A stretch of DNA of 64,000 nucleotides from the NCBI GenBank assembly GCA_963693055.1, contig OY843751.1, forward strand, positions 1,920,001 through 1,984,000, written 5' to 3'. Positions within the stretch are counted from its first letter, which is position 1, and every line of letters starts with the position of its first letter. The translations under genes and the position numbers were made by a program. Below the pieces are notes generated by a model. It did not search any database and had not been told where the DNA came from. It was given only the letters and a program-made list of their open reading frames with translations. Of this stretch, positions 1-64,000 are shown piece by piece. This DNA is from a bacterium. Its GTDB lineage: Bacteria > Zhuqueibacterota > Zhuqueibacteria > Residuimicrobiales > Krinioviventaceae.

Positions 1-1
1 T

Positions 2-451
2 GGTAAAGGCTTGAGTGAAAAAAATATCGAATATGCCTGTCAATCTATTGTCGGTTGGTGTTCCTGCGAGATCAAAGACGATAACCCCGGTATTGATTTG
101 TTAATCAATCGGGACTGGGCGAATCCTGTTGGAGGCACTCTGGTAAAAAATGAACCTTTACCTCCGTTAACCGGTATTTCTGCGTTTGTGGAAAGTGCAG
201 ATACAACAAGCAAGGCTGCAACTCTGGAACATGAAAGCACAATTGAATCTGAATTGCAGGTTCAAGATACTCCACGAGTAGATACAATCCAATCACAATC
301 CAGGAATGATTCATTGGATATAATAGTCTCGCCTGTTACTGTGGTTGAGAAAAAAAACAGCAACCTTTTACTGAGAAATATTTTACTTTTTTTTGGATTG
401 GGTTTGACTGTGTTACTGGTAGTAACCTGGTTAGTACAGCGCAAGAAATAA
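2..451 (+). CDS. 5'-truncated hypothetical protein with CxC motif and C-terminal membrane anchor
   Basis: Frame is open from the window edge (GKGLSEKN...). Carries a WCSCEIKDDNPGIDLL motif, a low-complexity linker and a C-terminal TM helix followed by QRKK. Ends 20 bp before the ABC permease. Confidence 0.7.
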   Translation, partial: GKGLSEKNIEYACQSIVGWCSCEIKDDNPGIDLLINRDWANPVGGTLVKNEPLPPLTGISAFVESADTTSKAATLEHESTIESELQVQDTPRVDTIQSQSRNDSLDIIVSPVTVVEKKNSNLLLRNILLFFGLGLTVLLVVTWLVQRKK

Positions 452-470
452 TAGAATTTTGGGAAAAGAA

Positions 471-1736
471 ATGAATATTTGGAACTTGGTTGTCAAAGAG
501 ATCCGGCAGAGAAAATTAAATTTTATTCTGGGTTTAATTTCGGTAATAATTGCAGTAACAGCTCTTGCCGGCTCTGTTTTTATGTTACGGATACATGATT
601 TACAAACCGAAGAGATTATTGCAAATAAACAAAAAGAGACCGAAGAAAGAATGGCTCTTTTAAAAGATGATTACCGCAAAATTATGAAGTTGTTGGGATT
701 CAATCTGCTCATTCTGCCTGAAAATCAAAATCTGGCAGACCTGTATGCAAATGATTATGCGACACAATATATGAGTGAAGATTATGTAACCAAACTCTCC
801 AACTCTAAAATGATGTCTATTCGACATTTACTCCCCAGTATAGAACAAAAGATCAAGTGGCCGGAAGAAAAAAGAACGATAATTCTAATAGGTACACGGG
901 GTGAAGTCCCTTTTGCGCATCGCGATCCCAAAGAGCCCATGCTGATTGCAGTTCCCAAAGACAGTTTGGTAATGGGGTACGAGCTGTGGAACAGTCTTGG
1001 TTTAAAGGTGGGTGATACGGTTAAATTATTTGACAGAAATTTTTCTATCCAAAAGTGCAATGAAGAGCGTGGAAGTAAAGATGATATCTCAATCTGGGTA
1101 GATCTTGCTCAAGCTCAGGACATCCTCAACCGACCCAATCAGATCAATGCAATTCTTGCATTAAAATGCCATTGCTTTGGCAGCGATATATCTCAAGTTC
1201 GGGATGATATTAAGGCGATTTTGCCCGGAACCAAAGTCATTGAAAAAGATACCAAGGTTGTAACCCGTGCAGAAGCCCGTGACAGGGCAGCCTTGGAAGC
1301 CCAGCAGGCAATTGAGGCTGAAATAGCGAACCGGCAGGCTATGAAAGAGGAACGCGAAAAATTGCTTTCCATTCTGCTTCCTCTTATTTTACTTGCATGT
1401 GCGGTTTGGATTGTGCTTTTATTTATCATTAATGTACGGGAGCGTAAAAGCGAGATTGGTATTCTTCGGGCTATTGGTGTACATTCATCTGCTATATTGA
1501 AACTTTTTCTCACCAAAGCATTAATTATGGGAGTTGCAGGTGGCTTGTTGGGATACATGCTTGCCTTTATTACCGGTAAATTGTTTTATAATGTCTTGAC
1601 GCTTATGAGCGTTTCAGGACCAGAATTGTTTATTACAGCCATTATCATGTCTACTTTGCTGGCGGTTATTGCAAGCTGGGTACCCGCATTGCTGGCTTCC
1701 AAACAAGATCCCGCAGAAATATTGAGAGAGGAGTAG
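471..1736 (+). CDS. ABC transporter permease, MacB/FtsX/LolE family
   Basis: N-terminal TM, large extracytoplasmic domain, ERKSEIGILRAIG motif, three C-terminal TMs, ends DPAEILREE. ATG at 471 preferred over TTG at 459. Confidence 0.9.
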   Translation: MNIWNLVVKEIRQRKLNFILGLISVIIAVTALAGSVFMLRIHDLQTEEIIANKQKETEERMALLKDDYRKIMKLLGFNLLILPENQNLADLYANDYATQYMSEDYVTKLSNSKMMSIRHLLPSIEQKIKWPEEKRTIILIGTRGEVPFAHRDPKEPMLIAVPKDSLVMGYELWNSLGLKVGDTVKLFDRNFSIQKCNEERGSKDDISIWVDLAQAQDILNRPNQINAILALKCHCFGSDISQVRDDIKAILPGTKVIEKDTKVVTRAEARDRAALEAQQAIEAEIANRQAMKEEREKLLSILLPLILLACAVWIVLLFIINVRERKSEIGILRAIGVHSSAILKLFLTKALIMGVAGGLLGYMLAFITGKLFYNVLTLMSVSGPELFITAIIMSTLLAVIASWVPALLASKQDPAEILREE

Positions 1737-1739
1737 ATA

Positions 1740-2375
1740 TTGCTGAAACTTGAACATGTAAATAAAGCTTATAATAAAGATCACCATAAAGTAGATGTGT
1801 TGACAGATTTTTCATTAGAAATTGAAAAGGGAGAATTTGTTGCCATTAAAGGTCCCAGCGGTTGTGGTAAAACCACATTGTTATTGATTGCAGGCGGATT
1901 GTTGGAACCCGATTCCGGTGAGGTTATTATTAATAATGAAAATATGTATCAAAAAAGCCCTGAAGAACGTTCCATGTTTCGGGCCGGAAATATTGGATTT
2001 GTTTTTCAGCAATATCATCTCATTCCATATTTAACGGTTTTGGAAAACATCATGGCACCCGGCCTTGCCAAAGGTGTTCATGTTGAAACTGACAAAGCAT
2101 ATGAACTTTTGGAGCGATTTGGAATTGCTCATCGCGCAAAACATGTTCCCGGTGAAATGAGTGTTGGCGAAAAACAACGTGTTGCTTTGGCCAGAGCTTT
2201 GGTTAATGAACCTGCTATTTTGTTAGCAGATGAAATTACCGGTAATCTTGATGAAAAAAATATCGATATTGTAACCGGTTATCTCCATGATTATCATCAA
2301 AAGGGAGGTACAATCGTTCTTGTAACTCATGATCACAATACCGCAGAAAAAGCTGAAAAAATAATTACATTATAA
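1740..2375 (+). CDS. ABC transporter ATP-binding protein (LolD/MacB-like)
   Basis: Walker A GPSGCGKTT, Q-loop GFVFQ, signature MSVGEKQR, Walker B ILLADE, VTH switch. Confidence 0.95.
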   Translation: MLKLEHVNKAYNKDHHKVDVLTDFSLEIEKGEFVAIKGPSGCGKTTLLLIAGGLLEPDSGEVIINNENMYQKSPEERSMFRAGNIGFVFQQYHLIPYLTVLENIMAPGLAKGVHVETDKAYELLERFGIAHRAKHVPGEMSVGEKQRVALARALVNEPAILLADEITGNLDEKNIDIVTGYLHDYHQKGGTIVLVTHDHNTAEKAEKIITL

Positions 2376-2392
2376 ATATATCAAGGGTAGAT

Positions 2393-5300
2393 ATGAAAAA
2401 AGCAGTATTCACGATTTTCACAATTTTTATTCTGACATCTGTTGTTACAAATGTTTTTGCTGTAGACTGGCCCATGTGGCGTTTTGATGAGGGTAGAAGT
2501 GCATGCTCAACAGAGCAATTGCCAGATCAGTTGAATGCAATTTGGTCCTGGAAGTTCAGCCCTCGTGAACCGGTTTGGGATGATCCCCTGAACCGCGATA
2601 TGATGCAATATGATAAACAGTTTGAGCCTATTGTGTTGGGAAATACATTATTTGTAGGCTTTAATGATAAAGACAAGGTTGTTGCCATTGATACGGAAAG
2701 CGGTCAGGTCAAATGGAATTTTTATGCAGACGGACCTGTACGGCTTCCCCTGGCAGGAAGAAATGGCAAACTCTATTTTACCAGCGATGATGGCTTTTTG
2801 TATTGTCTTTCTGCGAAAAGTGGAGAGGTTTTGTGGAAGTTCCAGGGAGGTCCGCTTGATCGTAAAATACTGGGTAATAAACGTCTGATTTCATCCTGGC
2901 CTGCGCGAGGTGGTGTTGTATTAAAAGACGACAAGGTTTATTTTGCCGCCAGTATCTGGCCGTTAATGGGAACATTTATCTATGCGCTCGATGCCGAAAC
3001 CGGTGATGTGGTTTGGCGAAATGAAGGCATGGGCTCCCGATATATGCTACAGCCCCACAATTCACCTGCTTTTGCAAGTATTGCTCCCCAAGGGACCTTT
3101 GTTGTAAGTGGTGATTATCTTTTAATTCCGGGTGGCAGGTCAGTACCCGCATGCTTTGATCGTCATACAGGAGAAATGATCTATTACCATCTTGCGGATT
3201 TTAACAAGAATGGTGGTGCGTTTGTTTGTGCTAATGATACCTATTTCTTTAATCACGCACGTGACAGAGAAACCAATCTGTTTGATCTGAAAACAGGAGA
3301 TCGGTTGTTACGCAATTTGGGCAAGTATCCTGTTCTGGCGGACAAGGCGTTTTACATGTCTGGCGATTCAATCATTGTTCGCAATGCTTTGGATCCCGAA
3401 AAAATATTATCAATTATCCGGGTTGAAGCAAATGGTGACCTGATCAAAGCTGGTAATTGTCTCTATGCGGGAGGTAAGAACCATATTACCTGCATTGATG
3501 TCAGTGACAGTGAGAATCAAGGACAAATCAAGTGGTCTCAACAAATTGATGGTTCTGTAGCAAGGTTAATCGCTGCTAATGAAAAACTATTTGTCGTAAC
3601 ACAAAGGGGTGAAATAATTGCTTTTGGTAACAAAGCATCATCCTTTAATCAATATGCTGAAAATAAATCAGATGAATTTAAAGTTGATAAATCTATTTCT
3701 AAAATTTTTGAACAAACAGATACTCGCAAAGGATTTGCACTTTATTATGGAATTGATAAAGATAAACTCGCTACTTTTGCCCAAAAGTCCGAGTTTTCTA
3801 TAATTGCGTTTGAAGCGGATCCCCATAAAGTTGATGGATTACGAAAAGAGTTTGATAATAATGGATTGTTGAGTGCCCAATTGAGCATTTTACCGGGCGA
3901 CCCGGAAACCGCATCCGTACCCCCATACATGGCTTCTTTGATAGTGGTGAATGATGTTGAACGTATCCGAAAAATGAATGATTTGAGCAGCCTGTCACAT
4001 CTGTTTGACGCTATTCGTCCTTATGGCGGCAAAATGTGGATGCCAGATAAAAAAGGTTTGTTTGAAAAATTGACAAATTTTGCTGCTGGTTATTCTGAAA
4101 GTGATTTGAATGTTGAAAAAGTTAAAGACGGTATTATTGTTTGTAAAACCGGTCCACTAAAAGGTTCTTCAAACTGGACGCATCAGTATGGAAATATCTC
4201 AAACACGGTCAAGTCTGATGATGAGCTTGTAAAATTGCCATTGGGAATTCTCTGGTTTGGCGGTAACTCTAATCTGGAAGTATTGCCCAGACACGGACAT
4301 GGACCGCCGGAACAGATTATGGATGGCCGTTTAATTATACAAGGAATGGATTGCATCAGTGCACGTGATGTTTATACCGGTCGGGTATTTTGGAAAACCG
4401 AACTGGATTGTACGAATGTTTATGATACTTATTATGATGAATCCTATACCGATACACCATTGGTTGCAACCTATAACCAGGAGCATTTACCTGGTGCTAA
4501 TTCACGCAATACCAATTTTGTTGTAACCAAAGAAAATGTATACATTCTGGAAAATGATACCTGTCGTGTGTTGGATATTAATACCGGTAAGGATATTAAA
4601 AAAATTATGCTGCCTGCTCAGGAAGATGAACAACCCGAGTGGGGATATATAGGTATTGTTCAAGATCTGCTCATTGCAGGTTCAGATTTTGTTCCCTTTT
4701 CAGCAATGACGCCGTTAACCAAAGAAGACGAAGCGGCCGTGGCTGAAATGTCTCGAAAAAATCGCCGCAAAGAAAAAATATGGGGTGATTTTGATGATAC
4801 TGCAAGTAAAGAATTGGTCATTCTTGATCGTCATTCTGCTCAAGTTAAATGGGAACAATCTTCGCGATATGGATTTATTCATAACGCAATAACTGCATCT
4901 GACAAACTTTTATACTGTCTGGACAAGCTTCCACCTGGTGTTGAAAAGAAAATGCAGAGACGCGGTATGGATACGCCAACAGATTATCGGTTAATTGCAT
5001 ATGATCTGGAGAGTGGAAAACCCGTGTGGACGATAACAGAAGGTGTTTTTGGGAGCTGGCTCAGTTATTCCAAACAATATAACCGTCTCATTCAGGCTAC
5101 ACGTCCCTCGCGAGATATGATACGCGGTGAAGATGGTGAGAGAATGTCGGTTTACAATGCCACTACTGGCGAACTCGTCTGGGACAGACCCATAGAATAT
5201 CATAATCCTCCAATATTGCATGGTGATCGAATTATCACAGATAATGCAGCTTATAGTCTGGAAACTGGTGATGCAATATTTCGGACAGATCCCATTACTG

Positions 5301-6133
5301 ATCAGAAAATACAATGGACCTATTCACGGGCTTATGGTTGTAATTATAATATTGCCAGTGAATATCTGCTTTCCTTTCGTTCAGCCGCAGCAGGATTTTA
5401 TGATCTCTATCGGGAAAGTGGTACCGGTAACTTTGGTGGATTCAAGTCCGGCTGTACATCCAATCTGATTGCTGCGGGTGGGCTATTAAACGCTCCCGAC
5501 TATACCCGTACCTGTCAATGCTCGTATCAGAATCAAACATCACTGGCGTTTATTCACATGCCTGAATTGGAATACTGGACTACCAATGATTTTGAGTGGA
5601 ACGGTAGTGCAATTCAACATGTGGGAATCAATCTCAATGCACCTGGTGATCGTATTGATGATAGTGGTACATTGTGGATGGATTATCCCAGTGTGGGTGG
5701 TAAATCTCCGGATATACCCATCAAGATCGATTCTCTTGGAATTGGTGATATACGCAGACATTCACTTTTTTTAGACCAAAATGGTTTTGAATGGATTGGT
5801 GCTTCTGCATTGACCGGCCCTATTAATCTTGATATTACCATAGATAGTTCTACTGATATTGAACATATTTACAATATTAATCTGGTTTTTGCTGAAATAG
5901 AAGAAATGGACCCGGGTGAACGTATATTCGATGTTTATATTCAGGGTGTAAAGGTACTTGCTGATTTTGATGTGGTTAAAGAGGCCGGGGGAAAAGACCT
6001 CCCCATCACCCGATCATTTGAAGATATTAAAGTTACTCAAGATGTTGAAATCCGTTGTGTATCGGTGAATGGCTCTCAGGCAGCCCCATTGTTGTGTGGT
6101 GTTGAGTTGATCAATACTTCATTCAGACAATAA
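2393..6133 (+). CDS. Secreted PQQ-like (BamB-type) beta-propeller repeat protein with central methyltransferase-like segment and C-terminal malectin-like domain
   Basis: Signal peptide. Two propeller starts (DWPMWRFD, NWTHQYGN) and many D..TG..VW repeats. GCN..GCT..CQC cysteines. C-terminal FAEIEE..GERIFDVYIQG malectin-like motif. Confidence 0.8.
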   Translation: MKKAVFTIFTIFILTSVVTNVFAVDWPMWRFDEGRSACSTEQLPDQLNAIWSWKFSPREPVWDDPLNRDMMQYDKQFEPIVLGNTLFVGFNDKDKVVAIDTESGQVKWNFYADGPVRLPLAGRNGKLYFTSDDGFLYCLSAKSGEVLWKFQGGPLDRKILGNKRLISSWPARGGVVLKDDKVYFAASIWPLMGTFIYALDAETGDVVWRNEGMGSRYMLQPHNSPAFASIAPQGTFVVSGDYLLIPGGRSVPACFDRHTGEMIYYHLADFNKNGGAFVCANDTYFFNHARDRETNLFDLKTGDRLLRNLGKYPVLADKAFYMSGDSIIVRNALDPEKILSIIRVEANGDLIKAGNCLYAGGKNHITCIDVSDSENQGQIKWSQQIDGSVARLIAANEKLFVVTQRGEIIAFGNKASSFNQYAENKSDEFKVDKSISKIFEQTDTRKGFALYYGIDKDKLATFAQKSEFSIIAFEADPHKVDGLRKEFDNNGLLSAQLSILPGDPETASVPPYMASLIVVNDVERIRKMNDLSSLSHLFDAIRPYGGKMWMPDKKGLFEKLTNFAAGYSESDLNVEKVKDGIIVCKTGPLKGSSNWTHQYGNISNTVKSDDELVKLPLGILWFGGNSNLEVLPRHGHGPPEQIMDGRLIIQGMDCISARDVYTGRVFWKTELDCTNVYDTYYDESYTDTPLVATYNQEHLPGANSRNTNFVVTKENVYILENDTCRVLDINTGKDIKKIMLPAQEDEQPEWGYIGIVQDLLIAGSDFVPFSAMTPLTKEDEAAVAEMSRKNRRKEKIWGDFDDTASKELVILDRHSAQVKWEQSSRYGFIHNAITASDKLLYCLDKLPPGVEKKMQRRGMDTPTDYRLIAYDLESGKPVWTITEGVFGSWLSYSKQYNRLIQATRPSRDMIRGEDGERMSVYNATTGELVWDRPIEYHNPPILHGDRIITDNAAYSLETGDAIFRTDPITDQKIQWTYSRAYGCNYNIASEYLLSFRSAAAGFYDLYRESGTGNFGGFKSGCTSNLIAAGGLLNAPDYTRTCQCSYQNQTSLAFIHMPELEYWTTNDFEWNGSAIQHVGINLNAPGDRIDDSGTLWMDYPSVGGKSPDIPIKIDSLGIGDIRRHSLFLDQNGFEWIGASALTGPINLDITIDSSTDIEHIYNINLVFAEIEEMDPGERIFDVYIQGVKVLADFDVVKEAGGKDLPITRSFEDIKVTQDVEIRCVSVNGSQAAPLLCGVELINTSFRQ

Positions 6134-6192
6134 AGAGTAATGTGTATATAACTGAAATTGATTTAATCTTTCCCGTTTTTTTTAGTTGGTAA

Positions 6193-6230
6193 AAAACAGA
6201 CTGTCTTTATATTTCAAGACAGTCTGTTTT
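6193..6230 (+). terminator. Intergenic hairpin, probable bidirectional intrinsic terminator
   Basis: Perfect 15-bp inverted repeat aaaacagactgtctt / aagacagtctgtttt. Confidence 0.6.
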
Positions 6231-6279
6231 ATATAGCATACATATTATTTTTTTAAATAATAAAACGAAAAGGAGCAAA

Positions 6280-8589
6280 ATGAAACAGGGCTTAATCTCC
6301 ATTATGGTTGTATTTTTATTGTCTCTTTTCTCTTGCAGTCTGAAAACAGAGTGGATTGATTATGTTGATCCGTTGATTGGTACGGGCCCCAGCACAACCA
6401 TAAGCAATATGAAGCATGGTTCTGAACATGTAAATTATGCAAATGCACAGGTCATTCCGGCTGTTACCATGCCATTTGGCATGACAAACTGGACTCCCCA
6501 AACCCGGGAAACTGAAAAAAAATGTAATGCACCATTTTATTATACTGATCCCTATGTTCAGGGATTCCGGGCCAGCCATTGGTTAAGTGGATCTTGTGCT
6601 CAGGATTACGGCAGCTTTACTATTATGCCGGTTACCGGAGAATTAAAATGTTCGCCATCTGTTCGTGGTTCCCATTTTGATCAGAATTCGCAGATTACCA
6701 CCCCTGCGTATTATGCCGTAGAATTGGAAAATTATCAAGTAAAAGCCGAGATGACGGCAACTACCCGAAGTGCAATTTTTCGTTTTACTTTTGAAAATTC
6801 AGATTCTGCATTTATACTTGTAGATACCAACAGCGATGAAGGCCAAGGTTTTATTCAGATCGATCATGAGAAAAATGAGATTGTTGGTTATAATCCTGTT
6901 CACAGACTCTATCAGGGAATTGGTAAATATGCAGGATTTAAAGGATATTTTGTGATAAAGTTCGATAAATCTTTGCAGAATTTTGGTGTTTATCAGGAGA
7001 ATACTCCAAAATACAAGCAAAACAAAATAAAGGATGAAAAAAATATCGGTGGTTTTGTCGCTTTTCAGGTAAATGCCGGTGATGAGTTATTGGTCAAAGC
7101 TGCTTCATCTTTTACCAGTATAGAACAAGCCAGGAAAAATCTGGATACTGAAATACCCCATTGGGATTTTGAGCAAGTACACCAAAATATTCGTGATCAT
7201 TGGAATGATTTATTGGGCCGCTATGAAATTAAATCTCAGAATAAAGAAGATTATGTAAAATTTTACACTTCTATTTACCATTGTTATCAGCAGCCAAGAA
7301 TTGTTAATGATGTTGATGGTACCTACACCGGATTTGCACAGGATGATAATGTTTACCAAGCTAATGGATATAACTATTTTGATGATTTTTCCATGTGGGA
7401 TACTTACAGAGCATTACATCCCTTGTATACCATCATGAACACCAAAGAAACAATCTCTATGATTAAATCCATTGTTTTAAAAGCAGAACAAGGTGGCTGG
7501 CTGCCTATTTTCCCCATGTATAACAGCTATACTTCTGCTATGATTGGGGACCATATGATTTCTCTGGTTGGCGATGCATATTTGAAAGGTATTGATGATT
7601 TTGATGTAGAGACCGCATATAAATATATGCGTCAGAATGCATTCAAGTCTCCGGAATCTTTAAAAGATTATGCAGATGGCAAAGGACGACGTTCTTTGGG
7701 TTCGTATCTCAAATACGGTTACGTACCGGTAGAAGATCCGGTACTTTATGCTTTTCATAAACGGGAACAAAGCTCACGTACACTGGAATATGCCTATGAT
7801 GATTTTGTGCTTGCGGAAATTGCACAAAAGCTGGGAAAAACAGATGATTATAATAAACTCCTTGAGCGGGCGCAATTTTATAAAAATGTATATGACCCCA
7901 ATATCGGTTATCTGCGTGGCAGACATGAAAACGGAAGTTGGGTTGAAAATGCAGATTATAAAAAACCTCAAAAATACGTGACCGAAGCAACTCCATTTCA
8001 TTATTCCTGGTATGTTCCACATGATGTGGCTGGTTTAATTGATATTATGGGTGGAGTAGATTCGTTTACAGCAAGACTGGATACATTTTTTGTAGAAACC
8101 CATTATTGGCATGGAAACGAACCCAGTCATCAGGTGGTTTATATGTACAATTTTGCTGGTCATCCGGAAAAAGCACAACAGACAATCCGAAAAATATTAA
8201 AGGAAGAATATGGTATAGGCCCCGGTGGTTTGAGCGGTAACGACGATTCAGGACAAATGTCTGCTTGGTATTTGTTTTCCGTATTGGGATTTTATCCTGT
8301 TTGTCCGGGTGTTCCTGAATATGTAATTGGAACCCCATCATTTGATACTGTGAACTTGACATTAGAAGATGGAAAGAAATTCAAGATTGTTGCGCACAAT
8401 AATTCTGACGACAATTGTTATATTGAATCTATAAAACTCAATGGTAAACCCTATAACAAGACTTTTATAAATCATAAAGATATTGTCAGCGGTGGAAAAC
8501 TGGAATTTTTTATGACTTCTGATCCCAACACGGGGTGGGGAAGTGAGAAAGACGCTGTTCCTTATTCTTTGTCAAATAGAAAGCAGTAA
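6280..8589 (+). CDS. GH92 alpha-mannosidase family lipoprotein
   Basis: YVDPLIGT, PFGMT, SMWDTYR, HGNEPSH and GNDDSGQMSAW motifs. Lipobox-like LFSC. Confidence 0.93.
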   Translation: MKQGLISIMVVFLLSLFSCSLKTEWIDYVDPLIGTGPSTTISNMKHGSEHVNYANAQVIPAVTMPFGMTNWTPQTRETEKKCNAPFYYTDPYVQGFRASHWLSGSCAQDYGSFTIMPVTGELKCSPSVRGSHFDQNSQITTPAYYAVELENYQVKAEMTATTRSAIFRFTFENSDSAFILVDTNSDEGQGFIQIDHEKNEIVGYNPVHRLYQGIGKYAGFKGYFVIKFDKSLQNFGVYQENTPKYKQNKIKDEKNIGGFVAFQVNAGDELLVKAASSFTSIEQARKNLDTEIPHWDFEQVHQNIRDHWNDLLGRYEIKSQNKEDYVKFYTSIYHCYQQPRIVNDVDGTYTGFAQDDNVYQANGYNYFDDFSMWDTYRALHPLYTIMNTKETISMIKSIVLKAEQGGWLPIFPMYNSYTSAMIGDHMISLVGDAYLKGIDDFDVETAYKYMRQNAFKSPESLKDYADGKGRRSLGSYLKYGYVPVEDPVLYAFHKREQSSRTLEYAYDDFVLAEIAQKLGKTDDYNKLLERAQFYKNVYDPNIGYLRGRHENGSWVENADYKKPQKYVTEATPFHYSWYVPHDVAGLIDIMGGVDSFTARLDTFFVETHYWHGNEPSHQVVYMYNFAGHPEKAQQTIRKILKEEYGIGPGGLSGNDDSGQMSAWYLFSVLGFYPVCPGVPEYVIGTPSFDTVNLTLEDGKKFKIVAHNNSDDNCYIESIKLNGKPYNKTFINHKDIVSGGKLEFFMTSDPNTGWGSEKDAVPYSLSNRKQ

Positions 8590-8627
8590 TAAACTGTGAT
8601 ACTCATTATATCGTAAAGAACAATATA

Positions 8628-8657
8628 CCGTCGCATTTAATTATTGAAATGTGACGG
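8628..8657. terminator. Hairpin after first GH92
   Basis: ccgtcgcattt / aaatgtgacgg stem (one G-U pair). No clear U-tract. Confidence 0.35.
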
Positions 8658-8866
8658 GAATAAACTTGTCTAAAAATGGATACAGTAACAAGAGTGTCTT
8701 TAGAAAAAACATTGAGATTTAATAAAAAATAACTATATTAAAAAATATTTATTTTATCGCAAATATGTTATGAAGCTATTATAAAATAACATAAATTGTC
8801 AGATAACTTTTCTAATTAATTAATCTGGTTTGAAATTATTTTTATTTAATTTAAAACGGATATAAA

Positions 8867-10906
8867 ATGCGTAAACTAGTTTTCTACTTTGTTGTAATAT
8901 TTTTTACATCAATTTTATCTGCAGCAGATTTGGTCAGGTATGTTGATCCTTTTATCTGCTCGGCGGGAGACCACGGTCAACTTGATCCGTCAGCCAATGT
9001 TCCCTTTGGAATGATCAAATTGGGACCCCAGACACTTTCCGGTGGTCATACCGGATATGATTATAATGCCAAAGAAATATCAGGTTTTACCCATACACGC
9101 TTGATGGGTGTAGGTTGTAGTGGCGCAGGTGGAGTATTGCTAACCAAGCCAGGATTAGGTGAGCCAAATGCAGACGCTATAGAATATCTCAAAAACAGCG
9201 AAACTGCTTCTCCCGGGTACTATGCTGTGAAATTCGTGAATGGTATTCAAGCCGATATGACAATTAATCAACATGTGGGTTTGCAGCGTTTTACTTTTCC
9301 TCAATCGGGTAAAGCATATATCATGATTGATCCTGCAGCTTCATTAGAGGAGGTGTTGAGCTCGGAATACGATGTTCGGTCAAATCGTGAAATTACTGGT
9401 AGAATAACTGCTAAAAATAATTGCAGATTTGGTATGTATACCAATTATTATGTAATTAATTTTGATAAGGCATTTGATTCTGTAGTTAAAAAAGATGGCA
9501 AGGTGTTTCTGGTTTTTTCTTTAAAACAAGATGAATCTGTAATCATGAGTGCTGCGCTGTCTCCTTTGAGTGTTGAACAGGCCAGGGAGGATTTGTATTC
9601 AGCATTAATGAATAAATCCTTCGATACTGTTAAAACAGAGGCAAAACAGGCTTGGGAGAATATTTTTGACCGTGTTGTTGTTGAGGGTAAAGAAGAGTAT
9701 AAAACCTTGTTTTATACCCATCTGTATCATTCCTGTTTATCACCTTTCAACAGCACAAGTTCTTCAGGTACATACAAGGGAACGGATAATAAAATCTACA
9801 AGGCAGAAGGCTATACCCATTATGATTCGTGGTCCATTTGGGATACGTTTCGTACAAAATTTCCCCTTGTAACTTTGCTTGAACCCGGGTTGATGCGGGA
9901 TTTCTGTTTGTCGCTGGTTGATTTGTACAATACCGGTTTAACGTATCAACCGAGTAACAGCGAGCCTATTGTTACATGCCGTACAGAACATGCATCCATA
10001 GTTTTGCTGGATGCGTGGAAAAAAGGCATTCCCCTTGATTTAAAAGCAGTATATCCCAAACTGGTAGAAGAAACGAAACAGTTTTCTACCGATTCTCCTG
10101 ATAAAAAGCTGGAAGCTGCTTATGATTACTGGTGTTTGGCAGAGATTGCTAAAATTGTAGGAAATAATGCTGACTATGTAAAATATTCACAAAAGGCCGG
10201 GATGTATAAAGACATCTGGGTGGAAAAATTCAAAGTCATGAATGAAAATGCAGACATCATGCATGGTGATGGTTTATATGAAGGAACACTCTGGCAGTAC
10301 CGCTGGTTTGTTCCTCAGGACATTCCGGGATTGTTGGAATTGTTTGAAGGAAAAGACAATTACACCAAAGATTTGACTTATTTCTATGAAAACGATCTTT
10401 ATAATCACGGAAATCAACCGGATATTCATGTGCCGTTCATGTTTGCATTCAGCAATTCACCCTGGTTATCACAAAAATGGGTAAATGAAATATTGACCAA
10501 AGATACAAAAAATTATTATGGTACCCATGTGAAATGGGACAAGCCTTTTGTTGGTAGAATTTATAACACCAGTCCGCAAGGGTATATACCAGAGATGGAT
10601 GATGATGATGGAACCATGTCTGCCTGGTATGTATTTGCGGCAATGGGTTTATATCCGTATTGTGTGGGTAAACCAGAATACGTGATTACCACCCCTATTT
10701 TTGATAATATTAAAATAAATCTTGAAAATGGTAACCCGTTAGAGATTAAAACCAAAAATTTTTCTGATGAAAATTACTATATTCAATCTGTAACGTTTAA
10801 TGGAAAAAAAATAAATTCGGCAATAATTACCCACGAGCAGCTGATGGAAGGCGGCGTTCTGGAGTATGAATTGGGAAACAAACCCAATACTAAATTATTC
10901 AAGTAA
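8867..10906 (+). CDS. GH92 family glycoside hydrolase (divergent, short form)
   Basis: YVDPFI, PFGMIKLGP, WSIWDTFR, HGNQPD and MDDDDGTMSAW motifs. Signal peptide. Confidence 0.88.
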   Translation: MRKLVFYFVVIFFTSILSAADLVRYVDPFICSAGDHGQLDPSANVPFGMIKLGPQTLSGGHTGYDYNAKEISGFTHTRLMGVGCSGAGGVLLTKPGLGEPNADAIEYLKNSETASPGYYAVKFVNGIQADMTINQHVGLQRFTFPQSGKAYIMIDPAASLEEVLSSEYDVRSNREITGRITAKNNCRFGMYTNYYVINFDKAFDSVVKKDGKVFLVFSLKQDESVIMSAALSPLSVEQAREDLYSALMNKSFDTVKTEAKQAWENIFDRVVVEGKEEYKTLFYTHLYHSCLSPFNSTSSSGTYKGTDNKIYKAEGYTHYDSWSIWDTFRTKFPLVTLLEPGLMRDFCLSLVDLYNTGLTYQPSNSEPIVTCRTEHASIVLLDAWKKGIPLDLKAVYPKLVEETKQFSTDSPDKKLEAAYDYWCLAEIAKIVGNNADYVKYSQKAGMYKDIWVEKFKVMNENADIMHGDGLYEGTLWQYRWFVPQDIPGLLELFEGKDNYTKDLTYFYENDLYNHGNQPDIHVPFMFAFSNSPWLSQKWVNEILTKDTKNYYGTHVKWDKPFVGRIYNTSPQGYIPEMDDDDGTMSAWYVFAAMGLYPYCVGKPEYVITTPIFDNIKINLENGNPLEIKTKNFSDENYYIQSVTFNGKKINSAIITHEQLMEGGVLEYELGNKPNTKLFK

Positions 10907-10942
10907 TCCACCAAACCGAATTGAAAAACAGGAGTATACTTT

Positions 10943-11512
10943 ATGAACACCGCAATTAAAGATGCAATTGCCTTCCATAAACAGGCAATTGATGAATTTG
11001 AAAAAAACAGCCCGGCGTTATTACAAGAGATCGCCGATGCAATTACTAAAAGTCTGAATAACAAAGGTACAGTATACCTTTGTGGTAATGGTGGCTCTGC
11101 TGCCGATTGCCAGCATATAGCAGGTGAATTTGTAGGACGTTTTCGCAAAGAACGTAAAGCGTTGCCGGGAGTGGCATTGTCAACAGATACTTCGGTAATT
11201 ACCTGTCTTGGCAATGATTATGATTATAAAGATATTTTTTCACGTCAGGTTGAAGCATTGATGGACAGCCAGGATATGCTGTGGGCTTTTTCAACCAGTG
11301 GCACATCTGCTAATGTTATTAAAGCCGCAAAAGCAGCCAAAGAAAAAGGTGCCAAAGTTATAGCTTTTACAGGAAAAATCAATAGCGAACTGGAAAAGAT
11401 ATCTGATTACTGTATCTGTGCAAACGCCAACTGGACCAGTACCTCCCAGGAAGTACATCAGCTTTCTTACCATATTATATGTGATATTGTCGAACAGAAC
11501 TTTGTAGAATAG
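10943..11512 (+). CDS. gmhA: Phosphoheptose (sedoheptulose-7-phosphate) isomerase, SIS domain
   Basis: CGNGGSAADCQHIAGE, GNDY, STSG and QEVH...HIIC motifs typical of GmhA. Confidence 0.88.
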   Translation: MNTAIKDAIAFHKQAIDEFEKNSPALLQEIADAITKSLNNKGTVYLCGNGGSAADCQHIAGEFVGRFRKERKALPGVALSTDTSVITCLGNDYDYKDIFSRQVEALMDSQDMLWAFSTSGTSANVIKAAKAAKEKGAKVIAFTGKINSELEKISDYCICANANWTSTSQEVHQLSYHIICDIVEQNFVE

Positions 11513-11527
11513 AAATTTGAGGGAATA

Positions 11528-13432
11528 ATGAAAATTGAACGTGTCCGTGAGATCACTGAAAAGATTAAAGATGTAAAAATCGCTGTTTATGGAGATTTTT
11601 GCCTGGATGTATACTGGCCGCTTGATCCAAAGGGTGGTGAAATGTCAGTAGAAACAGGTATTCAGGCAGAAGCTGTCAGTCAGCAAAGTTATTCGCTTGG
11701 TGGCGCTTCAAATATTGTTGCCAATTTGGCTGCGCTTAATCCTGCTCTGATCAAGGTAATTGGCGTTAGAGGTGATGATGTTTTTGGTAGAGAACTTGAA
11801 CGTCTGTTAAAAGAAAAAAAAGTAGATACCAGTGAACTGTTTATTCAAAAAGAGAATTTTGATACATTCACTTATATTAAGCGTATCCTGGAAGACAAAG
11901 AGCAACCCCGTATCGATTTTGGCTTTTTAAATAAAAGATCTGCTGAAACTGATGAAAAATTATTAGCAGGACTAGAAAAAGCCCTGCAGGAATTTGACAT
12001 TATAATATTCAACCAACAGGTTGTAGGCAGTATACCTAACAAGGCTTTTATTGAAAAGGTAAATGAATTGTGTCAAAAATATCCCGATAAAAATCTGGTA
12101 TTTGATTCACGTCATTATGGCGCCGAGTTTCATTATGTTTTGCGTAAACTGAATGATATTGAGGCAGGTATTTTAAATGGTGTTGAATATGAATCGACAG
12201 ATGTAATTACAGTTCAGGATGCTGAGGTATATGCCAAGGCCCTTTATGAACGTTCTAAAAAACCTGTTGTATTGACACGAGGCGGTCGTGGAATTCTGGT
12301 TTGTGATGAAACCGGAGTTACCGAGATCCCCGGTATTCAATTACTAAAGAAACTAGATACCGTAGGAGCGGGTGATACCACCATTAGTGCCCTTGCATTG
12401 TGTCTGGCTGCTGGTATTGAGACAGTTGATGCTGCCCGTTTTGCCAACATGGCTGCGGCTGTAACGGTGCAAAAACTCTATACAACCGGAACCGCAAATG
12501 CAGAAGAAATAATGCAAATTGCGAGTGACACCAACTATTTATATCAACCGGAACTCGCTGATGATCCACGTAAAGCACAATATTTCAAAGATACTGAAAT
12601 AGAGTTGACATACAGTCAAGATTCTATGCAATTTGGCAGAATTAAATTTGCTGTGTTTGATCATGATGGTACCATCAGTACTCTACGTCAGGGCTGGGAA
12701 GCCATTATGGAGCCCATGATGGTTAAAGCGATTTTGGGTGATCAGTATGAAACCGCTGGTGAAACCCTGTATCATAACGTTGTTCAACGTGTTCGTGATT
12801 TTATAGATCAATCTGTTGGAATTCAGACCATTTTACAGATGGAAGCTCTTGTGGAACTGGTAAAAGAATTTGGTATAGTTCCGGAAGACCAGATCCTTGA
12901 TAAATTTGGTTACAAAGAAATTTACAATGATGCATTGATGATATCTGTTCGTAAACGTATGGCAAAGCTGGAGCGTAAAGAATTGAGCACTCCAGATTGG
13001 ACCATGAAAGGTGCTGTTGAATTTTTGCAATTGATGCGTGAAAAAGGCGTAACTTTGTATATGGCAAGCGGAACTGATAAAGAAGATGTTATTAACGAAG
13101 CCAAAACTTTGGGTTATGCTGACCTGTTTAATGGCGGCATTTATGGTGCTGTTGGCGATGTATCAAAATTTTCGAAAAAAATGCTCATTGAACAGATCAT
13201 GAAAGAGAATAACCTGCATGGATCAGAGCTGGTGGTATTTGGTGATGGCCCTGTAGAAATTCGTGAATGCCGTAAACGGGATGGTATTGCCATAGGTATA
13301 GCAAGTGATGAATTACAACGCCACAGCCTGAATATTGACAAACGTACCCGTTTAATCAAGGCTGGCGCACAGGTTGTCATTCCGGATTATTCTCAGCGTG
13401 ATTATTTGATGGATTTATTATTTAACGGTTAA
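11528..13432 (+). CDS. Fusion of HldE/RfaE-domain-I-like PfkB sugar kinase and HAD-family hydrolase
   Basis: N-terminal half: VYGDFCLD, GGASN, RIDF, DTVGAGDT. C-terminal half: HAD motif I FDHDGT, ASG, GDGPVE. Confidence 0.85.
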   Translation: MKIERVREITEKIKDVKIAVYGDFCLDVYWPLDPKGGEMSVETGIQAEAVSQQSYSLGGASNIVANLAALNPALIKVIGVRGDDVFGRELERLLKEKKVDTSELFIQKENFDTFTYIKRILEDKEQPRIDFGFLNKRSAETDEKLLAGLEKALQEFDIIIFNQQVVGSIPNKAFIEKVNELCQKYPDKNLVFDSRHYGAEFHYVLRKLNDIEAGILNGVEYESTDVITVQDAEVYAKALYERSKKPVVLTRGGRGILVCDETGVTEIPGIQLLKKLDTVGAGDTTISALALCLAAGIETVDAARFANMAAAVTVQKLYTTGTANAEEIMQIASDTNYLYQPELADDPRKAQYFKDTEIELTYSQDSMQFGRIKFAVFDHDGTISTLRQGWEAIMEPMMVKAILGDQYETAGETLYHNVVQRVRDFIDQSVGIQTILQMEALVELVKEFGIVPEDQILDKFGYKEIYNDALMISVRKRMAKLERKELSTPDWTMKGAVEFLQLMREKGVTLYMASGTDKEDVINEAKTLGYADLFNGGIYGAVGDVSKFSKKMLIEQIMKENNLHGSELVVFGDGPVEIRECRKRDGIAIGIASDELQRHSLNIDKRTRLIKAGAQVVIPDYSQRDYLMDLLFNG

Positions 13433-13451
13433 TAAGGTTTTTAGGTGTTGA

Positions 13452-15149
13452 ATGAAAAGAAGACGATTCTTACAACTTGCAGGAGCTGTTTCTTTAACGG
13501 TTGCCAATAGATTTACTTTTGCTTCAGCTTTAACAGAGTCAGATGTGTTTAAAACACTCGTTCGGCAAAATGATGATCTGGTGAAAAAGCTTTTGCAGGA
13601 CCAGGAGACGGATGCATCGCATCAATGGTATGGAGCCATTCGAAACGATAATGGTATACATTATCCCATATTAACGGCTAATTATATCTGCTATCTGGTC
13701 AGTGCTTTTGTTACTCTGGAATCAAAATATTACAAATCCAACGAGTTGGTTAGATCGTTAGAACTTGCTGTGAACTATATGAACAATGTGCAGCATAAAG
13801 ATGGTACCATTGATCTGCTCTCTACGAATTTTCATTCAACACCGGATACTGCGTTTGCTGTGGAATGGATTGCCGTTGCTTATACTATTTTGGACCAATC
13901 ATCCTTTGCTGAAATGAACTCGTCAAAAGACGCATTGGGCCGGTTTTTAAAAAGTGCTGGAAATGCACTAACAGTGGGTGGTATCCATACACCGAACCAT
14001 CGCTGGGTTGTCAGCATGGGATTGGCCCGTATTCATCATTTATTTCCGGATGAAAAGTATGTTAAACGCATTAATCAATGGCTGAATGAGAAAATTGATA
14101 TTGATGTGGATGGCCAATTCAATGAAAAAAGCACTGCTATTTATTCTCCCACAGTTGATCGATGTCTCTTGACGATTGCCAGATTATTAGATAAAACGGA
14201 ATTGTTCGAACCTGTTCGTAGAAATCTCGATATGACAAAGTATTATGTACATCCCAATGGCGATGTGGATACAACCGCATCGAGACGACAGGACCATGGA
14301 AGACGGATGAGCATGGCTCCATATTATTATTCTTACCGTTATATGGCATTAAAAGATAAAAACGGTCAATATGCATCCATGTGCAAATTGATTGAAAATA
14401 CTGCGATTGATGAATTAAAGATGGATTTGCCACTATTGATTGAAGATAAAAGTTTAACACAATCATTAACCCATGTACGTCCTTTACCAACCCATTATGC
14501 CAAACATTTTTCAGGTTCTGAATTGGTAAGGATTCGTCGTGGGGATAAAAGTGCAACAATTGCTGTGAACAATTCTACATTTTTCTCATTTTACAAAGGA
14601 AATGCCGCCTTGACCGGATTACGTTTTGCTTCGTCATTTTTTGGTCGAAAAGGTCAATTCAGTGCAAACAACTTGCAAATTGAGGGGAATAGATATATAT
14701 TAACAAAAAAAGTAACAGGACCCTATTATCAACCTTATCCTGTTGAGGAACTACCGAATGATGGTGACTGGGAGAAGATGCCCAGAGCGAACCGGCCTTT
14801 GAGCGAGATCCAAACCTTGATTTCGGAAATCGAAATTGTAGAAAATGATGGTGAATTTACTGTCAATTTTCATATACACGGCACCGATCGCATTCCTTTT
14901 GCCATTGAACTGGGTTTTCGCGACAATGGAACGTTACAAGGCGTTGTACCGGTTCCCGGTATAGAGAATGCCTTCCTTTTAGAGTCGGGAATGGGCTCAT
15001 TCTCAATTGGTGATGATTTGATTCAATTCGGCCCGGGACAGGCCAAACATACATGGACCCAACTAAGAGGTGCGGAACCAAAACTTGAAGGTAAAAGTGT
15101 TTACATTACCGGTTACACACCATTGCAATATACTTTAAAAATCAGTTGA
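13452..15149 (+). CDS. Tat-exported hypothetical protein, heparinase II/III-like alpha/alpha toroid plus beta-sandwich
   Basis: Twin-arginine signal KRRRFLQ. HTPNHRW and DGQFNEKSTAIY motifs resemble heparinase II/III-type lyases. The fold call is an inference. Confidence 0.55.
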   Translation: MKRRRFLQLAGAVSLTVANRFTFASALTESDVFKTLVRQNDDLVKKLLQDQETDASHQWYGAIRNDNGIHYPILTANYICYLVSAFVTLESKYYKSNELVRSLELAVNYMNNVQHKDGTIDLLSTNFHSTPDTAFAVEWIAVAYTILDQSSFAEMNSSKDALGRFLKSAGNALTVGGIHTPNHRWVVSMGLARIHHLFPDEKYVKRINQWLNEKIDIDVDGQFNEKSTAIYSPTVDRCLLTIARLLDKTELFEPVRRNLDMTKYYVHPNGDVDTTASRRQDHGRRMSMAPYYYSYRYMALKDKNGQYASMCKLIENTAIDELKMDLPLLIEDKSLTQSLTHVRPLPTHYAKHFSGSELVRIRRGDKSATIAVNNSTFFSFYKGNAALTGLRFASSFFGRKGQFSANNLQIEGNRYILTKKVTGPYYQPYPVEELPNDGDWEKMPRANRPLSEIQTLISEIEIVENDGEFTVNFHIHGTDRIPFAIELGFRDNGTLQGVVPVPGIENAFLLESGMGSFSIGDDLIQFGPGQAKHTWTQLRGAEPKLEGKSVYITGYTPLQYTLKIS

Positions 15150-15190
15150 TACTAAACATACCGTCACTCACTTAAACGAGGGAAGATGAA

Positions 15191-16468
15191 ATGAATACCA
15201 CTACCGCGTCGGCAGGCGCAGCGACTTCTGGAAACAGGAGAAAGTACCTTGTACCTTTTTTATTAATGACCCTGTTGTTCTTTTTATGGGGTGCTATCGT
15301 TTCTCTTAACGATATTTTAATACCTCACCTTAAAAGCCTGTTCAACATGAATTATACTCAAACCATGTTGATCCAGTTTTGTTACTTTGCAGCTTATTTT
15401 ACAATGGCAGTTCCAGCTAGTATGATAATTGGCAAGATTGGTTATAAACGAGGAATTGTTGTTGGCTTGCTCGTAGTAGGTGCGGGATGTTTAATATTCA
15501 TACCCGCAGCATATGTGATATCTTATGGCTTGTTCCTGTTTGGTCTTTTTGTTATGGCTACAGGTAATGTGTTTTTGCAAGTAGTAGGTAATCCGTATGT
15601 TGCAATTCTTGGTCCTGCTGAAACTGCATCCAGTCGTTTGAATTTTGCACAGGGTATTAATTCAATTGCTACCGCCTTGATGCCTTATCTTGGTGCTATT
15701 TATATTCTGGGTGATTTTGATAATGCTGCAGATCATGCTGCATCTGTTCAGGGACCCTATATCGTTCTGGCAGGTTTTGCAGTTTTGGTTGCAATTATTT
15801 TTGCAATTCTGCATTTACCCACTATTAAAACCGAGTCTAAAACCAAAGTATCTGGCAGTGTGTTGAGATTTCGTCAACTTCGCTGGGGTGTAATTGCCCT
15901 GACACTTTATGTTGGTGCAGAGGTGACAATTGGTAGTTTTATTGTGAATTTTTTAGGCGAGCCCTATATCGCTGGTATGGCAGAAAAAGCTGCTGCAAAA
16001 TATATCCCCTTGTATTGGGGTGGTTTAATGGTTGGTCGTCTGTTAGGATCAGCTATCCTGCAAAAGATTAAGGCCAATATCGTATTGGTTGTTGCTGCAG
16101 TTATGTCATTTATCCTCGTTTTTGTAACCATTCTGACCCAGGGTAAAGTTGCAATGTGGTCTATTTTGTTAGTAGGACTGTTTAATTCTATCATGTGGTC
16201 TAACATTTTTGCTATGGCAATTGACGGGCTGGGTGAGTATACTAATAAAGCTTCTGGTATTCTGGTTATGGCGCCTGTTGGTGGAGCAATTATTCCATTG
16301 TTGCAGGGTGTATTGGCAGATATTCCGCAAATCGGATTGCATAATTCATATGTATTGCCTTTACTTTGCTATCTGGTAATCCTGTTCTATGGTATTAATG
16401 GATACAAACCTGGTAAAGATGAACTTGATATAAAACTTGATAGTGCACTAAGTGGTGAAGCCGCTTAA
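15191..16468 (+). CDS. FucP/GluP family MFS sugar:H+ symporter
   Basis: LFFLWG, NDILIPHLK, NPYVAILG, RLNFAQ and YVGAEV motifs. About 12 TMs. Confidence 0.92.
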   Translation: MNTTTASAGAATSGNRRKYLVPFLLMTLLFFLWGAIVSLNDILIPHLKSLFNMNYTQTMLIQFCYFAAYFTMAVPASMIIGKIGYKRGIVVGLLVVGAGCLIFIPAAYVISYGLFLFGLFVMATGNVFLQVVGNPYVAILGPAETASSRLNFAQGINSIATALMPYLGAIYILGDFDNAADHAASVQGPYIVLAGFAVLVAIIFAILHLPTIKTESKTKVSGSVLRFRQLRWGVIALTLYVGAEVTIGSFIVNFLGEPYIAGMAEKAAAKYIPLYWGGLMVGRLLGSAILQKIKANIVLVVAAVMSFILVFVTILTQGKVAMWSILLVGLFNSIMWSNIFAMAIDGLGEYTNKASGILVMAPVGGAIIPLLQGVLADIPQIGLHNSYVLPLLCYLVILFYGINGYKPGKDELDIKLDSALSGEAA

Positions 16469-16480
16469 TTGTTAACCGAC

Positions 16481-16526
16481 TGTAATATTTGCAGGGCTCT
16501 GGTGCTCTGCAAATATTGCATTTTTT
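16481..16526 (+). terminator. Rho-independent terminator
   Basis: tgtaatatttgcagggc / gctctgcaaatattgca stem followed by tttttt. Confidence 0.7.
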
Positions 16527-16649
16527 AATATATGTAATATTTACCCCATAATATCCAGAGTTCGTCTATACATTCGGATTCTTTTTTCATTTTGAGTAAT
16601 AATGCGTAAAATTTCAATTGTACAGAATTTTTAACACTGTTAATCCTGA

Positions 16650-17846
16650 ATGAATATGCAAACATGGACAAATAAAATACCTCCTGCACGAAAAGAAGAA
16701 TTGATTCTTTTTTTTCATTCTGCTTTATTTGATGATATTGTACCCTTTTGGGAAAAGTATTCCCTGGATAATGAATTTGGTGGATATCTAACCCGACTCG
16801 AACGCGATGGTAATCCCTATTCCGGCGATAAAGATATGTGGATGACCGGAAGGGAGATCTGGATGTTCAGCCACCTCTATAATCAATACAAACCCGAATC
16901 CCGCTGGAAGGATTCTGCCCGGCTTGGTCTTGAATTTTTGTCGAAATTCGGATTCAAAGATGATGAAAAAATGTATTTCCGTCTGGACAGGCAGGGAAAT
17001 CCCATAGCATCTTCTCTCAGCTTGTTTACCAAAGTTTTTGCATCCATCGGTATGGCAGAATATTGGCAAATTGAGAACGACTCGGATCTTAAAAACAAAG
17101 CGGAAATTTTATATCAACAAATGATGCAAAAGTTTGGTTTACCCAGCGATACACCCATGCTGGGGTATCCCATGAATGCTGAATTTCACTTGCATTCACA
17201 TGACATGTGCAAATTAACTGTGGCCTGGGTTTTTAATAGTATCTGGCCTGATCCACAATACGAGCAGGATTGTGCGGATGCCATTACGTCTATACTGAAT
17301 TTGCACTGGAAACCGCAGGAAAAGGTACTATATGAAAATGTAGCGATGGATGGCACTCCTTTACTGCAATATCCTGAAGGCAGACTTTATCATCCTGGTC
17401 ACAGTATTGAAAGCTCGTGGATGATGATGGAGTTTGCTGATAAAAACAAGGATGAGACGTTGCTGCAAACGGCGATTGATATACTGCTCGCTTCTCTTGA
17501 ACAGGGATGGGATAAAGAATTTGGAGGAATCCGTTATCTCACCAATGTGGATTGGACACCCTGTCACAGTCTGGAAGCCGATTTAAAGTTATGGTGGCCG
17601 CATAGTGAAGCTCTGTATGCGTTAATGCTGGCCTGGGCTTTAACCGGCAGACAAGATATTTCAAATTGGTATACCAAGGTACATGATTATACTTTTAGTC
17701 ACTTTCCTGATCCTGAATATGGCGAGTGGTTCGGTTATTTGAATCGTGATGGTTCACCGGTGTGGACTGCCAAGGCGAACGGCTGGAAAGGATTTTTTCA
17801 TACACCGCGTGCTTTGTTCAGATGTTACCAGTTGTTAAATAAATAA
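16650..17846 (+). CDS. AGE family (N-acylglucosamine 2-epimerase-like) epimerase/isomerase
   Basis: PFWEKYSLDNEFGGY, PGHSIESSW, GWDKEFGG, KLWWPHSE and KGFFHTPR motifs. Confidence 0.9.
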   Translation: MNMQTWTNKIPPARKEELILFFHSALFDDIVPFWEKYSLDNEFGGYLTRLERDGNPYSGDKDMWMTGREIWMFSHLYNQYKPESRWKDSARLGLEFLSKFGFKDDEKMYFRLDRQGNPIASSLSLFTKVFASIGMAEYWQIENDSDLKNKAEILYQQMMQKFGLPSDTPMLGYPMNAEFHLHSHDMCKLTVAWVFNSIWPDPQYEQDCADAITSILNLHWKPQEKVLYENVAMDGTPLLQYPEGRLYHPGHSIESSWMMMEFADKNKDETLLQTAIDILLASLEQGWDKEFGGIRYLTNVDWTPCHSLEADLKLWWPHSEALYALMLAWALTGRQDISNWYTKVHDYTFSHFPDPEYGEWFGYLNRDGSPVWTAKANGWKGFFHTPRALFRCYQLLNK

Positions 17847-17861
17847 TATTCGGGAAAAGAT

Positions 17862-19184
17862 TTGAATCAATTTATAAAAATTTTATCAGTATTCATTATT
17901 GTAATGATGCTGACTAATGGATGTAGTGACCCAGTTCCAAAAAGTGTGCATGTTTCAGATATTGCATTGGGTTGGGCGAAAAATAGCGTGAATACTACAA
18001 TATTGCGCAAGAATTCACTGGTGACTTTTAATGATACGCAATTTACCGCCTTTTATGATTCAACCGGTCATGTAGTACTTGCCAAACGGCAATTGGGCAC
18101 AGATCAGTGGCTGGTTAAGCAAACCCGCTATACCGGCAAAATTACGGATGCACACAATTCCATCAGCATTATGGTAGATGGTGACGGTTATTTGCACATG
18201 GCCTGGAACCATCATAATGACTCACTCCGCTATTGTAAAAGCATTGCTCCCGGTTTATTAGAGTTGACGGAAAAACTATCTATGATAGGTAGGGATGAAG
18301 TTAAGGTCACCTATCCTGAATTTTATCGGTTACCCAGCGGAGATTTAATTTTTCTATATCGTGTAGGAAAATCCGGAGACGGCAAGCTGGTTATGAACCG
18401 ATACAATCTTGTTAAACGAGAGTGGGTACGCTTACAAGACAATCTGATAGATGGTGAAGGAGAGCGAAATGCCTATTGGCAATTTGCAGTAGACTTACAG
18501 GGGACATTTCATCTGTCATGGGTATGGCGTGAAACCGGTGATGTTGCAACCAATCATGACATGTGTTACGCAAAATCCACAGATGGAGGCGTAACCTGGA
18601 TAAAGACAACAGGTGAACTGTGTCAGATTCCTATAAATAAAAACAATGCGGAATATGCTGTTCGTATCTCGCAAAACAGTGAACTGATCAATCAAACATC
18701 CATGTGCGCGGATTCAAAAGGACGTCCTTATATTGCCACTTTTTATCGTCAAGACAAATCATCTATACCGCAATATCACCTGATTTATCATGATGGCAAG
18801 GCCTGGCAGACCCGTCAGGTATCTGACCGAGAGACACCTTTCTCATTAAGTGGAGGAGGAACAAAACGCATTCCCATGAGTCGCCCTGTAATAATAGTGG
18901 ATGATTTGAATGACCGGGATGCGGCATACATGCTGTTTCGAGATATAGAATCTGAAAACAGGGTAATGGTTGCTGTATGTAAAGACTTGACAACCGACAA
19001 GTGGGAAAATAAACCATTGTCAACTAAATCTGTTGGTGCATGGGAACCCAGCTATGATATAGAATTGTGGAAAATGAACAAAATTCTGCATATATTTGTA
19101 CAGAATTCGGGCCAGGGCGATGGAGAAAAATTAGAAACTTTACCATCTCAGATGGTTAGTGTGATAGAATGGAAACCAGAGTGA
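17862..19184 (+). CDS. BNR_4 beta-propeller lipoprotein, PL42 (former GH145)-like rhamnose-glucuronate lyase candidate
   Basis: GWAKNSVNT, DAHNSISI, WNHH, VTYPEF, WVWRET and NHDMCYAKSTDGG motifs, which I recall as similar to BT3686-type proteins. Confidence 0.65.
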   Translation: MNQFIKILSVFIIVMMLTNGCSDPVPKSVHVSDIALGWAKNSVNTTILRKNSLVTFNDTQFTAFYDSTGHVVLAKRQLGTDQWLVKQTRYTGKITDAHNSISIMVDGDGYLHMAWNHHNDSLRYCKSIAPGLLELTEKLSMIGRDEVKVTYPEFYRLPSGDLIFLYRVGKSGDGKLVMNRYNLVKREWVRLQDNLIDGEGERNAYWQFAVDLQGTFHLSWVWRETGDVATNHDMCYAKSTDGGVTWIKTTGELCQIPINKNNAEYAVRISQNSELINQTSMCADSKGRPYIATFYRQDKSSIPQYHLIYHDGKAWQTRQVSDRETPFSLSGGGTKRIPMSRPVIIVDDLNDRDAAYMLFRDIESENRVMVAVCKDLTTDKWENKPLSTKSVGAWEPSYDIELWKMNKILHIFVQNSGQGDGEKLETLPSQMVSVIEWKPE

Positions 19185-19212
19185 TATAACCGAAAAATCA
19201 AAAGGAAAATCT

Positions 19213-20187
19213 ATGAGCGAGAAAACATATATTGGAATTGATATTGGTGGAACCAAAACAGCCGTATTGCTGGTTGATGAAACAGGCAAATTGCTTGAAC
19301 GTAAGCAGTTTCAAACCTTTACAGGTAATGGCGGCTGGCAAAAAAGTCTGGATGAAATTATTTCCATGATAAAGGAACATCAAGATCAAGCTTCTCCTAC
19401 AGCTATTGGTATCAGTTGCGGTGGTCCTTTGAACAGCAGAACCGGCATGATCTTGTCTCCACCCAATTTACCGGGATGGGATAATGTACCCATTATTGAA
19501 CTTTTGAACAAAGAATTTGGTTTACCTGTAGCTCTGGAAAATGATGCAAATGCCGGCGCGTTGGCTGAATGGCGCTTTGGTGCGGGCAAGGGCAGTCGTA
19601 ATATGATATTTTTAACATTTGGCACGGGTCTGGGAGCCGGGCTTGTATTGGATGGCCGGTTATATTCAGGTACCAATGATCTGGGTGGTGAAGCGGGACA
19701 TTTGCGTTTGGATGATGACGGTCCCATTGGTTTTAACAAACGTGGATCTTTTGAAGGCTTTTGCAGCGGCACAGGCTTGTCACAGATGATGGCATTTGAA
19801 CTCTTGTGTCTGACCGAAGAAATTGGTAAAGAAGCCATGCTCGAAAAATATAAAGAACCGGGCCAGGTTACGGGCAAAGATGTTGTGATTTGGGCACAGG
19901 ATGGCGATCCTCTAGCGCTCAAAGTTGTTGAAAAAAGCGGAACCTATTTGGGCAAAGGATTATCGCTTTTAATTGATATTATAAATCCTGAATTGATTGT
20001 TATTGGAAGCATGGGTGTGCGCCTGGGTGACATGCTTTTTGATCCTGCCAGAAAAGTGATTGAAAAAGAAGCAATTCCCGGTGCGGTTGAGGTCTGTAAA
20101 ATTGTGCCCGCGGAACTGGGTGAAAAAATTGGTGATTATGCTGCGTTATGTGTGGCTATTAAAGCAGAAGAAAATAGTATAAATTAA
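19213..20187 (+). CDS. ROK family sugar kinase
   Basis: GIDIGGTK, LENDANAGALAE, GTGLGAG and GEAGH motifs. No N-terminal HTH. Confidence 0.93.
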   Translation: MSEKTYIGIDIGGTKTAVLLVDETGKLLERKQFQTFTGNGGWQKSLDEIISMIKEHQDQASPTAIGISCGGPLNSRTGMILSPPNLPGWDNVPIIELLNKEFGLPVALENDANAGALAEWRFGAGKGSRNMIFLTFGTGLGAGLVLDGRLYSGTNDLGGEAGHLRLDDDGPIGFNKRGSFEGFCSGTGLSQMMAFELLCLTEEIGKEAMLEKYKEPGQVTGKDVVIWAQDGDPLALKVVEKSGTYLGKGLSLLIDIINPELIVIGSMGVRLGDMLFDPARKVIEKEAIPGAVEVCKIVPAELGEKIGDYAALCVAIKAEENSIN

Positions 20188-20213
20188 ATATTCCTCTTGA
20201 AATGAGGTGATCT

Positions 20214-21455
20214 ATGAAACGTTTTACAAGCCGTTTAAATAGCAATTTTGACAATCCAAGCCGACGGGATTTCCTCAAGCAGGGCGGTATAGCAGCTTTG
20301 GGAATTTCATTATCCGCAAATCCATCTTTTGCGGTCAATACAGCACCCAAAAAACTCAGAATAGGTATAGTAGGTGGAAGGTTTGGCGCCAGTTTCTTTT
20401 TTCATGAGCATCCGGATTGTGTTGTTGAGGCTGTGAGTGATTTGAGACCTGAACGACGTGAACACCTCATGAAAACCTATAATTGTTCAAAATCATACAA
20501 CTCTCTGGAAGAGTTGGTTAAAGATAAAGAAATTGATGCGGTAGGCGTTTTTACCGAAGGTCCCAACCACGTAAAGCATGTGCTGGAATGCTTGAATCAT
20601 GGTAAGCATGTGATTTGTGCGGTTCCTGCCTGTTGGGCAACCCTGGAAGAGGCGGAACAGTTGTATAATGCTGTTAAATCTTCCGGATTGATATATATGA
20701 TGGCTGAAACCAGTTATTATCAGCAGCACACTATATCAGCTCGTGACTTTTATAAAAAAGGCGAGTTTGGTGAGATCTATTACTGTGAGTCTGAATATCA
20801 GCACAACGGATTGGAATCTTTATATATTGAAGATGGTAAACGCACCTGGCGTTATGGCGTTGCTCCAATGCATTACCCCACACATTGTACTGCTCATTTG
20901 CTCAGTGTAACGGGTGAACGGCTTGAAAAGGTCTCCTGCAATGGCTGGGGAGATGGAGATCCGATATTAAAAGACAATCCCTATAACAATCCTTTTTGGA
21001 ATGAATCCGCAATGTTTACAACGGATAAAGGCCATGCCTTTCGGGTAAATGTATGGTGGAAAGGAGCGCATTTGGGTTGTGAGCGGGCCCAATGGATTGG
21101 TAACAAGATGAGCTTTTATACCCATAATCCGGTTGGCTTTGGTTCTACTCTGGTTGAAGCTACCAGTGTGATGGGTAAAGATGATGCAGGCTTTGCCCGA
21201 TTAGAAGCAAAAAAGACCCCATATGAGCAGCCGGAATGGTGGAAAACCGATCTGTTACCTGAACCGTTGCGCCATAATAGTGGTCATCATGGATCTCATA
21301 CGTTTTTAACCCACGAGTTTGTAGACGCCTGCATTCATGAACGAAAACCTGTTATTGATATTCTCGAGGCACTGGCATATACAGTACCGGGTATTGTTGC
21401 CCACCAGTCCGCATTGAATGGTGGAGAAAGCAAAACAATTCCACAGTTTGTATAA
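20214..21455 (+). CDS. Tat-exported Gfo/Idh/MocA family oxidoreductase
   Basis: SRRDFLK Tat motif, Rossmann IGIVGGRFG, GKHVICAVP, YPTH, GHHGSH. Confidence 0.88.
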   Translation: MKRFTSRLNSNFDNPSRRDFLKQGGIAALGISLSANPSFAVNTAPKKLRIGIVGGRFGASFFFHEHPDCVVEAVSDLRPERREHLMKTYNCSKSYNSLEELVKDKEIDAVGVFTEGPNHVKHVLECLNHGKHVICAVPACWATLEEAEQLYNAVKSSGLIYMMAETSYYQQHTISARDFYKKGEFGEIYYCESEYQHNGLESLYIEDGKRTWRYGVAPMHYPTHCTAHLLSVTGERLEKVSCNGWGDGDPILKDNPYNNPFWNESAMFTTDKGHAFRVNVWWKGAHLGCERAQWIGNKMSFYTHNPVGFGSTLVEATSVMGKDDAGFARLEAKKTPYEQPEWWKTDLLPEPLRHNSGHHGSHTFLTHEFVDACIHERKPVIDILEALAYTVPGIVAHQSALNGGESKTIPQFV

Positions 21456-21479
21456 TTTATATAGGATTGTTGTACGCGT

Positions 21480-23048
21480 ATGTTTAAGATAATTCGTAAA
21501 ATTACATTACTGCTATTACTTGTTGGATTTTTTAGTTCGGTTTTTTCGGGTCAATATAACATATTGGATTATGGTGCAGTTGGAGACTCTCAATTTTTGA
21601 ATACCCGTGCAATCCAGACTGCAATTGATGCCTGTACTAAATCCGGAGGTGGGACTGTACTTGTGCCGGCGGGTACCTGGTTGACCGGAACGCTACTACT
21701 AAAAGACAACGTGTCCCTTTTTTTAGAATCCGGTGCTACACTTTTGGGCAGTCCCTATTTACGTGATTATCCCCTTACCATACCCGCAATTCGTTCTTAT
21801 ACTGACAATTACACAAACAAGAGTCTGATTTACGCAGAGTATGCAGAAAATATATCCATATTAGGCCAAGGTACAATCAATGGCCAAGGCGAGCTGTTTA
21901 CCGGAGATTATAAAACACGGCCTTATCTCATCCGCATGATAGGCTGCTCGAATGTTACGGTGAAAAACATTTCTTTGCTGCACTCACCCATGTGGGTACA
22001 GCATTATCTCGAATGTGATCATGTTTTGATAGACGGGATAACCGTGCGCAGTTTGAAAGAGCAGAATAATGACGGTATCGACATTGATAGCTGCCATTTT
22101 GTGCGCATTGCCAATTGCGATATCGACAGTGGCGATGATGCAATTGTGTTGAAAAGTACAACGAACCGTATTTGCAGGGATGTTGTGGTTACAAATTGTA
22201 TTTTGAAATCGCAGGCCAGTGCGTTAAAATGCGGGACTGAATCCAATGGCGGATTTGAAAATATTACCATTGACAACTGTGTTGTTCGCGACACTCGTCG
22301 TTCAGGTATCGCCCTGGAGATGGTGGATGGTGGTATTATGGACCGGGTAACCGTATCTAATATCATTGTTGAGAATTCTGGCAGTGCGATATTTGTGCGC
22401 CTTGCCAATCGGGCACGCCCCATTAATGCAGAAAGAGGGCGGTCTTATAATGATTTAAAACGACCGGGTATGGGGACTATGCGAAATATTATGATCAGCA
22501 ATGTACAGGCAACCGGTATTGACAGTATTGGCTCATCCATAACCGGGCAACCAGGGCACCCCATAGAAAACATAATGCTTGAGAATATTCGCATTCAATA
22601 CAATGGCGGCGGTACACGTGAACATGCTGCGAGAGATGTGGGTGAATACCCGGAATCGTATCCTGAATATGATCGCTTGGGCGGCCCATTACCCGCGTAT
22701 GGATTTTATTGTCGTCATGTGAATAATTTGAAATTGGAAAATATAGAGGTTACCTTTGCTCAGGACGATGAGCGTCCGGCTCTGGTTTGTGACGATGTAA
22801 AGCAATTAAAGGTTTTAGATTATAATGCAAAATTATTGCGTAATGTTAATGCAATGATTTATTTTAAAAATGTACAGGATGCATATGTTTCAGATTGCAG
22901 CTCCTTTACTTCGGTTCAACATTTGATTTGGGTAAAAGGTGAACATACACGCCGGATTGTAATTGATGAAAAGAATCCCTGGAAGGTCAACAAAATACTA
23001 GAAATGGATTCAAATGTGTCAAAAAAGGAAATAAAATTTTACAAATGA
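21480..23048 (+). CDS. GH28 polygalacturonase-family glycoside hydrolase
   Basis: YNILDYGAVGD, NNDGIDID, GDDAIVLKS and KCGTES motifs. Signal peptide. Confidence 0.92.
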   Translation: MFKIIRKITLLLLLVGFFSSVFSGQYNILDYGAVGDSQFLNTRAIQTAIDACTKSGGGTVLVPAGTWLTGTLLLKDNVSLFLESGATLLGSPYLRDYPLTIPAIRSYTDNYTNKSLIYAEYAENISILGQGTINGQGELFTGDYKTRPYLIRMIGCSNVTVKNISLLHSPMWVQHYLECDHVLIDGITVRSLKEQNNDGIDIDSCHFVRIANCDIDSGDDAIVLKSTTNRICRDVVVTNCILKSQASALKCGTESNGGFENITIDNCVVRDTRRSGIALEMVDGGIMDRVTVSNIIVENSGSAIFVRLANRARPINAERGRSYNDLKRPGMGTMRNIMISNVQATGIDSIGSSITGQPGHPIENIMLENIRIQYNGGGTREHAARDVGEYPESYPEYDRLGGPLPAYGFYCRHVNNLKLENIEVTFAQDDERPALVCDDVKQLKVLDYNAKLLRNVNAMIYFKNVQDAYVSDCSSFTSVQHLIWVKGEHTRRIVIDEKNPWKVNKILEMDSNVSKKEIKFYK

Positions 23049-23084
23049 TCATAGAATTATGTTTTGATTGAGAAAGGCTGTACT

Positions 23085-25859
23085 ATGAAAAAGTTGCTCG
23101 TTCTTTCCATTTTACTGTTTTGCGCAGAGGTGTTTGCTATGCCGGACATGAGCTATTTACCTGAATTAAACGGAACACATGATCTGAGTCTGCCGGATTG
23201 GGGTCCCTATACCAAACGATACATTGGTGTATCTCATATTACTGATGTGGATCAGGGGACCCGTTTTGATCTGAGCGTGTTCCCCGGTTATTACCGTCGT
23301 AAGGTATTTGTGCCTAATGTATTTTACGAATCAGGATACCATCCCTGGGAAGCGTCTCCAAATTTTGAGTATTTCAGTTTTCGTCATGAAATCGAATGGC
23401 AGGATGAGGTCTATACCGATGTTTCTTATTCAGAGATTGACAAAAATTCCCGACTGGTGCGTGTGGAATGTGTAAATAATACGGATTTGAACCAGAGCCT
23501 GGCGCTGCATTTTATGGCGTCTCTGCATTTTCCACCTATCAAGGCATACAGCCCTTATACACCACTGTACATGGGGTTGATTACGCTGCCGGCAAAAGCA
23601 GTCTGGATTGACGCACTGGACTATCAGGATTTGACCTTTATTAATCCTCGTCCACAGGACAATCTGGTATACGATGGTAAGATGCGTGCAGAGATCCGAG
23701 ATGATGGATTTGTAAATGGATCAGGAATTGGACTTGGCTTTGGTGCGGACAAGGGCGATAAAGTCAGCTATGTCATCAAGACCGATGTACCGGTTGATGA
23801 CGCTGTATTATACATCCGTTATAATATGAGCAAAAACCACAGTGTAACTTTTAATGTGACTGGAATGGTTACTGCCAATTTAACCTTATCCGGTAATGGT
23901 GATTTTGCATACCAAACTATTGATCTTGGCAAGGTGTATCCTGGTTCTCAGTTGATTACCCTGGAATCACAGGGAGGAAGTGCAGTTGAGCTGGATGGGA
24001 TGACTGTGATATCAAAACCGGATGTAAAATCAATCAATATTGTCAATAAAGACTGGGACCCGGTCCCGGAAATTCTTGATGGCCCAACAAAGAATTCTAT
24101 AATCCTGAAATACAAAGATATTGATCTTTATTATGGTATTTCATGGGATTTTGACATGTTCCAGATCCGTGAATGGTATATGCGTGACCTGGGTGATTAT
24201 TTTAAACAAATGAGCAATGAACATGTAAAGACGGTCTTTAAAGGAGAAGGAAAAGGCCATTTTACCAATATCTTTTTCAGACCCGTTAATATTGAGCCTC
24301 GCTCCACCAAGATTATAAACGGACTGGTTTGTTGTGGAACCAAAGAAAAAGTGGAAAGCTATCTGAGTGACAATAGCAATACCGCTGAAAAATATGATTC
24401 TATTTATAAAGATGCGCGATCTCATCTGGTTAATTTGGATGCTAATCCTGAAGGTGAAAAATACAAGTTTAGTATAGAGCGCATGACCGCTACTACAACC
24501 TGCAACGTGGTATATCCGGTGTATACTCAGAAACAATATATCCGTCACAGTGCTCCCGGTCGCTGGTGGGATTGTTTGTATACCTGGGATTCCGGATTTA
24601 TTGGTATTGGACTGTTACAATTAGATGAACGTCGTGCAGTAGAAAACTTGAATGCTTATGTGAACGAACCCGGAGCACAGTCTGCATTCATCCATCATGG
24701 TACACCGGTCCCGGTTCAGCATTACCTGTTTCTCGAGTTGTGGAACCAGCTCCAGTCCACCAAATATTTGGAATATTTTTATCCCCGTTTAAAACAATAT
24801 CACGAATTTATGGCCGGCCGTCTGGGTAGTTCTTCAACCCGTACAATGAAATCTAATTTATTAAAAACCTGGGACTATTTTTACAATTCAGGTGGCTGGG
24901 ATGATTATCCTCCTCAAAAATATCTACATGAACAGCGCTGGGAAAGTAATGTTACGCCGGTTGTTACAACCGCGCATGTAATACGTACCGCTAAAATCCT
25001 GAAAATGGCTGCAACACAATTGGGTCTGACCCAGGATATTAAGGCGTACGATAAAGATATTGAAATGTTTTCCAAGGCACTGCAAAAATACTCGTGGGAT
25101 GAGGATTCTGGTTATTTTGGTTACGTAGTGCACAATGAAAAGGGCAAACCCGAACATATTATGAAATATGAAGATAAAGTGAATTATAATATGGGGCTCG
25201 GTGGAGCGTATCCCTTGTTCTCTGGTATTTGTGATGACGAGCAGAAGCAGATCCTGTTGGAAAAATTGAAATCCGATAAACATATCTGGTCGCAGGTTGG
25301 ATTGTCTGCTGTTGATCAATCCGCACCTTATTATCGCACAGATGGGTACTGGAACGGTACGGTTTGGTTGTCTCATCAATGGTTTTTCTGGAAATCCATG
25401 CTGGATCTGGGTGAAGGCGAGTTTGCTTTCAAGATTGCCAAAACCGCACTCGAAACCTGGAAACGCGAAGTTGAAGCCTCATATACATGTGCTGAGCATT
25501 TCCTCATTGAAACCGGACGCGGGGCCGGGTGGCACGAGTTTGGCGGACTCTCTGCACCGGTACTGGATTGGTATACGTCCTATTTTCGTCCCGGTCATTT
25601 AACAACCGGTCTGGATGTTTGGACGAACCAAACTGTATTTGATAAGGATAACACCGAATTAAGTACAGAATTTGACATTTTTAGTGATGATAACAAGACC
25701 TGCTCTGTTGTGGTATGTATGAATCCGGAATATTCATATAAAGCTGTATGGAACGGTGTTGAGGTACCGGTTAACGAGTTTGCAAAAGGAACATTGAGTA
25801 TTGATCTGCCGATCGAAAAACTGGAACACGGTTCTTTAAAGGTTACCAAGGCAAATTAA
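23085..25859 (+). CDS. MGH1/GH63/trehalase-like (alpha/alpha)6 glycoside hydrolase with internal CBM-like module
   Basis: LYTWDSGF, SGGWDDYP, YWNGTVW and EHF motifs. Signal peptide from ATG 23085, preceded by an aaagg RBS. Confidence 0.75.
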   Translation: MKKLLVLSILLFCAEVFAMPDMSYLPELNGTHDLSLPDWGPYTKRYIGVSHITDVDQGTRFDLSVFPGYYRRKVFVPNVFYESGYHPWEASPNFEYFSFRHEIEWQDEVYTDVSYSEIDKNSRLVRVECVNNTDLNQSLALHFMASLHFPPIKAYSPYTPLYMGLITLPAKAVWIDALDYQDLTFINPRPQDNLVYDGKMRAEIRDDGFVNGSGIGLGFGADKGDKVSYVIKTDVPVDDAVLYIRYNMSKNHSVTFNVTGMVTANLTLSGNGDFAYQTIDLGKVYPGSQLITLESQGGSAVELDGMTVISKPDVKSINIVNKDWDPVPEILDGPTKNSIILKYKDIDLYYGISWDFDMFQIREWYMRDLGDYFKQMSNEHVKTVFKGEGKGHFTNIFFRPVNIEPRSTKIINGLVCCGTKEKVESYLSDNSNTAEKYDSIYKDARSHLVNLDANPEGEKYKFSIERMTATTTCNVVYPVYTQKQYIRHSAPGRWWDCLYTWDSGFIGIGLLQLDERRAVENLNAYVNEPGAQSAFIHHGTPVPVQHYLFLELWNQLQSTKYLEYFYPRLKQYHEFMAGRLGSSSTRTMKSNLLKTWDYFYNSGGWDDYPPQKYLHEQRWESNVTPVVTTAHVIRTAKILKMAATQLGLTQDIKAYDKDIEMFSKALQKYSWDEDSGYFGYVVHNEKGKPEHIMKYEDKVNYNMGLGGAYPLFSGICDDEQKQILLEKLKSDKHIWSQVGLSAVDQSAPYYRTDGYWNGTVWLSHQWFFWKSMLDLGEGEFAFKIAKTALETWKREVEASYTCAEHFLIETGRGAGWHEFGGLSAPVLDWYTSYFRPGHLTTGLDVWTNQTVFDKDNTELSTEFDIFSDDNKTCSVVVCMNPEYSYKAVWNGVEVPVNEFAKGTLSIDLPIEKLEHGSLKVTKAN

Positions 25860-25868
25860 AATTGATTG

Positions 25869-25905
25869 AAAAGGATCGGTAGTGAAAATAGCCGATCTTT
25901 TTTTT
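25869..25905 (+). terminator. Rho-independent terminator
   Basis: aaaaggatcggt...gccgatctttttttt. Confidence 0.7.
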
Positions 25906-25907
25906 AT

Positions 25908-25936
25908 TTGCTATTCAGTGTTTTTTTTAGTATGGT
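25908..25936 (+). promoter_or_regulatory. Sigma70-like promoter for DUF1080 operon
   Basis: TTGCTA-17 bp-TATGGT, just after the terminator and upstream of ATG 25971. Confidence 0.45.
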
Positions 25937-25970
25937 AAAAAATGAGTAAGAAAAGGGAAGAGAGGCGTTT

Positions 25971-26669
25971 ATGAAGAAATTGATTTTTGCAATATTTATA
26001 ATGGTGTTTTTATTTCTTGTATCATGCTCGCAGCAACAAGAGTGGAAACCCTTATTTGATGGTAAAACATTTGACGGTTGGAGAGGACTGAATCGTACAT
26101 CTATACCGGATTCCGGTTGGGTTATTAAAGACGGTATGATTAAATGTACCGGTGTACCTGGAAGTGGTGATATCATTACTGAAAAGGAATATGGACAATT
26201 TGAATTCAAGTTTGAATGGAAAATGATCACCAAGGGCGGCAACAGCGGAATCAAATATTTTGTTGTTGAAGAACTTAGCACAGGTCATGGCGGTATAGGG
26301 TTGGAATTTCAGCTTCTTGATGATTTAAACCACCCCATGATGCAGGAAGGTACCATGAAACCCAATGATTATCATACTACGGGTGCTTTGTATGAATTGT
26401 ATGCTCCCAGTGAAGATAAAGTATTGCATCCCTATGGTGAATGGAACCAGGGGAAAATCGTATCAAAAGGAAAGCATTTGGAGCACTGGTTGAATGGCAA
26501 ACTGGTAATGGAGTGTGAACGCGGCAGCGATGATTTTCAGGCAAGAGTCGCTAAAAGTAAATTCAAGAAATATCCTGATTTTGCATTATCAGAAACCGGT
26601 CATATCTTGATCCAAAATCATAGCAGTCAAACAGTACTACGAAACCTATTCATTCGCGAATTAAAGTAA
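25971..26669 (+). CDS. DUF1080 (3-keto-disaccharide hydrolase-like) lipoprotein
   Basis: WKPLFDGKTFDGW, NSGIKY, EFQLLD, GEWN and GHILIQNH motifs. Lipobox LVSC. Confidence 0.9.
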   Translation: MKKLIFAIFIMVFLFLVSCSQQQEWKPLFDGKTFDGWRGLNRTSIPDSGWVIKDGMIKCTGVPGSGDIITEKEYGQFEFKFEWKMITKGGNSGIKYFVVEELSTGHGGIGLEFQLLDDLNHPMMQEGTMKPNDYHTTGALYELYAPSEDKVLHPYGEWNQGKIVSKGKHLEHWLNGKLVMECERGSDDFQARVAKSKFKKYPDFALSETGHILIQNHSSQTVLRNLFIRELK

Positions 26670-26678
26670 GGAACTTTC

Positions 26679-27824
26679 ATGACTTCAAGAGAACGATTGC
26701 TAACGGCGCTGAATCATCAGGAACCGGATCGGGTGCCTATTGACCTTGCCAGTGTGCAGGTAACTGGTATTTCTGCCATTGCCTATAACAGATTAAGAGA
26801 TTATTTGGGATTGGATGCTCGTGAACCTCAGATTTGCGATGCTATTCAGCAAATCTGTATCCCTCACGATGATGTATATGATAAATATGGTATAGATACA
26901 CGGGGCCTTTGGCCGTTAATGAACCATATGGATTTTACAGATACCGATGAAGGTGAATATTTTGCTCATATTGATGAATGGAGATTTGCCTATCGTCGTA
27001 AAAAAGAAGCGTTTTGGTACGATCTGTACAAATCACCCATGGAAAATGATACGCTTTCAGCAGAATTGATTGATAATTTTCCTTTCCCAAAAGGTGATGA
27101 AAAAAGACGCATCGAAGGACTCAAAGCTCAGGCACAAGCTTATCGTGATCAGGGATATGCAGTCGTTTTGAAAAGTATTTGTGCTGGTTTATTTGAAATG
27201 ATGATACGACTGCGGGGAATGCAGAATGCCATGATCGATCTTATGATGGACCCTGTTAACTCGGGGAAATTAATAGATCGTATTCTTGAGCATAAAATAG
27301 AGTTCTTTGAAATGGCCCTCGAAGAACTGGGTGATCTGGTAGATGTTGTTGCTGAAGGTGATGACTTTGGCACACAGGCCTCACAATTGATTTCGCTGGA
27401 TACCTGGAGGGATATTTTCAAACCCCGTCAGGCTGAATTGATACAAACCATGCATAAAAAAGCGCCCAATGCCAAAGTGTTTTTTCATTCCTGCGGCAAT
27501 ATTCGTCCGTTTTTGCCCGAGTTTATTGAAATGGGTATTGATATCATCAATCCCGTGCATATAACTGCTGACGGCATGGAACCCAAACAACTCAAAAAGG
27601 ATTTTGGTAAGGATGTTGTGTTTTGGGGCGGAGGTGTTGATACCCAGGGTACATTGCCCAATGGTACCCCGGATGAGGTTCGTGAACAAGTGAAACGTTT
27701 GATCGATATTTTTGCTGAAGGTGGTGGTTTTGTTTTTAATACAATCCATAATATTCAGGCAGACGTACCGCCACAAAATATAGTTGCCATGTATGAAACT
27801 GTTCTCGAATTCGGGAATAAATAA
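26679..27824 (+). CDS. Uroporphyrinogen decarboxylase (URO-D/MtaA-CmuA) family protein
   Basis: MTSRERLLTALNHQEPDRVP, GDDFG, FHSCG, GGGVDTQ and HNIQADVPPQN motifs. Confidence 0.88.
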   Translation: MTSRERLLTALNHQEPDRVPIDLASVQVTGISAIAYNRLRDYLGLDAREPQICDAIQQICIPHDDVYDKYGIDTRGLWPLMNHMDFTDTDEGEYFAHIDEWRFAYRRKKEAFWYDLYKSPMENDTLSAELIDNFPFPKGDEKRRIEGLKAQAQAYRDQGYAVVLKSICAGLFEMMIRLRGMQNAMIDLMMDPVNSGKLIDRILEHKIEFFEMALEELGDLVDVVAEGDDFGTQASQLISLDTWRDIFKPRQAELIQTMHKKAPNAKVFFHSCGNIRPFLPEFIEMGIDIINPVHITADGMEPKQLKKDFGKDVVFWGGGVDTQGTLPNGTPDEVREQVKRLIDIFAEGGGFVFNTIHNIQADVPPQNIVAMYETVLEFGNK

Positions 27825-27871
27825 AGTCTGCTAGTACTCTTTCACCGGTTAATATAAACCAAAGGAGTAGT

Positions 27872-29080
27872 ATGGAAAATTCTAAATCCTCATTTCGCTG
27901 GATCGTATTGATTTTGTTGTTTGCCGGTACCACGATAAATTATCTTGATCGTATTGTTTTTTCTGTTCTTTTACCTGAAATTCAAAAAGAAATAGCTATT
28001 GATCCTGTTGTTTATGGATATATACTAGGTTCATTCCAATTTACCTATACCATAGGTTTGTTGGGGATTGGTTTTGTTATAGATAAACTGGGAACAAAGC
28101 TGGGATATTTTATATCCATGGTGTTATGGTCATTATCCGGTGCCTTTACAGGATTTTGTAACACAGGTGTGAGTCTGGCCGCCTGGCGAGGTGTTTTTGG
28201 TCTTGCCGCATCCGGTAATTTTCCGGCTGCAATCAAATCTGTTTCCGAATGGTTTGAGGTAAAAGACAGAGCTTTTGCTACATCCCTGTTTAATAGTGGT
28301 GCAAGTATATCTTCCATCATCGGTGCGCCACTGGTACTGCTGATTGTAAGTCTTGCCGGTTGGAGATGGGCCTTTGTTGCTTTTGGTGCTTTAGGAATTA
28401 TTTTGGCAATTTTTTGGCAATTGTTATATAAAAAACCTGCAGTATCTTTGGAATCAACCCAAACTGTTGTCAAAGTGAAATGGTCTGAATTATTAAAACA
28501 AAAACAAACCATAGGTATTATGATTGGCAAGTTTCTAACTGATCCGGTTTGGTGGTTTTATCTCTATTGGATGCCCACTTATCTGAATACTCAGCGAGGA
28601 TTCAACCTTAGAGATATTGCCATAGCAATTCCGGTGATTTATATACTTGCTACATTGATGGGATTTGCCGGTGGTTGGTTACCGCGATACCTCATACAAA
28701 AGGGAATGACTGTTGAAAAAGCCCGCAAAACAACCATGCTGATCAGTGCATCTTTACTTCCAATAACTGCATTTGCTGTAATTGCCAACAGCCCCTGGGT
28801 AGCAATTTTACTTGTGAGTCTGGCATGTGGCGCGCATAACAGTTGGTCAGCCAATATATTTACCATGTGTAGTGATTGTTTTTCAACCCGGTCTGTAGGA
28901 TCGGTAACCGGACTTGCAGGGTTTGCCGGCGGTTTTGGTGGAATTCTACTATCTGCTTTAATCCCCGGCTTTGTTGTACAATATTTTGGTTATGTTCCTG
29001 TATTTATTTTAATGGGGATCTTGCATCCCCTGGCGTATGTATTTATAAAAACATTTGTAACATATAATATAGAGGAGTGA
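27872..29080 (+). CDS. ExuT-like (hexuronate/ACS family) MFS transporter
   Basis: RW..L, INYLDR, GNFPAAIKSVSEWF and DPVWWFYLYWMP motifs. Confidence 0.9.
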   Translation: MENSKSSFRWIVLILLFAGTTINYLDRIVFSVLLPEIQKEIAIDPVVYGYILGSFQFTYTIGLLGIGFVIDKLGTKLGYFISMVLWSLSGAFTGFCNTGVSLAAWRGVFGLAASGNFPAAIKSVSEWFEVKDRAFATSLFNSGASISSIIGAPLVLLIVSLAGWRWAFVAFGALGIILAIFWQLLYKKPAVSLESTQTVVKVKWSELLKQKQTIGIMIGKFLTDPVWWFYLYWMPTYLNTQRGFNLRDIAIAIPVIYILATLMGFAGGWLPRYLIQKGMTVEKARKTTMLISASLLPITAFAVIANSPWVAILLVSLACGAHNSWSANIFTMCSDCFSTRSVGSVTGLAGFAGGFGGILLSALIPGFVVQYFGYVPVFILMGILHPLAYVFIKTFVTYNIEE

Positions 29081-29084
29081 AATC

Positions 29085-30455
29085 ATGGGTGATATGAAAA
29101 GAAGAACATTTGTAAAATCTACAGCGGCAACAGCAGCTGGTGCCATGCTGTGGGGAACATCAAAGTCTTGGGCAGGTGCCAATGACCGCGTCAATGTGGC
29201 ACAAATTGGTATCCGTGGTATGGGACGAACCCATATTAAAGCTTATAATGAACTTGAGAATGTTCGTATTACTGCTTTATGTGATATTGATGAAAATCTG
29301 TTCGCAGAACGCGAAAAAGAGTTTTTTGCGGACCACAATCGTCCTATTCCCAAACGTTATATTGATATGCGAGAGATGTTTGAAGACAAGGATATTGATG
29401 CGGTATCCATTACTACCCCCAACCACTGGCATACGTTGGCGGCTATCTGGGCAATGCAGGCTGGTAAACATGTTTCCGTAGAGAAACCCTGCTGCCATAA
29501 TATTTTCGAAGGCAAGCAATTAGTCAAAGCTGCAAAGAAATATGGCGTGGTTGTGCAGGATGGTGCTGAACAGCGTAGTAATCCGTGTTCTCAATCCATG
29601 GCTGAATATCTTCACAGCGGCAAATTGGGTGAAGTTTATTTAGCAAAGGGATTGTGCTACAAGTGGCGTGATACCATTTTGAAAACACCGGACGAGCCCG
29701 TACCTGCTGGTGTGAATTATGATCTTTGGCTGGGACCAGCCCCCAAGCGTCCATTTTCACAGAACCGTTTTCATTACAAATGGCACTGGAACTGGGAATA
29801 CGGTAATGGAGACATGGGTAACCAGGGTGTGCATGAAATGGACGTTGCCCGCTGGGGATTGGGAGTAAAGCTGCCCACAAAAATCTCTGCAATTGGCGGA
29901 CATTTTATGTTTGACGATGATCAGAATACACCCAATACCTTGATGGCCATGTTTGAATTCCCGAATCCAAATGGTGGTGATGACAAGAAAAAAATATTAC
30001 AGTTTGAAACCAGACACTGGATCACCAATAATGAAGGTGAATTGAGCCCGGGATTCAACCTCAAAGATGACAAGGGTGGTTATATGATGTCTAACGTCAA
30101 TGTAATTGGTGATTTATTCTATGGATCTAAGGGTTATATGCGTAAATCTGTTGAAACCTGGGAAGCCTTTCATGGTAAACACCGTGAACCTGCAGAAACA
30201 GGTAGTGGATTGGGTAATCATTATCAGAATTATATTGATGCCATTCGCGCCAATGATCCTTCATTGCTGACCGCTCCCATTGAAGAAGGATTTTATTCCT
30301 GTGCATTGATCCATCTGGCAAACATTTCTTATCGTTTGGGACGTACCATTGATTTTGATCCAGAAACGCAAGAGATCTTGAATGACAGAGAAGCACAAGC
30401 CATGATGACCCGTGAATATCGTGCACCGTTTATTGTTCCGGAAATTACATTATAA
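29085..30455 (+). CDS. Tat-exported Gfo/Idh/MocA family oxidoreductase
   Basis: KRRTFVK Tat motif, GIRGMG, TPNHWH, VEKP, WLGPAP, GVHEMD. Confidence 0.92.
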   Translation: MGDMKRRTFVKSTAATAAGAMLWGTSKSWAGANDRVNVAQIGIRGMGRTHIKAYNELENVRITALCDIDENLFAEREKEFFADHNRPIPKRYIDMREMFEDKDIDAVSITTPNHWHTLAAIWAMQAGKHVSVEKPCCHNIFEGKQLVKAAKKYGVVVQDGAEQRSNPCSQSMAEYLHSGKLGEVYLAKGLCYKWRDTILKTPDEPVPAGVNYDLWLGPAPKRPFSQNRFHYKWHWNWEYGNGDMGNQGVHEMDVARWGLGVKLPTKISAIGGHFMFDDDQNTPNTLMAMFEFPNPNGGDDKKKILQFETRHWITNNEGELSPGFNLKDDKGGYMMSNVNVIGDLFYGSKGYMRKSVETWEAFHGKHREPAETGSGLGNHYQNYIDAIRANDPSLLTAPIEEGFYSCALIHLANISYRLGRTIDFDPETQEILNDREAQAMMTREYRAPFIVPEITL

Positions 30456-32020
30456 TGCTAAAATATTTAATTAAATTTCTGCTGCCTGTTTTACTTTTAC
30501 TGCAATCTGTTTACGGGCAGCAGCAAATAAAGCCTACATCCTATACCGGTTATGTTCAACAGTGTGTTGAAAACCTGATGAAATATGGTACGGACCGGTA
30601 TGGAAAGATTCATGCGCCAATACTGGTCAGTATTCTGGATGTTGAAACACTGCAATGCCCGGAAAATCCATTGCCATTGGATGAGGCATGGCGGGTGACC
30701 CGGCGTGATCGTCGGAACCCTGCCGGCGCCAATCTATTACCGGATCAGCCCATGTTGAGGGCCATGTACTATTTAACAGACATAACCGGAAAACAGGATT
30801 ATGCGGATTTTGCCCGGTATTCGACGCGTTATTATATCCAAAACTTGTTGGATGATAAAAACATGTTCTGGTGGGGATGGCACCGCCATTATGATGTTTT
30901 TAAAGACATCATGACAGGCCATAGCGGCAATCATCATGAAATTCAGGCGGTACATTCCATTGACTGGCCTTATTTGTGGAATGCGGATTCTCTGGCGGTA
31001 ACCCGGGAGATTGAAGCAATCTGGAAATGGCATGTGATTGATAAACGAACCTGCGAAGTAAACCGTCATAACGATGGTAAACCGGGATGCGATTTTAGTA
31101 TGAGCGCAGGTGCGTATATTGAAGCCTTTACTTTTATGTATGTAAAAACTGGAAATGAGGAGTGGCTGGAGCGGGCCAAAGGACTGGCACAATACTATTG
31201 GGACCGCAGAAATCCCAAAAGTAACCTGTTCCCGGATCGGCCAAACGCCGGTACAGACCGGTTTGATGGCGATGCGTTTGTAACATCCATACCCTCTTTA
31301 TTTGGTCATTCATTGTTAAAAGCATACACCCTGACAGGTGAGACAATGTTTCGTGATTATGCTGTAGCGGTTTTAAAAGCCTATGCAAAGTATGGCTACG
31401 ATTCGAATAGCGGTAAATTCTGGGGTGCGCTCGATCTGGAAGGAAATCCTATACCCGGTCCACGTACATTGGGCGATTATGCGCAATACGAACCCCGTGG
31501 ACATTTGGATTTGTGGGAGCCCTATCTGTTGGGTTATCAGTACCCGGTTTATACCGCACAAATCTATGCGTACGCGTACCAGCTTACGAGTGAAAAAGTT
31601 TTTCTAACAACAGCCCAGCGATTTGAGGACTGGATCGCCAAAACACCCGTTGGAATGATTGAAACAGATAAAACCTGGTATACGGATTATACGAATACAT
31701 TTGGTAAAAAAGGTACATATGCGGATAAATATGGCCGAATTATTGCTTTTTATTTAAACATGTTCATGATCACCGGTAAAAACCAGTATCTTGAACAGGC
31801 ACAACAAGTAGCTGATACCGCTATTGAAAAACTCTATGTGCATGGGGTATTCAAAGGTCACCCGGCGAAACCCTATTACGAGTCTGTGGATGGTGTTGGG
31901 TATTTAATGTGTGCGTTACTGGAATTGGACCAGGTTTTAATCAACCCAAACCAGGCCCTGAAAAAGAAAAAAGTAATGATCGGCAATTCCGATAAATCTA
32001 TACCTGCCGATCTCTGGTAA
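30455..32020 (+). CDS. Secreted alpha/alpha-barrel protein, distantly PL2 pectate-lyase-like
   Basis: Signal peptide. DRYG, WWGWHRH and WKWHV..NRH resemble the PL2 motifs YWGGHR and WNAHV..RH (from recall). Start overlaps the upstream stop codon. Confidence 0.55.
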   Translation: MLKYLIKFLLPVLLLLQSVYGQQQIKPTSYTGYVQQCVENLMKYGTDRYGKIHAPILVSILDVETLQCPENPLPLDEAWRVTRRDRRNPAGANLLPDQPMLRAMYYLTDITGKQDYADFARYSTRYYIQNLLDDKNMFWWGWHRHYDVFKDIMTGHSGNHHEIQAVHSIDWPYLWNADSLAVTREIEAIWKWHVIDKRTCEVNRHNDGKPGCDFSMSAGAYIEAFTFMYVKTGNEEWLERAKGLAQYYWDRRNPKSNLFPDRPNAGTDRFDGDAFVTSIPSLFGHSLLKAYTLTGETMFRDYAVAVLKAYAKYGYDSNSGKFWGALDLEGNPIPGPRTLGDYAQYEPRGHLDLWEPYLLGYQYPVYTAQIYAYAYQLTSEKVFLTTAQRFEDWIAKTPVGMIETDKTWYTDYTNTFGKKGTYADKYGRIIAFYLNMFMITGKNQYLEQAQQVADTAIEKLYVHGVFKGHPAKPYYESVDGVGYLMCALLELDQVLINPNQALKKKKVMIGNSDKSIPADLW

Positions 32021-32027
32021 CGTATAG

Positions 32028-32099
32028 AAACGGATGATGTATGGTAGGACCTTTGAGTGGATACCTCCGGGGAGGTCAATCCGCTCGCATCATCCGTTT
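32028..32099. repeat. Long hairpin / REP-like element between convergent genes
   Basis: 12-bp IR aaacggatgatg / catcatccgttt enclosing the palindrome acctccggggaggt. Followed by a T-run. Confidence 0.65.
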
Positions 32100-32102
32100 T
32101 TT

Positions 32103-32193
32103 TTATGTTGTATGAGATTTTACAGCGTTCACAAAGGCCTGCATCTGTTCTGTCGTAACTCCCGGCGGCATTCCAACCGCACAGGAAAAAATG
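32103..32193 (-). pseudogene. Orphan 3' fragment of URO-D gene (direct repeat of 33301-33376)
   Basis: 32118-32193 matches 33301-33376 at 69/76 nt. On the minus strand it reads IFSCAVGMPPGVTTEQMQAFVNAVKSHTT-stop. Confidence 0.85.
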
Positions 32194-32340
32194 TAATATT
32201 TTTATGCTTGAATTTATAAATGTTCGTTAAGTGTTGTTGATTAGTTAATGAAATTGCTTTTGAATTAATAAATAATAGTTAGAAAATCTTTTGTTTCATT
32301 GTATGTTTTTTGTTCAATCAAAAGAAAAGGGGATTTTAAA

Positions 32341-33210
32341 ATGAAAAAAGTTTTATTGATTGGAAATGATATAAATAATGTTTCTAATACAACATCATGG
32401 GAGAATTTATTAAACAAAATTATAGAATTTAGTGGTAATGATATTGAAATTACACAGGATAAATCAAAACCTTTCCCATTGCTATACGAGGAAATATATT
32501 TGAGAGCAAAACAAAAATCAAACAACATGGATGAATTAAAATTTAAAGAACATATTGCAAATATTGTATCTAATATTGAACCTAATGTAATACATAATGA
32601 ATTACTTAAGCTTGATTGTCAAGATTTCATTACTACTAATTATGATTATGTCCTTCAAAAGTCTTTATTAAAAGGTAAATCAACAAAAAATATACAAAAT
32701 GTTGGTATAATTAAAGAATCAAAATATAGTGTTTTTAGACATAATGTATTGAATGATAAGAATTTTTGGCATATTCATGGTGAAATAAATGTCCCGAATA
32801 GCATTACTTTAGGTTTTGAGCATTATGGTGGTCAACTTCAACAATTTCGTAATTATACAGTAACTGGTACTTCTTATAAAAGTAAAGAAATTGAAACACT
32901 TTATAATCAATTAAAAAATAATTCATTAAAATATCATTCATGGATTGATTACTTTTTTAAAGATGAAATACATATTATTGGTTTAAGGCTTGGTTATGAA
33001 GAAAGTGATTTATGGTGGTTGTTAACTATTAGAGCGAGATATATGTATGAAAAATTTAATGTTGAAAATAGAATTTTTTATTACTGTCCTGAAAATTATA
33101 AAGATAACGGGAAGCATGAAATAATGGAAGCAACAAATATTGAACCTGTTTACCTTGCAGGAGAAGGTTTAGAATTTTATGAAAATTTAATACAAAGGAT
33201 TAATAATTAG
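32341..33210 (+). CDS. SIR2-like (SIR2_2) family protein, candidate anti-phage NADase
   Basis: LLIGNDIN, TTNYD, HIHG and IIGL motifs. Strongly AT-rich relative to neighbours. ATG 32341 follows an aagggg RBS. Confidence 0.78.
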   Translation: MKKVLLIGNDINNVSNTTSWENLLNKIIEFSGNDIEITQDKSKPFPLLYEEIYLRAKQKSNNMDELKFKEHIANIVSNIEPNVIHNELLKLDCQDFITTNYDYVLQKSLLKGKSTKNIQNVGIIKESKYSVFRHNVLNDKNFWHIHGEINVPNSITLGFEHYGGQLQQFRNYTVTGTSYKSKEIETLYNQLKNNSLKYHSWIDYFFKDEIHIIGLRLGYEESDLWWLLTIRARYMYEKFNVENRIFYYCPENYKDNGKHEIMEATNIEPVYLAGEGLEFYENLIQRINN

Positions 33211-33288
33211 ATAATTATTAATCCTTTGTTAATTCTATTAAACACTTAAATGCTATTTCCTATAATTATGAAATGAGTAATATTATTT

Positions 33289-34320
33289 TTAATTAAAAAC
33301 TTTTACAGCGTTCACAAATGCCTTCATTTGTTCTGTCGTAACTCCCGGCGGCATGCCACCTGCGCAGGAAAAAATGACCCTGGATTTGTCCTGAATTCCA
33401 TCCAATAGTTTTTTTGTTTCAGATTCAATGGTTTCCGGATCGGCAGATGCCAGTACATCCCGCGGCGGCAGGTTACCCAGCAGGGTTACTTTATTGTCAG
33501 TCAGTGTTTTAAGCTCTTCCAATGTCACATCTATTCCCATATTATAAAGATTGACGCCCATTTCCGGCAAAAAGGGAGCGGATACTTTGCACGGTGCGTC
33601 ATTGTGCAGGAATTTGACCGATACATCCTGATCGTACAGACGTTTGAAATAGGGAAGGCCAAATGATTTAAATTCGGGCTCACCCATAAACCCGATAATA
33701 TCATCCAATAACAAAATTCCGTCAATATCCGGAAAGGTTTCCCGTTGCAGATGGATCCATTTTTCAAGAAAATCGGTTATCTTTTGGACCAAGAGTTCTG
33801 CCTTGTCCGGCTGCATCATGAGCGTGGTAAGAAATTCTGTTGAACCCATCAAATAACTGGCAATGTTCAGAGGGCCTCTGGCTACCGCAAAACGGATTTT
33901 ATGTCCCGCATGCTCTATAGCCGGTTGTGCCAGTTTCAACCGGTTCAGCATAAAGGGAAGGAGTCCATCCGTTGCAGGATTAGGGACCTGAAGTTTGTCT
34001 ATGTCATCAGCAGATTGAATGACCTTGTGAGCGTGGGGAAATTCGTTTCCCGGGAAAACACATTTTGCCCCAAAAGCAGAGGGTTCGGTGCACATGCCAA
34101 ATTCCGACCAGAATCCCGGCAGGAACATAACATCAGGAAACTGCTGAATAACATGCAGATTTGCCTGCATCCAGAGAGTATCGTTACTGAAATAATCGAG
34201 AATAGAAATATCATACCAGTTTGGCAGCCAGGGACTGTCAATGATAAATCCTACCGGTAGTGGGTATGTTATATTGCCATGTATTGTTTGTAATAGTTCA
34301 TTCCATTGTTTATCGGTCAT
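33289..34320 (-). CDS. URO-D family TIM-barrel protein (HND variant)
   Basis: RGPLNIAS, LLDD, FLHND, LGNLPP and SCAGGMPPG motifs. Confidence 0.85.
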   Translation of the reverse strand: MTDKQWNELLQTIHGNITYPLPVGFIIDSPWLPNWYDISILDYFSNDTLWMQANLHVIQQFPDVMFLPGFWSEFGMCTEPSAFGAKCVFPGNEFPHAHKVIQSADDIDKLQVPNPATDGLLPFMLNRLKLAQPAIEHAGHKIRFAVARGPLNIASYLMGSTEFLTTLMMQPDKAELLVQKITDFLEKWIHLQRETFPDIDGILLLDDIIGFMGEPEFKSFGLPYFKRLYDQDVSVKFLHNDAPCKVSAPFLPEMGVNLYNMGIDVTLEELKTLTDNKVTLLGNLPPRDVLASADPETIESETKKLLDGIQDKSRVIFSCAGGMPPGVTTEQMKAFVNAVKVFN

Positions 34321-34480
34321 TTTTCCCTCAATTTATTCTGTTTCAAAATTTTTATAATATCCGTAAATCTAACCAATTAATCAATCTTAAATTCAATGCT
34401 AACTGGAATTGTTGGATTCTTGATTGCATTTTTGACGATTTTTTGTAAATTATGAAAAATGCAAAATCTCCGGAGGAAAC

Positions 34481-36730
34481 ATGCGTTTTATAAAAAATTT
34501 GTTTTTAACAGTTTTATTTATTTTTTCTCTGGTTTCAGCACAATCCATGCTGAATAATTACAAGGATGCTCCAGAAACTTTGCCATATGTTCAATATCAT
34601 CTTACCGCCAGGCCCTGGAATGCGTTGAATATATCTACAGATGCCTATTTGGATGCTGTAGAAAAGATATGCAGGGTAGCGCAAACCTTTCAAAATAACG
34701 AGGGTGCTATTATTGACCCTTATCTGCATCGGGAACACCAGTATTCAACTCCTTATTATGCCATTGCGCTCAGTGTGCTCTTACACGAAGGTAGGGCAAT
34801 AGATATGAAAGAATCGGCCATCAAGGCAATGGACCATGCTACAAAGAGTTTTTCTCAAGGAGCGGATGGTATTCCTGATCGCCATGGCGAATTCTACATC
34901 GCCGCACTGGCAACCGCATTAGAAGCATTTAAGGGACATGTGCCGGATGAGAAATATAATATCTGGCATGATCACCTGCAAACTCCATTACTTGAGGTTA
35001 TTGAAGGTTATGGCTCTCACCTGAATAACTGGCGAACCTATGCCATGAAGGGGGAGTGGATGCGGGCCAAGGCAGGGTTAGCACCCAAAAAACAAATGTA
35101 TGATTTTATAGAGTATTCCTGGAACCATCAGTCCCAGTTTGAAAAGATTGTAATGGACAAGTGGAATCTGTACCAGGACTGGAGCAGTGATCCGCAATCT
35201 CTTGCAGTTGAAGCTGTAGGGCGCGGCAATCTGGTTGGATTGTTATGTAGCGGATATGATGGCGCATCTGCAAAAGAAATGATGGATGCCATCAAGCGCG
35301 GTACCCAAACAAGTCTGCTATTGATGAGCCCGGATGGGCAATGTCCCCCAAATGGTCGAACGGACGATCATGTGTTCAATGATGTTCTCTATCAACTCAT
35401 TTATGAAGCAATGGCTGAAACAGCCTTAAAAGATGGTGATACCCGATTGGCTGGTCAATACCGACGTGCCGCCATGATGTGTTTTGACAGCATCAAGCGC
35501 TGGAAACGCAGTGATGGCAAGTGGGCAGGTTCTTATACTATTACCAAAAACCATTTTGATGTAGCTGACCGTGTTGGATATCAACCTGCAAGCCAGTGGG
35601 GAAATTATAATGGTGCGTTAATTTTTCATCTGGCAGAAGCTGCTCATGCTCGTCAAAGTGATGTTGATGAAATGGCGACACCCTCCGAGATTGGTGGATA
35701 TGCGATTACCACGGATCCCCGTTTTGCCACATTCACTGCAAATGCAGGGGGTATGCAGGTTTTTATCAATACCCGTGGAAATGACGTTCCCAAGTATGAT
35801 ATCTATTGGGCACCCCTTGGTGGTGTACGGTTCAGCAGAGTTGGCTGGGACAGCCGTTTAGGTCCCTCTGACGGCATATTTCAAGTCTTTGGAAAAAAAG
35901 ACGGATCGCGGATCCCTACAGATATGAGCGCCATTCCCGGTGGCGCGGGCCAAGGTGTAACTTTTGGTCCGGCCTGGTTTACCAAAGGCAAGTGGTTTAC
36001 GGCAGCTGATCTACCGCAGCATTATCGGGCAACACCGGTAGTCGAGTTTGTTCATCCTCTTCTCGTCAGATTTACTTTGACATACAGCACAATAACCGGT
36101 CATGACGCGCTCATGTTCAGACAGCATTTTACAGTGACACCGGATGGTGTTCTGGTTAAAATACACGCTGTTCAGGATATCCCCAATGCCATGATGATCC
36201 CTGTTATTGAAAATGATGGTCGTCCTTTGGATGTACAAATCACACCGGAGATTATCAGTACCGCATATGACCGAAATGGTGATGAACAGAATTTTATAAA
36301 CCTTTCCAAATCTGTGGAATTGGATACCTCACGTGTTTCCTTACAAAGCACCTATGGCTGGTTAAAACCGGTAATAACCCTGACCCAAAAAGAAGAAAAT
36401 ATTTTGTTTGTGTATCCGCGCTCAGCAACTGATCCTGACGCTGTTAAAGTAAGAAACAGCTTTTCAGTTACAGACGATGGTTTCGAGTCAGAGCTTGGCA
36501 GAGTGGATGGTGACCTCTATATTGGACGCACTTCTGCCGGTGGTGTAGGTGATGCAATCGATTTGGATGATGATGGGAATAGTGATGTGAAATTCAGCGA
36601 ATCATGTGGTTTCGTTTTACAATTATCTAATGGTAAAGTCATTGGCGTTGAAACAGATAAATCGGTATCCATGCAGTATTCCGGTACCCGTTATGATCTC
36701 AAAGTTTTTGCGCCTTTGATATTGAACTGA
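34481..36730 (+). CDS. Secreted hypothetical protein, probable alpha/alpha-toroid carbohydrate-active protein
   Basis: 749-aa ORF with ggagg RBS and signal peptide. NNW and GRTDDH motifs. CAZyme context. No family recognised. Confidence 0.6.
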   Translation: MRFIKNLFLTVLFIFSLVSAQSMLNNYKDAPETLPYVQYHLTARPWNALNISTDAYLDAVEKICRVAQTFQNNEGAIIDPYLHREHQYSTPYYAIALSVLLHEGRAIDMKESAIKAMDHATKSFSQGADGIPDRHGEFYIAALATALEAFKGHVPDEKYNIWHDHLQTPLLEVIEGYGSHLNNWRTYAMKGEWMRAKAGLAPKKQMYDFIEYSWNHQSQFEKIVMDKWNLYQDWSSDPQSLAVEAVGRGNLVGLLCSGYDGASAKEMMDAIKRGTQTSLLLMSPDGQCPPNGRTDDHVFNDVLYQLIYEAMAETALKDGDTRLAGQYRRAAMMCFDSIKRWKRSDGKWAGSYTITKNHFDVADRVGYQPASQWGNYNGALIFHLAEAAHARQSDVDEMATPSEIGGYAITTDPRFATFTANAGGMQVFINTRGNDVPKYDIYWAPLGGVRFSRVGWDSRLGPSDGIFQVFGKKDGSRIPTDMSAIPGGAGQGVTFGPAWFTKGKWFTAADLPQHYRATPVVEFVHPLLVRFTLTYSTITGHDALMFRQHFTVTPDGVLVKIHAVQDIPNAMMIPVIENDGRPLDVQITPEIISTAYDRNGDEQNFINLSKSVELDTSRVSLQSTYGWLKPVITLTQKEENILFVYPRSATDPDAVKVRNSFSVTDDGFESELGRVDGDLYIGRTSAGGVGDAIDLDDDGNSDVKFSESCGFVLQLSNGKVIGVETDKSVSMQYSGTRYDLKVFAPLILN

Positions 36731-36744
36731 TATCCTATCATTAA

Positions 36745-38175
36745 CAGGACACCCCCGAAAAATCACAAATCATATTACTGTAAGTAATAAAAAATAATGG
36801 AGATAGAAGCAAAAAAAGCTTGTAAAAATAAAAAAAGGTTGCCTCATTATAGTTGACAGACCATAATATAGGAGGCAACCCATGGACATCACAAAACGAG
36901 TCCAAGTAAAACTTAATCAAGTGACAGCGAAATATCAAGCAGAATTCAACCGACCGGACTATAAATTTATCAGAGACATGCATTATGGGATACTTTGCTC
37001 CGGGCATGTACATTTAAATAAAATCGCATCAACCCTAAAGGAAGAGACGAGCCTAAAAAAGACAACAGAACGAATGTCTAGCCACTTGGGCCGCCCAGGA
37101 TTTGACAGAGAATTAACCATTAGTCATCTGAAAATAAACAAAAGAAGGTTTTCGGATTCGAAATACTTGATAGCAGATATGAGTGATATAATCAAGCCTT
37201 ATGCGGAAAAGATGGAAGGGCTTGATCGTGTTTATGATGGTAGTACCAAAGAACTAGGGAATGGATACTGGCAACTGAATATCATTGGAGTTGATAAAAC
37301 CGGTACATCCATCATGCCGCTGGTGAGTACGCTTTGGGCGACGGATCAGGAAGAAGGCAAAGGTATTTCAGAGAACAAGAAAATCCTCGAATCCGTGGAC
37401 ACGATTCGAGAACATATTCATGGAGAACAGATAGTTGTTTATGATCGCGGAGGTGATCGTAGCAAACTGATGAACAAATGGATTAAGCAAAAACAACACT
37501 TTATAATACGGCAAACCGGGTACCGGGATATATTTGTTCAAGGAGTAAAGAAGAATTTAAAGAAATATGCCGAAAAAATCCGTCCCAGTACTGAAATTAC
37601 CGTGCAGAAAAAACGCCGGAACAGGCTGATAAAGCGATGTTTTCAATGCGGTGCCCGTAAGGTATATCTGCCAAAGCAGTATGGGGATGGCCCAATGAAC
37701 ACCGGATTATGGCTGATTTCAGTCACTGAACCTGGCAAAGGCAAAAGCTGGTTTTTAAGCTTTATACCGGCAGAGACTGAACGTGAGGCCATAGAGATTA
37801 CCATGGAAGGCTATGGTTACCGGTGGAAAATTGAAGAGGTACATCGTCAAATAAAAAATGATTATCATCTTGAAGACATTTGCCTTAAAAGGTATGTTGC
37901 GCTAAAAAATTTTAATGCCCTGTTTTGGAATGTCATGAGTTTTATCTATTGTCATTTGGATAATATTTGTTTACATATTTTAGATCAATCTCAAGCTCCG
38001 TTGGTGTATAGAAGGAAATTAAACGAGTTTATTGGGTTTGTTTATTATAAACTGGCAAAGGCATTAAGGATCATTTTACCCAATATAAAGCTCAGAAAAT
38101 TAAAGTGTAATAATCATGCCGGTGACAAAAATCAATTATTTTTGGCCCTCGAATAAAAAAATCGGGGGTACCCTG
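36745..38175 (+). mobile_element. IS4-family insertion sequence
   Basis: TIRs caggacacccccga / tcgggggtaccctg (12/14 match). Exact 11-bp target duplication cctatcattaa at 36734-36744 and 38176-38186. Confidence 0.92.
36882..38156 (+). CDS. IS4-family DDE transposase
   Basis: IADMSDI (D1), YDRGGD (D2) and YGYRWKIEEVHRQIK (YREK-type E) motifs. Confidence 0.93.
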   Translation: MDITKRVQVKLNQVTAKYQAEFNRPDYKFIRDMHYGILCSGHVHLNKIASTLKEETSLKKTTERMSSHLGRPGFDRELTISHLKINKRRFSDSKYLIADMSDIIKPYAEKMEGLDRVYDGSTKELGNGYWQLNIIGVDKTGTSIMPLVSTLWATDQEEGKGISENKKILESVDTIREHIHGEQIVVYDRGGDRSKLMNKWIKQKQHFIIRQTGYRDIFVQGVKKNLKKYAEKIRPSTEITVQKKRRNRLIKRCFQCGARKVYLPKQYGDGPMNTGLWLISVTEPGKGKSWFLSFIPAETEREAIEITMEGYGYRWKIEEVHRQIKNDYHLEDICLKRYVALKNFNALFWNVMSFIYCHLDNICLHILDQSQAPLVYRRKLNEFIGFVYYKLAKALRIILPNIKLRKLKCNNHAGDKNQLFLALE

Positions 38176-38189
38176 CCTATCATTAACTG

Positions 38190-38218
38190 TTGCATTTGAA
38201 AATTTATATCCTTATATT
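38190..38218 (+). promoter_or_regulatory. Sigma70-like promoter of tRNA-Arg
   Basis: TTGCAT-17 bp-TATATT ending 12 bp before the tRNA. Confidence 0.6.
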
Positions 38219-38230
38219 TTCAGTTGCTAT

Positions 38231-38304
38231 GCGCCAGTAGCTCAATAGGATAGAGCGTTAGCCTCCGGAGCTAAAGGTTGTGGGTTCGATTCCCGCCTGG
38301 CGTA
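38231..38304 (+). tRNA. tRNA-Arg(CCG)
   Basis: Acceptor gcgccag/ctggcgt, D-arm gctc..gagc, anticodon arm ttagc-ctCCGga-gctaa, T-loop ttcgatt. CCA is not encoded. Confidence 0.96.
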
Positions 38305-38305
38305 C

Positions 38306-38339
38306 AAAAGGTCCCTGTATTATTCAGGGACCTTTTTTT
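38306..38339 (+). terminator. Rho-independent terminator of tRNA
   Basis: aaaaggtccctg / cagggacctttttt. Confidence 0.85.
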
Positions 38340-38460
38340 GTAGATATCAAAAATAATGTTGTTACATAATTATTTTAAATATACCTTTTTTATACGCAGC
38401 AAAAAAAACTTGAATTGAATTTTGGTATTGAGAAATTGAATTAGGATCCTGCTAAAAAGA

Positions 38461-38488
38461 AAATCCCAATCTAAATAGATTGGGATTT
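38461..38488 (-). terminator. Terminator of 38517-39071 gene
   Basis: 13-bp IR aaatcccaatcta / tagattgggattt. An upstream A-run provides the minus-strand U-tract. Confidence 0.65.
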
Positions 38489-38516
38489 CAAATTTAATGG
38501 CTTTTGTTGGGACTAT

Positions 38517-39071
38517 TTATTTAGTCGCAAAAGAATCGTGGAATAATTTATCAATTGCTTTTTTGCCATCATCATCCAGGTTGCGGGTTCCTGTTACTGC
38601 AATGGTTTTGTGGCAGATTTTGGGTTCATCAGTTATCCATTCGTTATTTTCCCAGGTAATCCATTCTCTGCGTTCAAGATCATAAACATGAATTGGACGA
38701 TTGAAAAGTTTTGCCAACTCTACACCCCAACCCGTACCACCACGAATTGTATTGTTTGATAGCAACCAGCCTACTGCAAACAGTTGATATCCATTGTTGA
38801 TTACATGAAAGATGGTCTGAAAAATTTTTTTCATTGTATCTGTTTGTGCAAAAGTACGTTCCATATGTTTATTCACGATAGCAAGACTAATATTACCGAG
38901 TGAAAGTTCTTCATCAGAAAGTATTTTCAATCCGCGTTCACGTACAATTTCATGATCTTTGAAATTAAACGTTACTTCATTCATTTTCCATTTCTCAGAA
39001 CAAATACCAAAATACTCTTCTGTTCCTTTATGACCAGAAGTGTAAACGGTACATTCAGTAGCTTTAAACAT
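38517..39071 (-). CDS. Conserved hypothetical protein, SLOG-superfamily-like
   Basis: SGHKGTE, GGTGWGVE and TGTR motifs. aggag RBS. Confidence 0.6.
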   Translation of the reverse strand: MFKATECTVYTSGHKGTEEYFGICSEKWKMNEVTFNFKDHEIVRERGLKILSDEELSLGNISLAIVNKHMERTFAQTDTMKKIFQTIFHVINNGYQLFAVGWLLSNNTIRGGTGWGVELAKLFNRPIHVYDLERREWITWENNEWITDEPKICHKTIAVTGTRNLDDDGKKAIDKLFHDSFATK

Positions 39072-39412
39072 AGATGCTCCTATTATATTAAATATTCAAG
39101 TAATGTAATATTTCCATCAATAAATTTGGTAATACCAGCAACAATTTAACAATGAATAATATTTATAGTTTGTGGAAATTTATCATATTTGTAAGACAAA
39201 TTCAATTATAAAGATAGAAATTTATAAAAAATTTCCGGTCTTTGTCTATAATTCTATTAAATCGTTTCAAGATATTGATTCTCTTGTTTGGATTTACTAT
39301 TTTAAATTGGTTGTTAATTTTGTGTTCAACATGCCATTAATAAATGCTCCCTGAAAAAACCGACGGATTACTGTTAGTTGCAATATACCGTTTTTTCCAA
39401 CCGGAAAAGTTT

Positions 39413-40531
39413 ATGATAAGATTATTGTGTATACCCGTTTTGATACTTTTTCTTTTTTATAACAATCCGCCCAAAGACCTGCCTCAAACAGTCACAGAAT
39501 CCCGGATGCAGGAATTCTATGAGCTGGTTAAAACACCGTATAAATATGGACTGATCCTGGTTCCGGACAGTATTGCCAATAAAATGGATTGTCCTACCGT
39601 ATTCAAACATGATGATCATTGGGGTATGACCTATATTGTTTTTGATTGTCGCGGTTATGAAACGTACCTTGCGCAAAGCGAGAATTTGATCCAGTGGGAG
39701 CTGCTGGGACCCATAATGCAGTTTTCTGACACAACCGACTGGGATGTGAACCAGAAAGCAGGTTATCCTGCACTCATCGATTATGAATGGGGCGGCAATT
39801 ATACGATTAACAATTTTGACAACAAATACTGGATGAGCTATTTTGGAGGAGATTCCAGAGGTTATGAAAGAGGATTGCTCTCTATTGGCATGGCATATAC
39901 GGAAAAGAACCCTGCACAACGGCATCAATGGAACAGGCTCAATAATCCGGTATTAATGTCAACCGATTCCGATGCGCGGTGGTGTAATAATTATACCATG
40001 TACAAAAGCTCGGTTATTGAGGACAATGAGCGCCTGACCGGACACCGGTTCGTCATGTATTACAGTGCTAAAGGTGACAGTCTGAATACTCAAAGTGGAG
40101 CTGAACGTATCAGCATGGCAGTTTCTGATGATATGGTCAATTGGAAAAGATTTGGGACTGAACCGTTGATTAATCACCATAAAGAGATTTGTGGGGATGT
40201 CGTGATTCAGAAAATTGATGCTCTGTATGTCATGTTTTATTTCGGAGCGTTCTGGCCAGATCACCAAGTCAAAGCTTTTAACCGGTTTGCCTGTTCGTAC
40301 GATCTTGTGCACTGGACCGAATGGAAAGGTCCACACTTCATTGAACCTTCTGAAAAGTTTGATAATCTTTTTGCTCATAAATCCTGTGTGATCAAGACTA
40401 TTGGTATTTTTTATCATTTTTACAACGCAGTTAATACACTCGGTAACCGGGGCATTGCGTTGGCAATGTCAACAGATTTAGGCAAGAGTAACCTGTCATT
40501 TAATTCTCGAGTAGAATCATATATAAAATAA
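39413..40531 (+). CDS. GH137 beta-L-arabinofuranosidase-like five-bladed propeller
   Basis: KTPYKYG, DCPTVF, RGYET, WGGNY and YKSSV motifs, recalled as matching the N-terminal module of BT0996. ATG 39413 gives a signal peptide. Confidence 0.7.
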   Translation: MIRLLCIPVLILFLFYNNPPKDLPQTVTESRMQEFYELVKTPYKYGLILVPDSIANKMDCPTVFKHDDHWGMTYIVFDCRGYETYLAQSENLIQWELLGPIMQFSDTTDWDVNQKAGYPALIDYEWGGNYTINNFDNKYWMSYFGGDSRGYERGLLSIGMAYTEKNPAQRHQWNRLNNPVLMSTDSDARWCNNYTMYKSSVIEDNERLTGHRFVMYYSAKGDSLNTQSGAERISMAVSDDMVNWKRFGTEPLINHHKEICGDVVIQKIDALYVMFYFGAFWPDHQVKAFNRFACSYDLVHWTEWKGPHFIEPSEKFDNLFAHKSCVIKTIGIFYHFYNAVNTLGNRGIALAMSTDLGKSNLSFNSRVESYIK

Positions 40532-40558
40532 CGAGTTGTAATTAAGAGATGAATCACT

Positions 40559-46296
<5,738 letters not shown>

Positions 46297-46303
46297 CTAC
46301 GAG

Positions 46304-49300
46304 TTGATTTGTGAATCCCGGAGTGGTGGATTATTGAAAGTAATATATAAATTTATTATCACGATTTGTTTAGCATCTCTGCTTTGTTTTACGGCTTGTC
46401 AGAATACAGAATCTGTTCCCATTAATGATTCTGTAGATGCCGCTCCCTGGTGTTACTGGTACTGGATGCATGGGGCCATCAGCAATACCGCTATTACCGC
46501 TGATCTGGAAGCCATGAAACAAGTTGGTATGACAGGCACCTATATCTTTACTATTCGTGATATTGCTGATCCTGAATTATATCCATCTGCTGTAAAAACC
46601 TTGAGCCCGGAGTGGTGGCAGTATATCCGTTTTGCGGCCAGTGAAGCCAAGCGATTGGATATGAAATTGGGATTCAATGCCTGTGACGGATTTACCTGTG
46701 CGGGTGGTCCGTGGATAACCCCGGAAATGTCAATGCAGAAATTAACCTGGGCCGATACGGTTGTCTCTGGTGGACGTTTGTTTTCTGCCAAATTGCCTCA
46801 GCCAGAGTTTTTACAAAATTATTATAACGATATTGCGGTTTTTGCGTATCCTGCTCCTCCCGGGGCGGGCATGGATTCGTGGAAAAAACGTCCAGTTGTT
46901 ACCAGCAGCATGACAGACGATAATGTTCAGTACCTGGCTGATTCTGATAATGAGCAATTATTCACCAGTACACAGCCGGGATGGATCCAGTTTGCTTTTG
47001 ATGAACCTTTTACCTGTCGTTCAATCCAAATCAAAACCGGTTGGAACAATTACCAGTCCAATCGATTGATCATAGAAACCAGTAATGATGGAGTACATTT
47101 CTCACGACACACCCGACTGGTCCCTCCACGCAGTGGTTGGCAGGATCTGGACGCGGACAATACCCAGCTCATAAAATCCGTTACCGCAAAATATTTCCGA
47201 TTTGTTTTTGATCCTGCAGGCTCTGAACCCGGTGCCGAGGATCTGGATGATGCTAAATGGGAACCTACCTTGCGATTGTACGGCATCGGTCTTTTATCCG
47301 AAGCAAAAATACATCAATTTGAAGGCAAGAATGGATCCATATGGCGGGAAGCGGAATGGTCGGATGATGAATTGCTTTCGGATTCGCTTTGTGTGGATTT
47401 TGAAAAGATAATCAATATCAGCGAGTACCTTGAACCCAATGGTACATTAAACTGGCAGGTTCCGAAAGGGGATTGGGTGATTTTACGCATAGGGCACACC
47501 TCAACCGGACATGAAAATTATATTGGCGGTGGAGGCAAGGGCCTGGAATGCGATAAATTTGATCCTGATATTGTGCGCTTTCAGTTTGATCAGTGGTTTG
47601 GAGAGATAAATCGTCAACTGGGAGTGGATTTGTCCAATGTGATCACCCGCTTTCATGTGGACAGTTGGGAGTGCGGCAGCCAGAACTGGTCTTCTGTGAT
47701 GCGTAATGAATTTAAAAATCGCAGGGGATATGATATTGTAGATTATTTACCGCTGATGGCCGGGGTACCGATTGATAATGCGGAAACATCTGAACGGATT
47801 TTATATGACATCCGCACAACGGTTGCAGAACTGTTTGCGGATAATTTTTATAAAACATTTCACAAGGAATGTCAGAATATAGGCGTCTTATTTTCTGCCG
47901 AAAGTGATGCCCCTGTGGGTGTGGGAGACGGGATGCTGCATTTCAAATATACAGATCTTCCTATGGGCGAATACTGGTTTAAGAGTCCGTCTCATGACAA
48001 GCCCAACGATATTCTGGATGCGGTCTCGGGTGCGCATATTTATGGCAAAAAGATCGTCCAGGCTGAGAGTTTTACCGAGCTGCGGTTGGACTGGGACGAA
48101 ACCCCTGCCATGTTGAAACCACTGGTGGACCGCAATTTCGCCCTGGGAATCAACAAGGTTGTGGCGCATGTGTTTACCCTGAATCCCTGGATGGACCGGG
48201 TACCCGGAATGACGCTGGACAGGATTGGCACCTATTTGCAGCGGGACCAGGTTTGGTGGGATTTCAGCTATGCGTTTTGGAACTATATTGAAAATTGTCA
48301 AGCTTGGTTGCAAAAAGGCGATCCGGTTGTGGATATTGCTGTATTTACCGGAGAAGAGATACCTCGTCGTGCTATATTGCCGGACAGATTGGTCGATATC
48401 CTTCCCAACATTATGGGACAGGGGCGCAAAGAGAGTGAACGTTTGAGGCTGGCGAATAAAGGGTTCCCTCTGCATTCGATGCCGGAAGGTGTTACCGTTT
48501 CGACAAATATCGCAGATCCTGAAAAATGGATTGATCCGTTGAACGGCTATGCTTATGACTCAATCAATCGTGATGCGCTGCTCAATCTGGCTAAAGTAGA
48601 GGATGGTAAAATCGTTTTGCCCGGAGGTGCAAGCTATTCCATTTTGATTGTGCCGGGTAAGCGCAAGCTTGCTCCCCACGGTGGAGAGCGCATGAGTGTA
48701 GAGGTTGCGGAGAAACTGGCAGAACTGGTCTGGAATGGAGCTTCGGTATTGTGGATGGAAAAACCACAGCGGACTCTGAGTAACAAGCAAATTGACAAAG
48801 ATAAACGATTACAGGATATCTTTTCAGCGCTATTATCAGAGCATTCCCGGAATGATGTTACACGTCTCCTTTGGGGGCCATACAATCAGGAAACATTTTC
48901 TCAATTGGGTGTGGAAAAAGATTTTGTTGCGAAATCAACAAACAAGGATTTAAAAGGCAGACTAGCATGGAACCATCGACGTGATAAAGATACCGATATC
49001 TATTTTATAGCCAATCAAACGAATGAAACGTTTCAAGCCGAAATGCGTTTTCGGGTTTCAGATAAAGTACCGTTTTTTTATGATCCCTTGGATAATGTCT
49101 ATATAAAATGTCAATCCTGGCATCAGGTGGATGATCGTATTGAAGTGGATTATGAATTTCATCCCAACAGCTCTGTTTTTGTTCTGTTTAATGATGGAAC
49201 TACAATATCGAATACGATTGATTATCTGATACCATCTCAAAACGCACTCTCTATTACGGGTCCCTGGACCCTGGACTTTGATCCGGGTTTGGGTGGACCT

Positions 49301-49720
49301 ATGAAGCCAATACATTTTGATACCTTGCAGGATTTGAGCATAAATCCAAATGTAGATATTCGTTATTATTCCGGTAAAGTAACCTATCAATCCCGATTCA
49401 ACTGGGAACATGATATCACGCAGCCAGTATGGATTGATCTGGGGGAGGTCTACAATGTTGCCCATGTTCGATTGAATGGAGAAACCGCAGGTGTTTGCTG
49501 GACGCTGCCGAATCGCTTGCGCATTGATAAATACTTGAAACCGGGCATCAATCAGTTAGAGATAGAGGTTGCCAATACCTGGCACAATCGTTTGATTAGA
49601 GATCATTCACTGCCCGAGAGTGAGCGAATCACCTGGACCTCCGCACCGTATCGATTAGAGGGAAAACCGTTGTTAAAATCCGGTTTGCTGGGACCTGTTA
49701 GCATTCAGGTTGTGAAATGA
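46304..49720 (+). CDS. GH106 alpha-L-rhamnosidase
   Basis: PWCYWYW, ITADLEAM, GGPWITPE, DSWECG and C-terminal SGLLGPV motifs. Confidence 0.9.
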   Translation: MICESRSGGLLKVIYKFIITICLASLLCFTACQNTESVPINDSVDAAPWCYWYWMHGAISNTAITADLEAMKQVGMTGTYIFTIRDIADPELYPSAVKTLSPEWWQYIRFAASEAKRLDMKLGFNACDGFTCAGGPWITPEMSMQKLTWADTVVSGGRLFSAKLPQPEFLQNYYNDIAVFAYPAPPGAGMDSWKKRPVVTSSMTDDNVQYLADSDNEQLFTSTQPGWIQFAFDEPFTCRSIQIKTGWNNYQSNRLIIETSNDGVHFSRHTRLVPPRSGWQDLDADNTQLIKSVTAKYFRFVFDPAGSEPGAEDLDDAKWEPTLRLYGIGLLSEAKIHQFEGKNGSIWREAEWSDDELLSDSLCVDFEKIINISEYLEPNGTLNWQVPKGDWVILRIGHTSTGHENYIGGGGKGLECDKFDPDIVRFQFDQWFGEINRQLGVDLSNVITRFHVDSWECGSQNWSSVMRNEFKNRRGYDIVDYLPLMAGVPIDNAETSERILYDIRTTVAELFADNFYKTFHKECQNIGVLFSAESDAPVGVGDGMLHFKYTDLPMGEYWFKSPSHDKPNDILDAVSGAHIYGKKIVQAESFTELRLDWDETPAMLKPLVDRNFALGINKVVAHVFTLNPWMDRVPGMTLDRIGTYLQRDQVWWDFSYAFWNYIENCQAWLQKGDPVVDIAVFTGEEIPRRAILPDRLVDILPNIMGQGRKESERLRLANKGFPLHSMPEGVTVSTNIADPEKWIDPLNGYAYDSINRDALLNLAKVEDGKIVLPGGASYSILIVPGKRKLAPHGGERMSVEVAEKLAELVWNGASVLWMEKPQRTLSNKQIDKDKRLQDIFSALLSEHSRNDVTRLLWGPYNQETFSQLGVEKDFVAKSTNKDLKGRLAWNHRRDKDTDIYFIANQTNETFQAEMRFRVSDKVPFFYDPLDNVYIKCQSWHQVDDRIEVDYEFHPNSSVFVLFNDGTTISNTIDYLIPSQNALSITGPWTLDFDPGLGGPMKPIHFDTLQDLSINPNVDIRYYSGKVTYQSRFNWEHDITQPVWIDLGEVYNVAHVRLNGETAGVCWTLPNRLRIDKYLKPGINQLEIEVANTWHNRLIRDHSLPESERITWTSAPYRLEGKPLLKSGLLGPVSIQVVK

Positions 49721-49796
49721 TTTTTATATCATTTTTTTAATTGATTCTGCATATTTTTTATGATATATTCAAATAATTATCATTAAATGAATTTTT

Positions 49797-50192
49797 ATGA
49801 CAAATTTTGATTATAAAAAAATAATGAACCATTGGATTGAGACATCAAATAATGATTTCTCAACAATGAAAGAATTATATCAGGCAAAATCTTATAATTG
49901 GTCATAGTTTATTGGCCATATTACAGTGGGAAAATTACTCAAGGCTTTATATGTTAAAATCCATCAAAAACATGCCCCAACTATTCATAATCTATTCAGA
50001 TTAGCTGAATTATGTAACATAGAAATGAATGATGAATGTGCTGATTGGTTAGATACGATAACATCATTTAATATTAATGCGAGATATGATGATTATAAAA
50101 AAGAATTCTATAATCTATGTACATATGAATTTACCAGTATGTGGATTGAGCGAATAAAGGAATTACGTATATGGATAAACAAAAAGCTTTAA
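49797..50192 (+). pseudogene. HEPN-domain toxin interrupted by in-frame TAG
   Basis: Reads MTNFDYKK...YNWS*FIGHITVGKLLKAL...HNL...ARY. Stop at 49905-49907 is codon 37. Confidence 0.8.
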
Positions 50193-50473
50193 ATTTGGCC
50201 CGGCAATATGCATCTATAATAAAATCAAATTTTAGCTGCAAAGATATGTTTCTTTTTGGTTCACACGTGAATGGCATGCCTGCAGAGGAAAGTGATATTG
50301 ATATAGCTGTTGTACTTGATGGTTTTGAAAATCCTGTAGATATTCAAGTTGAACTCATGCGGTACCGACGTAAAATTGATAGCAGGATTGAACCACATCC
50401 GTTCCGGGAAAAGGATTTTATTATTGAAAATCCTGTTGTTAATGAAATATTACAATATGGTGTAAGGATATAG
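50171..50473 (+). CDS. Minimal nucleotidyltransferase (MNT) antitoxin
   Basis: LFGS...SDIDIAV motif. Overlaps the HEPN gene. Confidence 0.88.
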   Translation: MDKQKALNLARQYASIIKSNFSCKDMFLFGSHVNGMPAEESDIDIAVVLDGFENPVDIQVELMRYRRKIDSRIEPHPFREKDFIIENPVVNEILQYGVRI

Positions 50474-50727
50474 ATAACTATTCATTGCTCTTAGGTTAAT
50501 TGTTTGTTTTTCAACTGTGTCAAGTATTTTATTATTGTTATGTACTAATGATGCCATAGATCCATTTATTACTGTCGAAATTACTCTTACTCACGGATTA
50601 ATTGTATCTTGCCTAAAATTATTTCCCTTTACTTTTTAAATATTACCTTTTATCTTTTTAATTATATTCATGATTGTTTTGTAATTCGAGTTTGCGATAT
50701 TTCATATTTGTGAGAAGGAGGCTGGAT

Positions 50728-51918
50728 ATGAACATGAATCGCAGAAAGTTTATGGGCGTTTCTACTGCAGCGGTACTTGGGGCAGGTGCAATGCATTCCG
50801 GTTTTGCTGCTGAGAATAAATATACCGCCTGTGTTCTGGGTGATACCAACCAAGGGGGATTTGGACACCGCATGCATCTGGTTTGGGAAAAGGTTGACAA
50901 TGTAGAGCTGCTGGCAATCTCTGATCCTGATGAAAAGGGCAGGGCTCAGATTGCAGAGGAAGCCAAGCCCAAGCGCACCTATGCCGACTATCGGGAAATG
51001 CTGGAAAAAGAAAAACCCGATCTGCTCACCATTGGTCCCAGATGGACAAATCATCATGTAGAATATCTCACTGCCGCCGCAGAGTACAATCTGCACGGAT
51101 TGATGGAAAAACCGCTGGCAGTGGACCTTGCCGCAGCAGACAAGATGATAGAAATGATTGAAGCAAAGAATTTAAAATGGTCCATGGCGTTCAATTTTCG
51201 TCCCACAACAATCGTTCACCACGCCATCAAAATGGTGGTGGAAAAGGGACTCGTTGGAGATATCCTGGAACTGCGCGGACGCGGCAAGGAAGACCATCGA
51301 TCAGGCGGTGAAGATCTGCTTGTGCTGGGAACGCATGTTTTTGATATCATGCGATATTTTGCCGGTGATCCGCTTTGGTGCAGTGCAGACCTCACCACGA
51401 TGGGTAAACCTTCAACATTAAAAGATATATACCAATCCAAAGAAAATCTGGGTCCCATGCTGGGTGACCGGGTCAATGCCATGTATGGATTCAAAGACGG
51501 AGTTGTCGGATATTTTGCGTCCTCACGCAATTCTGATGGCAATGGCGGTAGATGGGGACTCGATATCTATGGATCGAATGGTATTGTCACCATCCGCCTG
51601 GACAAACGTCCTTTTGCGTCCCCGGTTGCGTACTGGCTGAATGATTCCACTTGGGCCCCGGGTGAAGAGAATGTCGCATGGCAGCCATTGCCTGATGCGC
51701 CCGAGTTGGGCATTACCGATCCCCGAACCGAGAACTATTTGCCTATTGTTACGGATTTGATAAAGGCTGTAGAGCAGGACCGCCTTCCCAAAGTGAGCAT
51801 GCAGGACGGCCGCGCGTCGCTCGAGATGATTCAGGCGGTGTACGAATCTTATTTAACCGGTAAAAAGGTGACATTCCCGTTAAAGGAGCGTGTACATCCG
51901 CTGATACGGTTAACATAA
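50728..51918 (+). CDS. Tat-exported Gfo/Idh/MocA family oxidoreductase
   Basis: NRRKFMG Tat motif, MEKP, GTHVFD. aggagg RBS before ATG 50728. Confidence 0.9.
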   Translation: MNMNRRKFMGVSTAAVLGAGAMHSGFAAENKYTACVLGDTNQGGFGHRMHLVWEKVDNVELLAISDPDEKGRAQIAEEAKPKRTYADYREMLEKEKPDLLTIGPRWTNHHVEYLTAAAEYNLHGLMEKPLAVDLAAADKMIEMIEAKNLKWSMAFNFRPTTIVHHAIKMVVEKGLVGDILELRGRGKEDHRSGGEDLLVLGTHVFDIMRYFAGDPLWCSADLTTMGKPSTLKDIYQSKENLGPMLGDRVNAMYGFKDGVVGYFASSRNSDGNGGRWGLDIYGSNGIVTIRLDKRPFASPVAYWLNDSTWAPGEENVAWQPLPDAPELGITDPRTENYLPIVTDLIKAVEQDRLPKVSMQDGRASLEMIQAVYESYLTGKKVTFPLKERVHPLIRLT

Positions 51919-51933
51919 TCGTTTTATATCAAT

Positions 51934-52201
51934 AGAACGCGGAAGACACTAATAAAAAAGATTTACACGAATTTTATTATGTGGAAATCCGTGTCTTTCG
52001 TTTTATTTGTGTTCTGTTCTGAAATTTTTTATAAAACCACGACGGAAAGAAGAACACGAAGGTAGAACAAATTGTGTAAAATAATCGCTATATTTGATAT
52101 GATTTTTTCTGTAAAATTACAAGACATAGTAATTAAAAGACTATCAATTAATACTTCGTGACCGGAGTTTATCCGCCCATTGGCGGATGTGCTTCGTGGT
52201 T
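51934..52201. repeat. Two degenerate nested inverted-repeat elements of the type that flanks GxxExxY genes
   Basis: agaacgcgga..acacgaat / atccgtgt..tttgtgttct (51934-52015). aaccacga..aacacgaag / cttcgtg..cttcgtggtt (52035-52201) with inner hairpin atccgcc-catt-ggcggat. Confidence 0.55.
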
Positions 52202-52351
52202 GCTATTTTTTACCCTAATATTGAATTGGCAATGTTTTTGTTTTATTCTTGTTCTAATCAGTATTAAAAAATACTTGAATACTGCCGGATTTCGGTTATA
52301 TTATAGAATTATTTCCTCTTAAAATTTTACATCATTCTTGGAAAGGGCGTT

Positions 52352-53464
52352 ATGAACAATACGTTGAAATCAGGACAGGGGCCTGCCGGACGGCTTGCGT
52401 CGCTGGACTTTTTTCGGGGATTTACCATGTTTTTGCTGATAGCAGAGGGGACGCACCTGTTTTCCAAATTGGTTTCTCCCGAGCTGGAAGGCACATTTAT
52501 CCATTTTATCGGTACGCAACTGCACCACCATCCCTGGCACGGTCTGCGATTCTGGGACCTGGTACAGCCCTTCTTTATGTTTATTGTGGGTGTTGCCATG
52601 CCTTTTTCCATCTCGAAACGTATAGAGAGGGGGGACGACAAATCCGCGATTCTGAAACATGTGCTCCAGCGGTCGCTGTTATTGCTGGTCATCGGATGGG
52701 CGCTGTACTGCATCGGACCGGGACGCATCACCTTTCGGTTTCAAAACGTACTGGCGCAACTGTCCGTGACCTATCTCATCGCGTATCTGTTCATGGGCCG
52801 TTCATGGAAAACCCAAGTCGGTTTTACCATCGTTCTGCTGATTGCAGTGGACCTGCTTTATCGGCTGTTCCCGGTGGCGGGATTCAACCAGCCGTTTGTC
52901 CCGGACCATAATTTCGGCGCCTGGTTCGATATGCTCATCTCGGGTGAGCTCTCGGGCGGGCACTGGGTATCGTTCAATGCTTTTCCCACCACGGCGCATA
53001 CGGTTTGGGGAGTCATAGCCGGACAACTATTGATGAGCGACAAATCCGACAAGCGCAAGGTGCTCACGCTCGTTGTCGCGGGTGTGGTGGCATTGATTGC
53101 TGGGTACGCTTTGGATCCGGTTACACCCATCATCAAACGTATCAGCACCAGTACTTTTGTCCTTGCCTCGGGTGGATGGGCTTTGCTGGCCCTGGCTTTC
53201 TCGTACTGGATCATTGACATGCTGGGATATAAAAAATGGAGTCTGTTCTTTGCCATTGTAGGCATGAATCCGTTGTTCATCTATCTGTTCGGGCACGTGG
53301 GCGGCTCGGGTATTGTATACTCGATTGTCAAACCCTTTTCTATGGGACTGTTATCATGGATCAATCCGCTTTTTGCCGAGATCGTCACAGGCATGATCAC
53401 ATGGTATCTGTTATGGTACATTTGTTACTGGCTGTACAAACGGAGAATTTTTATAAAGATATAA
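52352..53464 (+). CDS. HGSNAT/NagX-like (DUF5009/DUF1624) membrane acyltransferase
   Basis: RLASLDFFRG, HHPWHGLRFWDLVQPFFMF, PIIKRI and GMNPL motifs. Multi-TM. Confidence 0.85.
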   Translation: MNNTLKSGQGPAGRLASLDFFRGFTMFLLIAEGTHLFSKLVSPELEGTFIHFIGTQLHHHPWHGLRFWDLVQPFFMFIVGVAMPFSISKRIERGDDKSAILKHVLQRSLLLLVIGWALYCIGPGRITFRFQNVLAQLSVTYLIAYLFMGRSWKTQVGFTIVLLIAVDLLYRLFPVAGFNQPFVPDHNFGAWFDMLISGELSGGHWVSFNAFPTTAHTVWGVIAGQLLMSDKSDKRKVLTLVVAGVVALIAGYALDPVTPIIKRISTSTFVLASGGWALLALAFSYWIIDMLGYKKWSLFFAIVGMNPLFIYLFGHVGGSGIVYSIVKPFSMGLLSWINPLFAEIVTGMITWYLLWYICYWLYKRRIFIKI

Positions 53465-53510
53465 TTGGGGCACAATGTGTGATAATACATTAAAAATTTT
53501 GAAATCTATT

Positions 53511-53541
53511 AAAAGCCGGTCTCTGGTGAGGGCGGCTTTTT
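53511..53541 (+). terminator. Rho-independent terminator
   Basis: aaaagccg..ctc-tggt-gag..cggcttttt. Confidence 0.7.
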
Positions 53542-53899
53542 GTGTTTAAATGTTTTTGTTGGTAACCTGGATATCCATTATCGGGATTATATTTTAAATA
53601 AAGATCAAGCTATTTTTCTGTATATAGTAATTTTAAGAGGCTGGTACGAAAAGAACGAAATGGGTATTGATATTGACCACCTTTTCGACTTAACCCAGAT
53701 ATTTTATTTATCCGAGATCGTCCTTGTGCGGTTTCCCATTTATTCCGACAAACACTGTGAGGTGCCGAAACAGTTGCTACTGTTGAACCACAACCTCCAT
53801 GCTGAAGAAGTAAAAAAAACAGGTCTTTGGGAGGAAACGAAAGTTAAGAAAAATGCAAAATCAATACAGGTTGAGCTGTGGGTGAGGGGGATTGAGTAA
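53540..53899 (+). pseudogene. Decayed C-terminal remnant of a type IIG/IIL (Eco57I/MmeI-like) restriction-modification enzyme
   Basis: FYLSEIVLVRFPIYSD..EVPKQLLLLNHNLHAEEVK.GLWE parallels the recalled consensus FYEVDYLPENDRVRFTIHPDARKEVLKRLLxLNH..EEVKAGLW. No credible start codon. Confidence 0.6.
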
Positions 53900-53923
53900 T
53901 AATGAATATACATGAGGTAAATT

Positions 53924-54238
53924 ATGGCTTGGTATGAACTTTTCTTATGGGGCTTATTTGGGGGCTTTACAGTTGATGGGCTTGAAATGTGGAAAATTGT
54001 AAAGCAAAATAGAGGAAATTGGCCCAAAGAATGCTTAACATTAGGATATTTTACTGCTGAATTTATTAGATTAATATGTGGTGCTGGGCTTGCTTATGCA
54101 TTTGGTGCAACAAGTCAAGTAAATGGGCCTTTAGGTGCAATTGCTATAGGTGTAACTACTCCTCTAATTGTTGAAAAATTTGCAGCAAAATTACCAATTA
54201 TCCCTCAACCAATAATTGAAGAAACTCAAGGTGAGTAA
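53924..54238 (+). CDS. Small membrane protein (2-3 TM)
   Basis: gaggt RBS. Hydrophobic Gly-rich segments [17 protein letters not shown] and GAIAIGV. Confidence 0.75.
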
Positions 54239-54239
54239 A

Positions 54240-54755
54240 ATGAAATTTATTAAATTTTATAATGAATTTGTTCAGGCATTAAGTAGACAAAGTAAACCTT
54301 TTGTTATATATAATGAAATTACTAATATAAAGAAAAATGATAAACAATATGAAAAAATGAAAATAGATAAGCTATCTTCAGAAAAGAATATTTATCATCA
54401 AATAAAAATAATTGATAATATAGCTTTTCAGATAAATTTACTTGCTTTAAATGCTGCAGTAGAAGCTGCCAGAGTCGGTGAAGCTGGTAAAGCTTTTGCC
54501 ATAGTTGCGGAAAATGTACGAGATATGTCACTAAAAAGTCAAGATGCTGCCAAACATGCTTTTAATATATTAAATGATTTTCAAAAATTAGCAATATCTA
54601 ATGATGATGTTATTAATGAAGCTTCAGAAAAGTTATCAGAACTAATGAAAAAAAGATTTGATAAATCAACTATATTACAAATGAATCAATTAAAAACAAA
54701 AGTTGAGGAGATTGCAATTAGGAGTTCTGTATTGAGTAAGCAGTTTAAGGAATAA
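54240..54755 (+). CDS. Stand-alone methyl-accepting chemotaxis (MCP) signalling-tip protein
   Basis: [34 protein letters not shown] hairpin-tip motif. No sensor domain or TM. Starts 1 bp after the upstream stop codon. Confidence 0.8.
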
Positions 54756-54912
54756 TTTAAATTACTAAGTTATTTAATTCAAAAATTCAAAATCATTGTC
54801 AATTAATTGAAAAAATCTAAGGATTCTATTTTACTAAAAATGTAACAAAGAAGCATAACCCAATTATGCTGACTTGGACTTAGAGGGGATATGTAAACTG
54901 TAGGTATAACAA

Positions 54913-55620
54913 ATGGACTATGAAAATAAGATTTTTGATGAAGTTGGGTTAAGTGAAGAAAAACTAGAGTTAATTCACAAAATCCATAATTTTTTTGATA
55001 TTGGTAATGTGGGTCTGGTATCATATTTTGATAAGTATAATTCTGATTACTATACATTTCTTCCTGAAATTAATGGATTTTGTCATAATATTGAATTTAT
55101 TGGTCGAGGTGATATTGATAGTGCTAATTTTGATGATGTTTTCAACAATAATTATAGATTTTTAATTTGGATTCCAGAAAAAATAGCAAATGCCAATTTA
55201 ATATCCTTTACATTTAATTATTCCCATGAATTGCAACATTTAATCCACTCTAAAAATCAACCACAAATTCCGTTCATATCGGATTTTATTTGGTTTTCAT
55301 GGAAAAAAGTTGGAGAAATTAATCCGTTACATTGGTTAATGAGGCCTGATGAGTATAATTGTGAGAAAAATGCTTTTCAAGCTTTAAATGTATTTTTTGA
55401 TTATATAAGTGTTGAGAATTTCAAAATATCTGAGAATTTCTGTAATGATTATTGGATAGTATTTAAAGTTTTTGAGAAAATTTATCTGGGTGATGTTGAA
55501 TATGAAATGAAACAGATTTTAACCAATAATTATAAGGATTTCAAATCTATACAAGGTGAATTGTCTGAAGAACGTAAGCATAAGTTTGATATTGATGAAT
55601 ATATCGAATTACTTGGATAA
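54913..55620 (+). CDS. Hypothetical protein with HExxH zinc-peptidase-like motif
   Basis: AT-rich 235-aa ORF. YSHELQH followed by a downstream PDEYNCE. Confidence 0.65.
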   Translation: MDYENKIFDEVGLSEEKLELIHKIHNFFDIGNVGLVSYFDKYNSDYYTFLPEINGFCHNIEFIGRGDIDSANFDDVFNNNYRFLIWIPEKIANANLISFTFNYSHELQHLIHSKNQPQIPFISDFIWFSWKKVGEINPLHWLMRPDEYNCEKNAFQALNVFFDYISVENFKISENFCNDYWIVFKVFEKIYLGDVEYEMKQILTNNYKDFKSIQGELSEERKHKFDIDEYIELLG

Positions 55621-55733
55621 GTGGGTCGCACGACCCTAGTGTCCGGGTTTATTGAAACAAGGTTGTAAATATCCTAGAGGTAGAATCCAGGCCATGGACT
55701 TAAAATTTGTGTGAGGAATATATTTTAAATTAA

Positions 55734-55813
55734 AACGCAAAGTTCGCTGAGAACGCAGAGGTATTAGTGAAAATGTGATGAATTTCCTCGGCGATCTCTG
55801 AGCTCTCTGCGTT
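55734..55813. repeat. Long imperfect inverted repeat (aacgcagag-type)
   Basis: aacgcaaag-ttcgctgag-aacgcagagg / cctcggcg-ctctgag-ctctgcgtt. Confidence 0.65.
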
Positions 55814-55870
55814 AAAAAAATGGGGCGGTGAATTAGTCGCCCGGACCTGTAATACGGGATTATAGTATAT

Positions 55871-55900
55871 CACCTCACGGAGGTTCCATACCTCCGGGAG
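55871..55900. repeat. REP-like double palindrome, copy 1
   Basis: cacctcacggaggttccatacctccgggag, 26/30 identical to 59264-59293. Confidence 0.7.
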
Positions 55901-55920
55901 ACTGTTGAAAACTAATATAA

Positions 55921-56056
55921 TCTCCTTACCAATTTGTATTTGGTAAGGAGAGTTGGCTCCAAGCTGTGCTTGGTGAGAATCGAACAACACAAGTGTCGTT
56001 AATTTTTAAAAAATTGAGAAGCAGAGCTTCGCACCAAAGTTCCGTCCAAAACTCTG
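55921..56056. repeat. REPIN-like palindrome doublet (left part; right part continues at 57657-57673 after the IS)
   Basis: Hairpins tctccttaccaa/ttggtaaggaga, ccaagc/gcttgg and gaagc/gcttc, plus tccgtccaaaa, which pairs with tttgggacgga beyond the IS. Confidence 0.65.
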
Positions 56057-57656
56057 CAGACTGTGTGAAAATGATCTTGAATATATGATATTAAAGTTGG
56101 ATATTCAAGTTGAAAGGAGAATCCAACTATGCGATATGTTCAAGGTCATAATCGAGAGCAGGAGACGATGTTTCCATCGGTAATGGATGACTATGTAACC
56201 GAAGATAATCCGGTAAGGTTTCTTGACGCTTATGTTGATACTCTTGACTTACTTAAACTCGGATTTACCCATGCAGATCCCCAGGCAATAGGCAGAAAAC
56301 CTTACAATCCGGCAGATCTTTTAAAATTATACATTTATGGTTATCTCAATCGTGTTCGGTCCAGTCGTATGCTTGAAAAAGAGACAATCAAAAATTTAGA
56401 AGTAATATGGTTGCTTCGTGGATTACGACCAGACTTTAAAACTATTGCAGATTTTCGAAAGGACAATAAAGGAGCACTTAAAAAAGTACATCGGGAATTT
56501 GTCCTTTATTGTCGTGAACTCAATTTGTTTGCCCTGGAATTGATTGCCATAGACGGCAGTAAATTCGCCGCAGTCAACCACACCAGAAAAGTTTTTAGTA
56601 AAAAGAAAATTGAAAAGATGATCAAAGAGATAGATCAAAGTATAAATAATTATCTTGAAAATATTGAACAAAATGATAAAAATGAAATGGGTGCTTCCCA
56701 TTCCGTGGATAATAAAGTAAAAAAAAAGATTAAACACCTAAAAACACAAAAAAGCATCCTACAAGGTTACAAAGCTGAATTAGATGAAACAGGAGAAACG
56801 CAGATTGCCTTGACTGATCCTGAATGCCGTATCATGCGCACGGGACATAAGGGGCAGGATGCGTGTTACAATGTTCAAAGTGCAGTTGACAGTAAACACA
56901 AATTGGTTGTTGATTTTGATATTACAAACGAAGGAAATGATCTGCATCAACTAGATAATATGACAAACAGGGTAAAAGAGTTATTTCAAATTGAAAGTTT
57001 CAAAGCTGTTGCAGACCTTGGCTATTTTGAAAAAAACGAAATCAAAAACTGTCAAGATAATCATGTGGAATGCTACTTACCGGAAGGAAATAAATCACAG
57101 AACAGTAAAAAAGGACTATATACCATTAAAGACTTTCAATATGATGCTGAAAACGACTGTTTTATTTGTCCCGCAAAGCGACAGTTAAAGGGAACTCGAA
57201 TCAGAGTACATAGCGGGAAAAATGAAAAAGATTATTGGACTGCTGCTTGCCGTAAATGCCAACAAAAGTCAAAATGCACTACGTCTAAAGATGTGCGTCA
57301 TCTTTATCGTTGGGAACAAGAAGGAATCATCGATGAAATGCGTCAACGGGTCAAAGAAAATCCGGAAATTATTGCAGCCAGACGAGACATAGTAGAACAT
57401 CCATTTGGAACCATTAAATATACAATGGGACACTATTATTTTCTCTGTAAGGGGCTTGAAATGGTTAAAACGGAAATGAGTTTATCCTTTCTGGCTTACA
57501 ATATGAAAAGAGTAATGAATATTATTGGTGTGAAACAATTAATAAGCATTATTAAAATGTATAAAATGAAAACTCGTGATTTTAAATGTTATTTTCCATT
57601 TTGTCCCATTAAAGTCTACAAAATGGCTGTTCTATAGTTTGTTTTCACACAGTCTG
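56057..57656 (+). mobile_element. IS1182-family insertion sequence
   Basis: Perfect 15-bp TIRs cagactgtgtgaaaa / ttttcacacagtctg bracket the transposase. Confidence 0.9.
56129..57637 (+). CDS. IS1182-family transposase
   Basis: GRKPYNP, SSRMLE, PDFKTIADFR, IDGSK, ADLGY, CP..C..C zinc ribbon and VEHPFGTIK motifs. Confidence 0.95.
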   Translation: MRYVQGHNREQETMFPSVMDDYVTEDNPVRFLDAYVDTLDLLKLGFTHADPQAIGRKPYNPADLLKLYIYGYLNRVRSSRMLEKETIKNLEVIWLLRGLRPDFKTIADFRKDNKGALKKVHREFVLYCRELNLFALELIAIDGSKFAAVNHTRKVFSKKKIEKMIKEIDQSINNYLENIEQNDKNEMGASHSVDNKVKKKIKHLKTQKSILQGYKAELDETGETQIALTDPECRIMRTGHKGQDACYNVQSAVDSKHKLVVDFDITNEGNDLHQLDNMTNRVKELFQIESFKAVADLGYFEKNEIKNCQDNHVECYLPEGNKSQNSKKGLYTIKDFQYDAENDCFICPAKRQLKGTRIRVHSGKNEKDYWTAACRKCQQKSKCTTSKDVRHLYRWEQEGIIDEMRQRVKENPEIIAARRDIVEHPFGTIKYTMGHYYFLCKGLEMVKTEMSLSFLAYNMKRVMNIIGVKQLISIIKMYKMKTRDFKCYFPFCPIKVYKMAVL

Positions 57657-57750
57657 TCCAATTTGGGACGGAGAATTGATGGTTTTTTTAAGTTATGGCA
57701 TATTTCAATAATAAACGGGGGTGCAATATAGTCACATATCCATTTGAAAA

Positions 57751-59232
57751 CTATTTTTTATCACTTGGAGCGTCATCACCGCCATCGTAAATTTCCGGGA
57801 CTATTTCCTGTTCTCCGGATTTTATTTCACGAGGGAGTTTATAAACCTTGCCATCTTTATTGCAGAAATAAATGTTGGACTCTGAAACCTTTCTGCAATT
57901 TCCATCAGCCCATAATCCATAAAAATCACTATGAAAATTCACAGGTCGCCGGACGTATGTGTGATTCATGGGACTGTTATAGGTCAACTGTTTTTCTTTT
58001 TCCCAACTCTTGCCGGCGTCATTGCTAATCCACACAGCTATTTCTCCACCCGGATTATAACGCTGCGGGCCCGGTTCAGTGGGTGCAATAAGCTTCCATT
58101 GCTTGTCCGATGTAATGTACAACGACCCCATATCATAATTATTGTCAGAGGTTGAAACACTATGGTCAACCCATTTTTTGCCGTTATAATGCAAAATTTC
58201 CCACGTTCTTGGATCGTTTTTAGGACCGGATTCATATCCCTTGCTGCTGATTACCAGGATCACAGGATTTCCCTTTTTATCAAAAGCCAGATCCTTCAGG
58301 TAGCAATTCAGACCTTCTTTTTTATAATCTTTTATTTTGGCATTGTTATCAATTTGAGTGAGGGGGAGTTTTATTTCTTTACCGTTACCATTAGTCCAGG
58401 TTTGTCCAAAGTCAGGTGTTTGTAAATAATATAAATTGGTGCGCCAATTCAATCCGCCCTCATCCGGGTGGTAATTGAACGCGACTGAAAAATTCCCATT
58501 GTTTTCGCCGCTTATTTGATAGTGTCCCTTGTCAATCCTGGCAATTATTTTCCATTCACCCCATTGAACGCCATCTTTGCTTGTATTGTATCCAATAACC
58601 CGTTGATTCACATTGTTCATATCTTTTTGGTATTTGGTAAAAAAGGCCATAAATCCTTTTTCACTTACGTACCAAACCTGGAAATAGGAGAAATTGTTTA
58701 AGGGTACTGTTTTGCCATCGACAATTTCTGTAGCATTGATCGGTTCAAATTCTGATATATCGTAAGGTTTGGTGCTTTTGGATATGTAAGAAGGACGCGA
58801 TGTACCATGAGAAGTGGAAAAAATCCAGATGAATCCGTCCTTATCCATTGATATTACCGGATTGTCGTGTGCGTCTGTTGTATGTTTGTCAAGAACAATG
58901 GTGGGATTCGCTACCGTACCGGTCTTGTGATCAAAATAAGAAACATTGTGAAATAAAGTTGAATTTTGGTCGTCACTGGCCCCAAAACAAAAAAATGTCT
59001 TTTCTGCTTTATCAGAATACACTGCAAAGGGCCGGTGTTTTGCGCAATACGTTCCCAGTCCACCACTGTATTTAAAAACATACTCGTCGTTGGATTTTTG
59101 ATTTGAATACCAGATGCCCTTGAATCCATCAGCTTTAATATTTAATCGTTTACCAGCATCATTTTCCTGCGCTGCCAGGGGGTAACAGGATAGAATGATT
59201 AATATCAAGCACGCTAATTTTTTCATGATCAT
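57751..59232 (-). CDS. Secreted BNR_4 beta-propeller protein (glycosidase/lyase candidate)
   Basis: KYSGGLGTY and DAHDNP motifs. Asp-boxes (SKDGVQW, TPDFGQTW, SNDAGKSW). Signal peptide. Start 59232 is preferred from the RBS. Confidence 0.75.
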   Translation of the reverse strand: MIMKKLACLILIILSCYPLAAQENDAGKRLNIKADGFKGIWYSNQKSNDEYVFKYSGGLGTYCAKHRPFAVYSDKAEKTFFCFGASDDQNSTLFHNVSYFDHKTGTVANPTIVLDKHTTDAHDNPVISMDKDGFIWIFSTSHGTSRPSYISKSTKPYDISEFEPINATEIVDGKTVPLNNFSYFQVWYVSEKGFMAFFTKYQKDMNNVNQRVIGYNTSKDGVQWGEWKIIARIDKGHYQISGENNGNFSVAFNYHPDEGGLNWRTNLYYLQTPDFGQTWTNGNGKEIKLPLTQIDNNAKIKDYKKEGLNCYLKDLAFDKKGNPVILVISSKGYESGPKNDPRTWEILHYNGKKWVDHSVSTSDNNYDMGSLYITSDKQWKLIAPTEPGPQRYNPGGEIAVWISNDAGKSWEKEKQLTYNSPMNHTYVRRPVNFHSDFYGLWADGNCRKVSESNIYFCNKDGKVYKLPREIKSGEQEIVPEIYDGGDDAPSDKK

Positions 59233-59263
59233 TACCCTTGTTTTGCTTTTCATTATGTGCCAT

Positions 59264-59296
59264 CACCTCCCAGAGGTCCCAGACCTCCGGGAGGTG
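59264..59296. repeat. REP-like double palindrome, copy 2
   Basis: cacctcccagaggtcccagacctccgggaggtg. Confidence 0.7.
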
Positions 59297-59301
59297 CAAG
59301 A

Positions 59302-61320
59302 TTAAAGAACAATATATTTCAAAAACTTGAAATCCGGTTTTTGTGCAAATTCAAATTCCACATTTCCCATGTCATCCACCTTGACGGTTCGGGAGGTTTC
59401 ATTGATCAAATCGGTAATCTCTATGGTTTTTCCTGACAGATAATGCAATTGGATTTTTTTTGAGGATTCCCGATTTTCTATTTCGCGAAACAAGGTAATA
59501 TAACCGGATTGGGTGGTTTGGTTATGGTTCTGAAATCCCGTCCACGATACATTGTCAGGTTTTTCGCCTATGGGATATACATAACCTTTGTACATTTCGT
59601 TACGGTGTTTTTTGTACAGCGCCAGCAAGGGGCGTATTTCTTTACGGTCCTGTTCATTGTAATATTGTGTTTCCTGGAAAAAGATAGGAGAACCCATCAG
59701 GGTAATGGCTACGCAATAACGATGATTGTGTTTATTGGCGTCACTGAGATCCGGATTCACCCGATCTATATTTTGCACAGATATTTGAAACTTGTTCAGG
59801 TTGACATATTTTGCAAGCTGCCACGCATCTCTCAGTACCAGATACGGGACGTATACCACATGATCGGGTTTGACCGGTTTGCGGTTTTCCAGATAAATGT
59901 TGCCATATTCACGCCCAAAATAATATCCCATACGCGGAGGATTTTCGGTCACATCCCAGTTTATCCGAACCAGATGATGTGTATATTCTGTGAATTGATG
60001 GACTTTGGAGATCAGCTCTTCCATTTCATCATAGTTTTGGAGATTGATAAAATCCAGTTTATAATAGCTGAATCCACCCTGATCAAAATTGTATTTCAAA
60101 TCCTCCAAAGGGATTCTTTCTCCGGCTGCCCATAATCCCAATATAACATTGTTTTCTCTGGCTGTCTGCCGAATTTTGCCCCAACCATTGGGGTACCGTT
60201 CTTTAACCGTATTCCAACTATCATAATCACTACCCTGCCAGCCATCATCAACCTGCTGAACATCAATACCCAAATCCGCCTGGCTTTTAATTTCCTTGAT
60301 TACATTTTCCTCGGCTGCCCGGCTTTGTGCAGTTTGTTTGTCATCCGAACTGCCCCAGGTATTTGCCAGAATATAGATATCTCGAACCGGATCAATGGGG
60401 TACCGGTCCCGGTCAAATGTTTTAAGCGCCAGTTCTCTGCCGGTATCTCCATTTTGGTATACCAGACTCCAGCTTGCCCATGCAGACCTGTATCGTTCAG
60501 ATAATATGTCCTTTTCCGTCAGGCTCCAACCGGTAGAGACCAATCCCGCGTGCCCAACCGTAAAATACCCGGTATTTAATCCCTGCTGGTTCACACATTT
60601 GTGGGATTCTTTGACAATCCCCACGCCTTCTGCGCCATCTTCCAGCCACATCAAACTGGCCCAGTCATATTTTTCAGTATCTTGTAAAGATGATTCTATC
60701 AATTCTTCTCTGAGGATCTCGGTTTCTCTCTTGTTTCTTCTCTGGGTTTCGTTATAATAGCCAATGACGTGACGATTAACGTCATTCGTTTTCACCGGGA
60801 GATATTCAACCCGGCCATTGTTGGATTCGTTTGATCCCGGTGGACTAAAATCTGATAATCCTTTAACAAAAATCTGGGTACGTATTCCGGGGGAGTTGGG
60901 GTAAACGCTGATTTCATATTTCAGTAGCAGCCTGGGAGCAGGATACTTTATTTCAACCACGACTTTGATATGGTCTGACGTATAGGGATCGAACCGTACA
61001 GGTTCAGCGGATAAGTTGACCAATTCAGCGGTTGTATGGTTATCAATTAATCCGGGGAAATTCCAGTCACAGTTATATTCAGGAGTATCTTTGACCCATT
61101 CCGTTCCGGTAATCATGTTTTTAAAACGTGTAGTGACCAGCCCGTTACCAGTCCATTGCCAATCCCTCGAAACCTGACCGGTTTCAATATGGAGTGTATT
61201 GCCATCTGTTGTTATATATGCTTGTTCAAATTGACATAATATTTTACTATCAAAAATACTCGCATAGAGGGAATGAGTAAACAGCATAACGACCAATATA
61301 TAGTACCTGAATCGCATCAT
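59302..61320 (-). CDS. GH36/GH27-clan alpha-galactosidase-like glycoside hydrolase
   Basis: ANTWG, QVDDGW and YYKLDF motifs. Signal peptide from ATG 61320 with an aaagga RBS. Confidence 0.72.
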   Translation of the reverse strand: MMRFRYYILVVMLFTHSLYASIFDSKILCQFEQAYITTDGNTLHIETGQVSRDWQWTGNGLVTTRFKNMITGTEWVKDTPEYNCDWNFPGLIDNHTTAELVNLSAEPVRFDPYTSDHIKVVVEIKYPAPRLLLKYEISVYPNSPGIRTQIFVKGLSDFSPPGSNESNNGRVEYLPVKTNDVNRHVIGYYNETQRRNKRETEILREELIESSLQDTEKYDWASLMWLEDGAEGVGIVKESHKCVNQQGLNTGYFTVGHAGLVSTGWSLTEKDILSERYRSAWASWSLVYQNGDTGRELALKTFDRDRYPIDPVRDIYILANTWGSSDDKQTAQSRAAEENVIKEIKSQADLGIDVQQVDDGWQGSDYDSWNTVKERYPNGWGKIRQTARENNVILGLWAAGERIPLEDLKYNFDQGGFSYYKLDFINLQNYDEMEELISKVHQFTEYTHHLVRINWDVTENPPRMGYYFGREYGNIYLENRKPVKPDHVVYVPYLVLRDAWQLAKYVNLNKFQISVQNIDRVNPDLSDANKHNHRYCVAITLMGSPIFFQETQYYNEQDRKEIRPLLALYKKHRNEMYKGYVYPIGEKPDNVSWTGFQNHNQTTQSGYITLFREIENRESSKKIQLHYLSGKTIEITDLINETSRTVKVDDMGNVEFEFAQKPDFKFLKYIVL

Positions 61321-61487
61321 TGTTCCTTTCTTACTGGAATTGTGAATCAATCGTGCTATGTGTGATTTAAAAGATAAGCGTTGGCAGTTGGAATTCCAAT
61401 GAATTTTTCGGATATGCGTTCCAAGTATCTATCTTTTAATCAAGAGTGGGGGGTGAGAGGGGAATTGATTTTAAATCTGATATATAA

Positions 61488-61940
61488 TTATGAAAATTGG
61501 TCAATTAACTTCAAGAGATCTTTTTTATATCCTTCAAACTCTACAATTTCTATCATTTCTAATTTTATAGTGTTCAAAGCAGCTAGTGTAAGGGATGATT
61601 GTTCACCAGTGAATCCGTAATATTGATTTTCAGGGGCAAGTAAAAGATGCCTAATAAAATCGAGTACGAACGGCTCTCCGTCACTGTTGTGCATATTATT
61701 CAGTGCCATTTCAATCAATCGTGGCATCAGGTATCCCAATGCTTCAGGTAGAAGGTAGGGCAGAGGGCTCCAACCTGCATGACCAACCTGCTCGGGACCT
61801 ATTTCATGTAATTCACAGGATTGTAGCATTTGCTCATAATCTTTACATTCGAGACTGTTTTGGGTATCTACAAAATGGAGCGGGTGATTAAATGTATTGA
61901 AAACCTTGTATGCTTTTGCTATAATTTCTTCTTTTGTCAT
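61488..61940 (-). CDS. Hypothetical protein (DUF6714-like, helical)
   Basis: 150-aa ORF with ATGA overlap with the sialidase stop codon. EC motif and YLLPEALGYLMP. Confidence 0.6.
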   Translation of the reverse strand: MTKEEIIAKAYKVFNTFNHPLHFVDTQNSLECKDYEQMLQSCELHEIGPEQVGHAGWSPLPYLLPEALGYLMPRLIEMALNNMHNSDGEPFVLDFIRHLLLAPENQYYGFTGEQSSLTLAALNTIKLEMIEIVEFEGYKKDLLKLIDQFS

Positions 61941-63109
61941 AATTGACCCGCATCACCAGTTACGTTTGCAATCGGCAGGCGTGTGATCTGTGTTACGGCA
62001 AGCCCGTTATTGTATCGACGATCACCGCCACAATGTCCCAACAGAATATGGTCTTGAGTAAAATGAATTGCTGTATAACAGTACCATCCATTGGGATTGG
62101 TCTCTATATTTTGCTTGTTTTCCCAGGTTTTGCCTTCATCTTTTGATATGGCAATTGTTAAAGGTGTGCGTTTTTTCTCCAACTCGGGAGAAATGTTTTC
62201 GTGATTGTTCCAAACCATTATCAGTTTATTAGTACCGGGTATACGTTCTATAGATGCCGGAGATCTGGGAGACATGATGTTTGAAGCCTGCAGCGGCGTC
62301 CAATGTTCTCCCTGGTCTTTTGACCATGAAACGTACTGACATCCTACATTGGTACGGCAAAACATGTACAAGCTTCTGTCTGTCAATTCTACAATGCCGG
62401 GTTCCTGTACCAGTACACGGTTATGGTTTTCATCGTATGCTTTTTGAGCATCCACACTACGGTGCCAGGTTTCACCATTATCATCCGAGATATAGCACAA
62501 GATGACTCCATTCGAATCTCTTCCTTCAGGCCAGGCAGGGTGATTGTGCATTGCCAGGGGCAATATGATACGTCCGGTTGAGAGTTGTACCGCCCGATCA
62601 TTATTCAGAATAAAATACCCGCTGCTGTCGGTTACACAGCGTACCGGATCACTCCAGGTTTTGGCTTCATCCGTTGATATACGCATATGCGGACTGCAAT
62701 CGGTATGAGAATTTTTGACCAGATAAAAGAGGGCAATGTTGCCATTTTGCAAGCGCAACAGAGAAACAGACATGATGTTAAAATCGCCTTCATTGAGAAC
62801 GATCATCAGGTCTTTATCGCTCCAGGTTTTTCCAGCATCATTTGAAAGGCGTCCCGCAAGGTGTGCTGATGCATGATCACCTGCGCCGCCATTAAAATGG
62901 GTATAGACAAAGAGGATGCGCCCGTCATTCAGGGTGATAAAATCGCCTTCACTGTTTCGGGGATTCCCTTCACCCGGTTCAAGGCGGAATACACTGTATT
63001 GAGAAACAGGATATTGTTTGTCTGTATTATTACAACTGGTGAATACAGAAAGTATTACAAAAATAAATATTATGGATTGGATTTTTCTGAGCATTAAAAT
63101 TTTCCTCAT
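61937..63109 (-). CDS. GH33 exo-alpha-sialidase family (BNR) lipoprotein
   Basis: PRNSEG motif, five Asp-boxes SxDxGxTW, QEP, RTPL, YCY. Lipobox FTSC. Confidence 0.85.
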   Translation of the reverse strand: MRKILMLRKIQSIIFIFVILSVFTSCNNTDKQYPVSQYSVFRLEPGEGNPRNSEGDFITLNDGRILFVYTHFNGGAGDHASAHLAGRLSNDAGKTWSDKDLMIVLNEGDFNIMSVSLLRLQNGNIALFYLVKNSHTDCSPHMRISTDEAKTWSDPVRCVTDSSGYFILNNDRAVQLSTGRIILPLAMHNHPAWPEGRDSNGVILCYISDDNGETWHRSVDAQKAYDENHNRVLVQEPGIVELTDRSLYMFCRTNVGCQYVSWSKDQGEHWTPLQASNIMSPRSPASIERIPGTNKLIMVWNNHENISPELEKKRTPLTIAISKDEGKTWENKQNIETNPNGWYCYTAIHFTQDHILLGHCGGDRRYNNGLAVTQITRLPIANVTGDAGQL

Positions 63110-63140
63110 CTTGATCTGTAGAAATTAAGATACAAAAAAG

Positions 63141-63905
63141 TTACAACATGAAAAGAATAATTCCCAGACTAATATAAACAAAAATCCATTTTTTTATTGC
63201 CATGTCTAGCCGTTCTCTGGTCATTTGTGTTTTAACGGATAATCGATTGGTAATCAATATAGCAATGGGTAAACCTAGAAATGCCAAGCCTGCCCCGGCT
63301 ATTACATCACTGGGATAATGTGCTCCCAACACTATACGGGCCATGCATACCAACAGTGCAATTAAAATGAGCAGATACTTGCTCACCCTGTTAACGGTTT
63401 TTGTATTTGGGAAAAAGAATAAAAAGGGCAGTACCAGTGCGGTTACTTTTGTAGCATGTCCGGATGGTAATGCAGGTGAACCGGCACTTGTGTAACAAGC
63501 GATTTGGTCCGCATACAGCACGATGGGACGTGCACGATCAAATGCTTGTTTTAACAAATCACCGCCAATGCCGGATATGGCAAAAGAGAAAACGATTAAC
63601 AAAAAAATAAGGCGTTTGTCACCGAGATTTTTTGCTTTAATTTCGGTTAGCATATGATATAGATATATCAATATAACCATTTGCATGCCATGTCGGGAGA
63701 AAAATTGGGCCAATGTTAAAACAATAGCTTTAAAATTTGAGGTGTTGAGAGCAAATAAAATAGATTTCTCCCAAGTGGTTTGCCACCATAGTAACAGGGC
63801 AATAGCCCAGAGTATGGAAAAGGTTAAAAGGCAAATTCTCCATATGCTTTTGTTAAGGTGGAGAGGTGTAACCAACTCTGATGTGTTTTTTTTTGATTCA
63901 GACAT
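63141..63905 (-). CDS. PAP2 family membrane phosphatase
   Basis: K..FDRARP, PSGH and R..LGAHYPSDV motifs. Confidence 0.92.
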   Translation of the reverse strand: MSESKKNTSELVTPLHLNKSIWRICLLTFSILWAIALLLWWQTTWEKSILFALNTSNFKAIVLTLAQFFSRHGMQMVILIYLYHMLTEIKAKNLGDKRLIFLLIVFSFAISGIGGDLLKQAFDRARPIVLYADQIACYTSAGSPALPSGHATKVTALVLPFLFFFPNTKTVNRVSKYLLILIALLVCMARIVLGAHYPSDVIAGAGLAFLGLPIAILITNRLSVKTQMTRERLDMAIKKWIFVYISLGIILFML

Positions 63906-64000
63906 GTTTACTCCTTTATCATGTTCTGATCAGTATTTTACAATATTTACACCTAAACGCTGGTTTTTATTTAGTCAGGGGCTAACCTTGAATACATTCC

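Follow-up and report, generated by a model that had tools for sequence, protein, structure and literature searches.

The closest known counterpart of the genes studied here is the ADP-heptose pathway (as covered in the excerpted part of PMC10221265), with which they share a GmhA with an intact active site, a kinase of HldA fold carrying a GAGD motif, a HAD phosphatase after it, and the isomerase-kinase-phosphatase order. They differ in that the kinase falls in a clade of its own and is fused to a capped HAD domain, unrelated to the HAD-IIIA domain of GmhB, rather than to an adenylyltransferase, and in that the locus has a catabolic context without HldC, HldD or GT9. HldA of Burkholderia cenocepacia (PDB 4e84) is the best match to the kinase in both sequence and structure, but our kinase has E-x-S-x-E for RISPE, NQQ for DYxK and an extra HAD domain. 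In Geobacter, GSU2085-GSU2086-GSU2087 (hldE, GSU2086 and gmhA) is a trio of the type seen in many loci of the fusion, although the kinase there is annotated as a full HldE and our operon has no GSU2086 gene. Mannoside loci of the Shewanella Man pathway or GH92-permease-ROK type likewise combine mannosidase-family enzymes, a GGP/FucP permease, a sugar kinase and an AGE-fold gene; in contrast, the excerpted text of PMC2996990 names no GmhA, HldA-like kinase or HAD, and our AGE protein is not of the mannose-isomerase type. Lastly, CcMan5 and Bt3990-type alpha-mannosidases share the GH92 fold and catalytic motifs with our two GH92 proteins, the second of which (GH92b) is nearest to CcMan5 but has Glu where CcMan5 has Gln.

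We analysed a stretch of 64,000 nucleotides (the window), in which nine genes between positions 6280 and 20187, all on the + strand, were confirmed as real, with ORFs and family calls that agree with the initial annotation. The features are as follows:

6280..8589, + strand: GH92a, alpha-mannosidase family, lipoprotein-type N-terminus (TIGR01180, 575 bits; cut-off 250)
8629..8658, + strand: hairpin 3' of GH92a, 11 pairs, no T-run on the + strand (z -2.9; 1/200 shuffles)
8712..8739, + strand: sigma-70-like site, 10/12 match, in a 277-bp AT-rich gap (weak evidence)
8867..10906, + strand: GH92b, secreted-type GH92 (TIGR01180, 356 bits)
10943..11512, + strand: gmhA, 36 bp past the GH92b stop; sole genome copy, Phycisphaerae-type
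11528..13432, + strand: PfkB-HAD fusion (PfkB, residues 1-335; helical-cap HAD, residues about 365-634)
13452..15149, + strand: twin-arginine-type (Tat) protein, 565 aa, RRRFL N-terminus, no Pfam family
15191..16468, + strand: FucP, GluP/FucP-type MFS sugar:H+ symporter (TIGR01272, 298 bits; cut-off 203)
16481..16520, + strand: intrinsic-terminator-like hairpin, 17-pair stem and T-run (z -6.2; 0/200 shuffles)
16650..17846, + strand: AGE, N-acylglucosamine 2-epimerase type
17862..19184, + strand: BNR_4 protein, near BT3686-type alpha-L-rhamnosidase (NF052497, 641 bits; cut-off 700)
19213..20187, + strand: ROK kinase, kin to nine gmhA-adjoining Bacteroidota ROKs of the same broad subfamily

ORFs and family matches bear out the order first reported from GH92b through gmhA, PfkB-HAD, Tat, FucP, AGE and BNR_4 to ROK, coordinates bear out the 36-bp spacing of gmhA from the GH92 stop, and the reported lack of an adenylyltransferase, HldD or GT9 holds among 38 window ORFs (Pfam scan without shadow and short ORFs). 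The GH92 beside gmhA, described there as divergent, is so in sequence (28% identity between GH92b and GH92a) but not in transcription, both being on the same strand. The + strand gene run extends beyond 20187 (Gfo, GH28, GH63-like, DUF1080, URO-D, MFS, Gfo) and is interrupted by a strong hairpin right after FucP and a weaker one after GH92a (fold test on region 8590-8680), the latter a possible terminator. GH92b, gmhA, the kinase/HAD fusion, Tat and FucP are likely one transcription unit, with FucP as its last gene and ended by the FucP terminator; GH92a, flanked by hairpins on both sides, is probably its own unit, AGE and BNR_4 belong to a downstream unit past that terminator, and ROK also lies past it. 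The span is thus a mosaic. A promoter scan returned 65 sigma-70-like sites against 54.5 +/- 8.1 expected from shuffles, no overall excess.

The window gmhA is the only one in a 100%-complete genome. Its product has the SIS_2 fold, the NGGS/STSG loops and a gap-free alignment to solved GmhA, with the His/Glu/Gln/His active-site set intact (H58, E62, Q169 and H177, which we take to be Zn ligands), and is predicted to interconvert sedoheptulose-7-phosphate (S7P) and heptose-7-phosphate; the excerpted text of PMC11056994 is silent on reversibility. It scores 181 bits on TIGR00441 (cut-off 209), as against 178-198 bits for same-clade gmhAs of hldE operons. Identity is 61-62% to gmhA of hldE-gmhA-gmhB-GT9 operons and 43-47% to the native copies in its own family, and the gene falls in a Phycisphaerae-type clade with support 100 (the gmhA, GH92 and kinase trees are all quick trees without bootstrap). 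In 6/6 other family members examined the native gmhA follows a PHP gene; this slot is empty in both genomes of the window genus. The gene was apparently acquired from another phylum, the native copy having been deleted, and GC and GC3 of the window genes lie within the genome range, giving no sign of transfer there. The initial annotation held that a sole gmhA serving LPS synthesis would refute a scavenging role: the gene is indeed the sole copy and, because the genome is complete and the native slot empty, it probably also serves LPS synthesis. A separate set of heptose genes was found in part, with rfaE1 (above cut-off, 361 bits), a GmhB-like HAD-IIIA protein (TIGR01656 match), an adenylyltransferase and seven GT9 genes elsewhere in the genome, but no second gmhA; nor was any HldD over cut-off.

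The kinase half of the fusion combines a PfkB fold closest to HldA with the catalytic GAGD. In fold searches with the full model (pLDDT 88), which covered residues 14-336 only, HldA was the closest fold (Z 34.3, rmsd 2.8, 309 aligned; second-best match Z 29.2), and the sequence match to B. cenocepacia HldA had an E-value of 1.8e-13 at 24-25% identity. GAGD and the HAD DxDGT/S/K/GDGxxE motifs are kept in 198-200 of 200 alignment rows. The kinase nonetheless scores 142 bits on TIGR02198 against a cut-off of 345 (361 for the genome's rfaE1), stands in its own clade apart from HldE, and has a HAD in place of the C-terminal adenylyltransferase domain of bifunctional HldE. The canonical basic motifs of HldE/HldA, RISPE and D[YH]xKG, are absent from all 200 rows, their replacements being invariant (E38 of E-x-S-x-E and NQQ, each 200/200), and kinase-only copies are paired with a free-sugar-type epimerase at three loci (L156, L159, L162), which together hint at a free-sugar substrate. 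Other invariant basic residues in the family are K118, R195 and K207.

In the HAD half, catalytic motifs I-IV (D378, D380, S514, K550, D573, E577) are kept in 198-200 of 200 rows. The domain is not HAD-IIIA (TIGR01656/TIGR00213), and members match the HAD models weakly, at E 2.7e-7 in the best case. The beta-phosphoglucomutase model TIGR01990 matched 1/18 members (E 5.8e-5), no beta-phosphoglucomutase was among 13 PDB matches, and a HAD-only single-sequence model had pLDDT 39. GmhB is missing in 12/17 genomes with a stand-alone HAD relative versus 18/118 without, and by this distribution the HAD is likely a GmhB equivalent. Stand-alone relatives follow heptose adenylyltransferase domains at L136, L146 and L147, and at L153-L155 a split kinase lies between the adenylyltransferase and HAD genes; the L153 operon also carries LacI, an SSS importer, an aldolase-family gene and GH38. 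In family f7, rfaE1-type kinases are present and GmhB absent in 5/5 genomes; a mutase role for the stand-alone HAD there, sparing a kinase, is not supported, as rfaE1-type kinases occur elsewhere in those genomes. A HAD acting as a GmhB substitute would point to heptose-1-phosphate and away from the pentose phosphate pathway, into which the initial annotation had GmhA feeding in reverse.

The fusion family comprises 3055 proteins (E <= 1e-60) from several phyla, and cultured species such as Dyadobacter jejuensis and Draconibacterium aestuarii carry the module. We sampled the neighbourhoods of 80 fusion loci, also from several phyla, in which a GSU2086-family protein was the commonest partner (53/80), followed by a mannose-2-epimerase-type AGE (37/80). 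gmhA, represented by three or more of its clades, was near the fusion in 17/80 loci, a linkage beyond chance. The two genes form the conserved core; AGE-type and gmhA partners coincided in 2 loci. GH92 occurred in 10/80, from four or more clades (the GH92 tree excludes two short fragments and one of 358 aa), ROK in 9/80 and Tat in 1/80. BNR_4, Gfo and GH63 were each found in 0/80, and the window-type AGE in none. Importers, LacI/AraC regulators, SusC/D, GH92 and GH38 recur, as do phosphoesterases, aldolase-family genes and DUF4432, and ADP-heptose neighbours are scarce (adenylyltransferase-like 1, GT9 1, gmhB 0). An adenylyltransferase match was present in 40/50 fusion-bearing genomes and a separate rfaE1-type kinase in 9/22, mostly Bacteroidota; three Flavobacteriaceae MAGs with GSU2086-fusion-ROK-gmhA (G151, G155, G165), which are related and perhaps incomplete, had no adenylyltransferase, rfaE1 or GT9.

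Geobacter GSU2086 sits between hldE and gmhA with a similar Tn-seq score (excerpted text of PMC5585712). The family, possibly a stand-in for HldD, has no PDB sequence match. A nickel-pincer dependence is hinted at by a weak match to TIGR00300 and by lar genes near 5/80 fusion loci, but no LarC was found in the window genome. The window operon lacks a GSU2086 gene; the one that the genome has lies at a distance of 0.84 Mb.

Both GH92 proteins score above the TIGR01180 cut-off and keep the catalytic acid/base motifs, GH92a its acid Glu, WDT Asp and base Asp. A Gln at the catalytic acid position matters for CcMan5-type phosphodiester mannosidases. GH92b, whose nearest solved structure is the CcMan5 phosphodiester mannosidase (2xsg, 291 bits), lacks it and has E472. 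Among 79 loci of GH92b relatives (many of them near-identical gut copies; 26 under 10 kb), gmhA adjoins in 1 and the fusion in 0, so that GH92b is rejected as a conserved module partner, and, of the GH92-gmhA-kinase synteny proposed initially, the gmhA-fusion part holds and the GH92b part does not. The proposal of a heptose-releasing GH92 is accordingly unsupported. We found no sequence signature telling mannoside from heptoside activity in these GH92s, and no heptoside activity of GH92 in the papers searched. In the excerpted text of PMC5930347, the GH92 -1 pocket is buried and a backbone amide holds O6.

In genome G058, an orthologue of FucP (74%) lies between orthologues of GH92a (55%) and ROK, without gmhA; GH92a is part of a GH28/GH63/GH92a/FucP/ROK glycan cluster. 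The window ROK is 50-54% identical to ROKs beside gmhA in nine Bacteroidota loci; its closest relatives (69-70%, in G058 and G084) lie beside FucP/GH92 or AGE with no gmhA nearby. The AGE protein scores 285 bits to the GlcNAc 2-epimerase 6f04 versus 61 bits to 8h1k, and 34 bits on the mannose isomerase/mannose 2-epimerase model NF051846 (cut-off 600); its nearest orthologue (65%) is paired with a ROK orthologue on a 9-kb contig without gmhA. The BNR_4 protein scores 518 bits to 5muk. The Tat protein has no PDB sequence match and a lead toward ulvan-lyase-N-like clusters; apart from two g1 loci, 0/17 loci of its homologues had the fusion within 1.5-kb flanks, and it is not a conserved module partner. 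The inclusion of AGE, BNR_4 and ROK in one pathway is not supported, given the terminator before them, the GlcNAc-2-epimerase type of AGE and the GH92a-FucP-ROK group of the relative, and a single pathway across all nine genes is rejected on the fusion-locus counts (Tat 1/80; BNR_4, Gfo and GH63 0/80; AGEs of another type). The initial picture, in which nine genes made up a heptose pathway and a GH92 cut heptosides, was overstated, and what stands is gmhA and the kinase/HAD as a conserved accessory module of heptose-directed appearance, beside importers and alpha-mannosidase-fold enzymes and not LPS genes.

We tentatively favour, somewhat short of even confidence, a reading in which gmhA and the kinase/HAD are a widespread accessory module salvaging free manno-heptose, the sole GmhA likely also supplying heptose-7-phosphate for LPS. 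A manno-configured sugar would be freed outside the cytoplasm and enter via FucP; heptoside cleavage by GH92b is a guess. Free heptose would then be the substrate of the HldA-related kinase, with C1 as the site of phosphorylation, and the HAD would remove or relocate the 7-phosphate. The resulting heptose-1-phosphate could be adenylylated by an HldE-type domain encoded elsewhere in the genome; heptose-7-phosphate might arise from the HAD as a mutase or from the downstream ROK, and GmhA, in the least supported step, would turn it into S7P to be burnt. The heptose link draws on HldA as the closest fold, on gmhA beside the fusion in three clades, on the GSU2086 family with its Geobacter namesake, and on the stand-alone HADs with their adenylyltransferase neighbours and GmhB anticorrelation. 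Salvage is the best reading because the kinase/HAD duplicates a separate rfaE1 and gmhB and occurs in genomes without ADP-heptose genes, and because importers, regulators and glycosidases are its neighbours rather than LPS genes; the lost HldE motifs add the free-sugar hint. Ranked below it, and unlikely though a serious contender, is a biosynthetic block carrying out the first three ADP-heptose steps (S7P to heptose-7-phosphate to 1,7-bisphosphate to heptose-1-phosphate), transferred into a glycan operon of unrelated mannoside/uronate genes and making the native gmhA dispensable. The grouping of the sole gmhA with hldE-operon copies, the loss in this genus of the native copy kept by 6/6 other family members examined, the HAD/GmhB pattern, family f7 and L153-L155 all favour it, and several of these points weigh against salvage, as do the anabolic gene order, a GmhB-like 7-phosphatase that opposes catabolism, the adenylyltransferase in 40/50 genomes (so that ADP-heptose may be the product after all), the three related MAGs that may be incomplete, the remaining invariant basic residues, GH92b relatives untied to gmhA, the buried GH92 pocket and the missing GSU2086 gene. 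Against biosynthesis stand its redundancy with rfaE1 and gmhB, the same MAGs, the lost HldE motifs, the near-absence of LPS genes at fusion loci and the catabolic genes even in the L153 operon.

A Shewanella-like mannose locus probably accounts for GH92a, FucP and ROK, but is improbable for the whole. In such a locus mannose freed by the GH92s would come in through FucP, receive its phosphate from ROK or the PfkB kinase and be isomerised by the SIS protein or an AGE, and the resemblance to heptose genes would be no more than ancestral. The recurrence of GH92, GH38 and mannose-2-epimerase-type AGE, the G058 cluster, ROK-gmhA-GH38-GH92 without the fusion at L285, and manP, manI and manK in Shewanella (excerpted text of PMC2996990) fit this reading; type I phosphomannose isomerase matches already exist in the window genome and in 5/5 ROK-gmhA genomes tested, weakening GmhA as a substitute, the window GmhA is canonical-type and sole, the AGE falls far below the mannose-isomerase cut-off, and GSU2086, the adenylyltransferase links and the GmhB pattern go unexplained. 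About as improbable is a module for some other sugar, free or phosphorylated (for example a heptose of another epimeric form, a heptulose or phosphate-bearing fragments of phosphodiester glycans), the range being widened by epimerases. In its favour, two putative epimerases are the commonest fusion partners, the solved structure closest to GH92b is a phosphodiester mannosidase, the fusion loci repeatedly hold phosphoesterases, aldolase-family genes and DUF4432, and a locus with gmhA rarely has an AGE-type partner as well. On the other side, nothing points to a particular substrate, the AGE/gmhA exclusion may follow lineage, and GH92b lacks the CcMan5 Gln.

Gram-negative cell walls are rich in heptose. 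We found no paper on heptose recycling or eating in the open-access literature searched. A dedicated heptose-eating pathway is an ambitious and rather doubtful extension of salvage: GH92/GH38 would strip alpha-manno-heptose from foreign LPS or S-layer glycans, the fusion would be a free-heptose 1-kinase and phosphoheptomutase, GSU2086 a new heptose C6-epimerase standing in for HldD across the phylum, reverse GmhA would feed the pentose phosphate pathway, and in the window genus the scavenging gmhA would have displaced the housekeeping one. The module is large, multi-phylum and present in named cultured species, and its three soluble enzymes make the question directly testable. Even under the biosynthetic alternative, it would hold two likely non-orthologous replacements, with a HAD taking the place of GmhB and GSU2086 possibly that of HldD.

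The nine open reading frames reported by the initial annotation were all confirmed on the + strand with the identities it gave, including a gmhA start 36 bp past the stop of GH92b, and co-directional genes extend beyond position 20187. The genome (G000) is a single contig of 6.5 Mb and 100% complete. A hairpin of 17 pairs with a T-run (z −6.2) lies directly 3' of FucP and GH92a is flanked on both sides by weaker ones, and GH92b, gmhA, the kinase/HAD fusion, the Tat protein and FucP likely form one predicted transcription unit. The features are:

6134–6280, strong hairpin (z −4.6) between a PQQ-propeller/malectin gene and GH92a
6280–8589 (+), GH92a
8867–10906 (+), GH92b
11528–13432 (+), fusion of a PfkB kinase and a HAD domain, directly 3' of gmhA
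13452–15149 (+), exported Tat protein of 565 aa
20214–32020, downstream run of Gfo, GH28, GH63-like, DUF1080, URO-D-like, MFS, Gfo and PelW-like genes
32299–33210, SIR2_2-like ORF within low-GC sequence
36882–38156 and 56129–57637, two DDE transposase genes interrupting the carbohydrate gene cluster
G000:C1:1091678–1092790 (outside the window), GSU2086-family gene

The Tat-protein family was found in 16 of 151 genomes of the phylum; the protein has no match in Pfam or PDB, and its Atlas lead is to ulvan-lyase-N-like clusters (score 0.95).

The predicted model of the kinase domain (pLDDT 88) best matches the fold of HldA (Z 34.3, r.m.s.d. 2.8 over 309 residues; next-best match, Z 29.2). The domain scores 142 bits on TIGR02198 (cut-off 345), and the fusion kinases form their own clade, in which GAGD is kept. 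E-x-S-x-E replaces the RISPE of HldE, and NQQ its DYxK, in 200 of 200 aligned rows, suggesting that the phosphate site has been lost and, therefore, that the substrate may be a free sugar, although other basic residues are invariant.

All HAD catalytic motifs are intact in the fusion; the domain falls outside the GmhB subfamily, and no close characterized relative was found. Stand-alone relatives lie directly behind HldE-like proteins with kinase motif GAGE at L136, L146 and L147 (family f7), where the adenylyltransferase domain is intact, the kinase is degenerate and an active-looking rfaE1 is encoded elsewhere. Others, at L153–L155, belong to a run, also seen at L163, of LacI, SSS importer, DHDPS-family aldolase, adenylyltransferase, kinase, HAD and GH38, to which L153 adds BNR and gmhA; judged by gene content, this run appears to be a near-complete heptose-activation set in a catabolic-looking operon. 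A GmhB match is absent from 33 of the 151 phylum genomes: 12 of the 17 that have a stand-alone HAD match, 3 of the 16 carrying the fusion and 18 of the remaining 118, counts that include non-independent kin, although the 12 span five families. Based on this pattern and the stand-alone contexts, the HAD is likely a GmhB equivalent, which links the module to heptose phosphates and also favours the direction towards heptose-1-phosphate.

The fusion family is large (3,055 proteins at E ≤ 1e-60 of 7,993 scored). Of 545 confirmed genome loci, the best 80 were used to count neighbours; many of them are truncated by the end of a contig. Nearby genes encoded a GSU2086-family protein (53 of 80), an AGE close to PDB 8h1k (37), which we take to be Runella mannose 2-epimerase, and GmhA (17), with at least one of these three at 66 loci. 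GH92 (10), ROK (9) and GH38 (3) followed, an adenylyltransferase-like gene and GT9 occurred once each, and gmhB was beside the fusion at none of the 80. URO-D-like genes recur close to the fusion at 7 of the 80 loci. At least three clades are represented among the gmhA partners and at least four among the GH92 partners, so links to the fusion arose repeatedly; five GH92–fusion cases come from one Cytophagales clade and are non-independent, and 5% of 22-kb stretches drawn at random from G000 overlap a GH92. A second fusion in G000 (L001, G000:C1:5462779–5465985), a 48% paralogue behind an 8h1k-type AGE, has altered HAD motifs II and IV, as if the HAD were decaying with the kinase kept.

The GSU2086-family gene of G000 stands alone. 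Of 151 phylum genomes, 120 have a member of this family above cut-off and 1 has an HldD; 10 of the family's 30 best loci (L230–L259) have a GT9 ≤1.5 kb away. The family is a candidate non-orthologous replacement of HldD or other LPS-heptose enzyme. Nickel-pincer cofactor genes (larE-, larB- and larC-like) lie directly upstream of the GSU2086-family gene at L041, L048, L064 and L104, with larC in L088; the family weakly matches the nickel-pincer-dependent TIGR00300, and G000 has no LarC.

G000 has only one gmhA, the window gene. Of a separate LPS-linked set, an rfaE1 kinase above cut-off, then a GmhB-like HAD-IIIA, and an HldE-like protein (G000:C1:4321460–4322998; adenylyltransferase domain intact and above cut-off, kinase domain degenerate) were found outside the window, as were seven full-length GT9 matches, but no second gmhA; no HldD was above cut-off. 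Window GmhA is 61–62% identical to copies in Phycisphaerae hldE–gmhA–gmhB–GT9 operons, with which it clusters (support 100; quick tree), whereas its identity to the gmhA products native to its own family is 43–47%. That native gmhA sits between genes read from sequence as PHP and BatA-like in all 6 of the other members of the family examined; the two genes abut with no gmhA between them in G000 (G000:C1:105708–105755) and its sister G097, so the native gene was cleanly lost in both genomes of the genus. This leaves the window copy as the one plausible supplier of heptose-7-phosphate to LPS synthesis. A sole gmhA that serves LPS synthesis is an outcome the initial annotation had named as refuting its scavenging pathway, but isomerases such as GmhA can work in both directions.

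None of GH92a, FucP, ROK, GH92b, the window AGE (GlcNAc-2-epimerase type) or the BT3686-like BNR_4 supports a heptose role. In G058, orthologues of GH92a (55%), FucP (74%) and ROK (69%) cluster with GH28, close to a GH63 orthologue and without gmhA; the contig also carries a kinase-only gene at a distance of ~30 kb. In make-up the cluster is similar to mannoside units like that of the Shewanella Man pathway (PMC2996990). GH92b is nearest to CcMan5, yet retains Glu. Conserved GH92–gmhA–kinase synteny was not found: among 79 loci of GH92b relatives, gmhA was nearby in 1, the fusion in 0 and GH28 in 33. One locus (L285:3593–10000) combines ROK, long-type gmhA, GH38 and a GH92b relative, with the fusion absent.

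We lean tentatively, at somewhat under an even chance, towards salvage with a dual-use GmhA. The fusion in G000 is redundant with separate rfaE1 and gmhB, and an rfaE1-type kinase is encoded separately in 9 of the 22 carriers tested; SusC/D, SSS and MFS importers occur around the fusion, as do up to three GH92s; and, in a search of 50 of the 80 fusion-locus genomes, an adenylyltransferase match was lacking in 7 of 17 with gmhA in the module versus 3 of 33 others. In G151, G155 and G165 (completeness not given), rfaE1, GT9 and adenylyltransferase were not found. Against salvage, 40 of the 50 carriers have an adenylyltransferase match and 18 of 22 a GT9 match, which, with the sole gmhA and a HAD favouring heptose-1-phosphate, would fit duplicate biosynthesis of ADP-heptose precursors by gmhA and the fusion, a less likely reading given the rfaE1 and gmhB already present.

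The complete pathway first proposed, in which a GH92 cuts off heptose and the net flux runs into the pentose phosphate pathway, is doubtful. Mannose utilization instead of heptose, to which the mannoside-like cluster and 8h1k-type AGE could point and the GmhB-like HAD does not, is improbable, and another sugar marginally more so. Among the open-access papers listed for these topics, none mentioned heptose catabolism, utilization or degradation or a heptosidase, and GSU2086 occurs in one paper; a description may exist elsewhere. Whether for salvage, as we tentatively prefer, or biosynthesis, this is a real, widespread and uncharacterized heptose-phosphate module inside a mosaic glycan operon.

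Follow-up and report, generated by a model that had tools for sequence, protein, structure and literature searches.

Two diverged copies of a host gene's end enclose a lone AT-rich sirtuin (SIR2) gene, at a site that is empty in the sister species, the one congeneric genome available (G001). The foreign 1.1-kb segment may well have been gained after the split of the two species, through recombinase-free recombination that was anchored by homology and had a congener as its source of DNA. Positions are those of the window, the whole stretch of 64,000 nucleotides that was analyzed, unless prefixed with another sequence label.

Anatomy of the islet and its host gene

Two direct repeats of 76 nt, at positions 32118-32193 and 33301-33376, are 91% identical, with 7 mismatches and a spacing of 1,183; the longest identical run inside them is 26 nt. 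They are the only two copies of this sequence, with no third, in the 6.5-Mb single-contig genome (BLAST E 1.3e-22). The sequence unique to the islet between them is 1,107 bp long, with 23% GC and one intact gene, a SIR2_2. An earlier note on this DNA had described a lone AT-rich SIR2-like gene between 76-bp repeats with 7 mismatches, in an islet free of integrase and transposase. Both descriptions were borne out: gene and repeats lie where they had been placed, the 1,107 bp hold one ORF only, and a strict listing of ORFs and repeats gave no integrase match or remnant in them. There are seven tyrosine recombinases in the genome; none lies within the window, the nearest being 274 kb away. A DDE transposase (PF01609) is located at 36882-38156, at a distance of 3.5 kb. 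The stretch that holds it is different in G001, and nothing seen connects it with the islet.

Read along the plus strand, the region begins with a long native hairpin with a T run (32027-32108, plus strand), the likely terminator for the pectate-lyase-like gene that lies upstream. The orphan gene end (32103-32193, minus strand) consists of the 76-nt repeat plus SHTT*; it is likely the displaced native end and carries a G to V change in the conserved GGMPP motif. Next come an AT-rich leader (32194-32340, plus strand, 20% GC) and the solo SIR2_2 gene for an immune-type sirtuin (32341-33210, plus strand, 289 aa, 24.5% GC). The sigma-70-like match at 32248-32276 in the leader is weak, as the region holds 20 such matches versus 10.7 in shuffled sequences. 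A perfect 18-bp inverted repeat lies over the SIR2 stop (33192-33229, unstranded) and is predicted to be a bidirectional terminator for the converging SIR2 and URO-D-superfamily genes. The latter gene, the host (33289-34320, minus strand), is intact, encodes 343 aa and ends in VFN*; its codons 316-340 are the working copy of the repeat (33301-33376, minus strand), likely the incoming allele.

The host had been called a URO-D gene. Membership of the URO-D superfamily stands, but the protein falls below the hemE and MtaA cut-offs, so that its identity as a uroporphyrinogen decarboxylase is not established. Amino-acid identity to the G001 protein is 98%. The working gene ends in ...AVKVFN*; the orphan, which is preceded by in-frame stops (minus strand), ends in ...AVKSHTT*. 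Compared by codon, the two copies show five synonymous and two non-synonymous (G>V, K>Q) differences. The first G of GGMPP, which is V in the orphan, is G in 109 of 109 aligned loci, including those of this genome and of G001. A second, distant URO-D-superfamily gene is found at 26679-27824, in the same sugar-utilization cluster. As a source of the repeat it was rejected; tblastn with the host gene did not pick it up.

The hairpin 3' to the orphan had been described as terminator-like. It is real (z -5.85), but its T run is on the plus strand, facing the converging upstream gene, and it is absent from the list produced by a terminator pattern scan. The first gene that it serves is probably the converging pectate-lyase-like one. 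A stretch of 150 nt (31958-32107) is identical in both species despite a genome-wide divergence of ~10%; the hairpin in this stretch is unusually long and branched (-41 kcal/mol) and has a single copy in the genome. No Rfam match was found within 31800-33600. The hairpin formed by the inverted repeat of the islet gave z values of -4.1 and -4.3, and its right arm repeats the final SIR2 codons in inverted form without a mismatch (18/18). A fold-back event, marked by this inverted copy, may have created the islet terminator; no matching hairpin arm was present in the listed flanks of the five closest named SIR2 relatives. The islet has a hairpin of its own where the two genes converge, as a settled chromosomal locus would, which favors homology-anchored gain.

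Empty site and polarity of the two gene ends

G001 is ~89% identical to the genome studied here over 2.1 Mb aligned. It has an exact empty site, at which the flanks are joined via a single tail copy; the gene ends there in AVKSHSS* and is followed by the same hairpin. The gain of a 1,183-bp unit at the gene end, as proposed in the earlier note, is upheld by this allele. An empty allele had been predicted as well, although with the end KSHTT, and the end found is KSHSS*. The SIR2 family is absent from G001 and from the other 17 searched genomes of the bacterial family (0/18), and matches to it occur in 4 of the 125 genomes of the class, the source genome included.

Among the three tails, orphan and G001 are identical at 72/76 positions, working copy and G001 at 70/76, and orphan and working copy at 69/76. 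In the three-way comparison, private changes number four in the working copy (three of them synonymous) and two in the orphan; of the remaining sites, one differs in all three sequences and one is shared. An in situ duplication would be expected to place ~80% of later changes in the unconstrained orphan, and 2 of 6 polarized changes were observed there (P 0.016-0.021); these polarization statistics are based on 6-8 mutations and one outgroup. Over the orphan plus its tail, 7 of 91 nt differ from G001, where ~7 differences are expected if the sequence was coding until recently and 19-21 if it had been neutral since the split. Thus, the sequence appears to have stayed coding until recently. These comparisons suggest a displaced native end in the orphan and, in the working end, another coding allele at approximately sister-species distance. 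A crossover inside the repeat, from which both copies would have emerged as chimeras, fits equally well. The proposal that both copies evolved as coding alleles is supported by the outgroup comparison, but the synonymous excess from which it had been drawn (5/7) is weak on its own (P≈0.07 under in situ duplication).

The VFN* end of the working gene may reflect a stop that arose by chance in AT-rich DNA rather than an evolved donor end; the probability of a stop within four codons in such DNA is 0.28. In the host gene body, the four-fold-site difference from G001 is 0.30, the 35th percentile of 1,043 genes, and this test gave no sign of the excess divergence expected of a long donor tract. Donor DNA as distant as a sister species would leave the divergence of the gene body unraised.

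The sirtuin cargo and its relatives

Counted from the ATG at which its homologs start, the SIR2 ORF encodes 289 aa and matches PF13289 (E 8e-7). The score of 29.7 bits, against a cut-off of 24.5, together with the sirtuin fold places the protein in SIR2_2. The gene has a GC3 of 0.14, the second lowest among 3,945 genes, and its homologs number 208 proteins. The best folds for the structure model (pLDDT 89.8) are KomC, the sirtuin domain of DSR2, and ThsA, for which Foldseek (PDB 8zsf, 8ygc, 8bto) gave E values of 1e-9 to 5e-9 and TM scores of 0.56-0.65. The TTNY and HxHG motifs are invariant across 30 aligned homologs and, by motif correspondence, presumably hold the catalytic Asn and His, which would be N100 and H146 in the cargo. 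In DSR2, NADase activity requires N133 and H171 (PMC10981675). The immune SIR2_2 NADases KomC, DSR2 and ThsA, as described in PMC10981675 and PMC12700824, share the fold and both motifs with the cargo, but sequence identity is 14-19%.

In homology searches, the cargo gave only weak matches to ThsA (E 5e-6). A search for longer SIR2 forms found at least four distant proteins, of 24-26% identity, among the matches listed. Such sirtuins act with a SLOG or macro domain and a TIR partner in Thoeris, with a long C-terminal sensor in DSR2, and with KomA/B in Kongming. The cargo is a single domain of 289 aa that lacks a sensor domain and has no partner gene in the islet, and so belongs to none of these three systems. 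We predict, as slightly more likely than not, that it is a sensor-less NADase that would give defense of the abortive-infection type.

The closest named SIR2 relatives are from Bacteroidota, at 53-65% identity. In a quick tree with long branches, the cargo groups with Bacteroidota (SH-aLRT 98), apart from the homolog of its own order. One relative, 46% identical, is carried by an ICE, with traD on one side and RAQPRD on the other, and adjoins a PADLOC PDC-S28 candidate; this interval of ICEs has been described as a defense hotspot (PMC12629846). Another stands after a methylase, AbiEii and a PLD-SNF2 helicase. Both contexts speak for a defense role. At 45 of 67 SIR2-relative loci the same upstream neighbor, a 2OG-Fe(II) oxygenase, was found; these loci, nearly all from Chitinophaga and with host-like GC, are kin and not independent cases. 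The Chitinophaga gene occupies a fixed site, where its neighbors are the 2OG-Fe(II) oxygenase on one side and a META-domain gene on the other (L029-L084). A fixed locus with host-like GC amounts to core-gene behavior, which counts against a defense role and hints at a non-defense or domesticated role in Chitinophaga. A Vibrio relative (L352:5974-6992) is followed by a 48-88-nt sequence that is repeated after neighboring AT-rich genes. We take these repeats to resemble integron cassette ends.

Routes of arrival and comparison with known systems

For homology-anchored gain, the donor would be a congener in which a sirtuin gene already stood downstream of the same gene. The donor piece would have comprised the gene tail, a terminator and the converging SIR2 gene. 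On the gene side it would have been joined by homology, with resolution 76 nt before the native end, either at an illegitimate junction, as in homology-facilitated illegitimate recombination, or through one crossover with a small circle; the two are not separable. The host gene would thus have been kept whole, and the native end would have been stranded and begun to decay. The exact empty site in G001, private changes that are mostly synonymous, and polarized changes that contradict in situ duplication all argue for this route, as does the lack of an integrase in or near the islet and among 110 host-gene loci. The genome has comEC and dprA, a weak argument since 10 of 14 control genomes have both; most published cases of long target duplication are from naturally competent species (PMC2853133). 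On the other side, a donor-type locus, with the URO-D gene followed by SIR2 and no orphan, was found in no genome searched, and the donor step is thus one that we infer. The gene body lacks extra divergence, a decayed integrative element would leave exactly the same pattern, and the placement of the closest named relatives in Bacteroidota leaves an earlier capture step unexplained.

When 2.41 of the 6.5 Mb of G001 were compared, 171 junctions and 40 clean indels of at least 300 bp were found. Flanking repeats accompany 6 of these 40, and an orphan coding tail is seen in the SIR2 islet only. One of the six is a classical 50-kb tRNA-Pro island (C1:2,842,291-2,892,789), which has a tyrosine integrase and a 47-bp repeat without mismatches and is absent from G001. 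A genome scan for duplicated gene tails, which the earlier note had advised for the flanks of AT-rich genes, gave three rows (4,950 ORFs, strict conditions), one of which is the islet. A second unit did emerge, but with cargo of normal GC. In this older unit, C1:3,705,824-3,706,874, an 83% copy of the final 90 nt of an MBL-fold gene follows an SDR gene of the same orientation. The unit is common to both species (L342 in G001); at 8 further loci of the MBL-fold gene it was not found. Its metabolic cargo fits a generic process, as homology-anchored gain would be. One row, an ORF at 43,497, was dropped by judgment as probably a spurious ORF over an intergenic repeat. The other two-copy repeats checked in G001 either had both copies shared or gave no clean empty site. 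The orphan-tail pattern is rare, recurrent and not tied to defense cargo. Elsewhere in the genome, regularly spaced short repeats with unique spacers, CRISPR-like by eye, lie beside a tyrosine recombinase gene at C1:2,553,450-2,554,141.

Other loci were searched for the same arrangement. The duplicated tail was present at 0 of 109 other host-gene loci (0/29 from the class, with flanks up to 1.5 kb, and 0/80 from metagenomes, with at least 1.2 kb downstream in 60 of the 80 and at least 5 kb in 29). Apart from G001, these loci encode proteins 54-72% identical to the host protein, and the genus is barely sampled. Four tail matches of 15-24 nt were judged to be chance. No match to the seven tyrosine recombinases of the genome was found among 110 host-gene loci. 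Gene-tail repeats flank none of the 67 SIR2-relative loci; three of these (L034, L068, L087) have some flanking repeat but, by coordinates, no gene-tail copy hugging the gene. Searches of viral contigs with one exact degenerate pattern of the tail, with the hairpin and with the SIR2 protein gave no match.

A possible, though less probable, origin is a site-specific integrative element of the e14/icdC type, now reduced to a CIME-like remnant in which all but SIR2 has been lost. The element would have brought the replacement 3' end, with the first 12 identical nt of the repeat as its core. A restored gene beside a displaced fragment with synonymous differences is an integrase signature in the cases described in PMC13626634 and PMC4383910, and the working copy is odd at both ends of the repeat, as expected from a crossover at the 5' edge. 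The relative that rides in an ICE is consistent with such an origin, as are the tyrosine recombinases and the classical tRNA-Pro island of this genome. It is at odds with the lack of duplicated tails at other loci, most of which have short flanks, with the lack of matches to the genome's integrases at host-gene loci, with the single-pattern search of viral contigs, which gave no att-like match, and with the lack of any integrase remnant in 1,107 bp; moreover, the orphan has hardly decayed, so that a clean reduction would have had little time. An in situ long target duplication, by illegitimate insertion or break repair, appears unlikely. Here the copies would once have been identical, the working copy would have diverged or been converted later, and VFN* would be a chance stop. 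One step and no special donor would suffice, the chance of such a stop is appreciable, the synonymous excess by itself is not significant, and a published three-way divergence is similar (368/393, 370/393 and 361/393; PMC2853133). The greater number of private changes in the working copy (P≈0.02) means, however, that a later conversion must be added.

The earlier note had favored either a minimal islet mobilized in trans or a cargo hotspot. A dedicated islet that cycles at the site, or such a hotspot, now seems very improbable, even though the H47 island excises and integrates without a recombinase of its own (PMC5426353) and excision would restore an intact host gene. No circle or deletion joint, the former having been named in that note as something to look for, occurs in the contigs of three runs of one sample, in which rare forms are dropped. 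No other cargo was found at the host-gene loci examined, of which one is from a congener, the unit and its ends occur in the genome only once, the 67 SIR2-relative loci have no comparable flanks, and the viral contigs gave nothing. Hardly any weight can be given to an artifact or a loss. Misassembly had been named earlier as a danger to the whole reading, but single contigs from the three runs, probably of the source sample, span the stretch whole with 0 differences, and no identical run in the repeat exceeds 26 nt. The remnant of a tandem paralog, the other such danger, is contradicted by the absence of any tandem paralog at 109 loci. Deletion of an ancestral islet in the sister species with an early crossover would likewise make the G001 allele nearer to the orphan, but the orphan is too little decayed for this (P≤0.002), and the SIR2 family occurs in none of the 18 other genomes of the bacterial family.

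Insertion accompanied by a long target duplication is a known architecture, of which the sirtuin case is new; a full-text search of the open-licence literature found no paper that joins "long target duplication" and SIR2. Work by Nobusato in 2000 reportedly also concerned the insertion of RM genes in this manner. The RM-gene insertions described by Furuta, Abe and Kobayashi in 2010 (PMC2853133) share with the islet a defense-type cargo, no mobility gene, imperfect repeats, an empty site in a relative, and unique direct repeats of >30 bp that span a gene end; they include single-gene cases, mcrA and an orphan methylase. As in that screen, the insert is below 20 kb with no other mobile element (1,107 bp, one ORF), the repeat is above 30 bp and genome-unique (76 nt, two copies), and a relative has a single-copy empty site (G001); the cargo is SIR2_2 and not RM, so that the islet is of the same structural class but outside the RM set. 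The cargo of the islet is a sirtuin and not a nuclease, so that the role proposed for DNA cutting by the cargo does not apply, and the islet copies look like two alleles and not like one target that was duplicated.

Prophage e14 at icd/icdC (PMC13626634) resembles the islet in its restored gene, displaced C-terminal fragment and synonymous differences. However, the e14 prophage has 15 kb and is excised when SOS is induced, whereas the islet is 1.1 kb with one gene and has no site-specific recombinase of its own. CIMEs, as described in PMC5704250, have lost integration and transfer genes and have direct repeats that include the target gene end, and the islet agrees on both points; no parent ICE/IME or integrase was found for the site (109 loci with short flanks, viral contigs, one congener), and the 76-nt repeats are only putative att sites. 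The microcin H47 genomic island is likewise recombinase-free and lies between long imperfect direct repeats, but it is 13 kb long, with excision and integration demonstrated (PMC5426353), whereas no mobility was seen for the islet in contigs. Homology-facilitated illegitimate recombination and the C-terminal displacement of T6SS/Rhs genes (PMC5361080, PMC2884548) share with the route proposed here a one-sided homology anchor and an added foreign gene, and in T6SS/Rhs the old 3' end is also left as an orphan. Those displacements form arrays, whereas the islet is a single event at a metabolic gene.

It is conceivable, though improbable, that recombination at short, diverged gene tails trades single defense genes between congeners in general and without a recombinase, with the solo SIR2 as a self-sensing anti-phage protein and the 1.2-kb tail-terminator-gene unit open to re-mobilization. 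The empty site and the polarized mutations make the islet a clean, dated case of the arrival of a gene without a mobility enzyme, with the host gene left whole. As the cargo is not a nuclease, insertions with long target duplication do not need DNA cutting by their own cargo. The 208 proteins of the cargo family are stand-alone immune-type sirtuins that are directly assayable.
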